From: a virus
Length of the DNA: 64,000 bases
Virus record (IMG/VR): IMGVR_UViG_3300044632_001278
Direction: 5' to 3' (one strand)
The notes below the pieces were generated by a model that worked only from the letters and a program-made list of their open reading frames with translations, was not told the origin of the DNA and made no database searches. Both the position numbers and the translations under genes were made by a program. Of this stretch, positions 1 to 64,000 are shown in pieces (positions within the stretch are counted from its first letter, which is position 1; the number at the start of each line of letters is the position of its first letter).

Positions 1-713
1 GCGTTAACGGCATAATGTAGTGGCATCCATCCATTCTTTTCATCTCTGCCATTGATTTTACCATCTTTATCAAAGAACGATTGTACACCTTCAAAATCTC
101 CTGTTTCTGCGCAGAAATGAATACTAACACCTCCTGCGGATTTAGCACCGTACTTATTCAATAACTTAACAATGTCACCTCTATTGGTATTGGATAGTAC
201 GTCAATAGGATTATTTTTACCCAAGAAATCTTTCTTGTTAACATCAGCTCCTCTTACAATTAGATATTCAACCAAGTGTTTTTGTCCGTAATTTACTGCA
301 TAATGTAGTGCGGTCCAACCTTTGCCAGCGTCAACTTCATTGATATCAAATCCCTTGTCTAACATTTCTTCAATAGAAACGATATCACCATTTTTTGCGG
401 CTAAATGGAAACTACTACCGCTACTGTATTTTGCACCTCTTTGTTGTAGTATTTCTGCGATATTTTTAAAACCTTTTTGTTCAGCTACATCCAGTGCTGT
501 ATTTTTACTGGTCCAATCTTTACAGTTGGGATCTGCACCGTGATTTAACAGTAGTTTTACGATTTCCACTTGATTTTCTTCTACAGCAACAACCAATGGT
601 GGATTGCCTGTATCATCGTCTCTTTGATTGACATCTACTTTTTCTTTTTCGATACAGTTGTAGACGTTATCGTATAACCCACGTTTGATGTGGGTAAAAA
701 TGTTAATAGCCAT
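1..713 (-). CDS. Ankyrin-repeat protein (3' end runs off the window; not in the ORF track)
   Basis: Hand translation from ATG at 713 is open to position 1: MAINIFTHIKRGLYDNV...GNPPLVVAVEENQVEIVKLLLNHGADPN...GWTALHYAVNYGQKHLVEYLIVRGADVN...GWMPLHYAVN. These are canonical ankyrin TPLHxA...LLxxGADVN units. Confidence 0.9.
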   Translation of the reverse strand, partial: MAINIFTHIKRGLYDNVYNCIEKEKVDVNQRDDDTGNPPLVVAVEENQVEIVKLLLNHGADPNCKDWTSKNTALDVAEQKGFKNIAEILQQRGAKYSSGSSFHLAAKNGDIVSIEEMLDKGFDINEVDAGKGWTALHYAVNYGQKHLVEYLIVRGADVNKKDFLGKNNPIDVLSNTNRGDIVKLLNKYGAKSAGGVSIHFCAETGDFEGVQSFFDKDGKINGRDEKNGWMPLHYAVN

Positions 714-728
714 AGTTTAATTAGTAAA

Positions 729-1106
729 TTAGTCTTTTTTGAAACGGCTTAAATCCAATTGAGGTAGTGGTTTTTCTATGTTTAGACCAGCTAGTCTTTC
801 ATTTTGGATAACTAATTTACTTCCGCCTACAACCTTACCATCTACTACGTCATATATGAAAAATACAGTTTTTGTAAGTCCCACACGAACAATTCTGCCG
901 GGTTTGCCATCAATATATACAACATCATCTTCTTTGTAATCGGACCCAATAAACATAAACAGTGCCGCGGCAAGTTTTTCAATGCTTGATTTAAACATTA
1001 GAATTACTAATCCCGCTACGAACATCCAGACATATTTGCCTGTCATATCTTGTGCGGTTGATTCTAGTACCTGTTGAGATATTACGTGTGCTGTATTTGT
1101 ATCCAT
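729..1106 (-). CDS. Small membrane protein with MscS (small mechanosensitive channel)-like TM and beta domain
   Basis: Hydrophobic helices followed by DYKEDDVVYIDGKPGRIVRVGLTKT...LVIQNERL, resembling the MscS signature GDxIxixgxxGxVxxIgxxxT...IPN. The ATG at 1106 is preferred as start. Confidence 0.55.
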   Translation of the reverse strand: MDTNTAHVISQQVLESTAQDMTGKYVWMFVAGLVILMFKSSIEKLAAALFMFIGSDYKEDDVVYIDGKPGRIVRVGLTKTVFFIYDVVDGKVVGGSKLVIQNERLAGLNIEKPLPQLDLSRFKKD

Positions 1107-1181
1107 AATCGTCTTTAGTTTATTAACACATAACATTTGTTAACAATCCAAAACAATTATATAATAAATATAAATATTAAT

Positions 1182-2147
1182 TTATTTAATCCACTTTTGT
1201 TCTTTTAGAATATCATCAATCAATTCTTTTTCGGAACTATCCATTTCTTTATCAAATCTTTTCAATACTTCAGTCAATGGATATACTCTATCAGGAGATT
1301 CTTTTTGTTTTTCTTTTAGTTCTTGAATTACATCAACTATTTTAACAAGTGGAGACTTGAATTCATCAACTTTGTCTTTTGAAGCGAAGTTAGCCAATTC
1401 AAATGCATGTGGAGTTAATGCTTTTACCAAACTTAGTAATCCAGAACCAATCATATTAAATATACTAAATGCTGCACCAGCTGCTGGATGTACTGTTGCT
1501 AATATTCTTAATATAACAAATACCACAACAAATATGATAATTGCGGTCATTGCACTAACAAAGAACTTTTTTAAACCCCAAAATACAGCATTAAGACCAA
1601 ACATACCACTCATAGCATCCAAAGTAGCCTTGCTTTGATCAGCTTCTTTTGCAATTTCTTTTGCTTTATCAGTCATTTGCCATAATTCATCGTCATACTT
1701 TTCTTTCAAAGCAGACTTTTCTTTTTGCAATTTGTTTATGATTTCGTCACGTTGTGATAGTAATTGATCACCCTTTTTTCTTTCCTCAGCAACTTGACTG
1801 TTTAATAAATCAACGGTAGCTTTTATACGTTTAATTTCATCTATGTGTGGTGATCCAACTATAGAAATTACACGTTCATTGAGTGATTTAGCAGTATCTA
1901 CTTGTACTGACGGGTTTGTTACTTGACTTAAAGAGTGTTGAATACCTATAGACAAAGACGATGCTTGTACACGTTTGCCTTTTTCTACTTTTTCCAACTC
2001 TACCATCGTATTATCTACTTTGGCTTCTTGTTTAGCAACAGCGTCTTGTGCAGTTGTAACTTGCTTCGCCGGTCTAACTTCAGACGAAATACAACCGGTT
2101 AGTATTAAAATTACGATGGTGTAAAACAGTTGTTTTTTAAAGTTCAT
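1182..2147 (-). CDS. Lipoprotein with long coiled coil and C-proximal TM segments (possible spanin-like lysis protein)
   Basis: Signal peptide with lipobox LTG-C19, about 160 aa of helical/coiled-coil sequence, then hydrophobic FFVSAMTAIIIFVVVFVILRILA and a second apolar stretch. Confidence 0.55.
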   Translation of the reverse strand: MNFKKQLFYTIVILILTGCISSEVRPAKQVTTAQDAVAKQEAKVDNTMVELEKVEKGKRVQASSLSIGIQHSLSQVTNPSVQVDTAKSLNERVISIVGSPHIDEIKRIKATVDLLNSQVAEERKKGDQLLSQRDEIINKLQKEKSALKEKYDDELWQMTDKAKEIAKEADQSKATLDAMSGMFGLNAVFWGLKKFFVSAMTAIIIFVVVFVILRILATVHPAAGAAFSIFNMIGSGLLSLVKALTPHAFELANFASKDKVDEFKSPLVKIVDVIQELKEKQKESPDRVYPLTEVLKRFDKEMDSSEKELIDDILKEQKWIK

Positions 2148-2192
2148 ATAATATAAATATTATTTTTTATAATAAAACTAATATTTATCAAT

Positions 2193-2801
2193 ATGATCAA
2201 ACTTAATGACTTAATAGAGAACGATTCGTTGTGTCCGATGGCACATCCTAAGAACATAGAACCAGTGATGAGTTCTTATTTACGTTATCATATTGACAAT
2301 AAAATTCCACTTAGCGAAAACATTTTTAGAACCTATAGTGAGTCTTATTTTGATTTAATCGAAGAAGTTCGTACTTTGTATTTTCAAAATTTAATAGAAT
2401 TGTGTGACGCTGACGCTGAATTGGTTGAAAGTGATTTGGGTAAAAAGGCTATATTTGAAGGTAGAGAAGTGTATTTGGATGCGCCTATCGAAGACGAAGA
2501 AGATTTATTGATGGAACTTAAGCATAGAGGACGCACTGTTAATTTAAGTAGACCATTTAGAACACCCGGCGGTCCTAAAAAATATGCTGTATATGTTAAA
2601 TCTAAGAATGGCAAAGTTAAAAAAGTAACATTTGGAGATCCAAATATGAGAAGCAGAGCTAGTAGCAAGGCTCGTCGTAAGAGTTTTGCAGCTAGACACA
2701 GATGTAGTCAAAAGAAAGATAGAACAACGGCTGGATATTGGAGTTGCAGAAGTCATAGAATGAAATCGTTGGGTAATAAAGGTAAAGGTAAATACTGGTA
2801 A
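2193..2801 (+). CDS. Conserved phage hypothetical protein with basic C-terminal domain (FGDPNM...RRKSFAARHRC...YWSC)
   Basis: ORF of 202 aa. The C-terminal motif recurs in large aquatic phages and has no known function. TATTTAT element upstream. Confidence 0.6.
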   Translation: MIKLNDLIENDSLCPMAHPKNIEPVMSSYLRYHIDNKIPLSENIFRTYSESYFDLIEEVRTLYFQNLIELCDADAELVESDLGKKAIFEGREVYLDAPIEDEEDLLMELKHRGRTVNLSRPFRTPGGPKKYAVYVKSKNGKVKKVTFGDPNMRSRASSKARRKSFAARHRCSQKKDRTTAGYWSCRSHRMKSLGNKGKGKYW

Positions 2802-3067
2802 TGAGTCTACCGTTTATAGAAAACCCACTGGGTAACAGTCAGTATATAAGAGAATTTAGTTCCGATGTAGCTACTCACGAACTGGAATGGCATATAGATC
2901 GTGAAGACAGAACCGTTGAAGTTATAGAAAATAACAATTGGCACTTTCAATTAGATAATAATTTACCACAATTACTTAAAGAAACAATATTTATACCTAA
3001 AGAAACATACCACCGTGTAATAAAAGGCACAGGTAATCTAAAAGTAAGAATAACAAAACACATATGA
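2801..3067 (+). CDS. Small cupin-fold protein
   Basis: WHIDREDR...IFIPKETYHRVIKG cupin His motifs. TAATG stop-start coupling with the upstream gene. Confidence 0.6.
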   Translation: MSLPFIENPLGNSQYIREFSSDVATHELEWHIDREDRTVEVIENNNWHFQLDNNLPQLLKETIFIPKETYHRVIKGTGNLKVRITKHI

Positions 3068-4383
3068 AATTTATTGATTTATTAACAGAAGTTAAAATGT
3101 ACGAAACACTTGGGTTACCTGATGACAGTATTATCCCACTAGATACGTTTGTATGTGAATGTAAAAATTGCGTAAATCAATCTCTATATGAAGCTATAAA
3201 TGATACCGATAACAATTTAAAGATATGTTTGACTGAAGCGAACAAAAAGGAGCCTATTAGTTTTGAGTTGGCCGAATTAATGAAGAATATTGCCCGAGAC
3301 ACTCAAGGAAGATTAAAACTGTTGAGTGTATTAAACGATCCAAAAACACTGAAGTCTTTCTTAGATGACAAAGGATATTTGACTGCAATTTTATATTTGG
3401 CTCCCTCTGATTCATCAGGTCACGAAGTGTGTCCAAAGAAAAGTCCGGAATGTAACGCTGGTTGTTTGAATTTTGCTGGTAACCCTGCATATCTAAAAGC
3501 AAAATTAGCAGCAAGAGCTAGAAAAACTCGTTGGTTGTTTGGTGACAAATTGACATCTGATGAGATGAAAAATATTCCTACAGATCCAAAAATTATAGAT
3601 AGATTTTATGGCAAAGGTAGACCCGGACCCGAAGGTAAACGTGGTAGAATATTGAATCCAATGCGTCCTGAAGACTTCATTGAAAGATTGCAAATTGAAA
3701 TGGAGTTTTTGAAAAAAGTGGCTGCTAAATACAATTTAAAGTTATCGGTTAGATTAAACGGTACGAGCGATCTTGATTTTCATAAAAAATTGGAAAGTTG
3801 GAAATCTGCAAATCCAGATGTTAAATTTTATGACTATACAGCCGTGTTTAAATGGGCAATGCAAAGTCTTGAAGATCCTTCAAAACCACATATGACTTTT
3901 TCAAGAAAAGAAACTTTACAAAACAATATAGAATGTGAAAAATATTTGAAGGCTGGTGGTAATATTTCCGCAATATTTGATGAATTACCAGAATATTATC
4001 GTGGTTATAAAGTAATTGATGCAGATAGAACCGATTTGAGATTTTTAGACGATAGTGATCGACCAATTGATCCTGATACAGGTAAACCCGTGGGTGTAAT
4101 CGCCGGATTAAAGATGAAGGGATTTAGATTAAAAGACGCATTTGCCTTGGGTATAATACAAAATAAGGGACCAGAAGATACATTCGTAATAAGAACCAAG
4201 GAATTGAGGAAAAGATTTGGAGATAAGTATTTTACACAAAAAATTCATTGGGGTGATCGCGCACCAACAGAGCCAAACAATATTACTGCTAAACAGATCT
4301 ATAAAGATAAAATCAAGAATTATTTAAATAAAATATCAAGTAAATTGAAAGGTACAGCTGATAAAACGGATGAAAAAATATGA
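3064..4383 (+). CDS. Gp88-like (mycobacteriophage gp88 family) Cys-motif, radical-SAM-like protein
   Basis: LYLAP...CPKKSPECNAGCL (Cx6Cx3C), VRLNGTSD, FYDYT, DLRFLD and GLKMKG motifs characteristic of this family. Confidence 0.65.
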   Translation: MKFIDLLTEVKMYETLGLPDDSIIPLDTFVCECKNCVNQSLYEAINDTDNNLKICLTEANKKEPISFELAELMKNIARDTQGRLKLLSVLNDPKTLKSFLDDKGYLTAILYLAPSDSSGHEVCPKKSPECNAGCLNFAGNPAYLKAKLAARARKTRWLFGDKLTSDEMKNIPTDPKIIDRFYGKGRPGPEGKRGRILNPMRPEDFIERLQIEMEFLKKVAAKYNLKLSVRLNGTSDLDFHKKLESWKSANPDVKFYDYTAVFKWAMQSLEDPSKPHMTFSRKETLQNNIECEKYLKAGGNISAIFDELPEYYRGYKVIDADRTDLRFLDDSDRPIDPDTGKPVGVIAGLKMKGFRLKDAFALGIIQNKGPEDTFVIRTKELRKRFGDKYFTQKIHWGDRAPTEPNNITAKQIYKDKIKNYLNKISSKLKGTADKTDEKI

Positions 4384-4440
4384 TATGTGAATTAACAAAT
4401 TATAAACTGTATATTTTTGTTGTTTAGATATTTATAATTA

Positions 4441-5670
4441 ATGAGTGCTAATTTAGATCAAGATAGGGTAAGATGGCCTGGGAGTGGTAGTAGTGTTACT
4501 CAAAACACTGTGCCATTTGGTTATTACTTAAGCGAAAGTTGTAACACAGGATCTGGCGAAACTACTTTTGAAAATGATTGTAGTAGTAGTGCTATGTGGG
4601 CAGCAAAACGTTTGGGTTATCCTATTGTCGATATTGAAATGATCGATGTTAATTTTTATGCCTGTTTTGAAGAATCTGTATTGGAATATAACCGTGTAGT
4701 TAACGAATTCAACATCGTTAATAATATGGTAAATTTACAAGGATTACCACAAAACCAATACAAAAATTTAACAGGTCTAGGAGTAAAAAGTACAGGATTG
4801 CCTTTTATAATTCAATTGAGCAAACAATATGGTGCAGAAGCACTTGTTGGTGGCGAATATGAAGTTAAACGCAATTATATTACTGTCAGTGGCAGTGTTA
4901 ATCCAAGCAGCACACAACAAGTTTATGACTTAAATCAATTGATTGGTAAAGATATTGAACACTTGACAGGCTCTCGTATCGAAGTTAAACGTGTATTTCA
5001 CCAAAGACCGCCAGCAATTGCTCGTATTTATGATCCGTTTAGTATGACTGGTATGAGTTATAGTAACGTACTAACAGAAATGGGATTTAGCGCATACAGT
5101 CCTGCTACACAATTCTTAATGACTCCGATCTTTGAAGACTTGGAACGTGTACAAGCTATTGAGTTTAATGATATGGTTCGTAAAAGCGCATATAGTTTTG
5201 AAATTCTAGGTAATAATAAGTTGAGAATATTTCCAATTCCAACCGACAATTTCAAAGTTTATATAGATTATATAGTTGAAAGTGAACGTGATATTACCAA
5301 CTTTTATAGTGGATCTCGTTATGAATACATTAGCGATCCAAGTGATATACCATACGAATACTGTACATATTGTAAGATAAATCAACCAGGCAAACAGTGG
5401 ATCAAGAAATATTTCTTGGCTTTGTGCAAAGAAACATTGGGACGTATATTACAAAAATATAGTACAGTACCAATTCCAGGTGGCGAAGTAACTCTTGACG
5501 GTGCGGAGTTACGTTCTGAAGCCAAGGAGGAAAAAGACACATTGCTTGATAAATTGAGAGATATGTTGGAAAAAACCTTGCGAGTCAATCAATTGGAAAA
5601 TAAAGGTAAGGAAAGCGAAGAAATGAATAAGATGCTTTCCAGAGTACCACTACACATTTATATAGGATAA
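4441..5670 (+). CDS. Neck / head-tail adaptor protein (T4 gp13-like)
   Basis: RLGYPIVDIE N-terminal motif and WIKKYFLALCKETLGRILQKY..VPIPGGEVTLDG C-terminal motif. First gene of a gp13-14-15-like block. Confidence 0.8.
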   Translation: MSANLDQDRVRWPGSGSSVTQNTVPFGYYLSESCNTGSGETTFENDCSSSAMWAAKRLGYPIVDIEMIDVNFYACFEESVLEYNRVVNEFNIVNNMVNLQGLPQNQYKNLTGLGVKSTGLPFIIQLSKQYGAEALVGGEYEVKRNYITVSGSVNPSSTQQVYDLNQLIGKDIEHLTGSRIEVKRVFHQRPPAIARIYDPFSMTGMSYSNVLTEMGFSAYSPATQFLMTPIFEDLERVQAIEFNDMVRKSAYSFEILGNNKLRIFPIPTDNFKVYIDYIVESERDITNFYSGSRYEYISDPSDIPYEYCTYCKINQPGKQWIKKYFLALCKETLGRILQKYSTVPIPGGEVTLDGAELRSEAKEEKDTLLDKLRDMLEKTLRVNQLENKGKESEEMNKMLSRVPLHIYIG

Positions 5671-5673
5671 TTT

Positions 5674-6243
5674 ATGGCAGCACCTGTATCACCACAATAC
5701 CCTAAACAAAATCCAGCTTTTAAGCAATACTGGACATCTACACGTAAAGATGTGGGTATTTATAACAATAATTATTCTCCCGGTAGATACTTTTCTCCAA
5801 GAGATATAAATTTTTTGGGAAGTGTTAATTCTGAATTAATCGGTGATATAATCGAATGCGTTGTACAAGTATTTAAAATTGCAGCTTATGAAACCAATAC
5901 CAATATCTACGGTGAAAGCAGTAGTGACAAGGGTAAGGTTTTTTACTCTGGTATAGACTTGAGTTGTTTGGTGCAACGTGAAGACATTAACACAGAAAAT
6001 CAAGGATATGGACCTGATAGAAAACAAGATATTGTTTACAGATTTAGAGAACGTGATTGTATTACCACGAACTATTTCCCAGAAATTGGCGATTTGGTGC
6101 TTTACAATGAACGTTATTATGAAATTGATAACGTAGTTCAAGAACAATTCTTGGGTGGTCATCCTGATAAGTCTTGGAGTTTGATTGTTAATACTCATTA
6201 CACAAGACTAAGCAAAATTAACCTAGTAGAAAGACAAACATAA
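5674..6243 (+). CDS. Head closure / neck protein (T4 gp14-like)
   Basis: NIYGES...PEIGDLVLYNERYYEIDNV motif and synteny after the gp13-like gene. Confidence 0.7.
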   Translation: MAAPVSPQYPKQNPAFKQYWTSTRKDVGIYNNNYSPGRYFSPRDINFLGSVNSELIGDIIECVVQVFKIAAYETNTNIYGESSSDKGKVFYSGIDLSCLVQREDINTENQGYGPDRKQDIVYRFRERDCITTNYFPEIGDLVLYNERYYEIDNVVQEQFLGGHPDKSWSLIVNTHYTRLSKINLVERQT

Positions 6244-6246
6244 TTT

Positions 6247-7635
6247 ATGTCTTGGGGTCCAAATACTAATACAAATCCGCCACCAAATCCTATTGAAAAC
6301 GCATCTGCGCAATCAGATGTTAAAAAGTTCTATAATAGAGCCAACGCAACTCGTCGTGATACAGATAAACAAAAGAATTTTACTGTAACGTTATTGGACG
6401 TTGATACAGCTATTATCAACACATTAGATAGTACTTTAAGACTACAAGTAAACGATAATGGTGAAGTTGTCAAGGTGCCAATTATATATGGCAATCCAGA
6501 AAGATGGTTTGCTATGAAAAAGTTTGGTCATATCAGAGACAATCAAGGCAAAATATTGTTGCCAGCTGTTATGATTCGTAGAAAAAGTGTAGAAAATAAC
6601 AAAGATCTTGCAACATTTAATCGTTATTTGAGTTATGAAACCATAATGAATTATAGCGAGAAAAACAAATATGACAGATTTGATTTGATGAACAAAGGTG
6701 CGTTTGCAAGCAAGCCAACCAAACAAATTTACAGTGTAAGTTTACCAGTTCAAGTAAATATTACATACGAATGTATCATTTGGACTGATTATGTAGATCA
6801 AAACAATAAGCTGTTGGAACAAATCAATTATGCAGCTAAAGATTACTGGGGAGACGCAGAAAGATTTAAGTTCAGAGCCAGAATAGACAGTTATAGCATC
6901 GAACAAGAAATCAATGAAGGTGAAGATCGTAATATCAAAACATCATTTGATATAAATGTCAATGCATATTTGTTAAATGAAAATTACATAACAAATTTAG
7001 ACGGGGTAAAAAATACCACTCAAAAGCTATTTACAGTAAGAAAAGTAATGTTGCAAGAAAATGCAATTGCTAGTGCAGGTGAAATGGAAAACATTTCAAA
7101 CAATATTATTAAGAATAGCAACAATTTAAAAGATAGTCCATTGGATTACACAGATGTAACAGGTCAAGGTACAATGGCACTAAACGTAAATAAAGTAACA
7201 AATTTAGACGGATATAATAAAATACAACCCAGTTTTGAAGGTGTTACCAAAACACCATTTCATCCAGCTCCAAAATCTATCACCGATTATGGAGAAAATG
7301 GTTGGTTAGCATATGATTCTAAATATATCTATGTTTATCAATATCCAGCGGGGTGGTTAAAAAGAGAAATTGCTACATTTGATTATGACTATAATAGTCA
7401 AACCTATATCAGTGGATACGATTGCAATGGCAATCCTATTTACACAACTGCAAATAAAAGACCAATAAATACCGCTTTTAGAGTATTTCAAAGATTTCCT
7501 GACAAATTCTATCATCAAGTACCATATCAATCATCAGATTATGGTGAAGATGGTTGGGTAAGCTACGACGGTAATTATTTTTATATATACAGCGCAGGAC
7601 AGTGGAGAAGAATACCAATTTCTCTATTTAATTAA
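6247..7635 (+). CDS. Tail terminator / sheath stabiliser (T4 gp15-like) with C-terminal repeat extension
   Basis: KVPIIYGNPERW and PVQVNITYECIIWT motifs, plus synteny. The C-terminus has two copies of P..S.DYGE.GW..YD..Y.Y.Y...W.R. Confidence 0.7.
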   Translation: MSWGPNTNTNPPPNPIENASAQSDVKKFYNRANATRRDTDKQKNFTVTLLDVDTAIINTLDSTLRLQVNDNGEVVKVPIIYGNPERWFAMKKFGHIRDNQGKILLPAVMIRRKSVENNKDLATFNRYLSYETIMNYSEKNKYDRFDLMNKGAFASKPTKQIYSVSLPVQVNITYECIIWTDYVDQNNKLLEQINYAAKDYWGDAERFKFRARIDSYSIEQEINEGEDRNIKTSFDINVNAYLLNENYITNLDGVKNTTQKLFTVRKVMLQENAIASAGEMENISNNIIKNSNNLKDSPLDYTDVTGQGTMALNVNKVTNLDGYNKIQPSFEGVTKTPFHPAPKSITDYGENGWLAYDSKYIYVYQYPAGWLKREIATFDYDYNSQTYISGYDCNGNPIYTTANKRPINTAFRVFQRFPDKFYHQVPYQSSDYGEDGWVSYDGNYFYIYSAGQWRRIPISLFN

Positions 7636-7704
7636 ATATAATTAATATTTATGTTTTTAACACTTACACGGTGTTACTTAACCGTATCGTTATATTTATA
7701 AGAA

Positions 7705-10700
7705 ATGTCAACATTAAAGAAAGATCCATGCGAGGTTTCTCCAATAAAATTGGATAATGCTCTGTATGATTATAAAAAATTAACAGCGACTTTTAAAGAT
7801 CCTACCACAGAGCTGTTTCTTAAAATAATCGACGAATTACGTAAAATTATTTATTGTCGAACCAGTTCTCAGTTTTTCAACAATGTTGCTACTAAACAAA
7901 TACCATGCGATCAAAAATCAAAAACTTGGGTATTTGATCATAATTTAAACTCAGATCTAGTATTAATTCAAACATACGACGAGAATTTCAATCAATTAAT
8001 ACCAGAAACAATAGTACTCAATAATGATAATACCGCAACCATAACTTTTTCGTTTGATGCATGCGGATACATCATAGGTGTAAGCGGTAATATCAGCACC
8101 AGTGGTACTTCAGGCACAGGCACCAGTGGTAGTAGTGGTAGTAGCGGAGAAAAAGGATCAGCTGGATCAAGCGGAACAAGCAATACAAGCGGCACAAGCG
8201 GTACAAGCACATCTTCAGGTACCAGTGGTAGTCAAGGCACAAGCGGTACAAATGGTGAGGGTGGTAGTAGCGGTCAAAGTGGCGATATAGGAACCAGTGG
8301 AACTAGTGGAGAAAATGGAAGCAGTGGTACAAGCGGTAGTAGTGGTTTATTAGATGGATCAAGCGGATCAAGTGGTACAAGTACTACAAGCGGTACAACC
8401 GGCACAAGTGGCACAAGAGGATCAAGCGGTAGATCAGGCACCAGTGGAAGCAGCGGAACAAGTGGTAGTAGCGGAACAAGTGGTACTAGTGGTACAAGTG
8501 GTACCAGTGGTACAAGTGGCACAAACGGTACTAGTGGTAGCAGTGGCACCAGTGGTACAAGCGGATCTAGTGGCACAAGTGGTACAAATGGATCAAGTGG
8601 TACAAGTGGTAGCAGCGGATCAAGTGGTACAAGTGGATCAAGTGGTACAAGTGGTACAAGCGGATCTAGTGGCACCAGTGGTACTAGTGGTACGAGTGGT
8701 ACCAGTGGGTCAAGTGGATCGAGCGGATCTAGTGGCACAAGTGGCACATCTGGTATAAGTGGAAGCAGTGGTTCAAACGGCACAAGCGGCACAAATGGCA
8801 CCAGTGGCACAAGTGGTACTAGTGGAACAAGTGGTACAAGTGGTACAAGCGGTACAAGTGGATCATCTGGTAATAGTGGATCATCCGGTAGTAATGGGAC
8901 AAATGGCACCAGTGGTACAAGCGGCACAAGTGGTACAAGCGGTACTAGTGGTACAAGCGGAACAAGTGGTACAAGTGGTACAAGCGGTACAAGCGGTACT
9001 AGTGGATCAAGTGGATCAAGTGGGTCAAGTGGATCAAATGGTACAAACGGCACTAATGGTACAAATGGCACTAGTGGTACAAGCGGCACTAGCGGTACAA
9101 GTGGTACCAGTGGTACAAGTGGATCAAGTGGGTCAAGTGGGTCAAGTGGGTCAAGTGGATCAAGTGGATCTAATGGAACAAATGGTACCAGTGGTACAAA
9201 TGGTACCAGTGGTACTAGCGGAACAAGTGGTACAAGCGGTACTAGCGGATCAAGTGGTTCAAGTGGTTCAAGTGGGTTAAGTGGTTCAAGTGGTTCATCT
9301 GGTACTAGCGGATCGTCTGGCAGTAGCGGAACAAGTGGATCTAATGGCACAAACGGCACAAGTGGTACTAGCGGCACAAGTGGTACTAGCGGCACAAGTG
9401 GTACTAGCGGCACAAGTGGATCAAGTGGATCAAGTGGTACTAGTGGATCAAATGGTACAAGCGGATCTAACGGCACAAATGGCACAAGTGGATCAAATGG
9501 TACAAGTGGAACGAGTGGTACAAGCGGTACAAGTGGTAGTAGTGGAACAAGTGGTACAAGTGGTAGTAGTGGAACAAGTGGATCAAATGGCACAAGTGGT
9601 ACTAGCGGATCAAACGGCACAAGTGGATCTAATGGCACAAGTGGTACTAGTGGTACAAGCGGTACTAGTGGTACAAGCGGTACTAGTGGATCGAGTGGAT
9701 CAAGTGGATCAAGTGGATTAAGCGGTTCAAGTGGATCATCTGGTACTAGCGGATCAAGTGGATCATCTGGTACCAGCGGATCCAATGGAACGAATGGAAC
9801 AAGTGGATCGTCCGGTACTAGCGGATCAAGTGGATCGTCTGGTACTAGCGGATCAAGTGGATCATCCGGTACAAGTGGATCTAATGGAACAAGTGGTACT
9901 AGCGGATCTAACGGTACCAGTGGTAGCAGTGGCACAAGTGGTACAAGCGGATCAAGTGGTACTAGCGGTACAAGTGGATCAAGTGGATCAAGTGGTTCAA
10001 GTGGTTCAAGCGGATCAAGTGGCAGTAGTGGTACTAGTGGATCAAACGGTACTAGTGGTACAAGCGGTACAAACGGTACTAGTGGTTCAAGTGGTTCAAG
10101 TGGATTAAGTGGATCAAGTGGATCATCTGGTACAAGCGGATCAAGCGGTAGTAGTGGATCATCTGGTACAAGCGGATCTAATGGTACAAGCGGTAGTAGT
10201 GGATCAAATGGTACCAGTGGCACAAGTGGCACAAGTGGTACAAGTGGATCTAATGGTACAAGCGGTAGTAGTGGCACAAGCGGTAGTAGTGGATCATCTG
10301 GAACAAGTGGATCTAATGGCACAAGCGGTACAAGTGGTAGCAGTGGATCTTCTGGTATAAGTGGTAGTAGTGGAACGAGTGGCACAAGCGGTAGTAGTGG
10401 AACAAGTGGTAGTAGTGGATCAAATGGCACAAGCGGATCAAATGGTACTAATGGTACTAACGGTACTAACGGTACAAGTGGTACATCTGGTAGTAGTGGA
10501 ACAAGTGGTACTAGTGGAACAAGTGGATCATCTGGAACAAGCGGATCTAATGGTACAAGTGGAACAAGTGGGTCAAACGGTACAAGCGGTAGTAGTGGAA
10601 CAAGCGGTACTAGTGGTACTAGTGGCACAAGTGGTACTAGTGGCACAAGTGGTACTAGTGGATCATCTGGTATAAGTGGAACAAGCGGATCAAACGGCAC

Positions 10701-13700
10701 AAGTGGTACAAGCGGATCAAACGGCACAAGTGGTACAAGCGGTACTAGTGGCACAAGTGGTACAAGCGGTACTAGTGGCACAAGCGGTACAAGTGGTAGT
10801 AGTGGATCAAGTGGTACTAGTGGATCAAATGGCACAAGCGGCACAAGCGGCACTAGTGGTACTAGTGGTACGAGCGGATCTAATGGCACAAGCGGTACTA
10901 GTGGAACAAGTGGATCTAATGGCACAAGTGGTACAAGCGGCACAAGTGGTACAAGTGGGTCAAGTGGATCAAATGGTACAAGTGGGTCAAGTGGATCAAG
11001 CGGTACAAGTGGGTCAAATGGATCAAGCGGTACAAGTGGATCTAATGGCACAAGTGGCACAAGTGGTAGTAGTGGATCTTCTGGTATAAGTGGCAGCAGT
11101 GGTACAAATGGAACAAGCGGCACCAGTGGCGTAAGTGAATCAAGTGGATCAAGTGGAAGCAGTGGTACTAGTGGCACAAGTGGATCCAACGGTACAAGTG
11201 GCAGTAGTGGTACAAGTGGTACAAGTGGTAGTAGTGGTACAAGTGGATCAAATGGAAGCAGTGGCACAAGTGGAAGCAGTGGTACTAGTGGCACAAGTGG
11301 ATCTAACGGTACAAGTGGTACTAGTGGTACTAGTGGTACTAGTGGTACAAGCGGTACTAGTGGTAGTAGCGGATCGTCTGGTATAAGTGGGTCAAGTGGA
11401 TCAAGTGGCACAAGTGGTACAAGCGGATCGAACGGCACCAGTGGGTCAAGTGGATCAAGTGGATCAAGTGGCACAAGCGGATCAAGTGGATCAAGTGGTA
11501 CAAGCGGATCTAACGGTACAAGCGGATCTAACGGTACAAGTGGCACAAGTGGATCCAACGGTACAAGTGGTAGTAGCGGATCGTCTGGTATAAGTGGTAG
11601 CAGTGGAACAAACGGCACCAGTGGTACAAGTGGCACAAGTGGTATAAGCGGATCAAACGGTACAAGTGGTAGTAGCGGATCGTCTGGTACTAGCGGATCA
11701 AGTGGATCTAACGGTACAAGTGGTACAAATGGTACTAGTGGCACAAGCGGTACAAGTGGATCTAATGGTACCAGTGGTAGCAGTGGCACAAGTGGTACAA
11801 GCGGATCAAGTGGTACTAGTGGCACAAGCGGAACAAGTGGAACAAGCGGCAGTAATGGATCAAGTGGCACAAGTGGTATAAGTGGGTCAAATGGTACTAG
11901 TGGCACAAGCGGTACTAGTGGTAGTAGCGGATCGTCTGGTGTAAGTGGATCAAGTGGATCAAGTGGGTCAAGTGGGTCAAGTGGATCAAGTGGGTCAAGT
12001 GGATCAAGTGGTACAAGTGGATCAAGTGGGTCAAATGGTACTAGTGGCACAAGCGGAACAAGTGGATCAAGTGGGAGCAGTGGTACCAGTGGCACTAGTG
12101 GTACGAGTGGATCAAATGGTACCAGTGGAACGAGTGGAACAAGTGGTATAAGTGGGTCAAATGGTACAAATGGTACTAGTGGCACAAGTGGAACAAGTGG
12201 ATCAAGTGGTAGCAGTGGTACTAATGGTACTAGTGGTACAAGTGGTATAAGCGGATCAAATGGCACCAGTGGAACAAGCGGAACAAGTGGTACCAGTGGT
12301 ACTAGTGGTAGCAGTGGTACAAGCGGATTTAGTCGTGATAGTGGTAGCAGTGGTAATAGTGCCACAAGTGGTAGTAGTGGTACAAGTGGTAGTAGCGGTA
12401 CAAGTGGAACAAGTGGTAGCAGTGGTCAAAACGGAACAAGCGGAACAAATGGAACGAGTGGCACTAGCGGAACAAGTGGAACTAGTGGTAGCAGTGGTAG
12501 CAGTGGTATTAGTGGTAGCAGTGGTAGAAATGGAACCAGTGGTACAAGTGGCACAAGCGGAACAAGCGGAACAAGTGGTACTAGTGGTAGCAGTGGTACA
12601 AGCGGATTTAGTCGTGATAGTGGTAGCAGCGGTAATAGTGCCACAAGTGGTAGTAGTGGTACAAGTGGTAGTAGCGGTACAAGTGGAACAAGTGGTAGCA
12701 GCGGTCAAAACGGAACAAGCGGTACTAGTGGCACAAGCGGAACCAGTGGTAGTAGTGGTAGTAGTGGTAGCAGTGGTACAAGTGGTACAAGTGGTACGAG
12801 TGGTCGAAATGGAACCAGTGGTACAAGTGGTACAAGCGGAACCAGTGGTACAAGTGGAAGTAGTGGTACAAGCGGATTTAGTCGTGATAGTGGTAGCAGC
12901 GGTAATAGTGCCACAAGTGGTAGTAGTGGTACAAGTGGTAGTAGTGGAACGAGCGGCACAAGTGGTAGTAGCGGTCAAAACGGAACAAGTGGAACAAACG
13001 GAACAAGTGGCACAAGTGGAACGAGCGGAACAAGTGGTAGCAGTGGCACAAGTGGTCGAAATGGAACCAGTGGAACAAGTGGTAGCAGTGGTACGAGTGG
13101 CACAAGCGGAACGAGTGGTAGTAGTGGTACTGTTGGTACAAGTGGAACAAGTGGTGTAAGTGCTGGTGGAGGTGCTAGTGCTAGTAGTGGAAGTAGTGGT
13201 ATAAGTGGAACTAGTGGTAGCAGTGGTACGAGTGGCACTAGTGGTATTAGTGCTCCTAGTGGTACCAGTGGAATTAGTGGTGGTAGTTTTACTGATCAGC
13301 CTAATTATTTGGTAAAAACTACTGGTCTTACTACGTTACAGAGTGTTAATTTTTTAAGTGTGGATGGTACTACATTAACAGTTGTTGGAACTGTTAGTGC
13401 TACTACATTGATAGAAACGTCTAGTGAAAATACTAAAACGGATATTATGCCTTTATTGCCGCCGCAATTGGACAAGATTGTGTTATTGAATCCGGTGACA
13501 TTTAGGTATAAGAACAACAATGAATTTAGTATTGGTTTGATAGCTGAAGAGGTTGTGAAGATATATCCTGAATTTGTTAGTTATGATGAGTTGGGTAATA
13601 TATCTGGTATAAATTATAGTAAATTGACAGCTGTATTGATACAGGGTGTTAAAGAATTGAAGCAGATAGTTGATGAACAACAAATAACAATAAATCGATT

Positions 13701-13713
13701 GATAAATAAATAA
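7705..13713 (+). CDS. Giant Gly-X-Y (GTS/GSS/GSN) collagen-like fibre protein with C-terminal peptidase S74 intramolecular chaperone
   Basis: About 1730 aa with Gly at every third position and few interruptions. The C-terminus TSSENTKTDI...LNPVTFRYK...IGLIAEEV...INYSKLTAVLIQGVKEL is the endosialidase-type chaperone with its Ser/Lys pair. The N-terminus has a TWVFDHNL...TATITF fibre-attachment-like domain. Confidence 0.85.
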   Translation: MSTLKKDPCEVSPIKLDNALYDYKKLTATFKDPTTELFLKIIDELRKIIYCRTSSQFFNNVATKQIPCDQKSKTWVFDHNLNSDLVLIQTYDENFNQLIPETIVLNNDNTATITFSFDACGYIIGVSGNISTSGTSGTGTSGSSGSSGEKGSAGSSGTSNTSGTSGTSTSSGTSGSQGTSGTNGEGGSSGQSGDIGTSGTSGENGSSGTSGSSGLLDGSSGSSGTSTTSGTTGTSGTRGSSGRSGTSGSSGTSGSSGTSGTSGTSGTSGTSGTNGTSGSSGTSGTSGSSGTSGTNGSSGTSGSSGSSGTSGSSGTSGTSGSSGTSGTSGTSGTSGSSGSSGSSGTSGTSGISGSSGSNGTSGTNGTSGTSGTSGTSGTSGTSGTSGSSGNSGSSGSNGTNGTSGTSGTSGTSGTSGTSGTSGTSGTSGTSGTSGSSGSSGSSGSNGTNGTNGTNGTSGTSGTSGTSGTSGTSGSSGSSGSSGSSGSSGSNGTNGTSGTNGTSGTSGTSGTSGTSGSSGSSGSSGLSGSSGSSGTSGSSGSSGTSGSNGTNGTSGTSGTSGTSGTSGTSGTSGSSGSSGTSGSNGTSGSNGTNGTSGSNGTSGTSGTSGTSGSSGTSGTSGSSGTSGSNGTSGTSGSNGTSGSNGTSGTSGTSGTSGTSGTSGSSGSSGSSGLSGSSGSSGTSGSSGSSGTSGSNGTNGTSGSSGTSGSSGSSGTSGSSGSSGTSGSNGTSGTSGSNGTSGSSGTSGTSGSSGTSGTSGSSGSSGSSGSSGSSGSSGTSGSNGTSGTSGTNGTSGSSGSSGLSGSSGSSGTSGSSGSSGSSGTSGSNGTSGSSGSNGTSGTSGTSGTSGSNGTSGSSGTSGSSGSSGTSGSNGTSGTSGSSGSSGISGSSGTSGTSGSSGTSGSSGSNGTSGSNGTNGTNGTNGTSGTSGSSGTSGTSGTSGSSGTSGSNGTSGTSGSNGTSGSSGTSGTSGTSGTSGTSGTSGTSGSSGISGTSGSNGTSGTSGSNGTSGTSGTSGTSGTSGTSGTSGTSGSSGSSGTSGSNGTSGTSGTSGTSGTSGSNGTSGTSGTSGSNGTSGTSGTSGTSGSSGSNGTSGSSGSSGTSGSNGSSGTSGSNGTSGTSGSSGSSGISGSSGTNGTSGTSGVSESSGSSGSSGTSGTSGSNGTSGSSGTSGTSGSSGTSGSNGSSGTSGSSGTSGTSGSNGTSGTSGTSGTSGTSGTSGSSGSSGISGSSGSSGTSGTSGSNGTSGSSGSSGSSGTSGSSGSSGTSGSNGTSGSNGTSGTSGSNGTSGSSGSSGISGSSGTNGTSGTSGTSGISGSNGTSGSSGSSGTSGSSGSNGTSGTNGTSGTSGTSGSNGTSGSSGTSGTSGSSGTSGTSGTSGTSGSNGSSGTSGISGSNGTSGTSGTSGSSGSSGVSGSSGSSGSSGSSGSSGSSGSSGTSGSSGSNGTSGTSGTSGSSGSSGTSGTSGTSGSNGTSGTSGTSGISGSNGTNGTSGTSGTSGSSGSSGTNGTSGTSGISGSNGTSGTSGTSGTSGTSGSSGTSGFSRDSGSSGNSATSGSSGTSGSSGTSGTSGSSGQNGTSGTNGTSGTSGTSGTSGSSGSSGISGSSGRNGTSGTSGTSGTSGTSGTSGSSGTSGFSRDSGSSGNSATSGSSGTSGSSGTSGTSGSSGQNGTSGTSGTSGTSGSSGSSGSSGTSGTSGTSGRNGTSGTSGTSGTSGTSGSSGTSGFSRDSGSSGNSATSGSSGTSGSSGTSGTSGSSGQNGTSGTNGTSGTSGTSGTSGSSGTSGRNGTSGTSGSSGTSGTSGTSGSSGTVGTSGTSGVSAGGGASASSGSSGISGTSGSSGTSGTSGISAPSGTSGISGGSFTDQPNYLVKTTGLTTLQSVNFLSVDGTTLTVVGTVSATTLIETSSENTKTDIMPLLPPQLDKIVLLNPVTFRYKNNNEFSIGLIAEEVVKIYPEFVSYDELGNISGINYSKLTAVLIQGVKELKQIVDEQQITINRLINK
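8101..13290 (+). repeat. 9-nt-period coding tandem repeat (GGN ACN/TCN/AGY AGY/AAY)
   Basis: Directly visible, about 5.2 kb. It includes three higher-order copies of a GFSRDSGSSGNSATSG block at 12325, 12604 and 12874. Confidence 0.95.
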
Positions 13714-13722
13714 TTATATTAT

Positions 13723-16700
13723 ATGGCAATATTACAAGGTGCTCGAATTACAGGATCAATTATAGCTACAACTTTTATTAAAGCTAGTGGTTTCAGTGGC
13801 AGTTTAACTGCTTCTAGATTGTATGTACAAGGATCGGTTGGTATAGGCACAACAAGTCCTGTTTATAAATTGGATGTAGTTGGTTCTGTGTATAGTTCTA
13901 ATTATTTTTCAGTATTAACCGCAGCAACATATGGTCCAAGTGATAATAGTGCGGCAATGCAAGTGTTTGGATCAACTGGTTCAGGTGGATTAACAAATAC
14001 TATAAAGTTTGTTACAGTTGGTAGTGAAAGAGTTCGTATTGACAACAATGGTAATGTTGGTATAGGTACAACAAGTCCTACGGGAACTTATGGAAAGTTA
14101 AGTGTAGCAGGCGGTATTCGTATATTAGATGATAATAATGCAAAATTAGAAATTGGTAGATATTCAAGTGGTGCATCCAATTCTTATATTAAACTGGGTT
14201 CAAATTCTAATAGTTTAAGAATTACTAATAATACTGATGCGGCTGATATCTTTACTATAGAAAATGGTGGTAATGTTGGTATAGGTACAACAAGTCCTAA
14301 TTATTTAACGGATATACAATCAACAACAAGTCCACAAACTTTAAATTTAAAATTAAATAAAACATCTACAACAAATGACTACGCAGAAATTGCATTTCAA
14401 TTATGGAGTGGCGCCGGTTCAGGAGCAAATACATTTGGCGGATCAGGAACTTCTAGACCAAGCGTGGTTTTAAGAGCATTAAATGAAAATGGAGGTACCG
14501 CTGCAGGTGCTTTTATAGTGGGAACATTTACAGGCGGATCAGATAATTCAACACTGACAGAAAAATTTAGAATTACATCAGTCGGTAACGTAGGTATAGG
14601 TACAACAAGTCCAAGTCAATTATTAGAAGTAGCTGGGTCTAGCCCAATAATTAGAGTATTGGCCACATCAGGTAATTCTACATTAAGATTAACTGATAAT
14701 GGTGTAAGAAATTGGGATCTAAAAGTTGTAGATACTTCAGATTATTTTGAAGTAGGTGGTACATCCGCAACTTCATTGGTTGTAACAGGAGCAGGTAATG
14801 TTGGTATAGGTACAACAAGTCCTGTATTTTCATTGGATGTGACAGGTGGTGTTGGATTAAATACATCTGGAACTGGAGTATCCGTAACAATTGGTGCAAA
14901 TAATACATCTGATAGATATTTACGCATTAGAAATTCAAATGGTAATTTTGAAATTGGAAGTGCTGGAAATCAACATTATTTATATGGTGTTGGTGCTAGT
15001 AATTTCTTTACTATCTACACAAATTCATCCGAACGATTCAGAATTGCAGCCGATGGTAATGTTGGTATAGGTACAACAAGTCCATCACAAAAATTAACTA
15101 TAAATAATGGTTCTTCAACAGGAGCCGGTGCAGTATATCCAATTAGATTATCTGGAGGAACAATGACTAGTGTTGGTGACTCTACTGGTTTATTGTTTAT
15201 ACAAAGAGATGCAAATGATGATTACGGTGCTTATATAAGACTATATACTACTCAAGCCAATCCTCAATATTTAAATCCAAGACTTGAATTTGGTGTACAA
15301 ACTACAGATACAAATGTACTTGGTAGTGTTGTTACTAGAATGGTAATAACAGGAGATGGCGATGTGGGTATTGGTACAACATCACCAACTGCACAATCAA
15401 ACTATAGATTTTTACAAGTTAACGGCACCAATTCGGCGGTTATTGAAACGATGGTTGGTGGTTCAAGAATTGGTGGATTTGATTCAAGTGCATCAGCTTT
15501 GTATGTAGGTTCAATTGGTAGTTATCCTGTTGTATTCAGAACGGCAGTTGATGAAAAAATGCGTATAGCTACAGATGGTAATGTGGGTATAGGCACAAGT
15601 ACTCCTGCTTATAAATTGGATGTGGTTGGTTCTATAAATACAAGCAACTTCATGTTTGTTTCATATCCATATGGCAACGCATTTCCATTACAATTAACCG
15701 CCAATAACTTTCTAAAAGCTGATAACTATTATTATGGAATGTCAATTAATACAGGAGATGTAAATTATATTTCTGGTAAGTTCCTAATTAATGGTGGTAC
15801 ATATAAGAGAGTAGAACTATATGGATACGAAAATAGTGTTGGATATATACCAACCATAATTCCAGGTGGATGTGTTGGTATTGGTACGATAATTACAAAT
15901 TCAGGTTTACAAATACAAACAGAAGGAACAAATACTACGTCTGGTTCATTCTTGTTTGTAAGATCTACAAATTCAAGTTTTGGTGGTGGGGCAATTGGTG
16001 TTGGATATGATTATGCAGCTGCAGTTGGAGCTAATTTCTATCCATTTAGAATTAGAGCTGGTAGTACCAACACTATATTATTGATAAATAGTGCGGGTGT
16101 AGTTTATGCGGGTGATACTACAGGAGCAGTTGCTTATGGTAATCATGACCCATATTATGCTTTTAATCAAGATACCAATACTGGTATGGATTGGGCAGCC
16201 GCTGATACACTAACATTTAAAACAGGTGGTAGTGAAAGAATGCGTATTGCTTCTAATGGCAGTGTTGGCATAGGTACAACAAGTCCTAATTATACACTTC
16301 AAGTTAACGGAACTTTTTACGTAAACAGCACAACATATATGAATGGATCTTTGACAGTTGAAGATTCATTCATAATAGATGGTAGGTTGGCAGGTAGTTT
16401 TGGTACGGGTTCTATACTAATGAAGAGTGGAAATTCTTCTGGTACTTGGAATCAATTTAATATATTTTACTATAAAAACTCAAGTATCGATAGACTCGGT
16501 TTTGTTGATGGTGGTTCTGTAGAAATATTAACTCTAAAAAATGGTGGTAATGTTGGTATAGGCACAACGAGTCCTGTTAATAAATTGCATATAAGTGGAT
16601 CTTCTACAAATTTACCACTTAAATTGGAAGGATTGACAAGTAACGCAACTGGATATTTTCTAACAGTTGATAATACAACCGGCGTTGTATACAAATCTAC

Positions 16701-17211
16701 CGGTGGTGCTAATGGAACAAGTGGCACCAGTGGCGCAAATGGCAGTCCAGGTGGTGCGGGTAGCAGTGGTACCAATGGAACGAGTGGCACCAGTGGCGCA
16801 AATGGTAATCCAGGTACCAGTGGCACTAGTGGCGCAAATGGTAATGCTGGGTCTAGTGGTATTACTGGTACCAGTGGTACTAGCGGTGTCACAAATATAA
16901 AAGCATGGATTCACTTTAATGGAACAGGCACACCATCATCTAACGCGTCTAATAACGTATCATCCATAACTGATAATGGTACCGGCGATTATACAATTAA
17001 CTTTACCACTGCATTTTCTAATGCAAATTATGTGGTAGCTGGTACAGCAACTTATCAATATGAAAATCCCGGTCAATCTATAAATAATATGTTTATTGCA
17101 GTACCAAGAAGACCTACAGCACAATTAGCTGGTAGTTGTAGAATTTCTACGCCTGGTTCTGATAACGTATTATACGATTGCGATTATGTTAGAGTATTAT
17201 TTTCAAATTAA
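13723..17211 (+). CDS. Modular tail fibre / adhesin with 11 GxVGIGT repeats
   Basis: Eleven G(N/S/D/C)VGIGT(TSP) junctions separate divergent beta-rich modules. A short GTS collagen segment is followed by the C-terminal KAWIHFNG...SSITDNGTGDYTINF domain typical of phage fibre tips. Confidence 0.8.
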   Translation: MAILQGARITGSIIATTFIKASGFSGSLTASRLYVQGSVGIGTTSPVYKLDVVGSVYSSNYFSVLTAATYGPSDNSAAMQVFGSTGSGGLTNTIKFVTVGSERVRIDNNGNVGIGTTSPTGTYGKLSVAGGIRILDDNNAKLEIGRYSSGASNSYIKLGSNSNSLRITNNTDAADIFTIENGGNVGIGTTSPNYLTDIQSTTSPQTLNLKLNKTSTTNDYAEIAFQLWSGAGSGANTFGGSGTSRPSVVLRALNENGGTAAGAFIVGTFTGGSDNSTLTEKFRITSVGNVGIGTTSPSQLLEVAGSSPIIRVLATSGNSTLRLTDNGVRNWDLKVVDTSDYFEVGGTSATSLVVTGAGNVGIGTTSPVFSLDVTGGVGLNTSGTGVSVTIGANNTSDRYLRIRNSNGNFEIGSAGNQHYLYGVGASNFFTIYTNSSERFRIAADGNVGIGTTSPSQKLTINNGSSTGAGAVYPIRLSGGTMTSVGDSTGLLFIQRDANDDYGAYIRLYTTQANPQYLNPRLEFGVQTTDTNVLGSVVTRMVITGDGDVGIGTTSPTAQSNYRFLQVNGTNSAVIETMVGGSRIGGFDSSASALYVGSIGSYPVVFRTAVDEKMRIATDGNVGIGTSTPAYKLDVVGSINTSNFMFVSYPYGNAFPLQLTANNFLKADNYYYGMSINTGDVNYISGKFLINGGTYKRVELYGYENSVGYIPTIIPGGCVGIGTIITNSGLQIQTEGTNTTSGSFLFVRSTNSSFGGGAIGVGYDYAAAVGANFYPFRIRAGSTNTILLINSAGVVYAGDTTGAVAYGNHDPYYAFNQDTNTGMDWAAADTLTFKTGGSERMRIASNGSVGIGTTSPNYTLQVNGTFYVNSTTYMNGSLTVEDSFIIDGRLAGSFGTGSILMKSGNSSGTWNQFNIFYYKNSSIDRLGFVDGGSVEILTLKNGGNVGIGTTSPVNKLHISGSSTNLPLKLEGLTSNATGYFLTVDNTTGVVYKSTGGANGTSGTSGANGSPGGAGSSGTNGTSGTSGANGNPGTSGTSGANGNAGSSGITGTSGTSGVTNIKAWIHFNGTGTPSSNASNNVSSITDNGTGDYTINFTTAFSNANYVVAGTATYQYENPGQSINNMFIAVPRRPTAQLAGSCRISTPGSDNVLYDCDYVRVLFSN
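14050..15083 (+). repeat. Four identical dispersed 29-bp repeats GGTAATGTTGGTATAGGTACAACAAGTCC
   Basis: Exact copies start at 14050, 14269, 14794 and 15055. Near-copies at about 13831, 14584, 16258 and 16546. Confidence 0.9.
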
Positions 17212-17225
17212 ATTTAATATAACAC

Positions 17226-17254
17226 TTGACTTTTGCTTTTATATAAAGTATAAG
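17226..17254 (+). promoter_or_regulatory. Sigma70-like promoter
   Basis: TTGACT-N17-TATAAG in the intergenic region. Confidence 0.5.
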
Positions 17255-17366
17255 CTAAAGCTAGCGCTTAGTTAACTAAATGGTTAAGTTAATTATTAAA
17301 TAATAATACTAAAATATTGATAGTTAAATTAACTGTAAGCGCATAATATGCTACTATTTATTATAA

Positions 17367-18530
17367 ATGATTACTAATAAACATAAAATATATTTGGATA
17401 TGGATGGTGTGATAAGTGATTGGGAATTGCAATTCAAGCGATATAGTGGTGGTGTACCTGTTGAAACTTATGATGCTGAACACGGTAAAAAGAATAGATT
17501 TAAGTTTGTAGATAAGAATTGTCCTGAATACTATTCTAGTATGCCTTGGATGAAAGATGGCAGATTGCTTTATAATTTTGTATCAAATTTGCCTGTAGAG
17601 ATATTGAGTCATGCGCCTACCAATTTGGCATATGTTGGTAAAAAGCAGTGGTTAGCCAATAACAATATTGATATTAAAGCTAATTTGGTACCGCATAGAA
17701 ATTTAAAAGCAAAGTTTGCAACTCCTGATAGTATTTTGATAGATGACCGTGAAGATAATGTAAATGATTTTATCAAAGCTGGTGGTAAAGCAATATTGCA
17801 TAAAAGCGCAATAGATACAATTAATAAACTAAAAGAAATGTTGGGTATCAAAGAATCTCATAGAATTTATAATAGCATTTTAAATCCTGAGATATGGGCT
17901 ACTGAAAATGCTATTAAACCTGATGTATTAAACAAGTTATTAACTATTGCAAATACTTTTTACAAAGATACTGATTTGAATGTACCTCTTGAAAATATAT
18001 ACTTTCTTGGTAGTACTGCCGGATATAATTGGACACCAACAAGTGATATTGACTTACATTTGGTTGTAGATTTTTCCAAAATTGATCCAAATGAAGAACT
18101 GGTTAAGAATTATGTGGATGGCTTAAAAAGCAAATGGAATGAAAACCACAACATTAGAATTGGCAATCATCCAGTGGAAGTTTACATTCAAGATATTAAA
18201 GAGGTCAATAGAAGTCAAGCTGTATATAGTTTGATGAAAAATGAATGGGTAAAAAAGCCAAAAATAGAAGACATTCAGATTGATAAAGATGCTATTACAA
18301 AGAAATACAAACAATATGTTTCGTTTATTTCCACAGCTATAAAAGAACAAAATTTAGATAAATTAAAGCGTTTAGTTAAACGTTTGTATGAAATGAGAGA
18401 AGCTGGATTAAGTAAGAGCGGCGAGTATAGTACAGAAAATTTGGTGTTTAAACTTTTAAGATCCACAGGTTACGTCAATCAACTAAAAAATGCTATCACA
18501 AATATTACAGATAAAAATTTGAGTAAATGA
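17367..18530 (+). CDS. Fusion: HAD-family 5'(3')-deoxynucleotidase plus Pol-beta-superfamily nucleotidyltransferase
   Basis: N-terminal IYLDMDGV (HAD motif I) and ILIDDREDN (motif IV). C-terminal FLGSTAGYNWTPTSDIDLH (GS-x-DxD) and VEVYIQD. Confidence 0.75.
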   Translation: MITNKHKIYLDMDGVISDWELQFKRYSGGVPVETYDAEHGKKNRFKFVDKNCPEYYSSMPWMKDGRLLYNFVSNLPVEILSHAPTNLAYVGKKQWLANNNIDIKANLVPHRNLKAKFATPDSILIDDREDNVNDFIKAGGKAILHKSAIDTINKLKEMLGIKESHRIYNSILNPEIWATENAIKPDVLNKLLTIANTFYKDTDLNVPLENIYFLGSTAGYNWTPTSDIDLHLVVDFSKIDPNEELVKNYVDGLKSKWNENHNIRIGNHPVEVYIQDIKEVNRSQAVYSLMKNEWVKKPKIEDIQIDKDAITKKYKQYVSFISTAIKEQNLDKLKRLVKRLYEMREAGLSKSGEYSTENLVFKLLRSTGYVNQLKNAITNITDKNLSK

Positions 18531-18593
18531 TAAAAAACTTTATATAAAACTAAATCGTTTAATATTTATATTCAAGAACAATAAGGTAAAAAT

Positions 18594-19085
18594 ATGGCAG
18601 AACTACTAAATCCAAGTGAAATATTCGCTACGGCATTCGAACCAAAAGTAAAGAATCGTTTTATTCTTTATGTTGATGGTATTCCATCATTCATCATCAA
18701 AAAGGTCAATCGTCCTAAACTAACACAAGCCAAGAAGGAACTTGACCATATTAACGTAAAAACCTACTACAAGGGTAAAAGTGTATGGGATGAAATCAGT
18801 ATGGAACTTTATGATCCAATTGTACCATCCGGTGCTCAAGCAGTAATGGAATGGGTACGTTTGCACCACGAATCAGTTACTGGTCGTGATGGTTACCAAG
18901 ACTTCTATAAGAAGGATCTAACAATTAACGTCTTGGGTCCAGTAGGTGACAAAGTAGAAGAATGGAAGTTGGTAGGTTCATTTATCGTAAGCGCTGATTT
19001 CCAAGAAATGGATTGGAGCGATGACGGTGCTGCTCAGATGATCAGTTTATCTGTAGCATACGATTACGCAATTCTCCAATATTAA
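18594..19085 (+). CDS. Tail tube protein (T4 gp19-like)
   Basis: FEPKVKNRFIL...YDPIVPSGAQAVMEW...DFYKKDLTI..LGPVGDKVEEW...YDYA, 163 aa. Confidence 0.85.
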   Translation: MAELLNPSEIFATAFEPKVKNRFILYVDGIPSFIIKKVNRPKLTQAKKELDHINVKTYYKGKSVWDEISMELYDPIVPSGAQAVMEWVRLHHESVTGRDGYQDFYKKDLTINVLGPVGDKVEEWKLVGSFIVSADFQEMDWSDDGAAQMISLSVAYDYAILQY

Positions 19086-19104
19086 TATTTATTGTATCAA
19101 AAAG

Positions 19105-19132
19105 AACCCCACATTTATTTGTGGGGTTTTCT
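19105..19132 (+). terminator. Rho-independent terminator after the tail tube gene
   Basis: AACCCCACA-loop-TGTGGGGTT followed by a T-rich tract. Confidence 0.7.
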
Positions 19133-19144
19133 ATTTATTACTAT

Positions 19145-20053
19145 ATGCAAATGGGCAAGAAAATATTCGTAATTTATCCTGGTAGATTTCATCCCTTTCA
19201 CAAAGGTCACAAAAGTGTATACAACTACCTAACCACTAAATTTGGTGGTAATGATGTATACATAACAACCACAGGTGTTACAAAATTGCCAAAATCACCA
19301 TTTACTTTCAATGAAAAAATGCAAATGATGATTACCACAGGTATACCGGCAAACAAAATACTAAACGTCAAAAACAACTACAACTTGAAAAGTGTAGCTA
19401 ATCAAATACCAATCAATATAGAACGTGATATTATTATTTTTGCAGTTAGTGAAAAGGATATGATTGAAGATCCAAGATTCAAAAACTTTGTAAAAAAAGA
19501 TGGATCTCCTTCTTATTTACAGCCATTGCCAAAAAATCAATCCAAATTAGACCCAGCCATAAAACACGGATACTTGATAACAGTACCAACTGTAGATTTT
19601 ACAGTACTAGGGTTACCGGCTAGAAGTGCAAGTCAATTAAGATCTCAATATGCTACATTAACCCCAGAACAACAAAAGGCTTTTATTATCGATTTGTTTG
19701 GTAATTACAATACAAATGTTCATAATATATTAAACAATAAATTGGGTAAAATTACTGGTAAATTAACCGAAAAACAAAAGAAGTTATTAAAGAAATTGAT
19801 TGTGGGTATAATGAAAGAAGACGAAGCTAAAATAAATTCTGCAAGAAAAAAGTATAATCAAGCTGGATTGGTTCTTCGTACCGTTGAACTTGATGCGGCA
19901 CAACAAGAACTTACAAAAGCAAATGACGATTTAAAAGCTGCAACTACCCCCGAAGAAAAAGCTGCGGCTGAACTACGTGTAAAAAACAAAAAAGATGCAG
20001 TAGACAGTAAAACAGCCGCTCGTGATGCTGCTCAACATCAATTAAATACCTAA
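19145..20053 (+). CDS. HIGH-motif nucleotidyltransferase (cytidylyltransferase / NMNAT-like) with C-terminal coiled coil
   Basis: IYPGRFHPFHKGH, SPFTFNEK and SASQLR motifs. The ATG at 19145 follows a TATTTAT element. Confidence 0.7.
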   Translation: MQMGKKIFVIYPGRFHPFHKGHKSVYNYLTTKFGGNDVYITTTGVTKLPKSPFTFNEKMQMMITTGIPANKILNVKNNYNLKSVANQIPINIERDIIIFAVSEKDMIEDPRFKNFVKKDGSPSYLQPLPKNQSKLDPAIKHGYLITVPTVDFTVLGLPARSASQLRSQYATLTPEQQKAFIIDLFGNYNTNVHNILNNKLGKITGKLTEKQKKLLKKLIVGIMKEDEAKINSARKKYNQAGLVLRTVELDAAQQELTKANDDLKAATTPEEKAAAELRVKNKKDAVDSKTAARDAAQHQLNT

Positions 20054-20102
20054 ATATAATAACATAAAAGTTATATAAAGTTCTATATATTGTTATAAAG
20101 TT

Positions 20103-20927
20103 ATGAGTGACGAAATTATAATTCAAAAATTAAAGCAACAACATTCAACTGCATCAACAACAGCTGCACCTACAAGTTATCCTGCGGAAACAATAGAATT
20201 GCCATCTAAAGGATATTTCTATGATGAGTCTAGTCCACTAAGCAAAGGTAGTGTGGAATTAAAGATGATGACTGCTAGAGAAGAAGACATTTTAACCAAT
20301 GAAAACTTCATCAAAAACGGTACTGTATTGGATAAATTGCTTGAATCTTTAATTGTTACGCCCGGCGTAAGAACACAAGATTTGTTGATGGTAGACAAAA
20401 ATGCACTGTTTGTTGCTGCTAGACGTTTGGCATATGGTGACAAATACGGGCCTGTAAAAATTGAGTGCAAAAAATGTAATACCGAAAACAAAACATATAT
20501 TGATTTAAGTACATTAAATGAAAAAGAAGTGGACTTCAATAAGTTTCAGAAGGGTAGTAATGAATTTGAATTTGAGTTTCCATATTGTAAACGTAGAATA
20601 ACATTTAAACTTGTTACATCTGGTGATCAAGAAAGCATTGATCGTGATATTAAAGCGATGACCAAGATCAAAAAACAAGCCAGTACAGAAGTAACTACCA
20701 GACTTAAAAAGCTGATTGTAAGTATAGATGGAAAACCAGATATTGCATCTATCAATAAATTTGTTGACAATGAGTTGTTGTCAAAAGACAGTATGGCACT
20801 AAGAGCTTATATTAAAACAATTGCGCCTGAATTGGATATGGGTTTTGACTTTGTATGTGAACACTGTGGTGAGGTGGAAAGGATGGATGTACCGATGACG
20901 GTACAGTTTTTTTGGCCTGAGTCCTGA
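20103..20927 (+). CDS. Tail/baseplate assembly chaperone (T4 gp26-like; lambda gpG-equivalent position)
   Basis: IELPSKG...MTAREEDIL...AARRLAYG, two CxxC pairs, ending FFWP. Lies just upstream of the tape measure gene. Confidence 0.75.
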   Translation: MSDEIIIQKLKQQHSTASTTAAPTSYPAETIELPSKGYFYDESSPLSKGSVELKMMTAREEDILTNENFIKNGTVLDKLLESLIVTPGVRTQDLLMVDKNALFVAARRLAYGDKYGPVKIECKKCNTENKTYIDLSTLNEKEVDFNKFQKGSNEFEFEFPYCKRRITFKLVTSGDQESIDRDIKAMTKIKKQASTEVTTRLKKLIVSIDGKPDIASINKFVDNELLSKDSMALRAYIKTIAPELDMGFDFVCEHCGEVERMDVPMTVQFFWPES

Positions 20928-21126
20928 ATATAAGTTACAAGTTCACGGTCAAATATTTGAATTGAGTTATTTCTCGCAAGGAGCGGTAAATGTACAAATT
21001 GCGTATAATTTACCTGTATTTTTACGTAATTTTTACTATGCTCAATTAGCAAATATAAAGAATAAAGAAAGTGATAGTTACAAAGAACCTGCTAAAAAGT
21101 CAGGTAAAGTAGATAAGCCTTTTTAG
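20908..21126 (+). CDS. Start-less +1-frame ORF, probable frameshift extension of the chaperone (gpGT-like)
   Basis: The +1 frame opens after TGA at 20896, has no ATG, and reads FFGLSPEYKLQVHGQIFELSYFSQGAVNVQIAYNLPVFLRNFYYAQLANIKNKE...PF-TAG. It overlaps a T7 run at 20907-20913. Confidence 0.65.
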   Translation, partial: FFGLSPEYKLQVHGQIFELSYFSQGAVNVQIAYNLPVFLRNFYYAQLANIKNKESDSYKEPAKKSGKVDKPF

Positions 21127-21161
21127 TGTAAAATAATATAGTTGTCATATTTATATATTAT

Positions 21162-24100
21162 ATGGCAGCACAACCATTTGATAAAGCAACAGCGGATAAA
21201 CTAGTAGAGGCGTTTAATAATTTAAACGCTGAAATCAAAGATACTCTGTCTAATCTAGACAAGATAGTTGATACCGAGAAAAGAATGGTTGATATAGCCA
21301 AACAGTTAGGACAGGCATATAAAACACAAAAAGATAAGCTTGATGAACAGTTAAAAGGAAAAAGTTTACAAGAAAAATTATCATCAAAATTTGTAAATTC
21401 TGAAAAAAAGTTAAATGAATTTGCACAGGCACGTATCAACAGTTACATAAAAATAGAGAGTTTACAAAATGAATTATTGACAAACGCAGCTGAACTTCTA
21501 GTAGAGCAAAGTAAAGATCCTACCAGCGATACTGTTATAGCTTTACAAGATTTAATTAATAAAAAATCAACCGAGTTGAATTTGGAAGAACATTTATTGA
21601 AAAACAGTGCTTCCAAGTTAGAATCGTTAAAACTACATAATTTTTTACTAAAAGCAGCAAACGAGTTAATAGATTTATATAACAAAGCATTGGAGATGGG
21701 TGTAAAGTTGTTAAACAAGATGGGTGATTTGGCTTCGGGTTTAGCAACTAAACTAAATATACCCACCACATTAGCTGGTACTTTTGAAAGAATATTAGAC
21801 GTTTTTAATCAAATTGACACCGCTGCTACAAATGTTAGACAAAAATTTGGACTATTACCAAGTCAGGGTGCAATTTTTGAAAAAAACATACGAGAAGCTT
21901 CTATTGAGTTAGCTGAGTTTGGTATAAACGCTGAACAACTTGGCGGAACAATGAAACAAATAGGTTCAACTTTTACAAGTTTGCAATCTATGGAAAAAGG
22001 ATTGGTTAAAGATGTTTCAATAATGTCTGCTCAATTTGGAGTAGCTTCTGAAACAAGTGTTAAGTTTCTACAAACGTTAGGTGGCGTATCTGGAAAAAGT
22101 GCAATAGCCAAACAAAATATGTTGGGATTGGCAAAATTTGCTGCAAATGCTTATGGAGTTGGGTTGGACGATGTAATGAACGATGTCGCAAATGCATCTG
22201 AAGAAGCTAGAATGTTTGCTGGTAAAAATGCAGATGAAATGGTTAGAGCTGCAGCTCAAGCTAGACAAATGGGTACTACTCTTGACAATATGGCAAAAAC
22301 TGCAAAGGGTTTGCTTGACTTTGAAAGTAGTATTCAATCAGAATTAAAAGCTAGTGCATTGATTGGTAAAAATATTAATTTTAATGAAGCTCGCAGATTG
22401 GCATTTCAAGGCGATATTATTGGGGCAAATAAATTAATATTGGATCAAGCTAAGAAAATTAAGTTCAATCAGTTAAATCCAATTGCACAAGACGCGTTTG
22501 CAAAAGCTGCTGGTAAGACTGTAAAAGAATTGCAAGAAATGTTAAATGCTGAAGAAAATCTGAAAGAAGCATTAAAATCAAAAGATCCATTGGTAAGAGC
22601 CGAAGCAGAGAAGAAAAAGCAAATGGCGGAAATGATGAAGAACGATCCTATTGCTGCTAAAAAAGCTGCTCAAGCCGAATATGAAAAAGGGTTGATTCAA
22701 GAAAAAAATCAAACCAGAATGAAACAGTTGCAAAATGAAATTAATGCAATTTTTATGGAATTTATTGGGCCTATATTGGAAGAAATTGGACCAATATTTA
22801 CACAGTTATTAAAATATATAAAAGATAACCGAGAAGAAATCAAAAAATTTGCACAAGAAGTGGGTAAACTATATATGATGTTTAAAAGTTTATCTATAGT
22901 ATCAAATATATTGGGTGGGATAGGAAAAATGACAAGTGGATTTGGAAAATTAATTACTTATTCTTCACAATTTTTATCATCGGCGCTAAAAATATCAAGT
23001 ATTTTTATTGGGTGGTCAACGAGTACATCGGGTATCATAAACACGATAGTAAATATTTCGTTAAAAATAGAAAAGATCGCAAGTGGACTAAAATCAGCAT
23101 CAGATACATTAAAAGGATTTGGTACGGGATTTCAATCCATATCTAATTTTATCGGAAAAGGATCTACACAATTAACAAAACTTTCAAATAGCGTTTTTAA
23201 TATCGGAATGAATATTGAAAAAGTATTTACAAAATTTCCAGCAATTTCAAAAATTGGAAATATTATCTCAAACGTATTTAGTGGACTAGGTAGTTCGGTA
23301 AAAGGAATTGGAAGTTTTGTGGGTGGAATATTTGGCAAACTTGGTACTGGCATTGGGTTTTTTTCAAAACTCGCTCCGATTTTTGGAGCAGTAGCTAAAT
23401 TTTTAGGACCAATAGGACTAGTTGTATCTGTGATTCAAGGTGGCATAGCGTTTTTTAAAGCATTTAATGAAACGACAGGTACCGTGAGTCAAAAAGCAGT
23501 AGCTGGATTAAAAGCTGTAGTTAATGCTTTGGTTGTAGAACCATTAAAAATGGTTTGGGATTTTCTTAAAAAGATACCGTCGTTTTTAGCCGATATAGAT
23601 TTTGCGGGAATATTTAAAGACGTAACCAACTTTTTATTAGACGCACTAACGAGTTTGCCTGATAAAATAGAAGAGTTATTTAGTGGTGGCGGTGGGGGAA
23701 TTGAATGGGGTAAAATTTTTGCAAATATTGGAAGATTAGCAATTGAAATTATTGTATTTCACTTTGTTAAATTGCCTATAGCTATAGCTAAAACAGTGGG
23801 AAAATTAGGATTGTTAATTTTGAAAGCTTTTGGACTGAACGCAATCGCTGACGGTATTGCATCTGTAGCAGACACTTTATATACTATACTTAAATGGCCA
23901 TTTGAATTGGTATATAATTGGGTAATGGATAAATTGGGTGGTAAATCTCCATCCGAAATCGGTTTAGCGATTGTTGATGGTATTAAATCTGTAGTAGATA
24001 TGTTATTTGATGTACTTACATATCCATTTAAAAAAGCCGCTCAAATTATACCAGAGATTATAAATATTTTAAAAACAACATTTGTTGATGCTTTCAAATC

Positions 24101-24569
24101 CGTAATGGATGTGATGTTTGATTTGATTACATATCCATTTAAAAAAGGATTTGAACTAATAAAGTCTGCTGTATCTGAAGTTGGTACTTTTCTCAAAGAC
24201 ACATTCAGTGGAGCTTTTACTTTTATTATTGGTGCTCTTGAAAAAGTATGGGAAAAAATGAAAGGTATTGGTTCATTTATATCTGATACAATAGGAAAAA
24301 CTTTTAGTTTTGTTGGTAGAATAGTCGGAACATCAGAAGAAACTCCATCAAAAACTGCGACTGAATCAAAAACAAGTGTAAAAACTGATGATTTATTGAT
24401 CAATACAATTGTAAATTCCAATAGAGTTTTAGCAGAAAAACTTGATAAATTGACTTCTATGATGGCATCTGGTCAAATTGCTGTGTATATTGATGGTCAA
24501 CGTGCAAATCAATTATTAGCAACAAGTAACTCAAAATTTGGTTCATTTGGTCAAGCAACAACCAATTAA
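21162..24569 (+). CDS. Tape measure protein
   Basis: 1135 aa, helical and Ala/Lys/Gly-rich with hydrophobic periodic repeats. Located between the chaperone and baseplate genes. Confidence 0.8.
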   Translation: MAAQPFDKATADKLVEAFNNLNAEIKDTLSNLDKIVDTEKRMVDIAKQLGQAYKTQKDKLDEQLKGKSLQEKLSSKFVNSEKKLNEFAQARINSYIKIESLQNELLTNAAELLVEQSKDPTSDTVIALQDLINKKSTELNLEEHLLKNSASKLESLKLHNFLLKAANELIDLYNKALEMGVKLLNKMGDLASGLATKLNIPTTLAGTFERILDVFNQIDTAATNVRQKFGLLPSQGAIFEKNIREASIELAEFGINAEQLGGTMKQIGSTFTSLQSMEKGLVKDVSIMSAQFGVASETSVKFLQTLGGVSGKSAIAKQNMLGLAKFAANAYGVGLDDVMNDVANASEEARMFAGKNADEMVRAAAQARQMGTTLDNMAKTAKGLLDFESSIQSELKASALIGKNINFNEARRLAFQGDIIGANKLILDQAKKIKFNQLNPIAQDAFAKAAGKTVKELQEMLNAEENLKEALKSKDPLVRAEAEKKKQMAEMMKNDPIAAKKAAQAEYEKGLIQEKNQTRMKQLQNEINAIFMEFIGPILEEIGPIFTQLLKYIKDNREEIKKFAQEVGKLYMMFKSLSIVSNILGGIGKMTSGFGKLITYSSQFLSSALKISSIFIGWSTSTSGIINTIVNISLKIEKIASGLKSASDTLKGFGTGFQSISNFIGKGSTQLTKLSNSVFNIGMNIEKVFTKFPAISKIGNIISNVFSGLGSSVKGIGSFVGGIFGKLGTGIGFFSKLAPIFGAVAKFLGPIGLVVSVIQGGIAFFKAFNETTGTVSQKAVAGLKAVVNALVVEPLKMVWDFLKKIPSFLADIDFAGIFKDVTNFLLDALTSLPDKIEELFSGGGGGIEWGKIFANIGRLAIEIIVFHFVKLPIAIAKTVGKLGLLILKAFGLNAIADGIASVADTLYTILKWPFELVYNWVMDKLGGKSPSEIGLAIVDGIKSVVDMLFDVLTYPFKKAAQIIPEIINILKTTFVDAFKSVMDVMFDLITYPFKKGFELIKSAVSEVGTFLKDTFSGAFTFIIGALEKVWEKMKGIGSFISDTIGKTFSFVGRIVGTSEETPSKTATESKTSVKTDDLLINTIVNSNRVLAEKLDKLTSMMASGQIAVYIDGQRANQLLATSNSKFGSFGQATTN

Positions 24570-24586
24570 TCTGATATTTATAATTA

Positions 24587-27199
24587 ATGGCAAATAGTAA
24601 TACATATTCTAGCGCAATAGGTAATGATGGTGCGCAAGTTACCACACTTTCTAATATACAAGGTGCGGGTTTATCTTTGCCGCCAAATGCCGAACAATAT
24701 ATAAATCTAAGAGCGCCTGGTAAATTAGAAACATTATTCAATACTAATAATAACAACGAAGTATTATATAGCAAGAATAAACCAACTGATTTATACGCAA
24801 GAGGATTAATTAGCAGCGAATTAGCACCTCCATTTTACGCAAATCCAAATCAAGGTCAACGTCAGAAGATAAATGTTAGCAGATCGTTTCCTATACAATC
24901 CGCATTGAGAGACGGTACCAGAATCAGAAGATTTCTAGGATCTGGTAAAGGTGGTACTTTTTTAACAAAACAAATACTATTACAAGGATTTGCTCCATTT
25001 GACGAAACCAAGATTTATAATCCAGCAAGCCCTCTTTTGGCTGCGGTTAGATTATCAACATTTGGTGCTATAGAAAGACCCACCAGATTTATAGATAGTA
25101 GCAATATCGTCGGTGGTTTAATGGGTGCTGCCGGTATAGGTGGTATTACAAAAGCTATTGGTGGATTGTTTGGTGCAACTGAAGGCAATCCATCTCCGCC
25201 ACGTAGTAGTGTGGCTAGTGCAGCTAGTGAGCCAAAGAGTGGATTGGGTGGATTTTTCAATTTTACAGGATTACTTGGTGGTGGCGATAAAGCAGATCAA
25301 GTAATGCCTATTACAGGTCGAGATGGTGTTAAAGGATTACTAAGAGGTAATACAGCTACTGCTGGTTACAACAACAAACGATATAAGAGTTTGATGAGTA
25401 ATTCTACAGGCAAAGGCGGATTCTTTAGTAATCTACTAAAATCAGCTGGGTCATTTTTAAAGAATAATACGATTCTAGGTGGATTGTTGCCACCTACTCA
25501 ACCAATAGCAGGATTAAATTACAGAGCTGACGAAGATACATATGATCTGATGTTGAATACCAATAGATGGAGTAATTCTATTACACACGACAGAACAAGT
25601 GGTAAGAAGAGTGCTAATCTAAATGTTAATTTAAATCAGGGTAACAATTTGTTATATACAGGCACACAACCAAAATCAAAAGGTGGTTTTATTGGTGGGT
25701 TGTTAAAAGCAGTTGGATTACAACAAATAACAGGAGGCAACAGCAGTGGTACAAGTGGAATGAGATTTTTTGCCACTCCTCTGACAAACATAGTTTCTAA
25801 ACGATTGAGACTATATGTTCAAAGCAATAAAAATTTAAGAAACAACAGCTTTTTATCTGTTACATATTCAACTACACCTGGCGTTGGTAAATTAACAGAT
25901 TCGTATACAATTAGTAATGTTGAAATTAGTTCTGTAGACGGCGCTAATACAAATAGATACGGTGATTTAGTTAAAATAGATGGTGATGTAGAATATAGTG
26001 ATCAATTGTTAAATTATAAACAATATACCGATCCTAAATTATCTGTAAACTATCAACGTACACTTTCAGATAAAACAGATAAAACTGTAGAATATATTCA
26101 AGATTTAAGCAGAATTTTAAAAACCAAAATTGCTGGAAACGACAATTTAAAGTATGGTGTAGATCCTATATTTGGAAAAACACAACAGTATGCCACAGAT
26201 GATGTTGGTTTTAATTATTTAGCGAAAGTAAAATCAGACAGAACCAATACTGACGGATCTGATAGTGCAAATCAATACACCTATACTGGTCGAATCAGAT
26301 ATGAAAGAAAAGAAAAGTTTCCAACTCTATTGGGTAAAAAAGAAGGTAGAGACAGATTTATAAGACCCACCAACAATGTTGACTATGTTAACAGCTTGGG
26401 TGTATTAAATGCTGATGAATTTGCTGAAAAATATAATGATCAATTTAACGGATTGGGTCCTGACTTGGTTAAGTTTTACTTCTATGATATAGTTAACAAC
26501 AGATTTATACCGTTTAATGCTACTGTAAAAGGGTTACAAGAAAACAATACATCTACTTGGGAACCAATTGAATACTTGGGTAGACCTGACAAGTTATACT
26601 ATTACAAAGGATTTACCAGAGACGTTAGTTTCAATTTTAAAGTGGTTGCACATTCTGTTAAAGAATTATTACCTATGTGGCAACGTGTAAACTATTTGGT
26701 GGGTTTAACCAGACCTTCTAATTATACTTCCACTGTAAATGGTGGATTTATGATACCACCGATGGTGCAATTTACACTTGGAGATTTTTACAAAAATCAC
26801 TTTGTGGTTTTAAATTCGTGCAATGTTAGCATACCTGAAGATGCATCTTGGGAATTAATTAACGAGAGTACTGTACAACAACAAGACTGGAGTTATAATT
26901 TAGGAAATATATTTACATTTGACAAAACCAGTATGAAAGGTAAAGTTGCGCAATTTCCAAGAGAAGCGGAAATTACTATCAATATGTCATTGATGGAAAA
27001 AGACAGACCAAAAACAGGAAGAGCTTTGTGGGGAAATGCTCCTGTTGCAACTATGACTCAGGCGGATGCTGGAGAAACTGCTACTGTATCTACATTTGGT
27101 ACAACCGATCTTTATGGCGATAAAGATTATAATGATGTAGCTAATAATGATTTCTCTATGAATATGCGATATGATGTTGACAGACAAGGAAATAAATGA
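24587..27199 (+). CDS. Putative baseplate / tail-tube initiator protein
   Basis: C-terminal tube-like domain (WEPIEYLGRPDKLYYYKGFTRDVSFNF...PPMVQFTLGD). Follows the tape measure gene. Confidence 0.55.
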   Translation: MANSNTYSSAIGNDGAQVTTLSNIQGAGLSLPPNAEQYINLRAPGKLETLFNTNNNNEVLYSKNKPTDLYARGLISSELAPPFYANPNQGQRQKINVSRSFPIQSALRDGTRIRRFLGSGKGGTFLTKQILLQGFAPFDETKIYNPASPLLAAVRLSTFGAIERPTRFIDSSNIVGGLMGAAGIGGITKAIGGLFGATEGNPSPPRSSVASAASEPKSGLGGFFNFTGLLGGGDKADQVMPITGRDGVKGLLRGNTATAGYNNKRYKSLMSNSTGKGGFFSNLLKSAGSFLKNNTILGGLLPPTQPIAGLNYRADEDTYDLMLNTNRWSNSITHDRTSGKKSANLNVNLNQGNNLLYTGTQPKSKGGFIGGLLKAVGLQQITGGNSSGTSGMRFFATPLTNIVSKRLRLYVQSNKNLRNNSFLSVTYSTTPGVGKLTDSYTISNVEISSVDGANTNRYGDLVKIDGDVEYSDQLLNYKQYTDPKLSVNYQRTLSDKTDKTVEYIQDLSRILKTKIAGNDNLKYGVDPIFGKTQQYATDDVGFNYLAKVKSDRTNTDGSDSANQYTYTGRIRYERKEKFPTLLGKKEGRDRFIRPTNNVDYVNSLGVLNADEFAEKYNDQFNGLGPDLVKFYFYDIVNNRFIPFNATVKGLQENNTSTWEPIEYLGRPDKLYYYKGFTRDVSFNFKVVAHSVKELLPMWQRVNYLVGLTRPSNYTSTVNGGFMIPPMVQFTLGDFYKNHFVVLNSCNVSIPEDASWELINESTVQQQDWSYNLGNIFTFDKTSMKGKVAQFPREAEITINMSLMEKDRPKTGRALWGNAPVATMTQADAGETATVSTFGTTDLYGDKDYNDVANNDFSMNMRYDVDRQGNK

Positions 27200-27489
27200 G
27201 ATATCAATTTACGCCAACTGAAAAAAGATATGATGGGAAATTGGTATTTAAGACCACGTATTATCCCAATATACCGGAAACCGAGGACGATATATACATT
27301 ACCGCATCCAATGAAGATTATTTGGATGCTTTAGCCAAAAAGTATTATGGTGATGAAATGTACTGGTGGATAATTGCTTTGGCTAACAACATATCTGATG
27401 GCAAATTGTCCGTTAATGCAAATAAACAATTAAGAATTCCAGGCAATTTACCAAATATATTACAGAATCTCAAACAGATTAATAGTTAA
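27196..27489 (+). CDS. LysM-like baseplate protein (gp53 / P2 gpX-like)
   Basis: DYLDALAKKYYGDEMYWWIIALAN...QLRIP. Confidence 0.75.
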   Translation: MRYQFTPTEKRYDGKLVFKTTYYPNIPETEDDIYITASNEDYLDALAKKYYGDEMYWWIIALANNISDGKLSVNANKQLRIPGNLPNILQNLKQINS

Positions 27490-27494
27490 GTTAT

Positions 27495-30359
27495 ATGGCA
27501 TACGAGGATGAAATTGCAGAAGAACCTAGATGGTGGGAAGTACAAAACATTCCTGTTGCATTAATTCGTGAATTAAGACGCAGAAAAAACTCAAATAACG
27601 TTGGTTTTAACTATCCAACCCCAGGTGACCCAAGTGGTGTTGTATATGATTTCTACAATAAACATGGTCAGTACAAAGGACCAATGACTCCGTGGGTACG
27701 AGTTTTTTCAAATGGCACTGGTATAGCTGGAAATGGATTGGTACCTCGTAGTACGATACTAAATAAAAACGGAGAAGAAAAGAGTTATGATGGATTCTTG
27801 TTTATGCCTGGCAGTGGATTTTATGAAATGTATGGTTTTAAACAAGATGGCAATGTATTAAAACAAGACAAGTCTGTTATTGGATATGAAGCTAATGGAA
27901 ATCCACATTATATAGATTCTAGATATAGAAATCAATTTTCTTACAAGTGGCCAAGTACATTTAACAAAAACGGCAAGATTATAGAAAGCGTACAGAAATC
28001 TGAAGTGTCTTCTGTGTTACCACCACCTAATTTAGATAGCATAGAAATAAAAACTAGCAAAGATATGTTGTCGTTTGCTACCATAAAATTCAAATGTTAT
28101 GGATTGGCTCAGTTGGAATATCTAGCACCATTCTTTTTGACACCCAGAATAAATGTGTTTGTTGAAATAGGATGGAATTTGTTTAATATCAATTCACTGA
28201 TTGATTTATCCAGCAAAAATGAATGTTGGTCAATAATACAATCTCCACAAAAAATAATGGATAAATGGTACCAATCGTATGGTAATTATGGTGGTATTAC
28301 TGGAATTGTAACCAAGTATAATTTTTCAACACAAGACGGTACTATATATGATTGCAATGTGGAACTAACTTCTCGACAAGCATTATTTGCTGGTATGCCT
28401 GCGGAAAACAATGTAAGTACCACAACAAATTCAAAGACCGATTCCAATGGCAAAAAAATACCAACAGAAACAAAAGAATATACAGGATTAAAAACGTTTT
28501 TGAAAACCGCTTTACCCAAGTTAAAGCAAGTTGTTATTGATCGTAAAAATTTTATGGAATATATTGCTACAAACGGTATATCCAATTCGGAAGATTATGA
28601 CAATTCTAAAACACAAGAGTTTTTAAAACAACAAACTTTTTATGATGGAAAAATTGAAAACAGAATTTTTATAGGAAGAACAGATGCGCCTAATGTATAT
28701 AAAAAACCAGCTGTACCAGTTGGAGAAGAAAATATATCATATAAATCAACTAATATTGGTGGAGTAAATTACAAAGCTGTATCATATAAAGATGATCGTT
28801 GTGATTTTGATACCAAAGGCGACGATGAAGTGTGGATGCAATTGGATTTTCTTTTTGAAGTTGCTAACAAATTCTGTTCCGTCGTATCAAATAAAACATT
28901 TACTATTAATGTAGATAAGATAATAAATGCACATCCAAATTTAATAAGTTGTGACCCACACGTATTAATACCAAATGGAATTGCTCCTAAATTTAATATT
29001 GGCAAAAAACTTCCAGATGAAAGTTACTTAAATACTATAAAAAATAATAAATTGGATCCAACTGCACAAAGTCGAGTTGAAAATGAAATCAAGTCTGGTG
29101 GATATTTGAAAAATGGTGATCCAAATCAAAATGCGTTTTTAAAATCAAAATATGATGTCGAGGTAACTAATGTAAACGACGAACTTTATAGAGCTGCTAA
29201 AAAAGTCGAAACTGTATTTAAAACAGCGGGTGCTTATAGAGATAATTTAGATACTGTTATCAATAGATTGTACTATGATATTGGTGGTATAAGTGAAAAT
29301 AGTCCAAGTGACAATATATCATTTCCGTTTATTTATGACAAAGAAGTTGTATTGACAGGTGAAGAACTTGTATTATCCGATCCTCAAAAAACAAGATCGC
29401 AGTCAATTAAAAGAACATACAAGAAGTTTAGATATGGTAATTTAAAAAACATATACATAAGCAAAACCAAAGTCTTGGAAATTGTAGAAAATAAAGAAGT
29501 CCAAACTTGGCAACAGTTTGCAAACGCAATATTGAATGTTATTAATGAAGCTTCTAATGGATTTTGGAAATTCCAAATATCACAAGATGATTTGGGCGGA
29601 TTATCTATATTGGATAACAATTATATTGATTTAGGTGACAAATCGCCTAGTCTAAAAAAAGTATATGTCTTTGATGCTGGTGGCACTGATTCCTGTATAA
29701 AAAACATTAGTTTAGATACTTCTTTGACGAGCGAACAAGCTACGTTGACATTATTTCAAGCGGGCATCAACAAACCAGATTCTTCTGACACATCGATGAG
29801 TGCTAAGAATTCAAGTGTGCCTGCTACCAGTTTTATAGATAGATTGGATGTTTTCAATGAAGAAGAAACAGGCACTGGTGAAAGTAATACAGTGCCTTCG
29901 CAAGAAGAAATTACAGTAGACCAAAACCCATTAATATCTGCAATACAAACGCACGGAACAATAGACAAGGTATTAACATTAACAAGTGCTTATATTGTAG
30001 ATGGTGAAAACCCAAATGATGCCGCTAAGAATTACAAGCAGTTGAATTTATCTACCGATTTAAAAGACAAGTTGGGACAAATAATAGACGATCAAGATAT
30101 AGAAAACAATTTATCTTTATATAGTGGAATCTCTCCTAACTTTTCGTTGACAGTAACATTTGATGGTATATTTGGATTTAGAATGTTTCAACACTTTGGC
30201 ATTTCAAATTTTCCAAAACCTTATATTCCTGAGAACGTGATATTTATGATAACAGATGTTACACATTATGTTACAGCTGGCAATGGCAAATGGGAAACTG
30301 TTGTTGGATGTTTGGCAAGATGTGTAGCAGATCAAAACATTGAACTAATACCTGTATGA
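27495..30359 (+). CDS. Putative baseplate hub protein
   Basis: 954 aa following the LysM-like gene. The C-terminal LTVTFDGIFG...FMITDVTHYV...WET pattern fits gp27/gpD-like hubs. Confidence 0.5.
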   Translation: MAYEDEIAEEPRWWEVQNIPVALIRELRRRKNSNNVGFNYPTPGDPSGVVYDFYNKHGQYKGPMTPWVRVFSNGTGIAGNGLVPRSTILNKNGEEKSYDGFLFMPGSGFYEMYGFKQDGNVLKQDKSVIGYEANGNPHYIDSRYRNQFSYKWPSTFNKNGKIIESVQKSEVSSVLPPPNLDSIEIKTSKDMLSFATIKFKCYGLAQLEYLAPFFLTPRINVFVEIGWNLFNINSLIDLSSKNECWSIIQSPQKIMDKWYQSYGNYGGITGIVTKYNFSTQDGTIYDCNVELTSRQALFAGMPAENNVSTTTNSKTDSNGKKIPTETKEYTGLKTFLKTALPKLKQVVIDRKNFMEYIATNGISNSEDYDNSKTQEFLKQQTFYDGKIENRIFIGRTDAPNVYKKPAVPVGEENISYKSTNIGGVNYKAVSYKDDRCDFDTKGDDEVWMQLDFLFEVANKFCSVVSNKTFTINVDKIINAHPNLISCDPHVLIPNGIAPKFNIGKKLPDESYLNTIKNNKLDPTAQSRVENEIKSGGYLKNGDPNQNAFLKSKYDVEVTNVNDELYRAAKKVETVFKTAGAYRDNLDTVINRLYYDIGGISENSPSDNISFPFIYDKEVVLTGEELVLSDPQKTRSQSIKRTYKKFRYGNLKNIYISKTKVLEIVENKEVQTWQQFANAILNVINEASNGFWKFQISQDDLGGLSILDNNYIDLGDKSPSLKKVYVFDAGGTDSCIKNISLDTSLTSEQATLTLFQAGINKPDSSDTSMSAKNSSVPATSFIDRLDVFNEEETGTGESNTVPSQEEITVDQNPLISAIQTHGTIDKVLTLTSAYIVDGENPNDAAKNYKQLNLSTDLKDKLGQIIDDQDIENNLSLYSGISPNFSLTVTFDGIFGFRMFQHFGISNFPKPYIPENVIFMITDVTHYVTAGNGKWETVVGCLARCVADQNIELIPV

Positions 30360-30739
30360 TTATAAAAGATGTTGATGTTGCAACCAAAACAAAATTAAAT
30401 CTGGGTAATTTTAACATTAATTTACCAAATACGTTTTTGCCAAAACCACAAGAAAAAGATTACAAGGTGGGTTATATAGAAAGATATCTAGTTTCCAAGA
30501 TCAACTACTCGGAAATAACAGAAGTATCAGGCGACGTTTACAACAAAATAGACTCAAACTTTTTCAGAAAAGCCAAATTGAAATGGAAAATAACAGGTCC
30601 GTTAAACAGTAAGTATGATGGTAAGATGCTACTGGAACAAGGAGTAATTGAGTACAACAAGAAGCAAGTGGAACAAATAAATACAGTGATTAACGGAACC
30701 AACGAAGTTCTAACCAATCTTACTCAGTTCTACAAATAA
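30356..30739 (+). CDS. Hypothetical protein (baseplate region)
   Basis: ATGA-coupled ORF of 127 aa. Confidence 0.5.
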   Translation: MIIKDVDVATKTKLNLGNFNINLPNTFLPKPQEKDYKVGYIERYLVSKINYSEITEVSGDVYNKIDSNFFRKAKLKWKITGPLNSKYDGKMLLEQGVIEYNKKQVEQINTVINGTNEVLTNLTQFYK

Positions 30740-30744
30740 ATCAA

Positions 30745-30772
30745 TTGACATTTGGTGTAAACAGTATACACT
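30745..30772 (+). promoter_or_regulatory. Sigma70-like early promoter
   Basis: TTGACA-N16-TACACT. The GTG start is 6 nt downstream, implying a leaderless transcript. Confidence 0.65.
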
Positions 30773-30778
30773 AAAGAT

Positions 30779-32077
30779 GTGGAGTATTCGTCTAAAATCT
30801 ATCTAAAATTAGTAACAAAGCACAATAATTATCATAATGCTTGTAATGATATTATTGCAGCTTTTATTTATGATTTTAAAGATGGTAAGAAACATTACTT
30901 AAATTTTTCCCACGGTGATTTGCCTGTGGATTGTTCGTTTGATCAATTTAAACTAGATATCGAATCAAAAGATATTACGGTATACGTTAACAATAAAAAG
31001 ACATATAAGTATTGGTTAAACTGTAAATTAATTGATGTTAATCTATTTGGGTTTATAGACAACAATGAAACATTGGATGAAGTGGAAAACCTTAGCAGAA
31101 ATTTTCTACAGCATAGTTACTACAATATCAATAACTTTAATTTGATATTACCATATGTTATACATCAACAGATCTTTGATAAAGAGGTAGAACAAATCAA
31201 ACACTTGGATTCAAAGGAAACTGAGAGTTATTGTTTTAAATTTTTTAACAATGTTATATCTGATACATTGTTTGAAGTAGAAAAGAACGGAATCAAAGTA
31301 GACGTTGATGTTTTTTCAAAATATTTCAAGAGCAAAACTTATAATAAATTTGTATATACCAACTACAACATATACAATCCAACGGGAAGACCAAGTAATT
31401 CATATGATACCATCAATTATGTAGCTCTTAAAAAAGATGATGGGTCGAGAGCTAGTTTTGTTTCACGATATGGACAAGACGGTCATTTGATGATGATTGA
31501 TTTTACAGGATTCCATCCTTACATTGTAGCAAATCTTGTGGAGTACAAAGTACCCGAAGAAGAAACAATATATGAACATTTAGCTAAATATTACTTTAAC
31601 ATTGTCAATGTAACAGCTGATGATATTGGCAAATCAAAGAAATTAACGATGGTAAATCTATATGGTCAGATTTCCAATCAATATTGTGATATTCCTTATT
31701 TTCACAAAGTTGAACAGTTAAAGGATAAATATTGGAAAAAGTTTGAGAAGAATGGGTATATAACAACTCCGATATATAAACGAAAGATAACAAATAAACA
31801 TATAGTTGATGCCAACAAAAACAAGTTGTTTGCTTATATTATTCAAGCTGCTGAAACTGAATATGGAATTGACAGCTTAAGTAAGTGTATTAAGTTTGTT
31901 AGTAACAAAAAGATCGTACCTATTCTGTATGTATATGATTCGATAGTGTTTGATATTCACAATGATGTGGATAGACAAGATATTACTGATTTGATTGAGA
32001 TCTTTAAAAACAAGCGATTTAAGGTAAAGACTTACACGGGAAATAATTATAATGATTTGAAATTAGTCCAATTGTAA
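30779..32077 (+). CDS. Compact family-A DNA polymerase-like protein
   Basis: TGRPSN, motif A MIDFTGFHP, motif B KKLTMVNLYG, IQAAETE and motif C YVYDSIVFD. Only 432 aa. Confidence 0.75.
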   Translation: MEYSSKIYLKLVTKHNNYHNACNDIIAAFIYDFKDGKKHYLNFSHGDLPVDCSFDQFKLDIESKDITVYVNNKKTYKYWLNCKLIDVNLFGFIDNNETLDEVENLSRNFLQHSYYNINNFNLILPYVIHQQIFDKEVEQIKHLDSKETESYCFKFFNNVISDTLFEVEKNGIKVDVDVFSKYFKSKTYNKFVYTNYNIYNPTGRPSNSYDTINYVALKKDDGSRASFVSRYGQDGHLMMIDFTGFHPYIVANLVEYKVPEEETIYEHLAKYYFNIVNVTADDIGKSKKLTMVNLYGQISNQYCDIPYFHKVEQLKDKYWKKFEKNGYITTPIYKRKITNKHIVDANKNKLFAYIIQAAETEYGIDSLSKCIKFVSNKKIVPILYVYDSIVFDIHNDVDRQDITDLIEIFKNKRFKVKTYTGNNYNDLKLVQL

Positions 32078-32104
32078 ATATATTTATATCTATATTTATA
32101 ATAG

Positions 32105-34426
32105 ATGAACTTTAAATCATTAGTAAACGAAATTTGTTGTGACAATCGTATTAAGAACGGTGTATTGGATCTTAAGAACGAAGATCACGTTTTTATATTG
32201 CAGGAATATCTAGAGAAAGCTGGATATAATATCGATGAGATAGTAGAAAAGACCGCTAGGTTATTTGAAGCGGGTAGATTTCCAGATCGACAAGCATATA
32301 ATAAAGATGGTATACTTGTAACATTTCCTAATAAACAATACAGAGATAGAGCTGTTAATAAAGGCACTCACTTCGCTGAAAATCCCAAAAAGGCTCAAGC
32401 TAATATTTTTAAAGCTGATGGTGAACAAGGAGTCGATACACAAACAGATTCAGAACCATCTAAGAAACAACCTGCCACGTTAGATCAAACATTAGATAAA
32501 GATATCGAAGGTGATAGTGGTGTAGACAAAAGAACACCAGCTGAGAAAAAGCAAGATGCTTGGGGAGTGGAAGCTATATTAACAGGTCAAACGCCACTTG
32601 TTAATTATAGTGTAGATGAAGCTAAAAGTTATGGATTTTACAACAAAGGATTCAAATGGTTTGATACTAATGGAGATTTAATAGGTGAACAGATATACGA
32701 TGAAACTATTTCTAAAAACGTAATTGTAGCTGATGCAATTGCGCCTGCTAAATATATTGATAAATCAAAAAAAATAAAAGACATTATAAACAAAGAACTT
32801 TTGGTTAAGTTGGAGTTCTTAAAAAATGCAGATAATAATACACGGACTAAATTATTTGAAACTATACCTATTTTGTTTGCTTACGGAATTACTGATTTTA
32901 AAAATGCTAAAACCGGACAAGATTACAACGATTTTGCGATTGGATTTTTATCTGCTTGGGGCAATTTAAGAGAAAAATTAGAGAATATACCAAACGAAAC
33001 CAGTCGTATAGAAAATCTTAAATTATACGATTTAGTCGATAAAGATTTAAAACAAATTGGTGGATTTGACGGAGTTTCTTTAGCGGAATTAGGAACGCCT
33101 ACTGATTTTATTCATAAATCAATAGATAGTTTTTATAAAGCAGCCGATGATTATAACAGAAAATTTTTAAAAGGTGAACAAGAAACAAAATCAAATACCG
33201 CAGACATTGTTTTGATTTATGGTGGCACAAAGGCAGATGTATTAAACGCTTTAAAAGATGGCAATATTGATGAACAAGATGTCGATTCGATGGCTAAAAT
33301 AAAAGATAAAAATATTAAATTTGCTTTAATTAGTTTAAAAGCAGGTGGTGGAAAATTGGGAAGAGTTTTAACTCAATTGGCACAATACGTTGGTCAATCT
33401 TTGGCACCTACTCCATCGGATGAACCAGTGCCACTTAGTGAAGGAATAATTGATAAAATATCAAGTAGCATAAAATATGCTATAGATAAAATTAAAAGTA
33501 TACCAGATATTGCTAAAAATTATTTTCAATCATTCATAAAAGCAATAAATCCATTTACTACAAAAATAAATAACTTTTTTTTCAAAAAATTAAATACGGA
33601 TGTAAAAATTTTACAATCTTCGGAATTAAAAAATCTAGAAAATTTAGAGCGTCAACTTGAAAGAGAAATAGGTACTATTTCAGAAAAATCTAGTAAGAAA
33701 TGTGATAATAAACATACAGAATATACGGAGACCATTAATAAAAATTTGAATTTATTTAAAAACATTTTGAAATCAAGTACAGAGGACATAACTCTTATTA
33801 ACAAAATTTCCGAATTATCAAACAATAAATTTCTAATTGAATTTTTTCCAATTGAAATAAAAACGGTACAATTGCAACAAATTGAAAATTTGAAAAAAAA
33901 TCTAATATATGTAATAAATCAAATTGACGGAGATTTTAAAATTGGAGATTGTTTAGAACGATATACACTCAGACCCATTTTTAAATACAGAGCTAATGTT
34001 TTGTCACTTAAGTATATAGATTTAATCTTAAACAATGTATTAAAAGATGTAAATACATCAGATCCTAATTTAATACGTGAAGAATTTATAAAATTATCTA
34101 GTCTTCTTTCAACCGAAGCTGTATTTGGCAAAAACGTTAGTTTACCTCTAATCAAATACACTGGTAAAAAGATTGAAAGGTTGAGATATAAAGGTAATTT
34201 TAAATTAGAAATTCCAAAAGAGTTCGAAGATGTAAAATTGGGTAAGATCCGAATCAATATGGTGGTTGACGAAGGATATTTAACGGTAACTCTTTATTTA
34301 TTCGCTGGAATTGTTATGAAAGATGATATTGCTACACCAACATATTCTGTTTTTAGTTTAGATAGTAGTAGTGGTAGTTCGTTTACGTTTAGTGTAGAAG
34401 GAAAAGAAGTCGTTGATAAAATATGA
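32105..34426 (+). CDS. Large hypothetical protein, possible PD-(D/E)xK-like nuclease domain; probably late-expressed
   Basis: 773 aa with TADIVLIY...ALISLK pattern. TATTTATA element 4 nt upstream. Confidence 0.4.
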   Translation: MNFKSLVNEICCDNRIKNGVLDLKNEDHVFILQEYLEKAGYNIDEIVEKTARLFEAGRFPDRQAYNKDGILVTFPNKQYRDRAVNKGTHFAENPKKAQANIFKADGEQGVDTQTDSEPSKKQPATLDQTLDKDIEGDSGVDKRTPAEKKQDAWGVEAILTGQTPLVNYSVDEAKSYGFYNKGFKWFDTNGDLIGEQIYDETISKNVIVADAIAPAKYIDKSKKIKDIINKELLVKLEFLKNADNNTRTKLFETIPILFAYGITDFKNAKTGQDYNDFAIGFLSAWGNLREKLENIPNETSRIENLKLYDLVDKDLKQIGGFDGVSLAELGTPTDFIHKSIDSFYKAADDYNRKFLKGEQETKSNTADIVLIYGGTKADVLNALKDGNIDEQDVDSMAKIKDKNIKFALISLKAGGGKLGRVLTQLAQYVGQSLAPTPSDEPVPLSEGIIDKISSSIKYAIDKIKSIPDIAKNYFQSFIKAINPFTTKINNFFFKKLNTDVKILQSSELKNLENLERQLEREIGTISEKSSKKCDNKHTEYTETINKNLNLFKNILKSSTEDITLINKISELSNNKFLIEFFPIEIKTVQLQQIENLKKNLIYVINQIDGDFKIGDCLERYTLRPIFKYRANVLSLKYIDLILNNVLKDVNTSDPNLIREEFIKLSSLLSTEAVFGKNVSLPLIKYTGKKIERLRYKGNFKLEIPKEFEDVKLGKIRINMVVDEGYLTVTLYLFAGIVMKDDIATPTYSVFSLDSSSGSSFTFSVEGKEVVDKI

Positions 34427-34818
34427 TAACCCAAAAACAACTACTTTGCACATTTGCAAATAGTATAAATTATACTGAAACGATTAAAGAGATAACTCAA
34501 CAATATACATTGATCGATAATAAGATTTTTATATTTGCAAATGAGAATAATCTTCGGGAATTGTACTTAACGTTTAATGTGGAAAAAACCGAACGTAATA
34601 ATCGTTACAAAGGCACTATAAGTATTCATCGTAAGAAACAAACAAATACACTATATACACTCAACGCAATGAATAAGTTGATTGCTGACGAAAACAATGG
34701 TGTATTTGATAAGAACTTCCAATTAAATTGGGAACTATATAAAAACAGTATTATACTAACCAACGAAATTGGTGTAAAAATAGTTCCATTAAAATTGTTT
34801 TCTATCCAAGAAATTTGA
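34423..34818 (+). CDS. Conserved phage hypothetical protein
   Basis: QLLCTF...IHRKKQTNTLYTLNAMN. ATGA-coupled. Confidence 0.55.
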   Translation: MITQKQLLCTFANSINYTETIKEITQQYTLIDNKIFIFANENNLRELYLTFNVEKTERNNRYKGTISIHRKKQTNTLYTLNAMNKLIADENNGVFDKNFQLNWELYKNSIILTNEIGVKIVPLKLFSIQEI

Positions 34819-34832
34819 TATATATTTTAGAC

Positions 34833-34861
34833 TTGATTTCAATCTATACATAGTGTAGACT
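34833..34861 (+). promoter_or_regulatory. Sigma70-like promoter for the SSB gene
   Basis: TTGATT-N17-TAGACT. Confidence 0.5.
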
Positions 34862-34939
34862 GATTTTAGGTTGGTTATATGACGGGTCGAGTGATCCGTT
34901 GAAGTAATTAACTAATTAACAATTAAACATTAAATAATT

Positions 34940-35776
34940 ATGGCATTAGATCTAAGTAAACTAAAGAGTCGTTTGAACTCCCTTTCAAACACAAATCAAA
35001 AATCCAACTTGATTTGGAAACCAAAGCCAGGTAAACAAGTAGTTCGTATCGTACCATATAAGTACGTACCTGAGAATCCGTTTATCGAACTAAAGTTTCA
35101 TTACAATATCAATAACAAGACTTATCTATCTCCTGATAGTTTTGGTCGGCCAGATCCAATCGTTGAATTTGCTAACCGTCTGAAGAAGACTGGTTCAAAG
35201 GAAGATTGGCAGATGGGTCGTAAGATGGAACCAAAGATGCGTACTTTCGTACCAGTCATTGTTCGTGGTGAAGAAGGAGAAGGTGTCAAGTTCTGGGGAT
35301 TTGGAAAGCAAGTTTATCAAGAACTTCTTTCAATCATCAGTGATCCTGATTTCGGTGATATTACCGATCTAACCAATGGTCGTGATATCGTTGTAGAATT
35401 CAAGACAGCTGAAGGCGGAGCTAGTTTCCCAGAAACCAGCATTCGTGTTAAACCAAACGTAAGTGTCGCCGTAGATCCAAAGAATACCCAACTCTTGGAT
35501 GCTCTAAAGGCACAAGTAAACATCTTGGATTTGTTTGAAGAACTATCCTATGATGACTTGAAGGAAGTTATGGATAAGTGGTTGAATCCAGAATCAGCCG
35601 CAACCGAAGTTGCAGCTGAACCTACTCCTAGTGGAGATGATGATGAAGCTCCGTTTTCAACATCACCAGCAGTAACCGCAACTGCTACAGCTAAGGCACC
35701 AGCTTCACCAACTGCTGCCAAAGCAAAGGGTAAAGACAGTGTAGAACAAGCATTTGATGACTTGTTTAACTCCTAA
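34940..35776 (+). CDS. Single-stranded DNA-binding protein (T4 gp32-like)
   Basis: WKPKPGKQVVRIVP...FWGFGK...DITDLTNGRD and acidic tail AFDDLFNS. Confidence 0.85.
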   Translation: MALDLSKLKSRLNSLSNTNQKSNLIWKPKPGKQVVRIVPYKYVPENPFIELKFHYNINNKTYLSPDSFGRPDPIVEFANRLKKTGSKEDWQMGRKMEPKMRTFVPVIVRGEEGEGVKFWGFGKQVYQELLSIISDPDFGDITDLTNGRDIVVEFKTAEGGASFPETSIRVKPNVSVAVDPKNTQLLDALKAQVNILDLFEELSYDDLKEVMDKWLNPESAATEVAAEPTPSGDDDEAPFSTSPAVTATATAKAPASPTAAKAKGKDSVEQAFDDLFNS

Positions 35777-35787
35777 AAAATAAAAAT

Positions 35788-35822
35788 AAGCCGGTGGAGT
35801 TTTTATACCCCACCGGCTTTCT
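35788..35822 (+). terminator. Terminator-like hairpin after the SSB gene
   Basis: AAGCCGGTGG / CCACCGGCTT 10-bp stem with a short T tract. Confidence 0.6.
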
Positions 35823-35835
35823 AGTTATATACGTT

Positions 35836-36981
35836 ATGGCAAAGAAAAGTGTTACAAAAGATACATCGGGTCAACGTGACGAATTAATCGAAATGTTGGC
35901 GAATGAGCTTAACAAAGCAAATAAAGATGGTGGTAAAATTGCACATTTCCTAGATGAACAAGATAATCCTTCAGAAATTACTGATTGGATTAGTACTGGC
36001 TCTTCTATTTTGGATCTTGCAATTAGTAATCGTCCACACGGCGGTCTACCAGTTGGTAAGATGGTTGAATTCAACGGACTTGAAGGTACTGGTAAGAGTC
36101 TATTGTCGGCACACGTTGTCGCAGATACACAGAAGAAGGGTGGAGTCGCTGTAGTAATTGATACTGAAAACGCAGCTGCGCCTGAGTTCTGGAAGAGTCT
36201 TGGTGTAGATTTGTCTAAGCTACTATATGTTCAATGTGAAACCGTTGAAGATATTTTTGCTCAGATGGAGAAGATGATCGCGATTGTTCGTAAGAGCAAC
36301 AAAGATCGTATTCTTACAATCATTGTAGATTCTGTAGCAGCAGCATCTACTAAAGTTGAATTGGAAAGTGATCACGGTAAGGATGGATTTGCAACGGGTA
36401 AATCTATTATTATCAGTAAGGCAATGCGTAAGATTACTACTATGATTGGTAAACAGAAAGTATTGACTGTATTTACTAATCAACTACGTCAGAATTTAAA
36501 TGCTATGGCATTTGGTGATAAGTACGTAGTAAGTGGTGGTAAGGCTTTAGCATATCATTGTAGTGTACGTGTTCGTTTGAATAATGCCGGTAAACTCAAG
36601 AAGGGTGAAGAAGTCATCGGAAACGAGTGTAAGGCAGTTGTTATCAAGAATCGTATGGGACCACCTCAACGTCAGGCCAATTTTGATATCTATTTTGATA
36701 GTGGAATTGCTGACTATGGCAGTTGGATTAAAGTTCTAAAAGAACAAAATCTAATTAAACAGGGTGGTGCTTATTATACTTATAAAAAGAACGATGGAAA
36801 CGAATGGAAGTTCCAATCCAAAGACTTTGTAAGTGTAATGCAGAGTGACAAACAATTGGGTGAAGAAATTTACCTGAAGATTTGTGACGCTGTAATTATG
36901 AAATACAAAGATCCCAATAGTCAAATTATTGAGGATGCTGTTGTGGATACACACGAAGAAACTGCAGGCAACGAAGAATAA
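35836..36981 (+). CDS. recA: RecA/UvsX recombinase
   Basis: ISTGSSILDLAI, Walker A GLEGTGKS, IIVDSVAA, FTNQLR, GGKALAY and KNRMGPP. The ATG at 35836 is preferred as start. Confidence 0.92.
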   Translation: MAKKSVTKDTSGQRDELIEMLANELNKANKDGGKIAHFLDEQDNPSEITDWISTGSSILDLAISNRPHGGLPVGKMVEFNGLEGTGKSLLSAHVVADTQKKGGVAVVIDTENAAAPEFWKSLGVDLSKLLYVQCETVEDIFAQMEKMIAIVRKSNKDRILTIIVDSVAAASTKVELESDHGKDGFATGKSIIISKAMRKITTMIGKQKVLTVFTNQLRQNLNAMAFGDKYVVSGGKALAYHCSVRVRLNNAGKLKKGEEVIGNECKAVVIKNRMGPPQRQANFDIYFDSGIADYGSWIKVLKEQNLIKQGGAYYTYKKNDGNEWKFQSKDFVSVMQSDKQLGEEIYLKICDAVIMKYKDPNSQIIEDAVVDTHEETAGNEE

Positions 36982-36995
36982 TACGTTGATAGGAT

Positions 36996-37047
36996 GTTTT
37001 TCCGCATTGCCTACTATTTATTAGTATGGATAACAATGCGGAAAAAC
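36996..37047 (+). promoter_or_regulatory. 14-bp perfect hairpin enclosing the TATTTAT element and the endonuclease start codon
   Basis: GTTTTTCCGCATTG (36996-37009) / CAATGCGGAAAAAC (37034-37047). Confidence 0.75.
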
Positions 37048-37958
37048 TCTTTTTTGAAGACCGATCTGAACGATTATATCAAATCTTTATAAAAGATGAA
37101 TCAATATGTGGATTTACTTCTTTATTTAAACTGAATAAAATTGGTAGCAAAACTGGGGAAAAAATAAAAAAATATTTATATAATAAATATGGTGAAACTT
37201 ATTTGAAAAAAATAAGTGCTGTTAGAACGTCTAAAGCTGCTCATCAAAAAAGAAACAAAGATAGTTATTTTATTTCTTCAGAAAGAAGACAAAAAATGTC
37301 TGTCGGTATTAAAAAATATTATAAAAATAATCAGTCCGCTAAATCTAGATGTAGGGATTTAATGATTAAACATTGTTTACCAAAGTGCCAAACAATGGAG
37401 AGTAAAATAAAACGAGTAAAGAGTAGAGACTGGTATAAACCCAGTGAAGACACTAAACAAAAAATGTCTCAATCTCAACTTGGAAAGCCATTAACAGAAG
37501 AACATAAGTTAAAATTAAGAAAACCAAAGAAAACCAAACGATCTAATTTTAGACATACTACTGAAACAAAACACAAATTATCGTTAATTACTAAAAATCA
37601 GTGGAAAAGTGGAATTCACAAACCAATTTTTAAATCTAAAGGACAGCAGGAAGTAATTAGATTGTTAAAAGAACAAGGATATTCAATTCAAGATGAATAT
37701 GTTGTTGGGGGGAAGCCATACGATGTGTTTGTAAAAGAAAAAAATTTATTAATAGAATTTAATGGTACTTATTGGCACAGAGATCCTAGATTTTTTACAT
37801 CGTCCGATGAAGTTATTAAAATATGGGAAAAAGATAAAAATAAAATGTTGATTGCTGAATCGAATGGGTATATAATAAAAGTTATATGGCAACACGATTG
37901 GGAACAATGTAAAGACAAAAATATATACATTAAAAAACTATTAAATGAGCAACTTTGA
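37026..37958 (+). mobile_element. Free-standing homing endonuclease-like gene (NUMOD3 repeats plus Vsr/DUF559-like nuclease)
   Basis: SEDTKQKMSQSQLGKPLTEEHKLKL and HTTETKHKLS NUMOD3-like repeats. C-terminal YDVFV...LIEFNGTYWH...D..K...GY..KVIWQHDW. Confidence 0.75.
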
Positions 37959-38073
37959 CAACAAAGAAATGAAGAAGTTATTTTCTTTATTTCAAAATAT
38001 AGAAAGCGATTCCGTCACCGGAGGACTTAAAAAATCACTTAATAGTGATGTCCTTTTGGTTGACGGATTGTAG
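37945..38073 (+). CDS. N-terminal 42-aa fragment of the 5'-3' exonuclease/RNase H (not in the ORF track)
   Basis: ATG at 37945 reads MSNFDNKEMKKLFSLFQNIESDSVTGGLKKSLNSDVLLVDGL-TAG. VLLVDG is FEN motif I. Confidence 0.7.
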   Translation: MSNFDNKEMKKLFSLFQNIESDSVTGGLKKSLNSDVLLVDGL

Positions 38074-39017
38074 TGAATACTTACATTCGTAGTTTTATGG
38101 CCATTCCTTCACTCAATGAAGATGGGTTACACACTGGGGGTATTGCTGGTTTCTTGAAGAGCATTGGATATGCAATTAAATTACTTTCTCCTACCCGAGT
38201 TATTATTGTATTTGATGGTAAAGGTGGTAGTCAGAAACGCAGAAAGATATATCCAGGTTACAAAAACGGCAGAAAGACTGATATTCGTCTCAACCGTAAT
38301 TACGAAGAATTATCTTCATCACAGATTGAATCTGTTAACTTCAAAAAAGAATTGATTCGTACTGTAAATTATTTGGACACGTTGCCTGTAACAGTTATGG
38401 CAATTGATCAAATAGAAGCGGACGACACAATTGCTTATTTAGCTAAAGAAACTTTTAAGGACAGTAATGTAACAATTATGTCTACTGATAAAGATTTTCT
38501 TCAACTAGCAAGTGACAAGATTAAAATCTGGAGTCCTGTAAAAAAGAAAATTTTTGGTTGTAAAGAAATAGTGGATGAATATGGAATTACTTGCAATAAC
38601 TTTGTTTTATACAGAGTTATGGAAGGTGACGTTAGCGACAACATACCTGGACTAGATGGTGTGGGTTTAAAACGTGTAGTAAAAGCATTTCCATTTTTAT
38701 CAGACGGTCAACAATATGGATTACAAGAAATTTATAATTACTCTGAAAACAACAGAGGTAAATATAAAATATACGATACTGTATTGGATAATAAGTTGTT
38801 ACTAGAAAGAAATCACTCTCTGATGCAATTGAGTGATACGCAGGTTCAGTCATTTACACAATTACGTATAGAAGAAATAATAAAGACTCCTATTCGTAAA
38901 ATAGATAAAATGACTTTTACGAAGTTGATTACAGAAGACAAAATGTGGAATAATATCCCAAATTATCACATTTGGTTGAATGAGTGTTTTGGCAAACTAA
39001 ACAGTTTCATCGAATAA
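38073..39017 (+). CDS. 5'-3' flap exonuclease / T4 RNase H-like, C-terminal part
   Basis: VFDGKG, YKNGR, EADDTIA, STDKDFLQL and GDVSDNIPGLDGVG motifs. Motif I is missing here and lies in the upstream fragment. Confidence 0.85.
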   Translation: MNTYIRSFMAIPSLNEDGLHTGGIAGFLKSIGYAIKLLSPTRVIIVFDGKGGSQKRRKIYPGYKNGRKTDIRLNRNYEELSSSQIESVNFKKELIRTVNYLDTLPVTVMAIDQIEADDTIAYLAKETFKDSNVTIMSTDKDFLQLASDKIKIWSPVKKKIFGCKEIVDEYGITCNNFVLYRVMEGDVSDNIPGLDGVGLKRVVKAFPFLSDGQQYGLQEIYNYSENNRGKYKIYDTVLDNKLLLERNHSLMQLSDTQVQSFTQLRIEEIIKTPIRKIDKMTFTKLITEDKMWNNIPNYHIWLNECFGKLNSFIE

Positions 39018-39078
39018 AAAATAAACGTTATTTAAACGTTGTGGTTGGTAAAAAACAGTGGTATAGTAGAGTTATCTT

Positions 39079-40461
39079 ATGGAAAACAAAAAAGCAATTG
39101 ATTCATTAACAAAATATGGCCGTGACTTCCAAATCAAGTGTATTTCGTGCTTGATATCTGATCGTTCATTTATTGAACGAATTCACGATATTATTGAAGT
39201 AGACTTCTTTGAAAGTGATGCAAATAAGTGGGTAGTAAAAGAAAGTATTAAATATTTCAATGAGTATAAAGATCTTCCAACATTAACAGTATTCAAAATT
39301 AAATTGGATGAGATCAATGATGAACTTCTAAAACGAAGCATAGTAGACAATCTCAAATTGGTATATCAAAAGGTTAGTGATAGTGATTTGAAATTTGTCA
39401 AAGAACAGTTTTTGGAATTCTGTAAGAATCAAAAGCTAAAGAACGCTATTATTGAAAGTGCTGATCTATTGGCACTTGGTCAATACGAAAAGATTAAAAA
39501 CGTAGTTGACCACGCAATGAAAGCTGGTATGGAACGTAATATCGGTCACGATTACTCTGAAGACGTTGAAAAACGTATGAGTGTAATGAGTCGCAATTGT
39601 GTCAAGACCAATTGGACTGAAATTGATACCATTATGGATGGTGGATTGGCGGCCGGCGAACTTGGTATTATTACAGCTTGTGCTGGTAGTGGTAAGAGTT
39701 GGGTACTATCCAAGTTGGGTGCCGAAGCAATGAAGCAGGGTAAGAATGTAGTTCATTTTACTCTAGAGTTGAATGAAAACTATGTGGGTCTTCGTTATGA
39801 TGCTTGTTTTACTGGAATTGATTTCCAAAACATTCGTAACAACGTTGATATCGTAAAACAGAAGATTGCTGATGTACCAGGCAAGTTGAAGATCAAATAC
39901 TTCCCAATCAAGACAGTTAGTGCTTATAGTTTAAAAGCACATTGTGAACGATTGGCTGTACTTGGTACAAAGGTAGATATGATTATCGTTGACTACGCTG
40001 ATATTCTACGTCCTTCTCAGAGTGAACGTAATAGTAACAGTTATAGTGAAGCTGGTGGTATTTATGAAGAACTACGTGGTGTAGCTGGTGAACTACAAGT
40101 TCCTATTTGGAGTGCTTCACAGAGCAATCGTGCTGCTATGGATGAAGATATCATTCAGGCTAATAACATTGCTGATAGTTATCGTAAGATTATGACTGCT
40201 GACTTCGTTATGTCACTCAGTCGTAAAGTTAACGATAAACAGGCAAATACAGCACGATTCCACGTAATTAAGAATCGTTTCGGACCAGATGGTTTGACAT
40301 TCCCAAGTAAGATGAACGCTGGTTGTGGTCACATTGAAATTTATGGAGAAAATAGCCGTGAGGGTATGAGTATTCTAAATGAAATGATGGATGGAGAAAA
40401 TCAAGTTAAAAAAGCACTAAAGTCCAAGTGGAATGTACATAACAGCGATGACGAAGAATAA
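39079..40461 (+). CDS. Replicative DnaB-like helicase (T4 gp41-like)
   Basis: Walker A AGSGKS, HFTLEL, IIVDYADIL, SASQSNR and KNRFG. Confidence 0.9.
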   Translation: MENKKAIDSLTKYGRDFQIKCISCLISDRSFIERIHDIIEVDFFESDANKWVVKESIKYFNEYKDLPTLTVFKIKLDEINDELLKRSIVDNLKLVYQKVSDSDLKFVKEQFLEFCKNQKLKNAIIESADLLALGQYEKIKNVVDHAMKAGMERNIGHDYSEDVEKRMSVMSRNCVKTNWTEIDTIMDGGLAAGELGIITACAGSGKSWVLSKLGAEAMKQGKNVVHFTLELNENYVGLRYDACFTGIDFQNIRNNVDIVKQKIADVPGKLKIKYFPIKTVSAYSLKAHCERLAVLGTKVDMIIVDYADILRPSQSERNSNSYSEAGGIYEELRGVAGELQVPIWSASQSNRAAMDEDIIQANNIADSYRKIMTADFVMSLSRKVNDKQANTARFHVIKNRFGPDGLTFPSKMNAGCGHIEIYGENSREGMSILNEMMDGENQVKKALKSKWNVHNSDDEE

Positions 40462-40562
40462 TTTATAGTATGTAACGCACAAAAAACGTATAAAAAAATT
40501 ATTAAAAAGTTATAATCTAAACACACAATAGACTATCCAAAAGATAGTTATTTTTTACCCAT

Positions 40563-42851
40563 ATGAATAAAGAAATTTTTATAAAGAAAAGAAATGGTAA
40601 CGTCGAGAAATTCAATGCAGATAAAATCAATAAGATTTTGCAATGGGCTACCGAAGACATAAAAAGTGTTAGTTTTGAAGAAGTTGCAATGAATGCGCAT
40701 CTATCGTTTTTCGATGGTATGACATCCAAAGACATTCATGCAATGTTGATTGAAGCTTCTGCAAATCTAATTTCTGAAGATAAGCCCAATTATCAATATG
40801 TAGCTTCACGTTTATTGAATTACCAGTTACGTAAGAATGTTTGGGGTGGTAAGAATCCTCCTAAACTATATGATATCGTCAAAGCAAATATTGATGCTTT
40901 GGTATATGATGAAGAAATTTTAAATTGGTACACCAAACAAGAGTTTGATAAGCTAGATGAATTTTTACGTCATGACCGTGATTTTAATTTCACATATGCT
41001 GGTATTAAACAGTTGTGTGATAAGTATATGGTTCAAAATCGTGTAACCAAACAGATTTATGAAACCCCACAGTTTGCTTATATGCTTATCGCAATGACAT
41101 TCTTTAAAGGTTATAAAGAAAATCGTCTTGATTATATCAAGAAGGCTTACAACTACTTTAGTAAGCATAAGATTAATCTACCAACCCCTATTATGGCGGG
41201 TGTAAGAACTCCAATGAAGAGTTATGCTAGTTGTTCACTATTTACTGTAGACGATGATCTTCGTAGTATTTTCAGTAACAATAGTGCTGTGGGATTTGCT
41301 ACAGCTAGTCGTTATGGTATTGGATTGAATCTATCCAGACTACGTGCTACTAACGCTCCTATTCGTAATGGTGAAGTTGTACATACAGGACCAATTCCAT
41401 TTGCTAAAGCATTTGAATCTACTGTAAAAAGTTGTCACCAAAATGGTATTCGTGGTGGTAGTGCAACTGTTAACTTTGCCTGGTTCCATTATGATATTCT
41501 AGATATTCTTGTATTGAAGAACAATCAAGGTACTGATGATAACCGAGTACGCAAGTTGGACTATTGTGTGGGATTGGATAAGTTAATCTTTGAACGTTTT
41601 TTGAAGAATCAAGACGTAACACTATTTAGTTATCACGAATGTCCTTCACTGTGGAATACTTTTGGTATGGAAGGATTCAAAGAGAAGTACGAAAAGGCTG
41701 AAGCCAACAAAAACATTAAGTTCAAGAAGAAAGTACCCGCTCGTGAATTGATGGGTCTATTGGCTAAAGAACGTCTTGAAACTGGACGTATTTATACAAT
41801 GTTCGTTGATCACGCAAATGAACACGGTAGTTGGTTGGATCAAGTAGATACAAGCAATCTATGTCTTGAAGTTAACCATCCACTAATTCCAATTTATGAT
41901 GTAAATGATCCAGATGGTGAAATTGGTGTTTGTGTCTTAGCAGCACTAAATTGGTTGGAAATCAAGGATGATAATGAAATGGAAAGTGTTTGTGATATCA
42001 TTGTCAGAATGTTGGATGCTTTGATTGATCATCAAGAATATTTTGTACCAGCAGCAAAGAATTTTGCTACTAAACGTCGTAGTCTTGGTGTAGGCGTAAG
42101 TAACTTGGCTGCTCTATTGGCTAAAGAAGAATTGAAGTACTGGGATGTTAACGCTCCTAACTTTGTTTCTAAGTGGATGGAAAAGACCAGTTACTATCTA
42201 ATCAAGGCTAGTGTTGAAATGGCAAAAGAATTGGGTAAATGTGAAAAGTTTGATCGTACCAAGTTCAGTCAAGGTATTTTGCCAATCGATACTTATAAGC
42301 GAGATGTAGATGAATTTATTACAGAACCACTACATTGTGATTGGGAAACACTTCGTGAAGAAATCAAGAAGTACGGTATGAGACACAGTACACTTACAGC
42401 TTGTATGCCTGTTGAATCTAGTAGTGTAATTCAGAGCAGCACCAATGGCATTGAACCACCGCGTAGTGCTATTAGCTTCAAGGGAAGCAAGAGTAACATT
42501 TTGCCTGTGGTAGTTCCTAATATTGATAAGTACAAAGACAATTATACTTTTGCTTTTGATATGCCAAGTAATGAAGGTTACCTAAAGGTAGCAGCTGCTA
42601 TCCAAAAGTTTACAGATATGAGTATCAGTACAAATACGTACTATATTCCATCACGTTACGAGAAGAATAAGGTGCCAGTTGAAGTTGTTATTAAAGACAT
42701 CTTGTTGGCATACAAGTATGGATTGAAGAATCTATATTATGCTAATACCGATGACGGCGACAAACAGACCGCTATGGAAACAAAATCTGTTGAGGCGAAA
42801 ACAAAAGTACAAGAAGAATCTGGTTGTGCCAGTGGCGCTTGTGCTCTATAA
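40563..42851 (+). CDS. nrdA: Ribonucleotide reductase class Ia alpha subunit
   Basis: N-terminal ATP cone, PTPIMAG, ASCSL, SNLCLE and C-terminal CASGACAL. Confidence 0.95.
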   Translation: MNKEIFIKKRNGNVEKFNADKINKILQWATEDIKSVSFEEVAMNAHLSFFDGMTSKDIHAMLIEASANLISEDKPNYQYVASRLLNYQLRKNVWGGKNPPKLYDIVKANIDALVYDEEILNWYTKQEFDKLDEFLRHDRDFNFTYAGIKQLCDKYMVQNRVTKQIYETPQFAYMLIAMTFFKGYKENRLDYIKKAYNYFSKHKINLPTPIMAGVRTPMKSYASCSLFTVDDDLRSIFSNNSAVGFATASRYGIGLNLSRLRATNAPIRNGEVVHTGPIPFAKAFESTVKSCHQNGIRGGSATVNFAWFHYDILDILVLKNNQGTDDNRVRKLDYCVGLDKLIFERFLKNQDVTLFSYHECPSLWNTFGMEGFKEKYEKAEANKNIKFKKKVPARELMGLLAKERLETGRIYTMFVDHANEHGSWLDQVDTSNLCLEVNHPLIPIYDVNDPDGEIGVCVLAALNWLEIKDDNEMESVCDIIVRMLDALIDHQEYFVPAAKNFATKRRSLGVGVSNLAALLAKEELKYWDVNAPNFVSKWMEKTSYYLIKASVEMAKELGKCEKFDRTKFSQGILPIDTYKRDVDEFITEPLHCDWETLREEIKKYGMRHSTLTACMPVESSSVIQSSTNGIEPPRSAISFKGSKSNILPVVVPNIDKYKDNYTFAFDMPSNEGYLKVAAAIQKFTDMSISTNTYYIPSRYEKNKVPVEVVIKDILLAYKYGLKNLYYANTDDGDKQTAMETKSVEAKTKVQEESGCASGACAL

Positions 42852-42862
42852 TAGGAGGATAT

Positions 42863-43921
42863 ATGAAGACAGTATTAAATAAGAAAAACATAGATCAGTT
42901 ACGTAATCCAATGTTCTTGGGAGAAGATTTATCGCTACAACGATATGATCAGATCAAGTATCCTAAGTTTTACGAGTTGTATGATCAACAACTAAACTTC
43001 TTTTGGAGACCCCAAGAAGTATCATTGGTGAAGGACATTAGTGACTACAAGAATCTTTCACCAGAAGAACGATTTGTTTTTGATAGCAATCTCAAGTTTC
43101 AAACTATGACTGATAGTATGTTGAGTCGTAGTATTCACGAATTAATGAAGCACGTTACAAATAGTGAATTGGAAATTTGTATGAATTCGTGGAGTTTCTT
43201 TGAAACTATTCACAGTAACAGTTATACATACATTCTAAACAATGTTTACCCAGATGCTACCAAGTTCTTTGATAGTGTCTTAGAAGACGAAGAAATCGTG
43301 AAACGTGCTAAGGCTATTAGTAAGAAGTATGACGAACTATTGGCACCATCAAATGATGTTAAACAACAATTGTTTGATGCGGTACTAGCAACTCAAATTA
43401 CTGAAGGGTTGATCTTCTATGTATCATTTGCTTGTAGTTTCTACTTTGGATATCGTGGAAAGATGGAGGGTAATAGTAAGATTATTAAGTTTATCAGTAG
43501 AGATGAAAATCTACACGTAGCTATTACTCAGAACATTATGAAGAACTGGATTAATAACCCAGAAGAAGGCTTCCAAGATATTGTTAAGAAGAACGAAGAC
43601 AAGATCTATGCTGCTTATGAAATGGCAGTTAATGCAGAAAAAGACTGGGCTGATTATCTATTCAGTAAAGGTAATCTAGTAGGTTTGACCAGCGAAAGTC
43701 TCAAACACTATGTTGAATGGTTGGCCAACAATCGTTTATCTAGTATGGGATACAAGAAACTATATCCTACAGCCAAGACAAATCCATTGGCTGGATGGTT
43801 GGATAGTTACTACGATAGCAAGAAGTTACAGGTAGCCCCCCAAGAAACTGAATTGAGCAGTTACGTTAAAGGTGTTGATAATACCATTAGCGAGGGTGCT
43901 TTTGATGACTTCAAACTATAA
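42863..43921 (+). CDS. nrdB: Ribonucleotide reductase class Ia beta subunit
   Basis: FFWRPQEV, ETIHSNSY, EGLIFYVSF, RDENLH and VAPQETE. AGGAGG RBS before the ATG at 42863. Confidence 0.95.
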   Translation: MKTVLNKKNIDQLRNPMFLGEDLSLQRYDQIKYPKFYELYDQQLNFFWRPQEVSLVKDISDYKNLSPEERFVFDSNLKFQTMTDSMLSRSIHELMKHVTNSELEICMNSWSFFETIHSNSYTYILNNVYPDATKFFDSVLEDEEIVKRAKAISKKYDELLAPSNDVKQQLFDAVLATQITEGLIFYVSFACSFYFGYRGKMEGNSKIIKFISRDENLHVAITQNIMKNWINNPEEGFQDIVKKNEDKIYAAYEMAVNAEKDWADYLFSKGNLVGLTSESLKHYVEWLANNRLSSMGYKKLYPTAKTNPLAGWLDSYYDSKKLQVAPQETELSSYVKGVDNTISEGAFDDFKL

Positions 43922-43948
43922 TTACAATTGTAAATAATTAAAAAATGT

Positions 43949-43978
43949 AACGGGTACTTTAAATAGTATCCGTTTTTT
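43949..43978 (+). terminator. Rho-independent terminator after nrdB
   Basis: AACGGGTACT / AGTATCCGTT stem followed by TTTT. Confidence 0.7.
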
Positions 43979-44002
43979 ATTATATTTATATTCATCTTTA
44001 TT

Positions 44003-44557
44003 ATGGAAATCATTTTCGCATATCTTGAAAAAATATTGGTAATTAGTGCAGCTGGTGGGGTGCTTTTTGGAGCATTCAAGTGGGTATTTACCTTAAATCG
44101 GAACGTAAAAGAAATATTAAAAGAAGTAAAGCCTAACTCTGGTACTTCTTTAAAAGATCAAGTTGCTAAGATAGAAAAACAAGTATGTCACGATAGTAAT
44201 TTAATTAATACTATATGTACCCGTCAAAAGTGGATACTTGATACCAGACCTGAACCCATATTTGAATGTGATACAAACGGCAACTGTACGTGGGTAAATG
44301 AAAAGTATTGTCAGTTATTGAAACACGATGTGGAATATTTCTTGGGCAATGGATGGAAAAATGGTGTACATAGTGAAGATTTGGAAATGGTAGAAAAAGA
44401 GTGGGAAAGAACTATTAAAGATAAAAGAAGCAGTGTTAGTACGCACAGAGTGGTTGATAGAGAGGGTACAATATATGAAGTTAAAGTAATAGCTACTAGA
44501 AATGATAATTATGGGTATATAGGACATATAGAAGTATTGGACAATAAAAAAGATTAA
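44003..44557 (+). CDS. Membrane-anchored PAS-domain protein
   Basis: N-terminal TM helix, KPNSGTSLKDQV linker, then PAS pattern IFECDTNGNCTWVNEKYCQLL...LGNGWKNGVHSEDLE...HRVVDREG. Confidence 0.75.
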   Translation: MEIIFAYLEKILVISAAGGVLFGAFKWVFTLNRNVKEILKEVKPNSGTSLKDQVAKIEKQVCHDSNLINTICTRQKWILDTRPEPIFECDTNGNCTWVNEKYCQLLKHDVEYFLGNGWKNGVHSEDLEMVEKEWERTIKDKRSSVSTHRVVDREGTIYEVKVIATRNDNYGYIGHIEVLDNKKD

Positions 44558-44594
44558 TAATCCGCTACCTACTACTATTTATATGTATATTAAT

Positions 44595-45230
44595 ATGAAG
44601 CCTTCTAAACAACTAGTAAACAGACTTGTAAAAGAAACCTTGGAACAAAAGTATACTTGCGCAAAAGAATCGTGGGAGTCAATGATTGAAGATTTATCCA
44701 AGGATATCAAGAAACCTATTACATTGGATGACGCGGGAAATTACAATGTATGTGAATGTGAACCATATCATATTAGCTTGAGACCAATTGTACACGATAT
44801 ATTTGATGTATTAGCATACAGAGATACTAGTGATCGTACTAAAAAGCTATTTATGAAGTACGAAGATGTGAAGAAATTCGTTAAAGAATATCTAAAATCA
44901 GATACCAAAAACTACGTTGATAGCGCATTGGCAAAGGGTGTAGAAAATAGCAAAGATAAACAAGGTGGCAAAAAGGCTGATGCACAATCTGAAAAAGAAG
45001 AAAATGTAGTAGATCCTATAAAAGGATTTAAAATTGTCAAAGATATCAAGGTTGAAAAGATGAACGATCCAAAAGACGATCCTACTCAACCAATGCAAGC
45101 TGTTGGTAAATTTGCTAAACAAGGTGATCATAAACCAAAGAAAGCAGAATATGTACCACCCACATTGCCAAAAAATCTTCAAAAGTTGGTTGTAAAGTAT
45201 ACTAAGGCTGGTAAAGCTAAGAAGAAATAA
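44595..45230 (+). CDS. Hypothetical Lys-rich protein, probably late/virion-associated
   Basis: ORF with a TATTTATA element upstream. The ATG at 44595 is preferred as start. Confidence 0.5.
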   Translation: MKPSKQLVNRLVKETLEQKYTCAKESWESMIEDLSKDIKKPITLDDAGNYNVCECEPYHISLRPIVHDIFDVLAYRDTSDRTKKLFMKYEDVKKFVKEYLKSDTKNYVDSALAKGVENSKDKQGGKKADAQSEKEENVVDPIKGFKIVKDIKVEKMNDPKDDPTQPMQAVGKFAKQGDHKPKKAEYVPPTLPKNLQKLVVKYTKAGKAKKK

Positions 45231-45259
45231 TTGACACTTTTTGATTTTTGATGTACTAT
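45231..45259 (+). promoter_or_regulatory. Sigma70-like early promoter
   Basis: TTGACA-N17-TACTAT. Confidence 0.75.
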
Positions 45260-45286
45260 AAAAGTATATCTAAAAAAAGGATACAT

Positions 45287-45607
45287 ATGAATAAATTAAT
45301 TACTATCACAGTATTGAGTGCAACTTTAGCCTCTCAAACATTTGCTGGTGATAGAGAATGGGCAACAGTTGGTAAAGTATTGACAGGTGTAGTTGCGATT
45401 GAAGCTATTGGTAGAATTGTTAATCCCCCAACACAAGTTGTATATGTTCAACCACAACCAGTGGTTTATGCGCAACCAGTAGTAGTACATCCTCAACCAG
45501 TTGTTTATTATCAACCTGCTCCTGTTGTATATTATCAACCACAACCTGTGGTAGTATATGGTGGATGGGGTCGTCCAGTATATCATTATCATCATCACCA
45601 TCATTGA
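45287..45607 (+). CDS. Secreted Pro/Val/Tyr/Gln-rich small protein with His tail
   Basis: Sec signal ending TFA, then GDREWATVGKVLTG, (QP.PVVY)n repeats and HYHHHHH. AAGGA RBS. Has its own promoter and terminator. Confidence 0.7.
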   Translation: MNKLITITVLSATLASQTFAGDREWATVGKVLTGVVAIEAIGRIVNPPTQVVYVQPQPVVYAQPVVVHPQPVVYYQPAPVVYYQPQPVVVYGGWGRPVYHYHHHHH

Positions 45608-45632
45608 TAATATTATTTTGATAAAACTCTAG

Positions 45633-45658
45633 AAACCACCGTAACAGGTGGTTTTTTT
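45633..45658 (+). terminator. Rho-independent terminator
   Basis: AAACCACC-GTAACA-GGTGGTTT plus a T run. Confidence 0.8.
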
Positions 45659-45668
45659 ATTTTTGGTG

Positions 45669-45696
45669 TTGACTTCTTATAAATCCGTGGTAAGAT
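45669..45696 (+). promoter_or_regulatory. Sigma70-like early promoter with extended -10
   Basis: TTGACT-N16-TAAGAT, with TGG immediately before the -10. Confidence 0.65.
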
Positions 45697-45718
45697 GATT
45701 TTACGGTAAGAAACACAT

Positions 45719-46690
45719 ATGAAAAATAAAAATTCACTAAATCTGGTTACTGGCAAGGACTTCAATATCAAGACATATTTAGATACTTGCGTTAATCTAC
45801 GTCCCAGTTCATTGATTATGGATGATCTGAAGTGGAAGTATATGGTACGTAGTGCTATTCGTGGCAAGAACATTCTGCTTCTTGGTCCAACTGGTTGTGG
45901 TAAGACTCTAGCTGCTCAGACTGTAGCTAAGGCAATTGGTCGTGAAGATAACTTCTTCTATTTTAATCTGGGTGCTACTCAAGATGCTCGTAGTGCTTTG
46001 ATTGGTAATACTCATTTTGACAAAAAGACGGGTACTCTATTCAAGGAGTCATCTTTTATTAAAGCTATTCGTACTCCTAATGCCATCATTCTTCTTGACG
46101 AAATTAGTCGTAGTCATCACGATGGTGTTAATATTCTAATGACTGTTCTAGATGATCTACAGCGTTATCTTCGTTTGGATGAAAAGGAAGACAGTGAAGT
46201 TGTAAAGGTAGCTGATGGTGTTACATTTATTGCTACCGCCAACGTTGGTAACGAGTACACCGCTACCCGTGTAATGGATCGTGCTCTATTGTCACGTTTT
46301 CCAGTTAAGATTGAGGTTACTCCACTTGATAAGGACAGTGAGTATAATCTTCTTAAGAATCGGTTCAATTTGAATACCGAAGATCATCTTGGTATCTTGA
46401 AGGCTGTTTGTGAAATTGCTGAACATACTCGTAAGCAAGTAAAGCAGGACGACAGCAAGCTAACTAATTTTATTCCAACACGTAGTACAGTTGAAATTGC
46501 TGAACTAATTGTTGACGGATTTAATTTACTTGAAATCGCAGAAACTACCATCTATCCTAACTTCAGTGACGATGGCGGTGTTGACAGTGAACGTACCTAC
46601 ATTCGTCAGTTGGTACAAAAGTATGTAAAGGTTGAATCAAAGGATAAGCTATTTAATGATCCTCTAAAGAGTGATCAGCCTCCTTTCTAA
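45719..46690 (+). CDS. MoxR/CbbQ/NorQ-type AAA+ ATPase
   Basis: GPTGCGKT, ILLDEISR, ATANVG and MDRALLSRF. Confidence 0.85.
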   Translation: MKNKNSLNLVTGKDFNIKTYLDTCVNLRPSSLIMDDLKWKYMVRSAIRGKNILLLGPTGCGKTLAAQTVAKAIGREDNFFYFNLGATQDARSALIGNTHFDKKTGTLFKESSFIKAIRTPNAIILLDEISRSHHDGVNILMTVLDDLQRYLRLDEKEDSEVVKVADGVTFIATANVGNEYTATRVMDRALLSRFPVKIEVTPLDKDSEYNLLKNRFNLNTEDHLGILKAVCEIAEHTRKQVKQDDSKLTNFIPTRSTVEIAELIVDGFNLLEIAETTIYPNFSDDGGVDSERTYIRQLVQKYVKVESKDKLFNDPLKSDQPPF

Positions 46691-46715
46691 GTTAAATTAT
46701 TAAAAACAAATTATT

Positions 46716-48788
46716 ATGAGTAACTACAGTGACTTCTGGTTGAAGGATAACAATTACGAGTGGGATTGGGAAGATGAACTTGATGCGGCTATTGAAGAAG
46801 AAAATGGTTTGGATGCAGATATTGCTGCTGAAGACCGTCTTTCTGAGAATACGGCCCGACTGATTCGTTTGTCATCAGCTCGTCGTGCTGTCGCTAACTA
46901 TGTTAGTATTCTGACCAATCAGAATGTACCTGTATTGTTTAATGATAATTCGGTAAATTGCACTGATGGTAAGGTTGTTTATATCAGTAGCGATATTACT
47001 AAGAAAGATAATTTTGATGTGGCTGTCGGACTAGCCTTACACGAAGGCAGCCACATCAAATATTCTGATTTTGAATTGTTTAAGACTGTATGGATGAATG
47101 TGCCACGGGAGATCTATGGCTACAGTGAAAAGTTAAACATTTCAAAAGATGAAGTGGGTAAGATTTGTCAGACCATTCTAAATTATGTAGAAGATCGTTA
47201 TATTGATTATACGGTACATTCTAATGCTCCTGGCTATCGTGGATATTACGATGCTTTGTACGATGAGTACTTTAATAACAAAGTAATTTCAGATGCTTTG
47301 ACCAGCGATTTATATCGTACACTAAGCATTGAGTCATATATATTTCGTATTATCAATCTTACAAATCCAAATACTTCTTTGAAGGCATTGCCTGGATTGT
47401 ACGATATTGCTAGGGAACTTGATCTATCAAATATCAAGCGTTTGACCACTCCAAAAGATCGGTTGACTGTTGCTTATAATATTGCTGAAATTGTGTTCAA
47501 GAATATCAATGAACATAAAAATGAAGATAAATCGTCTGAAAAAGGTGAGGGATTGTCAGCTGATTCTGATAGCGGTGCGCCATCGAACAGTTCAGATTCA
47601 TCTAAATCAAACGTTGATGTTGCAGATATTCTTGGAGGCACCGAATCAACTGTAACACCTGATAATAAAGATGTTACTGCTGATATTGGTAAAGATGACA
47701 ATCTCAGCAAGTCTAAGAAGACAAAGATTGCTAAGTCTTTTGAAAAGCAGAAGGATTTTCTTGCCGGTAAACTTAAGAAGAAGAAAGTGACCAAGCGTGA
47801 AAAAGATTTGCTTGATATTCTTGAAAAGAGTCAGATTGATCTTGTGCCTGTAGCTCAAGAAGAGCTTAAGTCAAAAGGTATTATTGGAAATGTTGAGTGT
47901 ATCTTTGTTAAGAATATGACCAAAGAGTTGCTTTTGTCTGAGGAATTTCCAATGACAATTGGTAAAAACAATCAGGTTGCTTATTCTGATTATCAGAAGA
48001 ATGTTGATGCTGGAATTGTATTGGGTACTAAACTAGGTCGCCGTCTACAAATTCGTAATGAAATTAATGTTGATAAGTTTACCCGTCGTAATTTGGGTAA
48101 GATTGATAAACGTTTGATGCACGAACTTGGATTTGATACTGATACCAATATCTTTTATAATACTTTTACTACGAAGTATAAGAAGGTTAACTTCCATATT
48201 AGTGTGGATGCTAGCGCAAGTATGCGGGGTAAAAAGTGGAATCGTACAATTAAATTGTGTGTTGCTCTAGCAAAAGCTACATCTATGATTGATAACGTTG
48301 AACTTACCATTAGTTTTAGAACATCAAGTGGTCACAATCCATATATTGCAATTGCTTATGACTCACGTGTGGATAAGTTCTCTAAGATTAAGAATCTATT
48401 TGCTTATCTAGCACCAGTACATACAACTCCTGAAGGATTGTGTTTTGAGGCACTAATGCGTTATTTGCCTAAAGCTAGTACCAACACAAATAGTTATTTT
48501 GTTAATATTAGTGACGGTGAACCAGCGTTTATTTATAGTGCTCCAGGAGGTTTTTATTTTCATTATTCCGGTGCGGAAGGTTGTAATCATACACGTAAAC
48601 AAGTAAATAAAATTCGTGAAAGTGGTTATAATGTTATTTCATACTTCGTATCTGAATATGATTGTGATACGTATCGTAATAATTTTAAAATTATGTATGG
48701 CAAAGACGCTAATTTCATTAATGTAGAAAATCTAAATCAGATTGTTAATACCATTAATTCAAAGATGATGGATGCTATTGACATATAA
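46716..48788 (+). CDS. HExxH metallopeptidase-like plus VWA domain protein (MoxR partner)
   Basis: LALHEGSH and NYVEDRYID, a Ser/Asp-rich linker, MIDAS DASASM, TPEG and ISDGEP. Confidence 0.8.
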   Translation: MSNYSDFWLKDNNYEWDWEDELDAAIEEENGLDADIAAEDRLSENTARLIRLSSARRAVANYVSILTNQNVPVLFNDNSVNCTDGKVVYISSDITKKDNFDVAVGLALHEGSHIKYSDFELFKTVWMNVPREIYGYSEKLNISKDEVGKICQTILNYVEDRYIDYTVHSNAPGYRGYYDALYDEYFNNKVISDALTSDLYRTLSIESYIFRIINLTNPNTSLKALPGLYDIARELDLSNIKRLTTPKDRLTVAYNIAEIVFKNINEHKNEDKSSEKGEGLSADSDSGAPSNSSDSSKSNVDVADILGGTESTVTPDNKDVTADIGKDDNLSKSKKTKIAKSFEKQKDFLAGKLKKKKVTKREKDLLDILEKSQIDLVPVAQEELKSKGIIGNVECIFVKNMTKELLLSEEFPMTIGKNNQVAYSDYQKNVDAGIVLGTKLGRRLQIRNEINVDKFTRRNLGKIDKRLMHELGFDTDTNIFYNTFTTKYKKVNFHISVDASASMRGKKWNRTIKLCVALAKATSMIDNVELTISFRTSSGHNPYIAIAYDSRVDKFSKIKNLFAYLAPVHTTPEGLCFEALMRYLPKASTNTNSYFVNISDGEPAFIYSAPGGFYFHYSGAEGCNHTRKQVNKIRESGYNVISYFVSEYDCDTYRNNFKIMYGKDANFINVENLNQIVNTINSKMMDAIDI

Positions 48789-48805
48789 TATAAACGTGTT
48801 ATAAT
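48778..48805 (+). promoter_or_regulatory. Sigma70-like early promoter
   Basis: TTGACA-N16-TATAAT, with TGT before the -10. Confidence 0.75.
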
Positions 48806-48852
48806 ATAAGAACGTAGGAATTTATCACATAACAAACAAGAAAGGATAAAAT

Positions 48853-49218
48853 ATGAAAAAGACAGATCGAAAGAATAAGACAAACCAATCGGTAACCTAT
48901 CCAAGTTGTATTTTTACAATCAAGGAATTAAACGCAATGAATGCAGATATCGTCGCAATTAGTTTGCGTGATAAGGTAAAGAAGGCGATTAAGAGAGGTG
49001 AAGTAAGTGTAATTGGTGTATTACCAAACGGAAAGGGTCGTCCAACGTTGGTTCACGTATTTGGATCTATTACCCCATCTATTATTGAAGATGCTAAATC
49101 TAAGGGTGTACATTTGAATCGTGAACTGCTTGTAGAGATGGTGAATATTAATTCTACCAAGGAATCAGTTGTTGTAGTTGAAGTTGATACAACAAAGACA
49201 AATTCAGTAAACGTATAA
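48853..49218 (+). CDS. Hypothetical protein, possible winged-helix DNA-binding protein
   Basis: Basic, with FTIKEL...GKGRP pattern. AAGGA RBS. Confidence 0.45.
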   Translation: MKKTDRKNKTNQSVTYPSCIFTIKELNAMNADIVAISLRDKVKKAIKRGEVSVIGVLPNGKGRPTLVHVFGSITPSIIEDAKSKGVHLNRELLVEMVNINSTKESVVVVEVDTTKTNSVNV

Positions 49219-49242
49219 TAAAACTATATAATTAGTGATAAT

Positions 49243-49277
49243 ATGCCGTATATCAGTGATTAGATATACGGCATTTC
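49243..49277 (+). terminator. Terminator-like hairpin
   Basis: ATGCCGTATATC / GATATACGGCAT 12-bp perfect stem followed by a T-rich tract. Confidence 0.65.
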
Positions 49278-49292
49278 TATTTATAGGTTGAT

Positions 49293-49517
49293 ATGAAACG
49301 AGATAAAATACTAATTTATTTAGATAAAAAAGGAAAAAACTTTTTGGTATACGAAGAAAAAGATTTACTAGATAATAAAAAGCCTGTAGAATATGTTGAT
49401 AACGGCACCAATTTGTATTTGGATACGTTAAAAGAAAAGTGGGAAATAAAAGAGGTTAATTCATCTAAAAACGAATTGACTTTGAAATTTAAATTGATTG
49501 TACGGAAAACCGAATAA
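49293..49517 (+). CDS. Small hypothetical protein
   Basis: 74-aa ORF preceded by TATTTATA. Confidence 0.5.
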   Translation: MKRDKILIYLDKKGKNFLVYEEKDLLDNKKPVEYVDNGTNLYLDTLKEKWEIKEVNSSKNELTLKFKLIVRKTE

Positions 49518-49518
49518 T

Positions 49519-50703
49519 ATGGATGCATTACAAGAATTTTTTGGAATAGAAGCTTTTGACTTTGAGGGAAATAAAAAGAAACTCATAGACAATCTTAATT
49601 TCTTAAAATCTATGTCTGTGGAAGAACAGACCTTTTACAAAAAATGGTTAGAGATACAAACATGCGAAAACTTGGCGAATAAGGCTAATATTATTAAAGC
49701 TAAGATTTGGACTCCAACTGATATTAACGATGTGTCTTTGACTATTAAAGATATAGAAAATATCAATCCCACCTTAGTTTATGTTGAAACAGATCAACAA
49801 AATGAAGATTGGACTATTCTTCGTATTTTTGGTCATACTATGACATTTGATCAAACTCCAGGTAGATTTATAAAATTTCTTGTAACCGATGGAAATGTTG
49901 ACAATCCAAAATATATTGGATGTATTAGTGTTTCTAGTGATGTAATTGCTATTACTGATCGTGACAATTATTTGGGGTGGACATCTGATAATAAGATCAA
50001 AGATAAAAGATTAGCTCATAGTGCTATTGGTAGTTGTATTATGAGTACCCAACCAATTGGTTATAATTTTCTAGGGGGTAAATTAGTAGCTGCTATGATT
50101 ACTACTAGTACTGTTAGAAATATTTGGCAAAAGTTATATAATCAAACACTAGTGGGTATGACAACTACCAGTTTATATGGTAGTTACAGTATGTATAACA
50201 GTTTAAAATGGTGGCATAAATGTGGTAGTAGTGCTGGGAAAATTTCAATTAAACCAGATGATAATATTTATGAAATTTGGCACGATTGGTTAAAAGACAT
50301 TGATGTTACGGCTTATGACAAGGCACTTACTCAGAAAGAAGGAGTAAGTGGACCTGTTACTGGTGCTAAGTCTCGTATTTTGAGCATGATATTTAGCAAA
50401 TGCTGTATCAAACAAAGCAATTATCAACACGGATATGAACGTGGGGTATACTATAGTTGTTTTTATGAAAATACCAAGGACTTTCTACAAAACAAGATCA
50501 ACGACGATCAATTGGTGATGAAAGATCTGTTTAAACGTGATATGCAAGGGGTAATTGATTGGTGGAGACCCAAGGCTATAGAACGATATAAAAAGCTAAA
50601 TAGTGAATCAAATTTAAAGAGTACGATACATTTTTATAACCAAATGTTGGGAATGTCTTATCAAGAGGCTAAAGATACCTATTTCAAAGAAGTTGGTAGA
50701 TAG
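49519..50703 (+). CDS. DUF4338 / Druantia DruA-like protein
   Basis: PGRFIKFLV, RDNYLGW, QPIGYNFLGGKLVA and TTTSLYG...YN motifs. Confidence 0.6.
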   Translation: MDALQEFFGIEAFDFEGNKKKLIDNLNFLKSMSVEEQTFYKKWLEIQTCENLANKANIIKAKIWTPTDINDVSLTIKDIENINPTLVYVETDQQNEDWTILRIFGHTMTFDQTPGRFIKFLVTDGNVDNPKYIGCISVSSDVIAITDRDNYLGWTSDNKIKDKRLAHSAIGSCIMSTQPIGYNFLGGKLVAAMITTSTVRNIWQKLYNQTLVGMTTTSLYGSYSMYNSLKWWHKCGSSAGKISIKPDDNIYEIWHDWLKDIDVTAYDKALTQKEGVSGPVTGAKSRILSMIFSKCCIKQSNYQHGYERGVYYSCFYENTKDFLQNKINDDQLVMKDLFKRDMQGVIDWWRPKAIERYKKLNSESNLKSTIHFYNQMLGMSYQEAKDTYFKEVGR

Positions 50704-50761
50704 AATTATTATATTATAAATTACTTTATACATATACTATTTATATTTATAAAAGTAATTT

Positions 50762-51709
50762 ATGGCGAATACCCCAATCAATGCAATGACCGCTACATTC
50801 GGGTCTGGAGATCAGACTGCGATAAAGATGAATGTAGCGGACGCTGGACCATCAGATAGTACAAGTAAACTAATAGATTTGCAACTTGGGAGTGTTACAA
50901 AATTCAAAGTAACCAAATTGGGACAAGTAATTGCTACGAATTTCACAGGTAGTTTCAGTGGTAGCAATTTTATTAAAGATCAGTCTGCTGCAAGTGGTAC
51001 TAAATATCTGGTTTTTTCAAATGGCAGTGGTCAGAAAATTCTTGGATTAGATACATCGTTGTCATATGATGCTTCTTCAAATACATTATCTACTAACGGC
51101 AGTATAAACGCAGGTGGCGATATTGATAGTACCAATGTTTCGCCTTTGTTGTTGGGTACACCTACAACAATAGATTTTGCTAGTGCTGCTACTACAATAA
51201 AAATTGGTACCGGCGCACCTGGAAGTTATACACATTTTTATTCCAAACAAGTAAGAGGTAATTTCACAGGATCTTTCACAGGCAGTTTTAGTGGCAGCAG
51301 AGCTAACTTTAACAAATTAAGCGGTTCTTCTGCTAGAATTTCTGGTAGAGTTATTGCAACTTCAATAACATCTAGTATTAGTGGCAGTAGAGCTAATTTT
51401 AATAAATTAAGTGGTAGCAATGGCAAAATAACAGGCAAATTTACGGCCAACCAATTTACTGGTAGTATTAGTGGTGGTTATGCTGGTTTTACTCAAGTAA
51501 CAGGTGGTTATGCTGGTTTTGATCAAATAACAGGAAGTAGTGGGCGAATCGATGATAAATTATTGGTAAATGGCACATTACAATTGTTTAATGCTATTAC
51601 TGGTTCAAATTCTATGTTTATTAGTGGTGCTGGAAGTCCAATTGCTGGATATGTGGGAATAATGATAGGCGGTACCAAGTATAAGTTGCCTTTGTATCCG
51701 TGGACTTAA
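50762..51709 (+). CDS. Gly/Ser-rich fibre-like structural protein
   Basis: Repeats FTGSFSGS, SGSRANFNKLSGS (x2) and GGYAGF.Q.TG (x2). C-terminal YKLPLY. TATTTATA upstream. Confidence 0.5.
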   Translation: MANTPINAMTATFGSGDQTAIKMNVADAGPSDSTSKLIDLQLGSVTKFKVTKLGQVIATNFTGSFSGSNFIKDQSAASGTKYLVFSNGSGQKILGLDTSLSYDASSNTLSTNGSINAGGDIDSTNVSPLLLGTPTTIDFASAATTIKIGTGAPGSYTHFYSKQVRGNFTGSFTGSFSGSRANFNKLSGSSARISGRVIATSITSSISGSRANFNKLSGSNGKITGKFTANQFTGSISGGYAGFTQVTGGYAGFDQITGSSGRIDDKLLVNGTLQLFNAITGSNSMFISGAGSPIAGYVGIMIGGTKYKLPLYPWT

Positions 51710-51712
51710 GAC

Positions 51713-51741
51713 TTGACTTATTATAAATGTGATGGTAAGAT
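51713..51741 (+). promoter_or_regulatory. Sigma70-like early promoter with extended -10
   Basis: TTGACT-N17-TAAGAT with TGG. The ATG is 8 nt downstream. Confidence 0.7.
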
Positions 51742-51749
51742 AACATAGA

Positions 51750-52661
51750 ATGAAAAAATCTCTATGTTGTATTTCTCTCAAACTGCAAGAACAAAGTGTT
51801 AGAGCTAACACGATGACCAAAACTAAATTTCTTGCTTTGGAACGAAAAGAAGCTTTATCTACCGTTTCAAAACGTACACTTAACAATGTGGTTGTTACAC
51901 GCAAAACTATTGAATTTTGCGGTATTAGAAATTGGAACTATCGAATTAGTAGTGACTTGTTTCCTTTAGCGACTTTACCCGAAGCAAATTTGTCATTTGA
52001 TATTCTGCCAGATTACAATCTAATTGTGCAAGAATTTAAAATTGCTGCTGATATAATTAAAAAATACAATGTTCGGTGCAGTACACATCCAGATCAGTTT
52101 GTTGTACCAGCGAGTGCTACCAAGTCTGTGGTAGAAAAATCTATTGTGGAATTAAAAAACCACGCTTCAATTATGGATTTGTTTGGTTTGCCACAGTCAT
52201 ACCAATCTCCAATCAATATTCATATGAATTGTTACAAAGGCAATACCAAGGATATTGCTAAACGATTTATTGATGTATACAATGATTTTCCTGCAAATGT
52301 TAAGTCTCGTCTCGTTCTTGAATTAGAAGATAAACCCAATAGTTGGGGATTGATTAAGCTTTATGATCTGATCTATCAAAAAACAGGAATCCCTATTACT
52401 TATGACTCACATCATTTTAGATTGAATAATCCAGAAAATATTTCTCCTGAAAAAGCCATCTTAATGTGTATGGAAACTTGGGGTAAATATAAACCATTAT
52501 TTCATTACAGTAATGGCAGATCTGATCCAACAGATCGAGCACATTCAGATTATGTATATATTTTACATAAAGAACTATTTGAAAATGACGTTGATGTAGA
52601 GTTTGAGTTCAAAGCTAAGGATTATGCTATTGAACGGTTTGAAAAAGAATTCAAAATTTGA
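51750..52661 (+). CDS. uvsE: UV-damage endonuclease
   Basis: YRISSDLFP, STHPDQF, INIH, LELED, YDSHH, HYS, AHSDY and EFKAKD. Confidence 0.88.
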   Translation: MKKSLCCISLKLQEQSVRANTMTKTKFLALERKEALSTVSKRTLNNVVVTRKTIEFCGIRNWNYRISSDLFPLATLPEANLSFDILPDYNLIVQEFKIAADIIKKYNVRCSTHPDQFVVPASATKSVVEKSIVELKNHASIMDLFGLPQSYQSPINIHMNCYKGNTKDIAKRFIDVYNDFPANVKSRLVLELEDKPNSWGLIKLYDLIYQKTGIPITYDSHHFRLNNPENISPEKAILMCMETWGKYKPLFHYSNGRSDPTDRAHSDYVYILHKELFENDVDVEFEFKAKDYAIERFEKEFKI

Positions 52662-52672
52662 TTGAAAAGTTG

Positions 52673-52701
52673 TTGACAGTTTGACGGTTGGGTGGTAAGA
52701 T
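52673..52701 (+). promoter_or_regulatory. Sigma70-like early promoter with extended -10
   Basis: TTGACA-N17-TAAGAT with TGG. Confidence 0.75.
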
Positions 52702-52767
52702 AAATTTAAGTTAGTGATGAAACTAACGAAACAAAAAACAAACAAAAAAAGAAAGTAAAGAAATAAT

Positions 52768-52971
52768 ATGTATACTCGTACAAATGCTCGTAACAAGACT
52801 AACTTCGTAGGCCATAACACCACTGGTGTTGAGATTTATCTCTCCACTCCAGTCGCTAAGGCTAAGAAGGCCTCACGCTTGACTCTACGTGCTGGTAATA
52901 GCCGAGTTGACCTAACCGGTCGTCAGATCAATGCTCTACGTGAAGTATTGAGCACTGCTTATAAGGCTTAA
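52768..52971 (+). CDS. Small basic early protein
   Basis: 67 aa, with its own promoter and a long A-rich leader. Confidence 0.6.
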   Translation: MYTRTNARNKTNFVGHNTTGVEIYLSTPVAKAKKASRLTLRAGNSRVDLTGRQINALREVLSTAYKA

Positions 52972-53013
52972 TTTGAAATAAATGTTAACTCGTACTTGTA
53001 AATAGTTATAAGT

Positions 53014-53265
53014 ATGAGTTATATTTTTAATAGTCAAGTATTGATATGGCTACTACTCATAATAGTAGCCATATTTTCTTTTTTCAATTTCTATCTGTTT
53101 ATTAAATTATTAAGAAAATTTGATGACCACCAAATTCTCACAGTTGATGCATTGGAGTTATTAAATTTAAAAAATAATAAAATATCAAAAGACATTGAAG
53201 TTTTGGCAAAACGTAGTAGAATATTGAATAATGAAAGCAAAGAAAACATCCGAAAACAAAGTTAA
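53014..53265 (+). CDS. Small single-TM membrane protein
   Basis: VLIWLLLIIVAIFSFFNFYLFI followed by a short coiled coil. The start codon lies inside a 16-bp hairpin. Confidence 0.55.
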   Translation: MSYIFNSQVLIWLLLIIVAIFSFFNFYLFIKLLRKFDDHQILTVDALELLNLKNNKISKDIEVLAKRSRILNNESKENIRKQS

Positions 53266-53704
53266 AGTTCGTGGTTTATTTGATCATGTAAATCATATTC
53301 GGGAGGTAAAAAACAAAAACTACTACACTTCTCTTTCTGAAGAGGAGAAGAAGTCTTTCAACAAATATATGTTGATTAGATTCTTAAGTATGGATGCTGA
53401 TATTATAGAAGAAGTATCTTTTATATCCAAACATTTTCAGAACATTCCAGAAGAACAATTTTATCAAGTATTGATTGATTTGGTACCAAAAGGTAGAAAG
53501 TTCTGTAAGTATATCAAGAATAGTACCGAGGGTATTAATAATACAATACTAGATTGCATCTGTGACAAATATAAAATTGGCAAACGTGATGCAATAGACT
53601 ATTATAGTGTTTATACTGCTTCTGACAACAACTTAAAAGAATTATGTGAGTTGATCCAAGGTTTTGGATATAGCGAGAAAGAAGTGGAGAATTTATTTAA
53701 ATAA
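53231..53704 (+). CDS. Clamp loader small subunit (T4 gp62-like)
   Basis: LFDHVNHI...FNKYMLIRFLSM...LVPKGRKFCKYIK. Confidence 0.65.
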   Translation: MKAKKTSENKVKVRGLFDHVNHIREVKNKNYYTSLSEEEKKSFNKYMLIRFLSMDADIIEEVSFISKHFQNIPEEQFYQVLIDLVPKGRKFCKYIKNSTEGINNTILDCICDKYKIGKRDAIDYYSVYTASDNNLKELCELIQGFGYSEKEVENLFK

Positions 53705-53705
53705 T

Positions 53706-54347
53706 ATGAAAATTATAGGTGTATCTGGATTTGCTCGTAGTGGTAAAGATTTATTTACTACTGTTGCTCAAAAACTTTTGATTGAACAAGGTCTCAAAAC
53801 CGAAAAGTATGCATTGGCATATGAGTTGAAGAACGATTTAAAAGATCTTATCAAGTCCAAGGTGGGTATTGATGTATTTACAGAGAACACCAATGAGAAG
53901 AATATTATTAGACCACTATTGGTTGCTTATGGTGATGTTATGAGAAAGGTATCTGAGGGTAGATATTGGACTGGTAAAATTGAAGAAAAGATTAAACAAT
54001 CTACTGCAGATGTGGTTTTTATAACTGATATCAGATACGATGTGTATCCACAAGATGAATGTACTTGGTTGCAACAAAAACAAAGTGGTAAGTTAGTTCA
54101 TATTACCAAATACAAACAAGAACCTGTACCTTCAGGCAGAAGGTTTAGTAAAAACAAAATAGTTAAGATTTATAATTCAGCGCCAAACGATCACGAAATG
54201 ATCAATGATCCAAAAGTAAAAGCAAAAGCAGACTGCGCTTTTGAATGGGAAGATTGTAGTGATAAATTGAATGGATCTATATTGGAGGAGTATCCCTACA
54301 TCAGAGAAAATGTTTTAAATGCGTTGAAGGTTATTAACGCAATTTGA
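53706..54347 (+). CDS. Deoxynucleoside monophosphate kinase (T4 gp1-like)
   Basis: IIGVSGFARSGKD, RPLLVAYG and ITDIRY..E. Confidence 0.8.
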   Translation: MKIIGVSGFARSGKDLFTTVAQKLLIEQGLKTEKYALAYELKNDLKDLIKSKVGIDVFTENTNEKNIIRPLLVAYGDVMRKVSEGRYWTGKIEEKIKQSTADVVFITDIRYDVYPQDECTWLQQKQSGKLVHITKYKQEPVPSGRRFSKNKIVKIYNSAPNDHEMINDPKVKAKADCAFEWEDCSDKLNGSILEEYPYIRENVLNALKVINAI

Positions 54348-54615
54348 GTTTGGTAATCAAATTATGACCACTGTGATAGAATATAATTTCTTCATCAGTG
54401 GTTTTTGTTTTAAAGTAATCAACCAAAGAAGGAGCTACGGCTGTAACTGTATTAATGTAAATTTTATTACATTCATCGTGCTTTAGTGTTTTTCTTTGTT
54501 TTTGACACGAACAGATTTTATCAAATGTTTGTATACAATTTGTTAAAGGCGCAAATGCGCCGATATTATCTTTGGATACCAAATTGTTTAATGCAACAAA
54601 ACTTCCTATAATCAT
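54334..54615 (-). CDS. Hypothetical Cys-containing protein
   Basis: 93-aa ORF, ATGA-coupled to the upstream gene. Confidence 0.5.
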   Translation of the reverse strand: MIIGSFVALNNLVSKDNIGAFAPLTNCIQTFDKICSCQKQRKTLKHDECNKIYINTVTAVAPSLVDYFKTKTTDEEIIFYHSGHNLITKLKLR

Positions 54616-54989
54616 AATAATTTATTTATTATTAAATATAAAAACAAACTGAAAATGTAGTTAATTGGAAACAACATAATTGCATAGTATAACGGATAGT
54701 TTAAAACTAATAGTAATATACCCACGCTAAATAAGCTCGACCAAAAACACAAACAAATCACACAACTTATTAATTTAGTAAAATAACCTGGGTATTCAGC
54801 ATATAAAAAATTGGGATATGTTGACATTGGATCCACGGTTGATTTATACAATTGGTATTCATCTATTTTTAATAGACGTTTAGTGTTTGTTAATTTAGCG
54901 ATTGTGTGTACTATATCGCTGTTTAACCAAATCACCAAAATGAATGATACCCAAAATATAAGCGGTATATTGTAATCAGTTAAGTTCAT
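54612..54989 (-). CDS. Membrane protein, DUF1360-like
   Basis: Three hydrophobic segments and a KLISCVICLCFW motif. Confidence 0.5.
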   Translation of the reverse strand: MNLTDYNIPLIFWVSFILVIWLNSDIVHTIAKLTNTKRLLKIDEYQLYKSTVDPMSTYPNFLYAEYPGYFTKLISCVICLCFWSSLFSVGILLLVLNYPLYYAIMLFPINYIFSLFLYLIINKLL

Positions 54990-55156
54990 TTTTTTATAAG
55001 ATCGTAAATGTAGTTACCTAATATTTGAAAAAACAAGTTGTACGCAATTAATAAACATAAGAAAAATACTATTTCCAAATGATCTAATTTACCATTTTGA
55101 TTTATATCAAAATACTTTAAGAACGTATTTTTCCAAATTTCTATCAATTTTTTCAT
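54986..55156 (-). CDS. 56-aa EF-hand-loop plus TM micro-protein (not in the ORF track)
   Basis: MKKLIEIWKNTFLKYFDINQNGKLDHLEIVFFLCLLIAYNLFFQILGNYIYDLIKK. ATGA overlaps at both ends. Confidence 0.65.
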   Translation of the reverse strand: MKKLIEIWKNTFLKYFDINQNGKLDHLEIVFFLCLLIAYNLFFQILGNYIYDLIKK

Positions 55157-56355
55157 AACAATTTTTTGTTATACCATTCGTCTTTTATTTCAATTAATTG
55201 TTTGCTATAATCTTGTAATTTATTAATGTGCAGTTTGAAGATGTCAAATTCTAAAGTGCCTATTTGACCGCTATCTTCTAACATCAGTTGAATCATATTG
55301 AAAAATTCAAAACTTTCATTTGATAACTTAGTTGCATCAAACTCTACGATGATATCATTTGTTTTTGGTACTTCATATCGTTTGAGTTTTTTATTCAAAT
55401 CAAACTTGGTATTTTTCTGTTCGATATTAATATAACGGTCATATGGTACATCGGTATAAATGGTGTCACACCAAGGTTCCAACAAAGCCAATTTGTATTC
55501 GTCACAGTTACGTACTACAAATCCAACATCATAACGTTTTGGCACAATTGGCTTCATAGTATCATTGTGTTTAACAAAGTGTCCCCATTTACGAATAAAG
55601 TTTCTGGCACTTCGATTGTTTTGTGCCAACCATTCGTCGCTTTCTTTGCCAACTGTGGTTAGAGTTGGATTATATCTACTTCCTCTACAGGTCATATGAT
55701 ATACACATCCCTCCCACGTTTGTACAAACTTATATCCATTTAATAGGAAACGGTTAAAAATATCACTATCTTCTTTGCTCTGAGGAGCATAAAGATCATC
55801 GTGACCACCAATTGATTGAAAATCCTTCTTATAAAGGGCCCATGGCGCAAAGATTCCTTCTGTGGTTTTATCTTTTCTGGTCAAACGGGTATCATTGAAC
55901 CATTTCAATAATCCAGCTTCATTAAACTCTTCTGGCTCAGTTCCAAATGCTTGAACGATCTTTTCTGGTCCGGGAGGATGTAAAGGTGGTTCAATACGAG
56001 TTAGACTTACGATTGTGCCTGGTTGAATATACTTTTCTACATATTTATCAAAGTTAGGACAGGCGTACATATCAGCGTGATAGATCATCACAACCTCATT
56101 GGTAGCAACTTCATTTATAAGACGGTCGTATAGAATTGTGTGACCCAATCTGGTTGGTCCGTGGTTACGTATGAACTTAAAGTATGGATCTTTAGCTGCA
56201 GTTTCTTTACACCATTCCAAGGTGCCGTCGTTACTAAAATCGTCAGCTACGCAAACTTCGTGTTCTTTATGACTTAAATTTTTACGAATAGCTTCGTAAC
56301 TCCACTTAAGATATTTTAAGTTGTTTCTGCTGGGTTGGATAAAACTAATTTTCAT
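55153..56355 (-). CDS. Glycosyltransferase family 2
   Basis: ISFIQPSRN, VADDFSNDGT, HADM, GGHD and EDSD. Confidence 0.85.
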   Translation of the reverse strand: MKISFIQPSRNNLKYLKWSYEAIRKNLSHKEHEVCVADDFSNDGTLEWCKETAAKDPYFKFIRNHGPTRLGHTILYDRLINEVATNEVVMIYHADMYACPNFDKYVEKYIQPGTIVSLTRIEPPLHPPGPEKIVQAFGTEPEEFNEAGLLKWFNDTRLTRKDKTTEGIFAPWALYKKDFQSIGGHDDLYAPQSKEDSDIFNRFLLNGYKFVQTWEGCVYHMTCRGSRYNPTLTTVGKESDEWLAQNNRSARNFIRKWGHFVKHNDTMKPIVPKRYDVGFVVRNCDEYKLALLEPWCDTIYTDVPYDRYINIEQKNTKFDLNKKLKRYEVPKTNDIIVEFDATKLSNESFEFFNMIQLMLEDSGQIGTLEFDIFKLHINKLQDYSKQLIEIKDEWYNKKLL

Positions 56356-56357
56356 AT

Positions 56358-57302
56358 TTAAAACTGTATTTTTATTTGATGCATCAATTCACTATAATCG
56401 TGGATTCCTGTCTTTACAACACTTTTGTCTATTACAGGAATAACGTTAGCGTTTGAAAGCTTACGGAAATAACTATTAGGCCCAAAGTAATTAGGGCGTA
56501 ATTCTTTTCCCTTATGTATATAACTAATAACTGTGCCTCCAAAAAGTGAAGATAATATTGAATTTCCGCCACAAACTGTAACAAATCTGCTGCAATTTGC
56601 CATTAATTTAAGTTGGGTTTCATTGTAACTATACTTTGATTGTTTTACCAAATCGTCTATTAAAATTACATTATCAAAATATTTGCACAATTCAAAGTCT
56701 GTTATAGTTCCAATTCCTTCTACATTAGCTTTAATATCGTGGTAACCTTGTTGTAATGAATTGTATTCGTTTTGGTCTATAGTAAATTCTTTTTCTTTAT
56801 TAGTAGCTCTCTTGTATATTACAAGATATCCTTTTTCTTTAAAATAATCAAACATTTCATATAAACAAGGAATGTTAAAATATCCCAGAGGAATTTCTCC
56901 GTGTTCCATATTATATTTGTTTGTTATAAATACCACGGGTTTATCAAATTTATATTCGTCGTTTTGATAATATTCTTTAAAAGGAGGACTAGACCACTTG
57001 GTGTAATCCAACACACCATTAACTTGTTCTTGTTCTTCAGTTGTTAGATGGTGATATTCTTTGCCTGTAACTGCTAGTGAGTTATGGTGAATCCATTTAT
57101 TTGGCACTTCTGCTAACGCCAGATTATTATCGATTGTTCTGGTTAGAAATTCTTCTTTTACATTGTCACAGAAGAAATAGTATGGTCTCATTCCTTTACT
57201 AGTAACTACACCATCCAATTGTTTGTTTTGATGTAACCAATAAGCAAAAGGTATAGCTAGTGCCAATTCAATGCCAAATTCTGGATTTACTTTGAGTATC
57301 AT
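56358..57302 (-). CDS. Putative glycosyltransferase / glycan-modifying protein
   Basis: EFGIEL..P N-terminus and QLKLMANCSRFVTVCGGNS GT-B-like C-terminus, plus cluster context. Confidence 0.45.
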   Translation of the reverse strand: MILKVNPEFGIELALAIPFAYWLHQNKQLDGVVTSKGMRPYYFFCDNVKEEFLTRTIDNNLALAEVPNKWIHHNSLAVTGKEYHHLTTEEQEQVNGVLDYTKWSSPPFKEYYQNDEYKFDKPVVFITNKYNMEHGEIPLGYFNIPCLYEMFDYFKEKGYLVIYKRATNKEKEFTIDQNEYNSLQQGYHDIKANVEGIGTITDFELCKYFDNVILIDDLVKQSKYSYNETQLKLMANCSRFVTVCGGNSILSSLFGGTVISYIHKGKELRPNYFGPNSYFRKLSNANVIPVIDKSVVKTGIHDYSELMHQIKIQF

Positions 57303-57303
57303 A

Positions 57304-58380
57304 TTAAGTACATTTATCGTCTACGCAAATACCTTCTTTTAGAATAGCTGCAGTTGCTAGTCTCTTTGAATGTTTTTCGATAACATATTCTGATAACGAT
57401 TCATCTGATTTTTCCAACCCCAGTGCTTTTCTATAACTAATAGAGATTGGTCGTCCGTGATCTTTTTCTGCTAATTTATTTTTAGCAGCTACTTGACACA
57501 TTTTACACATATCCCACATTCCTGATTTTTTATTAATTTCAGCGTTACCTTTTTCATTTACGCCGGACCAATCTGTAAAATCATCAGGCAAATCTTTACG
57601 GTTGTATCCATTTAATTTGAACAATCTCGCTATAGCAGATCCATTTGAACAAGGCCAATATCCATCAAATGAATAATTTACCCCACATCTATTTGGAATA
57701 TTGCACTGTGGAATCATTTCTTGACCAGAATCATATGGAGCCACTAAGCTACAACGATGTATTTCTCCTTTTTCATCTAGTGGGGTGAAATTAGTAACTG
57801 GTATGCCTCTGAAAAAGTTTACTTTTGATAGTAACTCTGTCAGTGATACTTGATTTGGCATTTCAAATACTAGTTTATCCAGATTGGGAATCAATTGATC
57901 TTTTGTGATTTGACTATCATTTAGATATTGTGCAATTGATTTGAAAATAGGACTTATGTGATCGATGTATGATAACTTAATCTTATCAACTTTATCAAAT
58001 GGGAAATACTTGATAACACGATCTGGAGTGTCTAAAGTACCCGCCTTTAACATTTTGGGGTGTAAATTTGAAATAATAACAATGTTTGGAACTGGATCTC
58101 CCCACAAATTATCACGTAGTCTATCTACTATATCAGAAATATTTGGATGCGTCAGTGGTTCGCCTCCAATGATATGTATTCTTTCAATTTTACCTTGTCT
58201 TTTACAATCGGATATCAATTTATCAACGTGATCCATTGTTACGTTGGTATTTTCATAGTAATTAAGACCAGCTGCATTATCTTTGTCAAATGGATCTGTT
58301 AATGCATTAAAATTACTATGTCTATTACAACTAGGACAACTAAAATTACATTGCAGTGTTACGTCAAATTCAATATTCAT
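57304..58380 (-). CDS. Radical SAM protein
   Basis: CNFSCPSC (CxxxCxxC), IIGGEPLTHP and a C-terminal Cys-rich SPASM-like segment. Confidence 0.85.
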   Translation of the reverse strand: MNIEFDVTLQCNFSCPSCNRHSNFNALTDPFDKDNAAGLNYYENTNVTMDHVDKLISDCKRQGKIERIHIIGGEPLTHPNISDIVDRLRDNLWGDPVPNIVIISNLHPKMLKAGTLDTPDRVIKYFPFDKVDKIKLSYIDHISPIFKSIAQYLNDSQITKDQLIPNLDKLVFEMPNQVSLTELLSKVNFFRGIPVTNFTPLDEKGEIHRCSLVAPYDSGQEMIPQCNIPNRCGVNYSFDGYWPCSNGSAIARLFKLNGYNRKDLPDDFTDWSGVNEKGNAEINKKSGMWDMCKMCQVAAKNKLAEKDHGRPISISYRKALGLEKSDESLSEYVIEKHSKRLATAAILKEGICVDDKCT

Positions 58381-59036
58381 AGGTGTGCGTTTATCATTTT
58401 CAGTACCTTAAAAGCCTCTGCATATTTACATTGACCTTGTATACCTCTAAATCTTGCTAGTATTTCTAGGTTAGATTTTACATTTAATCCAACTTTTTCA
58501 TATTTTGAAATCTGACTTCTATGACACATAGAAGCTTCAATTTTCTTATCAAATGCGTTATCTATATTTTCATAGTAATTTATATCCATTTGATTCTCTG
58601 TCATTCTGGAAATGGGTATTTGTTCATAACATAATACGTTGGGAACATATCGAGCAGCTGCCATCGTAGTCTTGAATGTGGAAATATGGTCTTGATTTGC
58701 ATCTCCGGCCCAATGTGTATAAATTGTATTTACTTTGTGCTTTTTAATCAAGCTTTCAAGTTTACTTACCGAGTCAAAACTAAAAGGCACGTGTAAGTCT
58801 TTGAACGGTAAGAACTCCACATCGTCACATTGCAACACCTTAGACGCATTAATGGTTTCCAGTTTATTTTCTTCTGCGGTTCTTAATAATGTTCCATTAG
58901 TACCGTCCACAGATTCTGTGTTGGTCATACACACGTATACTACGTAATCGCCTTTTAATTTGTGATTGTACAGTGTACCACCACAACCAAATTCAATATC
59001 ATCAGGATGTGCTCCTATTGCCATTACACGTTTCAT
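58377..59036 (-). CDS. PIG-L/LmbE family N-deacetylase
   Basis: AHPDDIEFG, NQDH, HRSQ and AEAF. Confidence 0.88.
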   Translation of the reverse strand: MKRVMAIGAHPDDIEFGCGGTLYNHKLKGDYVVYVCMTNTESVDGTNGTLLRTAEENKLETINASKVLQCDDVEFLPFKDLHVPFSFDSVSKLESLIKKHKVNTIYTHWAGDANQDHISTFKTTMAAARYVPNVLCYEQIPISRMTENQMDINYYENIDNAFDKKIEASMCHRSQISKYEKVGLNVKSNLEILARFRGIQGQCKYAEAFKVLKMINAHL

Positions 59037-59037
59037 A

Positions 59038-59727
59038 TTAACTTAAAATTATACTTTTACTATTTGTACCTTCGTTGAACAATAAATCTATTATACACAT
59101 ATATGGCTTAAAGTCACCATATAATTGTGTATATTTTGGATGATTATAATGTTGCCAAATCAATTCTATATTATTATCTTTGAACTCTTGTTCATTTATA
59201 TATCTCATTGAGCCTGGACCAGTGCCAGAAATATATTTTGTAGCATTTAAATTCTTCAATAAATACATTATACGCTCGCCACCAGAAACTTCCTTGGGAC
59301 ATATTTCAGAACAAAATACAACTTGTGTTTTGATTTCCATTACATTTAAGAAATATTTGATCAAAGCACTGTTTAATTCTGATAATGTTTTATAGTTGAC
59401 TCGGAGAATTGACTCTAAATCGCCATAATATACATTGAAGTATTTTGACTTTCTATAGAAATTTTTTATTAAGTTTAGATGATTATCGTTCCATCCATTA
59501 TAATTGATTTCTATTTCATCAAAGTTTTTGAGTTCACTTTTTCCATTTAATGGCACCGTTAACCACTTTGGTTCGCCATCAGTCTTGATTAAATTTCTGT
59601 GTCCAAAATGTTGTTTGCCTCTTGGAAACTGTACGTTATCAAAAATAACAAAGATATCGCTTCTAGCTATTTTATCAAAAAATCCCATCCAAGGTAAATA
59701 ATTGGGCTGATGAATGCTTACAATCAT
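59038..59727 (-). CDS. wbqC: WbqC-like protein (putative sugar N-glycyl transfer)
   Basis: HQPNYLPWMGFFDKI...DNVQF...RNLI...WLTVP...YISG...IIDLLFNEG. Confidence 0.85.
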   Translation of the reverse strand: MIVSIHQPNYLPWMGFFDKIARSDIFVIFDNVQFPRGKQHFGHRNLIKTDGEPKWLTVPLNGKSELKNFDEIEINYNGWNDNHLNLIKNFYRKSKYFNVYYGDLESILRVNYKTLSELNSALIKYFLNVMEIKTQVVFCSEICPKEVSGGERIMYLLKNLNATKYISGTGPGSMRYINEQEFKDNNIELIWQHYNHPKYTQLYGDFKPYMCIIDLLFNEGTNSKSIILS

Positions 59728-60866
59728 ACAATTTTGTTAATTACATCCGCAACATAATCAACTTGATCCATCGTCATCTCTACGTACATAGGAATAGATA
59801 GATGTCTAGACAACAAACCATCCGCTGATTCATATGTTTGATTCACGGTATATGGTTCAAATACTTTTTGTTGATGACAAGCTGGCCAATAAGCATTTGC
59901 TGTAGGTATGTTATATTCCAAAAATAGTTTTTTACAAATTTCTGATCTTTCATTTAAAGTTGTGGATTTTGGCAATTCTATAATGTAGTGCCACCAAGTA
60001 TTAACTATATTATTTGGAACATCAATAAATTTGATTTTGGGATTGGTGATCTTTTCTTTATATCTTTTTGCTATAACGTTACGTTTCTCTACAAATTCAT
60101 TTGCTCTTTTTAGTTGGCTAATACCAAGAGCTGCAACCATTTCTGTCATTTTATAGTTAGAAGAAATAAATTCACAACTCACACCGAAGTCTACTCCATT
60201 TACTGGTGTTGGATTTCTAACAGCTCCGTGATTTCTCAAAGTTTTGCAAGTTTCTGCAAACTTTGCATCATTTGTAGTAATTATCCCACCTTCACCTGTG
60301 GTAATAATTTTCGTAGCAAATAGGGAGAAACATCCTGCGTATCCCAGATTTCCAGAATGAAGATCGTCTATAGTAGACCCTACTGCGTGAGAAGCATCTT
60401 CAAACAATAAAAGGCCGTGTTTATCACATAGTTTTTTAATGTTGTAATAATCAGGAGTAATATAGCCAGCCATATGTACTAACATCACACCCGCTACATC
60501 TTTATCCAAATTTTTTTCAATTACATCAGCACTTAAACAGTGTGTATTTTCATCGATATCTACAATTAGAGGTATATTGTTGGAACGAACTATCGCACTA
60601 ACGCTTGCTATAAATGTTTGTGTAGGTACAATTATTTTTTTACCTACTAAACCAGAGGCTCTTAGTGCTACTTCCAAACAAGTACCACCTGAACAAGTTG
60701 CAACTGCATATTTTGTACCACAATACTTTGCAAACATATTCTCAAATTCAGAAACATACTTGGACTGAACCAACGATTCTGTATTTAAAATATCCGCAAT
60801 TCTGTCTAATATTTCTTTGTGGTCTTCTTTGGGAATATATGGCTTTGTTCTTGATAATTTGTTCAT
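59724..60866 (-). CDS. DegT/DnrJ/EryC1/StrS nucleotide-sugar aminotransferase
   Basis: EDASHAVG, FSLFATKIITTGEGG, NYKMTE and LSIPMY. Confidence 0.92.
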   Translation of the reverse strand: MNKLSRTKPYIPKEDHKEILDRIADILNTESLVQSKYVSEFENMFAKYCGTKYAVATCSGGTCLEVALRASGLVGKKIIVPTQTFIASVSAIVRSNNIPLIVDIDENTHCLSADVIEKNLDKDVAGVMLVHMAGYITPDYYNIKKLCDKHGLLLFEDASHAVGSTIDDLHSGNLGYAGCFSLFATKIITTGEGGIITTNDAKFAETCKTLRNHGAVRNPTPVNGVDFGVSCEFISSNYKMTEMVAALGISQLKRANEFVEKRNVIAKRYKEKITNPKIKFIDVPNNIVNTWWHYIIELPKSTTLNERSEICKKLFLEYNIPTANAYWPACHQQKVFEPYTVNQTYESADGLLSRHLSIPMYVEMTMDQVDYVADVINKIV

Positions 60867-61678
60867 AACGTAGATTTGATATAATCGAAAAATTCAGGTA
60901 GATTTTGTTTTGTACTACTAAACTTTCTGCCTAATTTCAAAGGAGACAACAATAGATGTTCGTCTATAAACGGTGAACTAGTACCATTTTCAATAATATT
61001 TGCCTTTTTATTTAAAAACAAACTTATTTCTTCGATGAGTGTTCTGGCACTGTAAACATCTTCGTTTACAATGTTGTAACTATCTTTAGTGTTGTATTGA
61101 TTAGTAGTAGACATATACACCAATGTATTAACAATATCATTTGCCCATATAAAACTCAATAGTTTATTTCCTGTGCCAGCAACTTCTACAGGTCTATTGT
61201 TAAGTATATTTCTGATATAGTAACTTATTCTTGGTCTAGGACAATCGTGACCAACAATATATGGTGGTCTGATAATCATATAGTTGGTGTCTATTTGTTT
61301 GACTATATTTTCACAATCGGCTTTTTCTACACCATAATCACCAAATCCAGATCGACCACCAATGCACATTTCTTCGTTGTATGATAGACAGTTTGCGTCT
61401 TTATATGCGGCGCCGCTGCTTATAAATATGTATTTTTGGTTCGGTTTCAACCAATTTACAAGATGTTGAGCTTGAGCTGGTTTAAAAAGACAAAAGTCCA
61501 GAATAACGTTGTAATCATTTTCGATATTAAATGGTTCATTACGATCCCACTTGATTACTTTAACTTTATTTGGACCTGTGCCTGATCTATTAAGAACAGC
61601 AACGTTGGCTAATTTACTTAGTTCATATGCGACTTTTTTACCAACGAATCTATTTCCACCTATAACCAATATTTTCAT
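60863..61678 (-). CDS. NAD-dependent epimerase/dehydratase (extended SDR)
   Basis: ILVIGGNRFVG, FISSGAAY, YGVEK and IRPPYIVG. Confidence 0.85.
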   Translation of the reverse strand: MKILVIGGNRFVGKKVAYELSKLANVAVLNRSGTGPNKVKVIKWDRNEPFNIENDYNVILDFCLFKPAQAQHLVNWLKPNQKYIFISSGAAYKDANCLSYNEEMCIGGRSGFGDYGVEKADCENIVKQIDTNYMIIRPPYIVGHDCPRPRISYYIRNILNNRPVEVAGTGNKLLSFIWANDIVNTLVYMSTTNQYNTKDSYNIVNEDVYSARTLIEEISLFLNKKANIIENGTSSPFIDEHLLLSPLKLGRKFSSTKQNLPEFFDYIKSTL

Positions 61679-62541
61679 TAGATAAGATCTTTGATTTCTT
61701 CGATAGTATATTGTTCAACTTCGTTGCTATAAGGACCGTTTTCTAGAATCTTTTCGTGTTTGTTTTCGCCTGGTTGTAAACCGATAACTTTAACATTTGG
61801 TTTAGATCCAGCTGGAGCGTATTTTTGAATTAGTGCCTCCAATAGATTTCCTATACTCATACCTTTCATCGTGGGTACGTATGGTGTTGAATCGGTACAA
61901 TTTTCCAGACAATTATAGATCAAATCAATTGCTTGATCAACCGTCCAAAAGAATCTGGTAGCTTCTGGTTCTGTAACAATCAAGTCTTTACCTTCGCTAA
62001 TCAAGTCTCTCCACTTACATAGTACTGATCCCGTAGAATACAACACGTTGCCATAACGAACTATACGATAGTCTGTATTTGGATTTAGCTGTTCAAACTG
62101 CTTAAATAAACGTTCCATTAGTAATTTAGAAGCACCATATACACCAGCTACTTGAGCCGCTTTATCTGTGCTGATACCAATTACAAACTCCAACTCATAA
62201 TTAAGCGATTCTTCTAAAATGTAAAGTGATCCTAATGTATTGGACTTGATACATTCACGAACTTGCTTTTCAGCAATACCAATGTGTTTTGATGCTGCTA
62301 AGTGAAATACACCATTAACTCCTTTCATAGCTTGACGTACTTCAAATGGATCGGAGATGTCTCCCGTGAGAATTTCTATGGACGGAAACGATTGTTTAAG
62401 ATCAATCAATTTACCTTCGTCTCTTGATAGAACACGAACTTTTGCACCGTCGTTCAAAAGTCTTTTAACGAGTGGTTTGCCTAGAAATCCACTACCACCT
62501 GTAACTAAGAATAATTTGTTTGTGAAGTTATATTTTTTCAT
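61678..62541 (-). CDS. UDP-GlcNAc 4,6-dehydratase (PseB/FlaA1/CapD-like)
   Basis: TGGSGFLG, SRDEGK, HLAASKHI, ISTDKA, YGASK, RYGNV, TRFF and GENKHE. Confidence 0.88.
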   Translation of the reverse strand: MKKYNFTNKLFLVTGGSGFLGKPLVKRLLNDGAKVRVLSRDEGKLIDLKQSFPSIEILTGDISDPFEVRQAMKGVNGVFHLAASKHIGIAEKQVRECIKSNTLGSLYILEESLNYELEFVIGISTDKAAQVAGVYGASKLLMERLFKQFEQLNPNTDYRIVRYGNVLYSTGSVLCKWRDLISEGKDLIVTEPEATRFFWTVDQAIDLIYNCLENCTDSTPYVPTMKGMSIGNLLEALIQKYAPAGSKPNVKVIGLQPGENKHEKILENGPYSNEVEQYTIEEIKDLI

Positions 62542-62582
62542 ACTCTATTATAGATACTATTTGAATTGACTTGAAATTTTTT

Positions 62583-63140
62583 TTAATTAAGTGATTTTAT
62601 TACTCCTGTTTTTTCGTCATTGTCCAAAACAAAAGCAGGTCTGCCAACCTTTTCAGATACTTTTTTGATTAGCTCCATCTCGGCTTGTCTATTTAGATCG
62701 TGAAATACCATATGAGCGTTTGTGTCAAACAAATCTAGATGTGTATAAAAACCACCTCTACCGTAGTTTCCGTTTGGTCCATCTATTATAATTAGATCAT
62801 ATTTTGGTACCAATTTTAATACTTCAGATAGTTTATTTGGATCGTACCAAGCAACTTGTTTTTCATAAAACGGAAGGCATGATATATTGTTGGGTGCTTT
62901 AAAATCGGTATTATTGTATTCTTTTAATGGAACGTGATATGCATTTGGGTGATTTAACCACTGCATATTATGTTCAATTGAATATACATTATACCAAGTC
63001 AATAACAACTTAGTAGTAACACCACAACCAAATTCCAAAATAGAAGATCCTTCTGGTAATAAAAATCTTATTAAATCTACTGCTTGTTCTCCGATTGAAC
63101 CTTTAATGAGAGTAGGATATTTTTCACTTATTTGAATCAT
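62583..63140 (-). CDS. Class I SAM-dependent methyltransferase-like protein
   Basis: ILEFGCG, SIEH, DLIIIDGP and FHD. Confidence 0.7.
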   Translation of the reverse strand: MIQISEKYPTLIKGSIGEQAVDLIRFLLPEGSSILEFGCGVTTKLLLTWYNVYSIEHNMQWLNHPNAYHVPLKEYNNTDFKAPNNISCLPFYEKQVAWYDPNKLSEVLKLVPKYDLIIIDGPNGNYGRGGFYTHLDLFDTNAHMVFHDLNRQAEMELIKKVSEKVGRPAFVLDNDEKTGVIKSLN

Positions 63141-63919
63141 AATACATCGTCTTTGTAAAAATATTGACTATAATTTAGTTTTATAAAATCTGGCAAATCA
63201 TTTACTATTTCACAATTTTCTAAAATATGCTTGTAATTTATAAATTTTTTAATAGTTTTTGGATCATTCAATTCTTGATGTGAAAAACTTTTAATTTTAT
63301 TTTCTATATTAACGCACCAGCTGAAATGGTACCCAGCATTATTAATTACATTTATATCTTGTATAAAATCATTAAAATGTCTTATATTCCAAACGTTAAA
63401 TATATATTTTTTATATATCAATGGATTAAACGCAACGGATCTTTGCCATCCTGTTTTTTTGTGTTTGAGACATTTACTATTAAAGTAATATTTTCTGTGA
63501 TCCAAATTGAAATAATTAACTTTATCTTTTATAATTTTATCTTTGCACTTTTCTAGAAATATTATTTCATCTACATCTACATTTATTACGATATCGTCAA
63601 TATTAAAATCTATTTGTTCAAATAAATAATTTCTTTGTCGTTGTTCACGGGACCAAATATCTAAATCTAGTTTTCCTATATTATACGGATAATTTTTTAT
63701 TAATTCATAATAATCCAAATTCACATCCAAGTAAATAATTTTCTCATTATATTTAGAGAAAGCGTCTCTATTTTTATAAAAGTGACATTCTTTTTTATTG
63801 CCTGAATATGTTTGTCCTGATTCTGTAATTACAAATTTATCAACATAATCATAATTAACATCTAATTGCAATTTTACAAAATCCAATTCATCATTTAATA
63901 TGATAGAGTAATAAATCAT
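63137..63919 (-). CDS. Glycosyltransferase family 17 (MGAT3-like GlcNAc transferase)
   Basis: VDKFVITES..TYSGNKK, REQRQRN, DVDEI, GYHFSW and KIKSFSHQE. Confidence 0.8.
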   Translation of the reverse strand: MIYYSIILNDELDFVKLQLDVNYDYVDKFVITESGQTYSGNKKECHFYKNRDAFSKYNEKIIYLDVNLDYYELIKNYPYNIGKLDLDIWSREQRQRNYLFEQIDFNIDDIVINVDVDEIIFLEKCKDKIIKDKVNYFNLDHRKYYFNSKCLKHKKTGWQRSVAFNPLIYKKYIFNVWNIRHFNDFIQDINVINNAGYHFSWCVNIENKIKSFSHQELNDPKTIKKFINYKHILENCEIVNDLPDFIKLNYSQYFYKDDVL

Positions 63920-64000
63920 TTTACTTTAAAATTTAACTGAGAAGAAAAAATAATTGGTTTAGATTTTATTTTTATACCAAAATTATTTGGTTCGCTTTTA

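What the first reader, a model, noticed from the sequence alone, without database searches (positions are those of the whole stretch)
7705..13713. Giant proline-free Gly-Thr/Ser-Ser collagen-like fibre with an autocleaving trimerisation chaperone
Seen: roughly 575 Gly-X-Y triplets, with X almost only Thr/Ser and Y Ser/Asn, essentially no Pro and few charges, between an N-terminal attachment-like domain and an S74 chaperone. Known: S74 domains fold trimeric fibres, and collagen rises about 0.29 nm per residue. Inference: a triple helix would be about 500 nm long, around three times the tail length implied by the 1135-aa tape measure. Such a sequence should be unstable unless modified, for example glycosylated. 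An alternative fold is a polyglycine-II bundle as in snow-flea antifreeze protein. Possible roles are a long host-capture tether, a hydration or ice-interacting coat, or a glycan shield.
Basis: partly seen in the sequence, partly recalled or inferred. Interest (0 to 1): 0.75.

Follow-up and report, generated by a model that had tools for sequence, protein, structure and literature searches.

The report
Giant proline-free collagen-like phage fibre
A lake-water T4-like phage encodes a 2002-residue protein made almost entirely of Gly-Thr/Ser-Ser repeats and ending in a self-cleaving trimerising chaperone; it is most likely a half-micron, probably sugar-coated, three-chain fibre of a widespread but unstudied class that lacks everything thought to hold collagen together.

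Summary
ORF 7705-13713 (+) encodes 2002 aa: a 130-aa N-domain, about 550 Gly-X-Y triplets (X = Thr/Ser, Y = Ser/Asn, no Pro, no charge over 900 aa), a 55-aa stalk and a Peptidase_S74 chaperone with an intact Ser1906/Lys1911 dyad.

It is not an assembly expansion. Five independent complete IMG/VR orthologues are 1912-2059 aa long, and a second lineage reaches at least 570 triplets. Internal repeats are only about 74% alike.

Gly is under very strong selection: 2 replacement against 121 silent columns, compared with 90 against 146 at X and Y. This replicates in the second lineage. It argues for a Gly-dependent packed helix and against a disordered linker.

Four related phage records (two per lineage; the window's own assembly is not held) carry a TibC/Aah-type protein heptosyltransferase in an operon beside the tail sheath gene. 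The window itself holds a sugar-synthesis island. Glycosylation is therefore plausible but not shown.

The neighbouring fibre gene is swapped between phages while this gene stays 98% identical. I therefore read it as a conserved accessory fibre next to the neck genes, not the main receptor binder.

It is not the longest of its kind; tracts of at least 810 triplets exist elsewhere. This scan has already noted the class in other genomes. Fold, sugars and position on the virion remain untested.

The parts
7692..7699 (+). ATATTTAT late-promoter-like motif ending 5 nt before the ATG
   Evidence: The same motif lies just upstream of other structural genes (4428, 21147, 24574). Its enrichment in the window is modest: 32 matches against 20 +/- 4.5 expected.
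7705..13713 (+). Whole fibre gene, 2002 aa plus stop
   Evidence: dN/dS against the G001 orthologue is 0.14.
7705..8094 (+). N-terminal domain (aa 1-130): a helical hairpin (aa 13-52) and a beta-sandwich (aa 61-127). Presumed virion anchor.
   Evidence: AF2 model with pLDDT 74, and 85-95 for the sandwich. Residues 1-70 occur only in this gene family and in short relatives such as P0057. Residues 70-130 are a module of about 60 aa repeated in 761 large fibre-like proteins. No clear PDB match.
8095..8391 (+). Leader of interrupted Gly-X-Y (aa 131-229), in a different register and holding most of the few charges
8392..13251 (+). Single-register collagen-like tract, aa 230-1849: 540 triplet positions, about 531 of them Gly, no Pro
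   Evidence: Gly positions show 2 replacement against 121 silent variable columns among 5 alleles.
12550..12810 (+). One 87-aa (29-triplet) GFSRDSGSSGNSATS-containing unit that is present here and absent from G001/L009: copy-number polymorphism
13252..13419 (+). Non-collagen stalk (aa 1850-1905) that would remain as the distal tip after cleavage
   Evidence: It has low pLDDT as a monomer with short strands. The stalk role is inferred by analogy with the endoNF/T5 stalks.
13420..13710 (+). Peptidase_S74 intramolecular chaperone (aa 1906-2002). Dyad Ser1906 (13420-13422) and Lys1911 (13435-13437). Predicted cleavage Thr1905|Ser1906.
   Evidence: Pfam. Alignment to 8jov. Ser and Lys are invariant in 11 homologues. 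AF2 pLDDT is 84-95, and the top ten Foldseek hits are all chaperone domains: 7dc3, 3gud, 3gw6, 4uw8.
4441..7635 (+). Neck/tail-completion genes directly upstream: Ad2/gp13-14-like, a 189-aa ORF, and a gp15-like sheath stabiliser. Context only.
   Evidence: The order is conserved in three lineages.
13723..17211 (+). Second fibre gene (1162 aa), 9 nt downstream and without its own motif. It is hypervariable between otherwise near-identical phages and is the likely specific receptor binder.
55153..63919 (-). Sugar biosynthesis and transfer island: GT2, radical SAM, PIG-L, WbqC, PseC-like, epimerase, PseB-like, GT17. Context only; its target is unknown.

Best explanation
The gene encodes a conserved, very long homotrimeric accessory fibre of a freshwater T4-like myophage. 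Shown: the gene is real, under purifying selection, and similar in length and composition across lineages. It carries an intact S74 chaperone, and Gly at every third residue is under extreme constraint. Inferred: three chains are brought into parallel register by the C-terminal chaperone and the 55-aa stalk. The Gly-(Thr/Ser)-(Ser/Asn) tract then zips C-to-N into a collagen-type triple helix about 0.46-0.49 micrometres long. The chaperone then cuts itself off between Thr1905 and Ser1906 through the Ser1906/Lys1911 dyad, leaving a 1905-aa mature chain. The N-terminal hairpin plus beta-sandwich anchors the fibre to the virion, probably near the neck or proximal tail, given that the gene always follows the gp13/14/gp15-like genes. 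The tract has neither proline nor charge pairs. Stability is therefore most likely supplied by O-glycosylation of Ser/Thr by the phage's own TibC/Aah-type heptosyltransferase operon, by low lake temperature and by sheer length. Functionally it would be a long, flexible, low-specificity whisker or fishing line that enlarges the capture radius or senses the surroundings. The adjacent hypervariable fibre would supply the specific receptor binding.
For: The gene is real. Five independent complete orthologues of 1912-2059 aa are 98% identical at the protein level. A second lineage reaches at least 1873 aa and 570 triplets with the same Pro-free composition. The collinear alignment is 95.4% identical against about 74% off register. 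dN/dS is 0.135 in the repeat. There is a structural constraint on Gly: 2 replacement against 121 silent columns at Gly, compared with 59/79 at X and 31/67 at Y (Fisher p = 3e-17). It replicates in lineage 2 as 3/188 against 149/133 and 75/108. All indels among lineage-1 alleles are whole triplets. The chaperone is supported by Pfam above cut-off, the invariant dyad with the endoNF S911/K916 spacing (PMC8326128) and the fold match. Glycosylation capacity is present: TIGR04414 scores 345-349 bits against a cut-off of 200 in all four related records. The gene sits in an FkbM-GT4-GT4/TibC operon abutting the sheath gene. TibC heptosylates Ser residues of a repetitive substrate (PMC4358343). In more distant phages, TibC-like genes lie within 10 kb of Pro-free S/T Gly-X-Y fibres in 7 of 10 loci, and 4 of 5 long TibC-bearing contigs carry such fibres elsewhere. 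Pro is not strictly required for a clamped triple helix (PMC13673506). For the accessory role, the downstream fibre is only 28-38% identical between phages whose collagen gene is 98% identical, and only about 55 non-collagen residues remain at the tip after cleavage.
Against: No structure, CD, EM or proteomics exists, so the triple helix is inferred from sequence alone. Thr at X and Ser/Asn at Y are poor triple-helix formers (recalled from host-guest scales, not checked here). The salt bridges proposed as the general collagen folding code (PMC11923368) are absent. In this phage's own clade the TibC-like operon is about 29 kb from the fibre gene, and 0 of 25 close loci have the fibre within 10 kb. 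I could verify the operon only in relatives, because the window's own assembly is not held. The co-occurrence counts have no control set. Sugar islands in aquatic T4-like phages are usually ascribed to host-surface or DNA modification (PMC7029224). Whole-triplet indels could reflect slippage on a 9-bp repeat rather than selection. The attachment site rests on gene order only, and the N-domain has no informative structural match.
Confidence: 0.6

Rival explanations
1. The tract is an extended, disordered, mucin-like (possibly glycosylated) tether. It is trimerised only at its ends and does not form a packed helix.
For: There is no Pro, almost no charge, and Ser/Thr content above 60%. This resembles low-complexity linkers and mucin domains. 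Glycosyltransferases are present.
Against: Gly at every third position almost never changes despite abundant silent change (2/123 and 3/191 variable columns). A single register is kept over 540 positions. A disordered linker would not need either.
Confidence: 0.12
2. The Gly-X-Y tract packs as a polyglycine-II bundle or sheet, as in snow-flea antifreeze protein or the phage S16 gp38 tip. It might have ice- or surface-binding activity.
For: Polyglycine-II packing also requires Gly every third residue, so the Gly constraint does not exclude it.
Against: Gly is only 33%, with beta-branched Thr at X. Runs of 305-340 triplets have no turn motifs. The C-terminal S74 domain sets three parallel chains in register, which is the geometry of collagen nucleation and not of antiparallel bundles (the features of the known bundles are recalled, not tested here).
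Confidence: 0.06
3. It is the phage's primary host-specific receptor-binding tail fibre, not an accessory fibre.
For: It lies in the fibre cassette between the neck and tube genes, as fibres do in Flavobacterium phage immuto. S74 domains are typical of receptor-binding fibres and spikes (PMC8326128).
Against: It stays 98% identical while the next fibre gene is exchanged between phages. The mature tip would be only about 55 residues, with no recognisable binding domain.
Confidence: 0.15
4. The great length is an assembly expansion or collapse of a shorter repeat.
For: At least 30 of 39 IMG/VR contigs that carry the N-domain end inside the repeat, and two copies end in frameshifted tails. The repeat is therefore hard to assemble.
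Against: Five complete independent assemblies agree within 7% in length and align collinearly. The longest exact internal repeat is 83 bp and 93% of 31-mers are unique.
Confidence: 0.02

Closest known systems
Phage and prophage collagen-like tail-fibre proteins (e.g. EPclA/EPclB of E. coli O157:H7 prophages, PMC3368898)
   Same: Gly-X-Y tract inside a trimeric phage fibre protein, flanked by non-collagen domains that trimerise it.
   Different: EPclA is stabilised by Pro at X and about 22% charged residues (as quoted in PMC11923368). Its tract is far shorter (recalled, not checked here). The tract here has no Pro, about 1% charge and 540 triplets.
S74 intramolecular-chaperone fibres and spikes: endosialidase endoNF, T5 L-shaped tail fibre pb1, GA-1 gp12 (PDB 3gw6, 4uw8, 3gud)
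   Same: C-terminal chaperone domain with a Ser/Lys dyad that trimerises the upstream stalk and then cuts itself off. The fold and the dyad are matched here.
   Different: In the known cases the chaperone folds a triple beta-helix or beta-prism. Here, beyond a 55-aa stalk, the body is a collagen-type repeat. The Asp and Arg of the usual S-D-x-R-x-K motif are Ser and Asn here.
T4 fibritin (wac) collar whiskers
   Same: The logic is the same: an N-terminal anchor, a long trimeric rod, and a C-terminal trimerisation nucleus. The gene lies beside the gp13/14/15 neck genes, and the role is accessory and not receptor-specific.
   Different: Fibritin is a coiled coil of about 53 nm with a retained foldon. 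There is no sequence or fold relation. Here the rod is collagen-like, roughly ten times longer, and its nucleus is released.
Threonine-glycosylated collagens: Bacillus anthracis BclA, Riftia cuticle collagen, (Gly-Pro-Thr)10 peptides (as reviewed in PMC11923368)
   Same: Hydroxyproline-free triple helices in which glycosylated Thr is thought to supply stability.
   Different: Those have Pro at X and Thr at Y. Here Thr/Ser is at X, Ser/Asn at Y, and there is no Pro at all. Glycosylation here is only inferred.
TibC/TibA and Aah/AIDA-I autotransporter heptosyltransferase systems (PMC4358343)
   Same: Relatives of this phage encode a protein matching TIGR04414 well above cut-off, with the C-terminal four-Cys cluster. 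The candidate substrate is likewise a long Ser-rich repetitive protein.
   Different: The enzyme is fused to a GT4 domain, sits in a phage late operon beside the sheath gene, and its substrate would be a collagen-like fibre and not a beta-helical autotransporter. No activity is shown.

Membership tests
Collagen triple-helix repeat proteins (PF01391) | Gly at every third residue over long uninterrupted runs | tested here: met
   Runs of 305 and 132 triplets. One register spans 540 positions with about 9 in-phase substitutions. Pfam Collagen E 4e-217.
Collagen triple-helix repeat proteins (PF01391) | Selective constraint specifically on the Gly position | tested here: met
   2 replacement against 121 silent columns at Gly, compared with 90/146 at X+Y, p = 3e-17. 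Replicated in lineage 2 as 3/188.
Collagen triple-helix repeat proteins (PF01391) | Known stabilisers: imino acids at X/Y or Lys-Gly-Asp/Glu salt bridges | tested here: not met
   0 Pro in 230-1849 and no charged residue in 244-1144. This is a usual property of characterised collagens and not a formal defining feature.
Collagen triple-helix repeat proteins (PF01391) | Adjacent trimerisation/nucleation domain | tested here: met
   S74 chaperone at the C-terminus.
Collagen triple-helix repeat proteins (PF01391) | Triple-helical conformation (CD 225-nm band, cooperative melt, protease resistance) | not testable with these tools
   Only monomer structure prediction was available.
Peptidase_S74 intramolecular chaperone (PF13884) | Profile match above the curated cut-off at the C-terminus of a fibre protein | tested here: met
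   37.7 bits against 22, residues 1906-1958.
Peptidase_S74 intramolecular chaperone (PF13884) | Catalytic Ser and Lys five residues apart (endoNF S911/K916, MyRF S587/K592) | tested here: met
   S1906/K1911 are invariant in 11 aligned homologues and aligned to 8jov. Dyad definition from PMC8326128.
Peptidase_S74 intramolecular chaperone (PF13884) | Chaperone fold | tested here: met
   AF2 pLDDT 84-95 for residues 1906-2002. Foldseek ranks 1-10 are 7dc3 (E 2e-5), 3gud, 3gw6 and 4uw8.
Peptidase_S74 intramolecular chaperone (PF13884) | Autoproteolytic release after trimer folding | not testable with these tools
   Needs expression and SDS-PAGE or mass spectrometry of wild type against S1906A/K1911A.
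T4 fibritin-type neck whiskers | Coiled-coil rod with C-terminal foldon, bound to the gp13/gp14 neck | tested here: not met
   There is no coiled coil or foldon; the body is Gly-X-Y. Only the gene neighbourhood is similar. It may work like fibritin but is not a member.
Polyglycine-II bundle proteins (snow-flea antifreeze type) | Short polyglycine-II helices joined by turns, Gly well above one third, small residues at X/Y | tested here: not met
   33% Gly, Thr at X, and 305 triplets without a break. The family features are recalled from the literature and were not checked here.
BAHT (TibC/Aah) protein O-heptosylation system | Enzyme matching TIGR04414 above cut-off in the same phage | tested here: inconclusive
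Met in four related records, G001-G004, at 345-349 bits against 200. There is none in the window, and the window's own assembly is not held.
BAHT (TibC/Aah) protein O-heptosylation system | This fibre is the glycosylated substrate | not testable with these tools
   Only association is available: 7 of 10 distant TibC-like loci have such a fibre within 10 kb, against 1 of 66 closer ones. 4 of 5 long contigs carry fibres elsewhere. There was no control set.

The most novel reading that the evidence does not exclude
This is a natural collagen triple helix half a micron long that contains no proline and no charge pairs. It is held together instead by dense O-heptosylation (or another glycosylation) of its Ser/Thr residues by a phage-encoded TibC-type enzyme. 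That would be a third, sugar-based solution to collagen stability, used by abundant freshwater phages as a long-range capture line.
Probability: 0.3. Interest if true: 0.8.

Novelty: new variant of a known kind. Interest (0 to 1): 0.58.

Why it matters
Collagen stability is currently explained by imino acids, hydroxyproline and Lys-Asp/Glu salt bridges (PMC11923368). This protein and its many relatives keep a perfect Gly-X-Y register over hundreds of triplets under strong selection while lacking all three. They therefore offer a clean natural test of what a triple helix minimally needs, and of whether sugars can replace proline. For phage biology, fibres several times longer than the tail, probably glycosylated by the phage's own enzymes, would change how adsorption range and virion surface chemistry are viewed for abundant freshwater phages. 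For genomics, the gene breaks most short-read assemblies at this locus.

Tried and rejected
- **Assembly expansion:** rejected.
- **Antisense ORF 8274-12365 (1363 aa) and the nested + strand ORFs:** by-products of the repeat. The domain homology at both ends and the dN/dS value fix the reading frame.
- **tblastn of the whole protein against cultured phages:** found only an S74 match in a Synechococcus phage, because the low-complexity filter masks the repeat.
- **N-domain fold searches:** no Foldseek hit at E < 1e-3. The best VIA Z was 6.2, with generic hairpins and sandwiches and weak phage receptor-binding, portal-tail and baseplate sandwiches. This does not show where the fibre attaches.
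- **The two nucleotidyltransferase genes flanking the tube gene (17367, 19121) as ADP-heptose enzymes:** NCBIfam gives nothing for the first and only weak matches to nicotinamide-nucleotide adenylyltransferase models for the second, so I dropped the idea.
- **"Longest of its class":** the top 120 database hits have at most 245 triplets and nothing comparable appears among 3505-5000-aa proteins. However, loci found through the TibC-like gene hold tracts of at least 810 and at least 586 triplets, so I dropped this claim too.
- **Tight linkage of the TibC-like gene and the fibre in this clade:** not found, 0 of 25 within 10 kb.
- **Tool limits:** The window's own assembly is not held. One alignment attempt failed on a stop codon.


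Full report
**What is there.** The window is part of a 33% G+C T4-like myophage. It holds neck, tube, baseplate-hub, tape-measure, UvsX, gp32 and ribonucleotide reductase genes. The nearest cultured relatives are Flavobacterium phage immuto and a Microcystis phage, both distant. ORF 7705-13713 (+) encodes 2002 aa. Strict counting gives 546 Gly-X-Y triplets, with X = Thr 310/Ser 200 and Y = Ser 459/Asn 78. Residues 230-1849 keep one register over 540 positions. The few interruptions are in-phase Gly substitutions, there is no Pro, and residues 244-1144 hold no charged residue. Pfam reports Collagen (E 4e-217) and Peptidase_S74 (37.7 bits against 22).

**Not an artefact.** At the DNA level the repeat is degenerate: about 70% matches, a longest exact repeat of 83 bp, and 93% of 31-mers unique. 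The nearest held virus record (G001) has a 1912-aa orthologue that aligns collinearly at 95.4% nucleotide identity, whereas off-register alignments reach only 74-79%. A scan of IMG/VR with the N-domain found 39 loci. Five genes are complete: 1912, 1912, 1930, 2002 and 2059 aa, with 520-569 triplets and 98% protein identity. All their length differences are whole triplets of 3 to 99 aa. In a second lineage the N-domain is 66% identical and the neck genes 90-93% identical. Its gene has the same Pro-free Gly-(Ser/Thr)-Ser composition and reaches at least 1873 aa and 570 triplets, but every contig ends inside the repeat. The repeat is thus hard to assemble, yet its size is reproducible and conserved.

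**Selection.** dN/dS against G001 is 0.135 in the repeat.
- Among five lineage-1 alleles, Gly positions show 121 columns with silent change only and 2 with replacement.
- X positions show 79 silent and 59 replacement columns; Y positions show 67 and 31. Fisher p = 3e-17.
- Lineage 2 gives the same picture: 188/3 at Gly, 133/149 at X and 108/75 at Y.

Gly every third residue is therefore required in its own right and is not a by-product of the repeat. That argues for a tightly packed helix needing Gly in its core and against a disordered linker. Whole-triplet indels fit this reading but could also come from slippage on a 9-bp unit.

**The ends.**
- *C-terminus.* Pfam position 1 falls on Ser1906, and Lys1911 follows five residues later. 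This matches the endoNF S911/K916 and MyRF S587/K592 dyads (PMC8326128). Both residues are invariant in 11 homologues.
- *C-terminal fold.* An AF2 model of residues 1841-2002 is confident for 1906-2002. Its ten best Foldseek hits are all solved chaperone domains: MyRF 7dc3, GA-1 gp12 3gud, endoNF 3gw6 and T5 4uw8.
- *Predicted product.* I predict cleavage at Thr1905|Ser1906. This would release 97 residues and leave a mature tip of about 55 non-collagen residues.
- *Modularity.* The closest chaperone domains (55-60% identity) sit on Ser-rich fibres without collagen repeats, so the module is shuffled between fibres.
- *N-terminus.* The model shows a helical hairpin (13-52) and a confident beta-sandwich (61-127). 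The sandwich is a module of about 60 aa found in up to 11 copies in 761 large proteins. The first 70 residues occur only in this gene family and in short relatives such as P0057, a 221-aa protein with about six triplets and a different C-terminal knob. Fold searches gave nothing decisive.

**Context and role.** The gene always follows the gp13/14-like, 189-aa and gp15-like genes, in three lineages. It has an ATATTTAT motif 5 nt before its ATG, as other late genes do. The next gene, a 1162-aa fibre, starts 9 nt after the stop. Between phages whose collagen gene is 98% identical, this neighbour is only 28-38% identical. I therefore read the neighbour as the diversifying receptor binder and the collagen-like protein as a conserved accessory fibre. 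It would be functionally comparable to T4 whiskers but roughly ten times longer. At 0.286 nm per residue (textbook value), 1620-1720 residues give 460-490 nm, against about 170 nm for a tail set by the 1135-aa tape measure.

**Stability and sugars.** The tract lacks the stabilisers proposed for collagens in all domains of life (PMC11923368). Pro is not strictly required when chains are clamped in register (PMC13673506).
- *Transferase.* All four related records tested, two of each lineage, encode a 714-717-aa protein matching the TibC/Aah heptosyltransferase model TIGR04414 at 345-349 bits against a cut-off of 200.
- *Operon.* In G001 this gene is the last in an FkbM methyltransferase-GT4-GT4/TibC operon that abuts the 1304-aa tail sheath gene. 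It keeps a C-terminal four-Cys cluster. TibC hyper-heptosylates Ser residues of a repetitive substrate (PMC4358343).
- *Sugar island.* The window itself carries a sugar island at 55-64 kb, with PseB-like and PseC-like enzymes, PIG-L, WbqC, GT2 and GT17.
- *Association.* This is mixed. Among 76 TibC-like loci in IMG/VR, 7 of the 10 most distant have a Pro-free S/T Gly-X-Y fibre within 10 kb. Only 1 of the 66 closer ones does. Four of five long contigs of the closer class carry such fibres elsewhere. No control set was run.

Glycosylation of this fibre is plausible but unproven. The islands could instead serve host-surface or DNA modification (PMC7029224).

**How unusual.** About 70 of the 120 best long database matches are likewise below 2% Pro and above 80% Ser/Thr/Asn, and many carry S74. 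Tracts of at least 810 and at least 586 triplets exist in other phage contigs. Earlier notes of this scan describe the same class in at least 27 other genomes. My literature searches found collagen-like phage fibres, S74 chaperones and Thr-glycosylated collagens, but no description of this Pro-free, charge-free class. I therefore rate it a new variant of a known kind. It is a good, well-replicated example and not a unique object.

**Limits.** Only monomer folding was available. The triple helix, the cleavage, the sugars and the attachment site are all inferences.

Noticed in passing
window 13723-17211 (+): The 1162-aa second fibre directly downstream is exchanged between phages whose collagen-like gene is 98% identical: 38% identity in L007 and about 28-38% in L008 and L009. 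In G001 the gene in this slot is 1779 aa. It looks like a cassette-swapped receptor binder.
   Followed up: partly
window 55153-63919 (-): An operon-like island of sugar enzymes and transferases: GT2, radical SAM, PIG-L deacetylase, WbqC, PseC-like aminotransferase, epimerase, PseB-like dehydratase and GT17. The best NCBIfam hits are below equivalog cut-offs, and no exporter was seen in this stretch.
   Followed up: partly
L065 (G001:62000-78000) 3109-12219 (-): In the close relative G001, an FkbM methyltransferase, a GT4 and a GT4 fused to a TibC/Aah-like heptosyltransferase sit immediately upstream of a very large (1304-aa) tail sheath gene. This suggests late, virion-directed glycosylation.
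   Followed up: partly
L136 3-7898 (+) and L141 3-6056 (+): Other IMG/VR phage contigs hold even longer Pro-free Gly-(S/T)-S tracts, with at least 810 uninterrupted triplets and at least 586 triplets. Each lies within 10 kb of a TibC-like gene and ends in a different, non-S74 C-terminal domain.
   Followed up: no
L016 5720-6688 and L029 5717-7858: Two IMG/VR copies of the lineage-2 gene end early, at 322 and 713 aa, with tails that read like the repeat in another frame. These are assembly or sequencing frameshifts, or real truncated alleles.
   Followed up: no
P0057, P0102, P0191 (database proteins): Short relatives use the same N-domain or beta-sandwich module but end in a conserved 'LNF..DTAA..GGVP.GGLYRNGN..IRI' knob of unknown fold. 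This C-terminal module recurs on several fibre proteins.
   Followed up: no
window 17367-18530 and 19121-20053 (+): Two nucleotidyltransferase-type genes flank the tail tube gene where a sheath gene would be expected: one with a HAD-like N-terminal half, and one HxGH type with weak similarity to nicotinamide-nucleotide adenylyltransferases. In the close relative G001 the sheath gene lies about 29 kb from the fibre gene.
   Followed up: partly
window 8274-12365 (-): A 1363-aa antisense open frame spans the repeat. It is a by-product of the codon-biased 9-bp periodicity, and nothing supports it as a gene.
   Followed up: partly
G007 (contig of L129) 104481-105539: A further phage lineage carries the N-domain sandwich (60% identity to residues 71-130) followed directly by Gly-X-Y repeats (74% identity) at a contig end. 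The anchor-plus-collagen design therefore extends beyond the two lineages studied here.
   Followed up: no

Follow-up and report, generated by a model that had tools for sequence, protein, structure and literature searches.

A stop codon standing beside a catalytic aspartate raises the question of whether, and how, the gene that contains it is still read, and of why the stop should stand at that codon. Such a gene was found in the window, i.e., a 64,000-nt virus stretch (IMG/VR record IMGVR_UViG_3300044632_001278) on whose scale all positions are given. Here, the 355-codon FEN/5'-3' exonuclease gene of a lake phage was split into ORFs of 42 and 314 aa by the nucleotides TAGTG. The coordinates of the features are listed in Table 1.

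The split FEN gene

At 38059–38090, the plus strand reads GTT GAC GGA TTG TAG TG AAT ACT TAC ATT CGT. This sequence and the ORF list agreed with the first-pass annotation, which had placed a 5-nt TAGTG break at the catalytic DG of a FEN gene. The break lies two residues past the aspartate matching Taq Asp18, the first catalytic Asp, and the 314-aa ORF (38073..39017) opens with a GTG start that shares one base with the TAG stop. Membership of the FEN family was assessed with Pfam PF02739 and PF01367, and the N-terminal resolvase-like nuclease domain exceeded its curated cut-off; the 5_3_exonuc_N profile matched the 314-aa ORF at profile positions 10–164 with 95.6 bits (cut-off 34.3). Since this match begins at profile position 10, the first nine positions of the profile fall within the 42-aa ORF.

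The same annotation had stated that deleting the 5 nt restores a canonical sequence, and this was borne out by intact 355-aa relatives, which are 99–100% identical across the 314 aa and read ...LLVDGLNTYIRSF without a gap. Their sequence aligns gap-free with Taq VLLVDGHHLAYRTF, and its D pairs with Asp18. The metal-binding acidic set is complete across both parts, with VDG in the 42-aa part and EADD, DKD, and GDxSDN in the C-part; in Taq, the residues of this set are Asp18, Glu117, Asp119, Asp120, Asp142, and Asp144. The ORF list, the Pfam match, and the Taq alignment were thus in accordance with the description of a 42-aa peptide carrying the first Asp and a 314-aa remainder with intact motifs.

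The same TAGTG junction was present in 24 of 80 IMG/VR loci and in additional JGI, ENA, and Logan contigs, so that it is shared by dozens of independent assemblies, which were made with different pipelines from different samples. A sequencing or assembly artefact is hardly conceivable for an identical junction of this kind. The repetition excludes an assembly error, and the 5 nt are real, as had been claimed. With blastn, no match to cultured phages was obtained, and this allele was not found in any isolate. The best protein relatives, at most 44% identical, belong to an uncultured phage, followed by Microcystis and Flavobacterium phages.

Table 1. Positions of the features around the FEN junction in the window
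Feature	Position	Strand	Remarks
uvsX/RecA-like recombinase gene	35794..36981	+	Pfam RecA, 182 bits; its stop codon is the left homology limit
Mobile cassette, 1,094 nt	36982..38075	+	Contains hairpin, endonuclease gene, foreign FEN codons 1–42, and TAGTG
Hairpin around endonuclease start codon (ATG at 37026)	36991..37051	+	-27.3 kcal/mol, z -7.9
Homing-endonuclease-like gene, free-standing, 310 aa	37026..37958	+	Putative Vsr-like C-terminal nuclease domain (Pfam, below the cut-off)
FEN N-part, 42-aa ORF and TAG stop	37945..38073	+	Ends ...SDVLLVDGL; holds first catalytic Asp
Conserved coding-region hairpin	38006..38071	+	3' arm finishes at take-off codon; -29 kcal/mol, z -5.45
Proposed take-off codon TTG (Leu)	38068..38070	+	Last sense codon before gap; a Leu codon precedes the stop in every insert type
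5-nt gap TAGTG	38071..38075	+	TAG stop plus GTG (38073–38075), the proposed landing or re-start codon
FEN C-part, 313 codons (NTYIR...) and stop	38076..39017	+	Resident; remaining catalytic motifs; 98–99% identity to empty-site relatives

The mobile cassette and its endonuclease

As had been described, the upstream endonuclease ORF overlaps the first FEN fragment, the overlap being 14 nt. This 310-aa ORF matched the homing/HNH endonuclease families PHROG 559 and 3339 (E 2e-16 and 4e-11, respectively), and a putative Vsr-like REase domain at its C-terminus scored 31.7 bits with Pfam MTES_1575, short of the 38.2-bit cut-off. Around its start codon, a hairpin was found that none of 200 shuffles equalled in stability, and this hairpin may have a regulatory role.

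The limits of the element were defined by comparison with the empty-site relatives L003 and L004, which showed 98–99% identity to the window outside it (blastn). The homology ends at the uvsX stop (36981) and restarts at the codon following TAGTG, and the segment between these points stands in place of 128 nt of the empty-site relatives. Accordingly, the 5 nt, previously regarded as a minimal insertion, are real but do not stand alone, as they are the right-hand end of a 1,094-nt cassette. The idea of an insertion into a resident gene also needed correction because the cassette swaps the first 42 codons for a foreign version; this N-part shares just 60–64% identity with the empty-site relatives. 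The proposed mobile self-immunity would fit the cassette limits at the uvsX stop and the TAGTG end.

In all TAGTG alleles of the first 80 loci, the 45 nt adjoining the junction were identical, and the entire N-part showed 90–100% identity to that of the window, whereas the FEN C-part ranged from 78 to 100%. Such a near-identical right part of the cassette on diverged C-parts indicates recent horizontal spread, and the same cassette was present in at least five backgrounds. The endonuclease gene is present or absent at a fixed site and is accompanied by a co-converted flank, as is the case for free-standing homing endonucleases. Among the 80 related loci, the endonuclease was seen solely with the insert, namely in 11 of 24 TAGTG alleles versus 0 of 52 intact alleles. 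The expected correlation held in one direction: in these loci, the endonuclease never occurred without the insert, but the insert persisted, with both FEN ORFs kept, in alleles that have lost the endonuclease. Diverged endonuclease homologues (83%, 60%, and 37% identity) likewise adjoin stop-led inserts.

These findings are best explained, in our view with about an even chance of being right, by a homing cassette with a gap that shields the cassette's own target and that ribosomes pass over in a short hop. In a mixed infection, intact FEN alleles would be cut by the endonuclease in the VDGL|NTYIR codons or close to them, and during repair the endonuclease gene, the diverged FEN codons 1–42, and the 5-nt gap with its leading stop would be copied into the broken genome. 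As the gap separates the two target halves, carriers would be protected, even after a later loss of the endonuclease.

Stop-first inserts and the reading of the gap

The 5-nt gap proved to be one of a whole family of inserts that exactly the same FEN site hosts. In wild relatives, approximately 14 stop-first types of 5, 6, 7, and 8 nt were found. Every type opens with a stop right behind a Leu codon, and all three stop codons are represented; no sense-only or sense-codon insert was found at this site in a real FEN context. Seven types are in frame, namely, TTG-TAG-TTA, TTG-TAG-TTG (the allele of locus L267), CTC-TAA-CTT, CTT-TAG-CTG, CTG-TGA-CTC, CTT-TAG-CTA, and CTT-TGA-GTA, and in six of them, Leu codons of one codon box flank the stop (Leu-stop-Leu). 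Of the insert types, TAGTG and TAGTTG alone contain a canonical start codon, most types being without one. A single origin of all inserts was not supported, as the N-part tree needs 2–3 changes and is poorly resolved.

The N ORF (37–46 aa) is kept in all insert types, and the C ORF measures 313–315 aa wherever it lies wholly on the contig, the L143 and L160 types being cut by the contig end. Between insert-bearing lineages, dN/dS was 0.03–0.11 for the C-part where dS could be computed and mostly 0.1–0.5 for the N-part, with saturated dS in these comparisons. For the N-part of the window, values of 0.06–0.16 were obtained against the diverged insert alleles L019 and L096, and a value near 1 was obtained against L071, from which the cassette has barely diverged (dS 0.04). 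The TAGTTA insert was constant across three lineages with N-part dS of 0.3–0.75. As both ORFs are under purifying selection, the FEN gene is not a pseudogene, which is consistent with the earlier view that its function is kept. The stop-first gaps in relatives also suggest that the gene still works.

It is very improbable, although conceivable, that the FEN of carriers has no activity or is not needed, the gene having been broken by the cassette and the host Pol I 5'-nuclease standing in. T4 rnh is dispensable in the laboratory and its mutants are viable, so weak or lost FEN function could be tolerable for a while, which is also a point against the hop. Moreover, as the spread of the TAGTG cassette is recent, any decay in those backgrounds might still be too slight to be seen. 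However, the N ORF and, where wholly on the contig, the full C ORF are kept across deep divergence, the low dN/dS values come from lineages that share an insert, and alleles without the endonuclease retain both ORFs.

With the hop, FEN would be made as a single normal 355-aa chain. The ribosome would pause when UAG has entered the A site and peptidyl-tRNA-Leu is paired with UUG. This tRNA would then release, and the mRNA would slide by 5 nt; after re-pairing on GUG at two of three positions, decoding would restart at AAU. A take-off sense codon followed by a stop, as known for bypass, is present here as TTG TAG and, as Leu plus stop, in the approximately 14 types. DG and R are spaced as in Taq, without a gap, so the fold would call for an exact join. 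Against the hop stand the landing codon of the window, GTG, which matches the take-off TTG at only two of three positions, together with the UAGUG stop-start overlap. The poor landing matches of the 7-nt types TGACAAC and TAGAAAA and of the in-frame TGAGTA are a further point against it, and the short hops known from E. coli have a low efficiency.

Among the dedicated stimulators of bypass, namely, a take-off stem-loop, a nascent-peptide signal, and an in-gap SD-like motif, the two RNA elements were not found. A take-off stem-loop was absent 3' of the junction (z 0.03), and no SD-like motif was found inside the gap. The strong 5' hairpin in the N-part showed compensatory pair changes over 46 alleles in codon-anchored pair tallies, which lean to the own fold of each sequence. 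It was rejected as an insert-specific stimulator because intact alleles of deeper clades carry it in the same register, and it cannot count as purpose-built. RNAalifold on a MAFFT alignment of this hairpin gave no consensus since the 5' arms were misaligned.

A less probable but serious alternative for this allele is a two-chain enzyme, in which the ribosome that stops at UAG starts anew at the GUG overlapping it, and the 42-aa and 314-aa products assemble. The 42-aa peptide would bring strand beta-1 and the first catalytic Asp, and the cassette and immunity logic would be unchanged. TAGTG provides the one-base stop/start overlap in its textbook form (UAGUG), and the canonical-start allele is the commonest and most widely spread. 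The TTG-TAG-TTG allele also has a start codon, and TAGTG resembles TAGTTG less one T; in addition, split phage enzymes linked to homing endonucleases are known, namely T4 gp39/gp60 and Aeh1 NrdA (bioRxiv 10.1101/2022.08.31.505936). However, a canonical start in the required frame is missing from TAG-TTA, TAA-CTT, TGA-CTC, TAG-CTA, TGA-GTA, and the 8-nt TAGTAATC, and these types still keep intact, constrained ORFs where the contig lets them be read. The pieces abut at L|N without the extra N- or C-terminal tails of the MobA/MobE splits, so the Aeh1 NrdA pattern of an own start for each piece plus assembly tails was not found. Furthermore, no clear Shine-Dalgarno motif was present, and the landing codon retains Leu-box positions 1–2, for which a re-start has no need. 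Because the start codon is missing in many insert types, these sequences would favour the hop over two-chain assembly.

Other recoding with one or two extra residues, by readthrough of the in-frame types or by +1/+2 shifts (e.g., VDGL-V-NTYIR here), is unlikely. The Leu codon plus stop resembles the prfB frameshift site, CUU UGA C, and in six stop-led insert types the stop is followed by C, a context in which termination is weak in E. coli. However, one insert family would need several mechanisms, the DG-to-R spacing is gapless relative to Taq, no sense-codon insert was seen at the site, and re-pairing after a +2 shift would be poor (UUG to GUA). A suppressor tRNA was rejected because the insert types differ in their stop codon, with all three in use, and because none was found among the 18 tRNAs that ARAGORN read in a cluster on a near-identical 134-kb contig; Rfam matched 22 tRNAs in the same cluster.

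Taken at its broadest, the favoured reading is that the FEN genes of a large uncultured freshwater T4-like phage group may hold natural, evolving Leu stop-hops of 5–8 nt. These would have had two or more origins at one and the same codon of the catalytic motif and would protect against a Vsr-type homing endonuclease, with TAGTG as a frame-changing +5 derivative of UUG UAG UUG. Judged from the sequences, we hold this statement with as much trust as doubt.

Comparison with known systems

To our knowledge, programmed bypass in bacteria and phages has essentially one well-studied natural example, T4 gene 60. Its mobA/gene 60 cassette contains a 50-nt translational bypass (Manning and Atkins, bioRxiv 10.1101/2022.08.31.505936; review PMC5009743). 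As in that cassette, a homing endonuclease is accompanied here by a diverged replacement for the neighbouring codons and by a non-coding gap within a strongly conserved motif, and the stop lies directly behind the take-off codon. The gap is likewise retained after endonuclease loss, and Vsr-type endonucleases are able to fill the MobA role (bioRxiv 10.1101/2022.08.31.505936). Unlike in T4, the gap is 5–8 nt long and was found without a take-off stem-loop or in-gap SD-like motif, and the endonuclease gene lies upstream of the whole gene instead of splitting it. The target is FEN and not a topoisomerase, the take-off tRNA is Leu and not Gly, and the landing match is two of three.

The exact layout of synthetic stop-hops is shared by CTT TAG CTA, TTG TAG TTG, and CTC TAA CTT of the relatives. 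The synthetic ones, reported in 1987, were engineered and inefficient, whereas the window allele, being +5, changes the reading frame. In synthetic stop-hops, Leu codons of the same box stand on both sides of the stop, and no natural occurrences were known according to a 2016 review (PMC5009743). Stop-hops have so far been known from engineered genes alone, and the inserts described here would, if the hop is true, be a natural family.

In Aeh1 nrdA/MobE and T4 gp39/gp60, a homing-endonuclease element likewise breaks a conserved region of an essential-type enzyme that remains functional, with the endonuclease gene between the pieces and tails gained for assembly (bioRxiv 10.1101/2022.08.31.505936). 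Here, in contrast, the pieces directly abut, tails are absent, and a start codon is missing from most sister inserts. The Magnusiomyces bypass elements ('byps') are similar in that many short non-coding inserts with matched take-off and landing codons occur in coding genes; unlike the present inserts, they are mitochondrial, 27–55 nt long, and without an endonuclease cassette. Byps are mentioned in PMC5009743.

One codon position with approximately 14 natural gap variants offers a ready mutational series on what ribosomes need for skipping bases, and the intact and empty-site alleles serve as built-in controls. The locus also presents a selfish nuclease and a target co-evolving where the target encodes an unchangeable active site. 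Gene callers label these alleles as truncated 306–314-aa proteins plus an orphan 42-aa ORF, which makes recoding invisible in metagenome annotation. The 306/307-aa proteins were considered as an insert class of their own, and this was rejected; the four that were checked are gene calls from the next ATG and belong to TAGTG or TAGTTA alleles (P0028, P0064, and TAGTTA alleles).

Interruption of the FEN gene

The plus strand at 38059-38090 reads GTT GAC GGA TTG TAG TG AAT ACT TAC ATT CGT, where the TAGTG gap separates the first 42 codons of FEN from the rest. The downstream 314-aa ORF is a 5'-3' exonuclease/FEN; in a Pfam profile search, it matched PF02739 with 95.6 bits, from profile position 10 only. 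Intact relatives of 355 aa, which are 99-100% identical over the 314 residues, read LLVDGLNTYIRSF, and this stretch aligned without gaps to VLLVDGHHLAYRTF of Taq polymerase, which placed the break two residues past the aspartate equivalent to Taq Asp18. The gene neighbourhood (gp32, UvsX/RecA, endonuclease, FEN, DnaB-type helicase, and NrdA) was T4-like. The sequence, ORFs, PF02739 match, and Taq alignment agreed in all details with the split described in the first-pass annotation, although its reading as a whole was only partly supported.

Features around the FEN junction in the window
Feature	Coordinates	Strand	Properties
Endonuclease ORF	37026..37958	+	310 aa; 14-nt overlap with the 42-aa ORF
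FEN N-part ORF	37945..38073	+	42 aa; ends in ...SDVLLVDGL
FEN C-part ORF	38073..39017	+	314 aa; GTG start, its G common with the TAG stop
Hairpin at the FEN 5' end	38006-38071		3' end at the take-off codon (Leu codon before the gap); -29 kcal/mol, z -5.45
Hairpin around the endonuclease ATG (37026)	36991-37051		-27.3 kcal/mol, z -7.9

Of the 80 closest IMG/VR loci, 24 had the identical TAGTG junction, and so did additional contigs from JGI, ENA, and Logan. Since the same junction recurs across many assemblies, the 5 nt are real, and the probability of a sequencing or assembly artefact is negligible. In public protein sets, interrupted alleles (window 38073-39017 and relatives) are annotated as 306-, 307-, or 314-aa proteins plus an orphan 42-aa ORF, under the labels "5'-3' exonuclease" or "DNA polymerase-1". 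Because gene callers annotate these short proteins, the interruption is hidden in databases.

Cassette limits and the endonuclease

In two relatives, L003 and L004, FEN was intact and the endonuclease was absent. The window DNA was 98-99% identical to theirs up to 36981, the final base of the uvsX stop, with identity resuming at 38076, the start of the AAT codon after TAGTG; the interval comprised 1,094 nt in the window versus 128 nt in L003/L004. The TAGTG gap is the right edge of this cassette. Accordingly, the 5 nt described at first are present, but not as a lone insert. The cassette contained a strong hairpin at the endonuclease start, the endonuclease gene, and its own FEN codons 1-42, which showed only 60-64% protein identity to the resident version, while the remaining FEN was 100% identical. 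Among all TAGTG alleles of the first 80 loci, the 45 nt adjacent to the junction showed no differences, while FEN C-part identity across these backgrounds was 100, 90, 89, 80, or 78%, and the DNA directly 3' of the junction tracked each local background. The 45 nt differed in L096, a more distant TAGTG allele (73%). Such a pattern is the signature of a homing element, with a conversion tract ending at the insert.

A full-length endonuclease (83-100% identity) was carried by 11 of the 24 TAGTG alleles, compared with none of the 52 intact and none of the 4 six-base alleles among the 80 loci. More distant homologues likewise adjoined CTG-TAGTG in L096 (60% identity), a stop-led insert in L136 (92%), and CTA-TAGAAAA in L116 (37%). 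The endonuclease had been lost from ten TAGTG alleles, where a spacer of 95-135 nt was left, and was reduced to a remnant in two others. As the endonuclease occurred only beside inserts and the insert also occurred without it, the dependence is one-way: the endonuclease needs the insert. This fits the insert as a candidate resistance determinant; the cleavage by the endonuclease and the immunity from the insert are putative.

In the intact FEN of L015 (2870-2995), the first half of the N-part was cassette-like, the second half was resident-like, and no insert was present; the hairpin was destroyed (-6.6 kcal/mol). This allele has apparently arisen by recombination, with loss of the gap. Between L059 and L034, otherwise similar alleles without the endonuclease, the hairpin loop in the uvsX-FEN spacer was inverted (reverse complement).

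Stop-first inserts and their expression

Insert types were gathered by pattern scans with the insert content left open and by look-ups of short gene calls, and were counted in genuine FEN contexts only. Written as the Leu codon and then the gap, they comprised 5-nt (TTG-TAGTG, CTG-TAGTG), 6-nt (TTG-TAGTTA, TTG-TAGTTG, CTC-TAACTT, CTT-TAGCTG, CTG-TGACTC, CTT-TAGCTA, CTT-TGAGTA), 7-nt (CTC-TAACGTC, CTC-TAGCGTC, CTC-TGACAAC, CTA-TAGAAAA), and 8-nt (CTC-TAGTAATC) gaps. A stop codon opened every gap, immediately 3' of the VDGL Leu codon, and all three stops were represented. No sense-only inserts were found at the VDGL site in the open-content scans. Non-stop matches were rejected because their flanking sequence put them in unrelated contexts, and a stop-led match in L155 was attributed to chance, having frames of only 12-13 codons on each side.

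An N ORF of 37-46 aa was kept in every insert type, and the C ORF was 313-315 aa wherever it lay fully on the contig; the contig end cut two types (L143, L160). Among lineages with the same insert type, dN/dS was 0.03-0.11 for the C-part where dS was computable and mostly 0.1-0.5 for the N-part, with larger values between the remotest 7-nt pairs and between near-identical cassettes; dS was often saturated. TAGTTA was constant among three lineages (N-part dS 0.29-0.75), as was TAGTG between the window and L096 (dS 1.2). The retained ORFs and low dN/dS suggest that the insert alleles are long-lived and functional, not the pseudogenes considered at first, and make loss of FEN function in the carriers improbable. 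On the N-part tree, the insert was gained or lost at least 2-3 times, so the VDGL site was probably struck on more than one occasion.

The most likely expression route is a short hop, in which peptidyl-tRNA-Leu would cross the stop and rejoin the frame past the gap, yielding the exact wild-type FEN protein; judged from the alleles, no other mechanism would fit both all gap lengths and this product. Among the seven in-frame types, six had a landing codon (the last triplet before the resumed frame) that came from the same Leu box as the take-off codon, and these TT/TT or CT/CT pairs differed in the third base alone, a layout in common with engineered stop-hops. Landing codons were poorly matched in TGAGTA and two 7-nt types. 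In six stop-led types, C directly followed the stop, a context in which termination is weak in E. coli. Recoding by another route, with extra residues in the product, is unlikely: readthrough could not rescue the 5-, 7-, and 8-nt types, and it would lengthen a loop in which the DG-to-R spacing matches Taq without a gap. No suppressor tRNA was present among the 18 tRNAs read by ARAGORN in the tRNA cluster of L283, a near-identical contig of 134 kb, where Rfam matches numbered 22. Within this cluster of some 20 phage tRNA genes, one ARAGORN tRNA (L283:12194-12269, minus strand) had a four-base anticodon (ctct), which may reflect either a misread loop or a genuine tRNA with an expanded anticodon.

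The TAGTG allele resembles TTG TAG TTG (L267) less one T. As a 5-nt gap opening with TAG forces the landing codon to start with G, GUG, matching at two positions only, is the best match available. The loss of this T also makes the stop overlap a start codon in the classic UAGUG manner, and a two-chain enzyme assembled through stop-start coupling is therefore a serious rival in the window allele. However, a second chain requires a start codon, and a canonical in-frame start exists only in TAGTG (GTG) and TAGTTG (TTG); CTG is a start only weakly, and TTA, CTT, CTC, CTA, GTA, and the 8-nt type offer none. The two-chain enzyme is the less likely reading. The best explanation, given an even chance, is a homing cassette whose stop-led gap is protective and is crossed by ribosomes in a +5 hop.

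Hairpins and comparison with T4 mobA/gene 60

The hairpin at the FEN 5' end showed compensatory changes over 46 intact and interrupted alleles (the window and matching positions in L186-L233), the third-base pair of its Gly codon being G-C in 17, A-T in 13, and T-A in 11. As intact alleles of deeper clades carry it in the same register, this hairpin is ancestral; in the intact alleles of the window clade, the coding-region hairpin was displaced 12-15 nt upstream. For gene 60, one preprint proposes that mRNA pairing behind the ribosome promotes forward slippage (bioRxiv 10.1101/2024.12.09.627546). By analogy, the FEN hairpin may aid forward slippage, and it is not claimed as a dedicated signal. 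Folding found no structure 3' of the junction (z 0.03). The hairpin around the endonuclease ATG recalls the T4 silencing of homing-endonuclease genes on read-through transcripts; endonuclease-less alleles had a similar hairpin in the same place with a different stem.

Among known systems, the T4 mobA/gene 60 cassette comes closest; there, the bypass is found in all endonuclease-bearing phages and in several that lost the endonuclease (bioRxiv 10.1101/2022.08.31.505936). Both systems combine an endonuclease with a diverged replacement segment, place a stop-led gap within a conserved motif, and keep the gap after endonuclease loss; moreover, some mobA/gene 60 versions have Vsr-type endonucleases, a likeness to the candidate Vsr-like nuclease of the window cassette. 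Unlike in T4, the window gap is ten times shorter, no dedicated stimulators were found at the window junction, the endonuclease lies outside the target gene, and the target gene and tRNA are different. For natural stop-hops, a 2016 review stated that "no occurences are known" (PMC5009743), and neither natural short stop-hops nor a FEN case of this kind turned up in the literature searched.

Separately, a fractured uvsX/RecA was observed in some relatives, at L120:479-3262 and also in L088, L116, and L121. There, a RecA piece with Hint/intein-like residues was followed by a 345-aa DUF559 (Vsr-like) nuclease ORF and then the rest of RecA, which agrees with the combination of split intein and endonuclease described by Dassa et al. 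2009 (PMC2677866).
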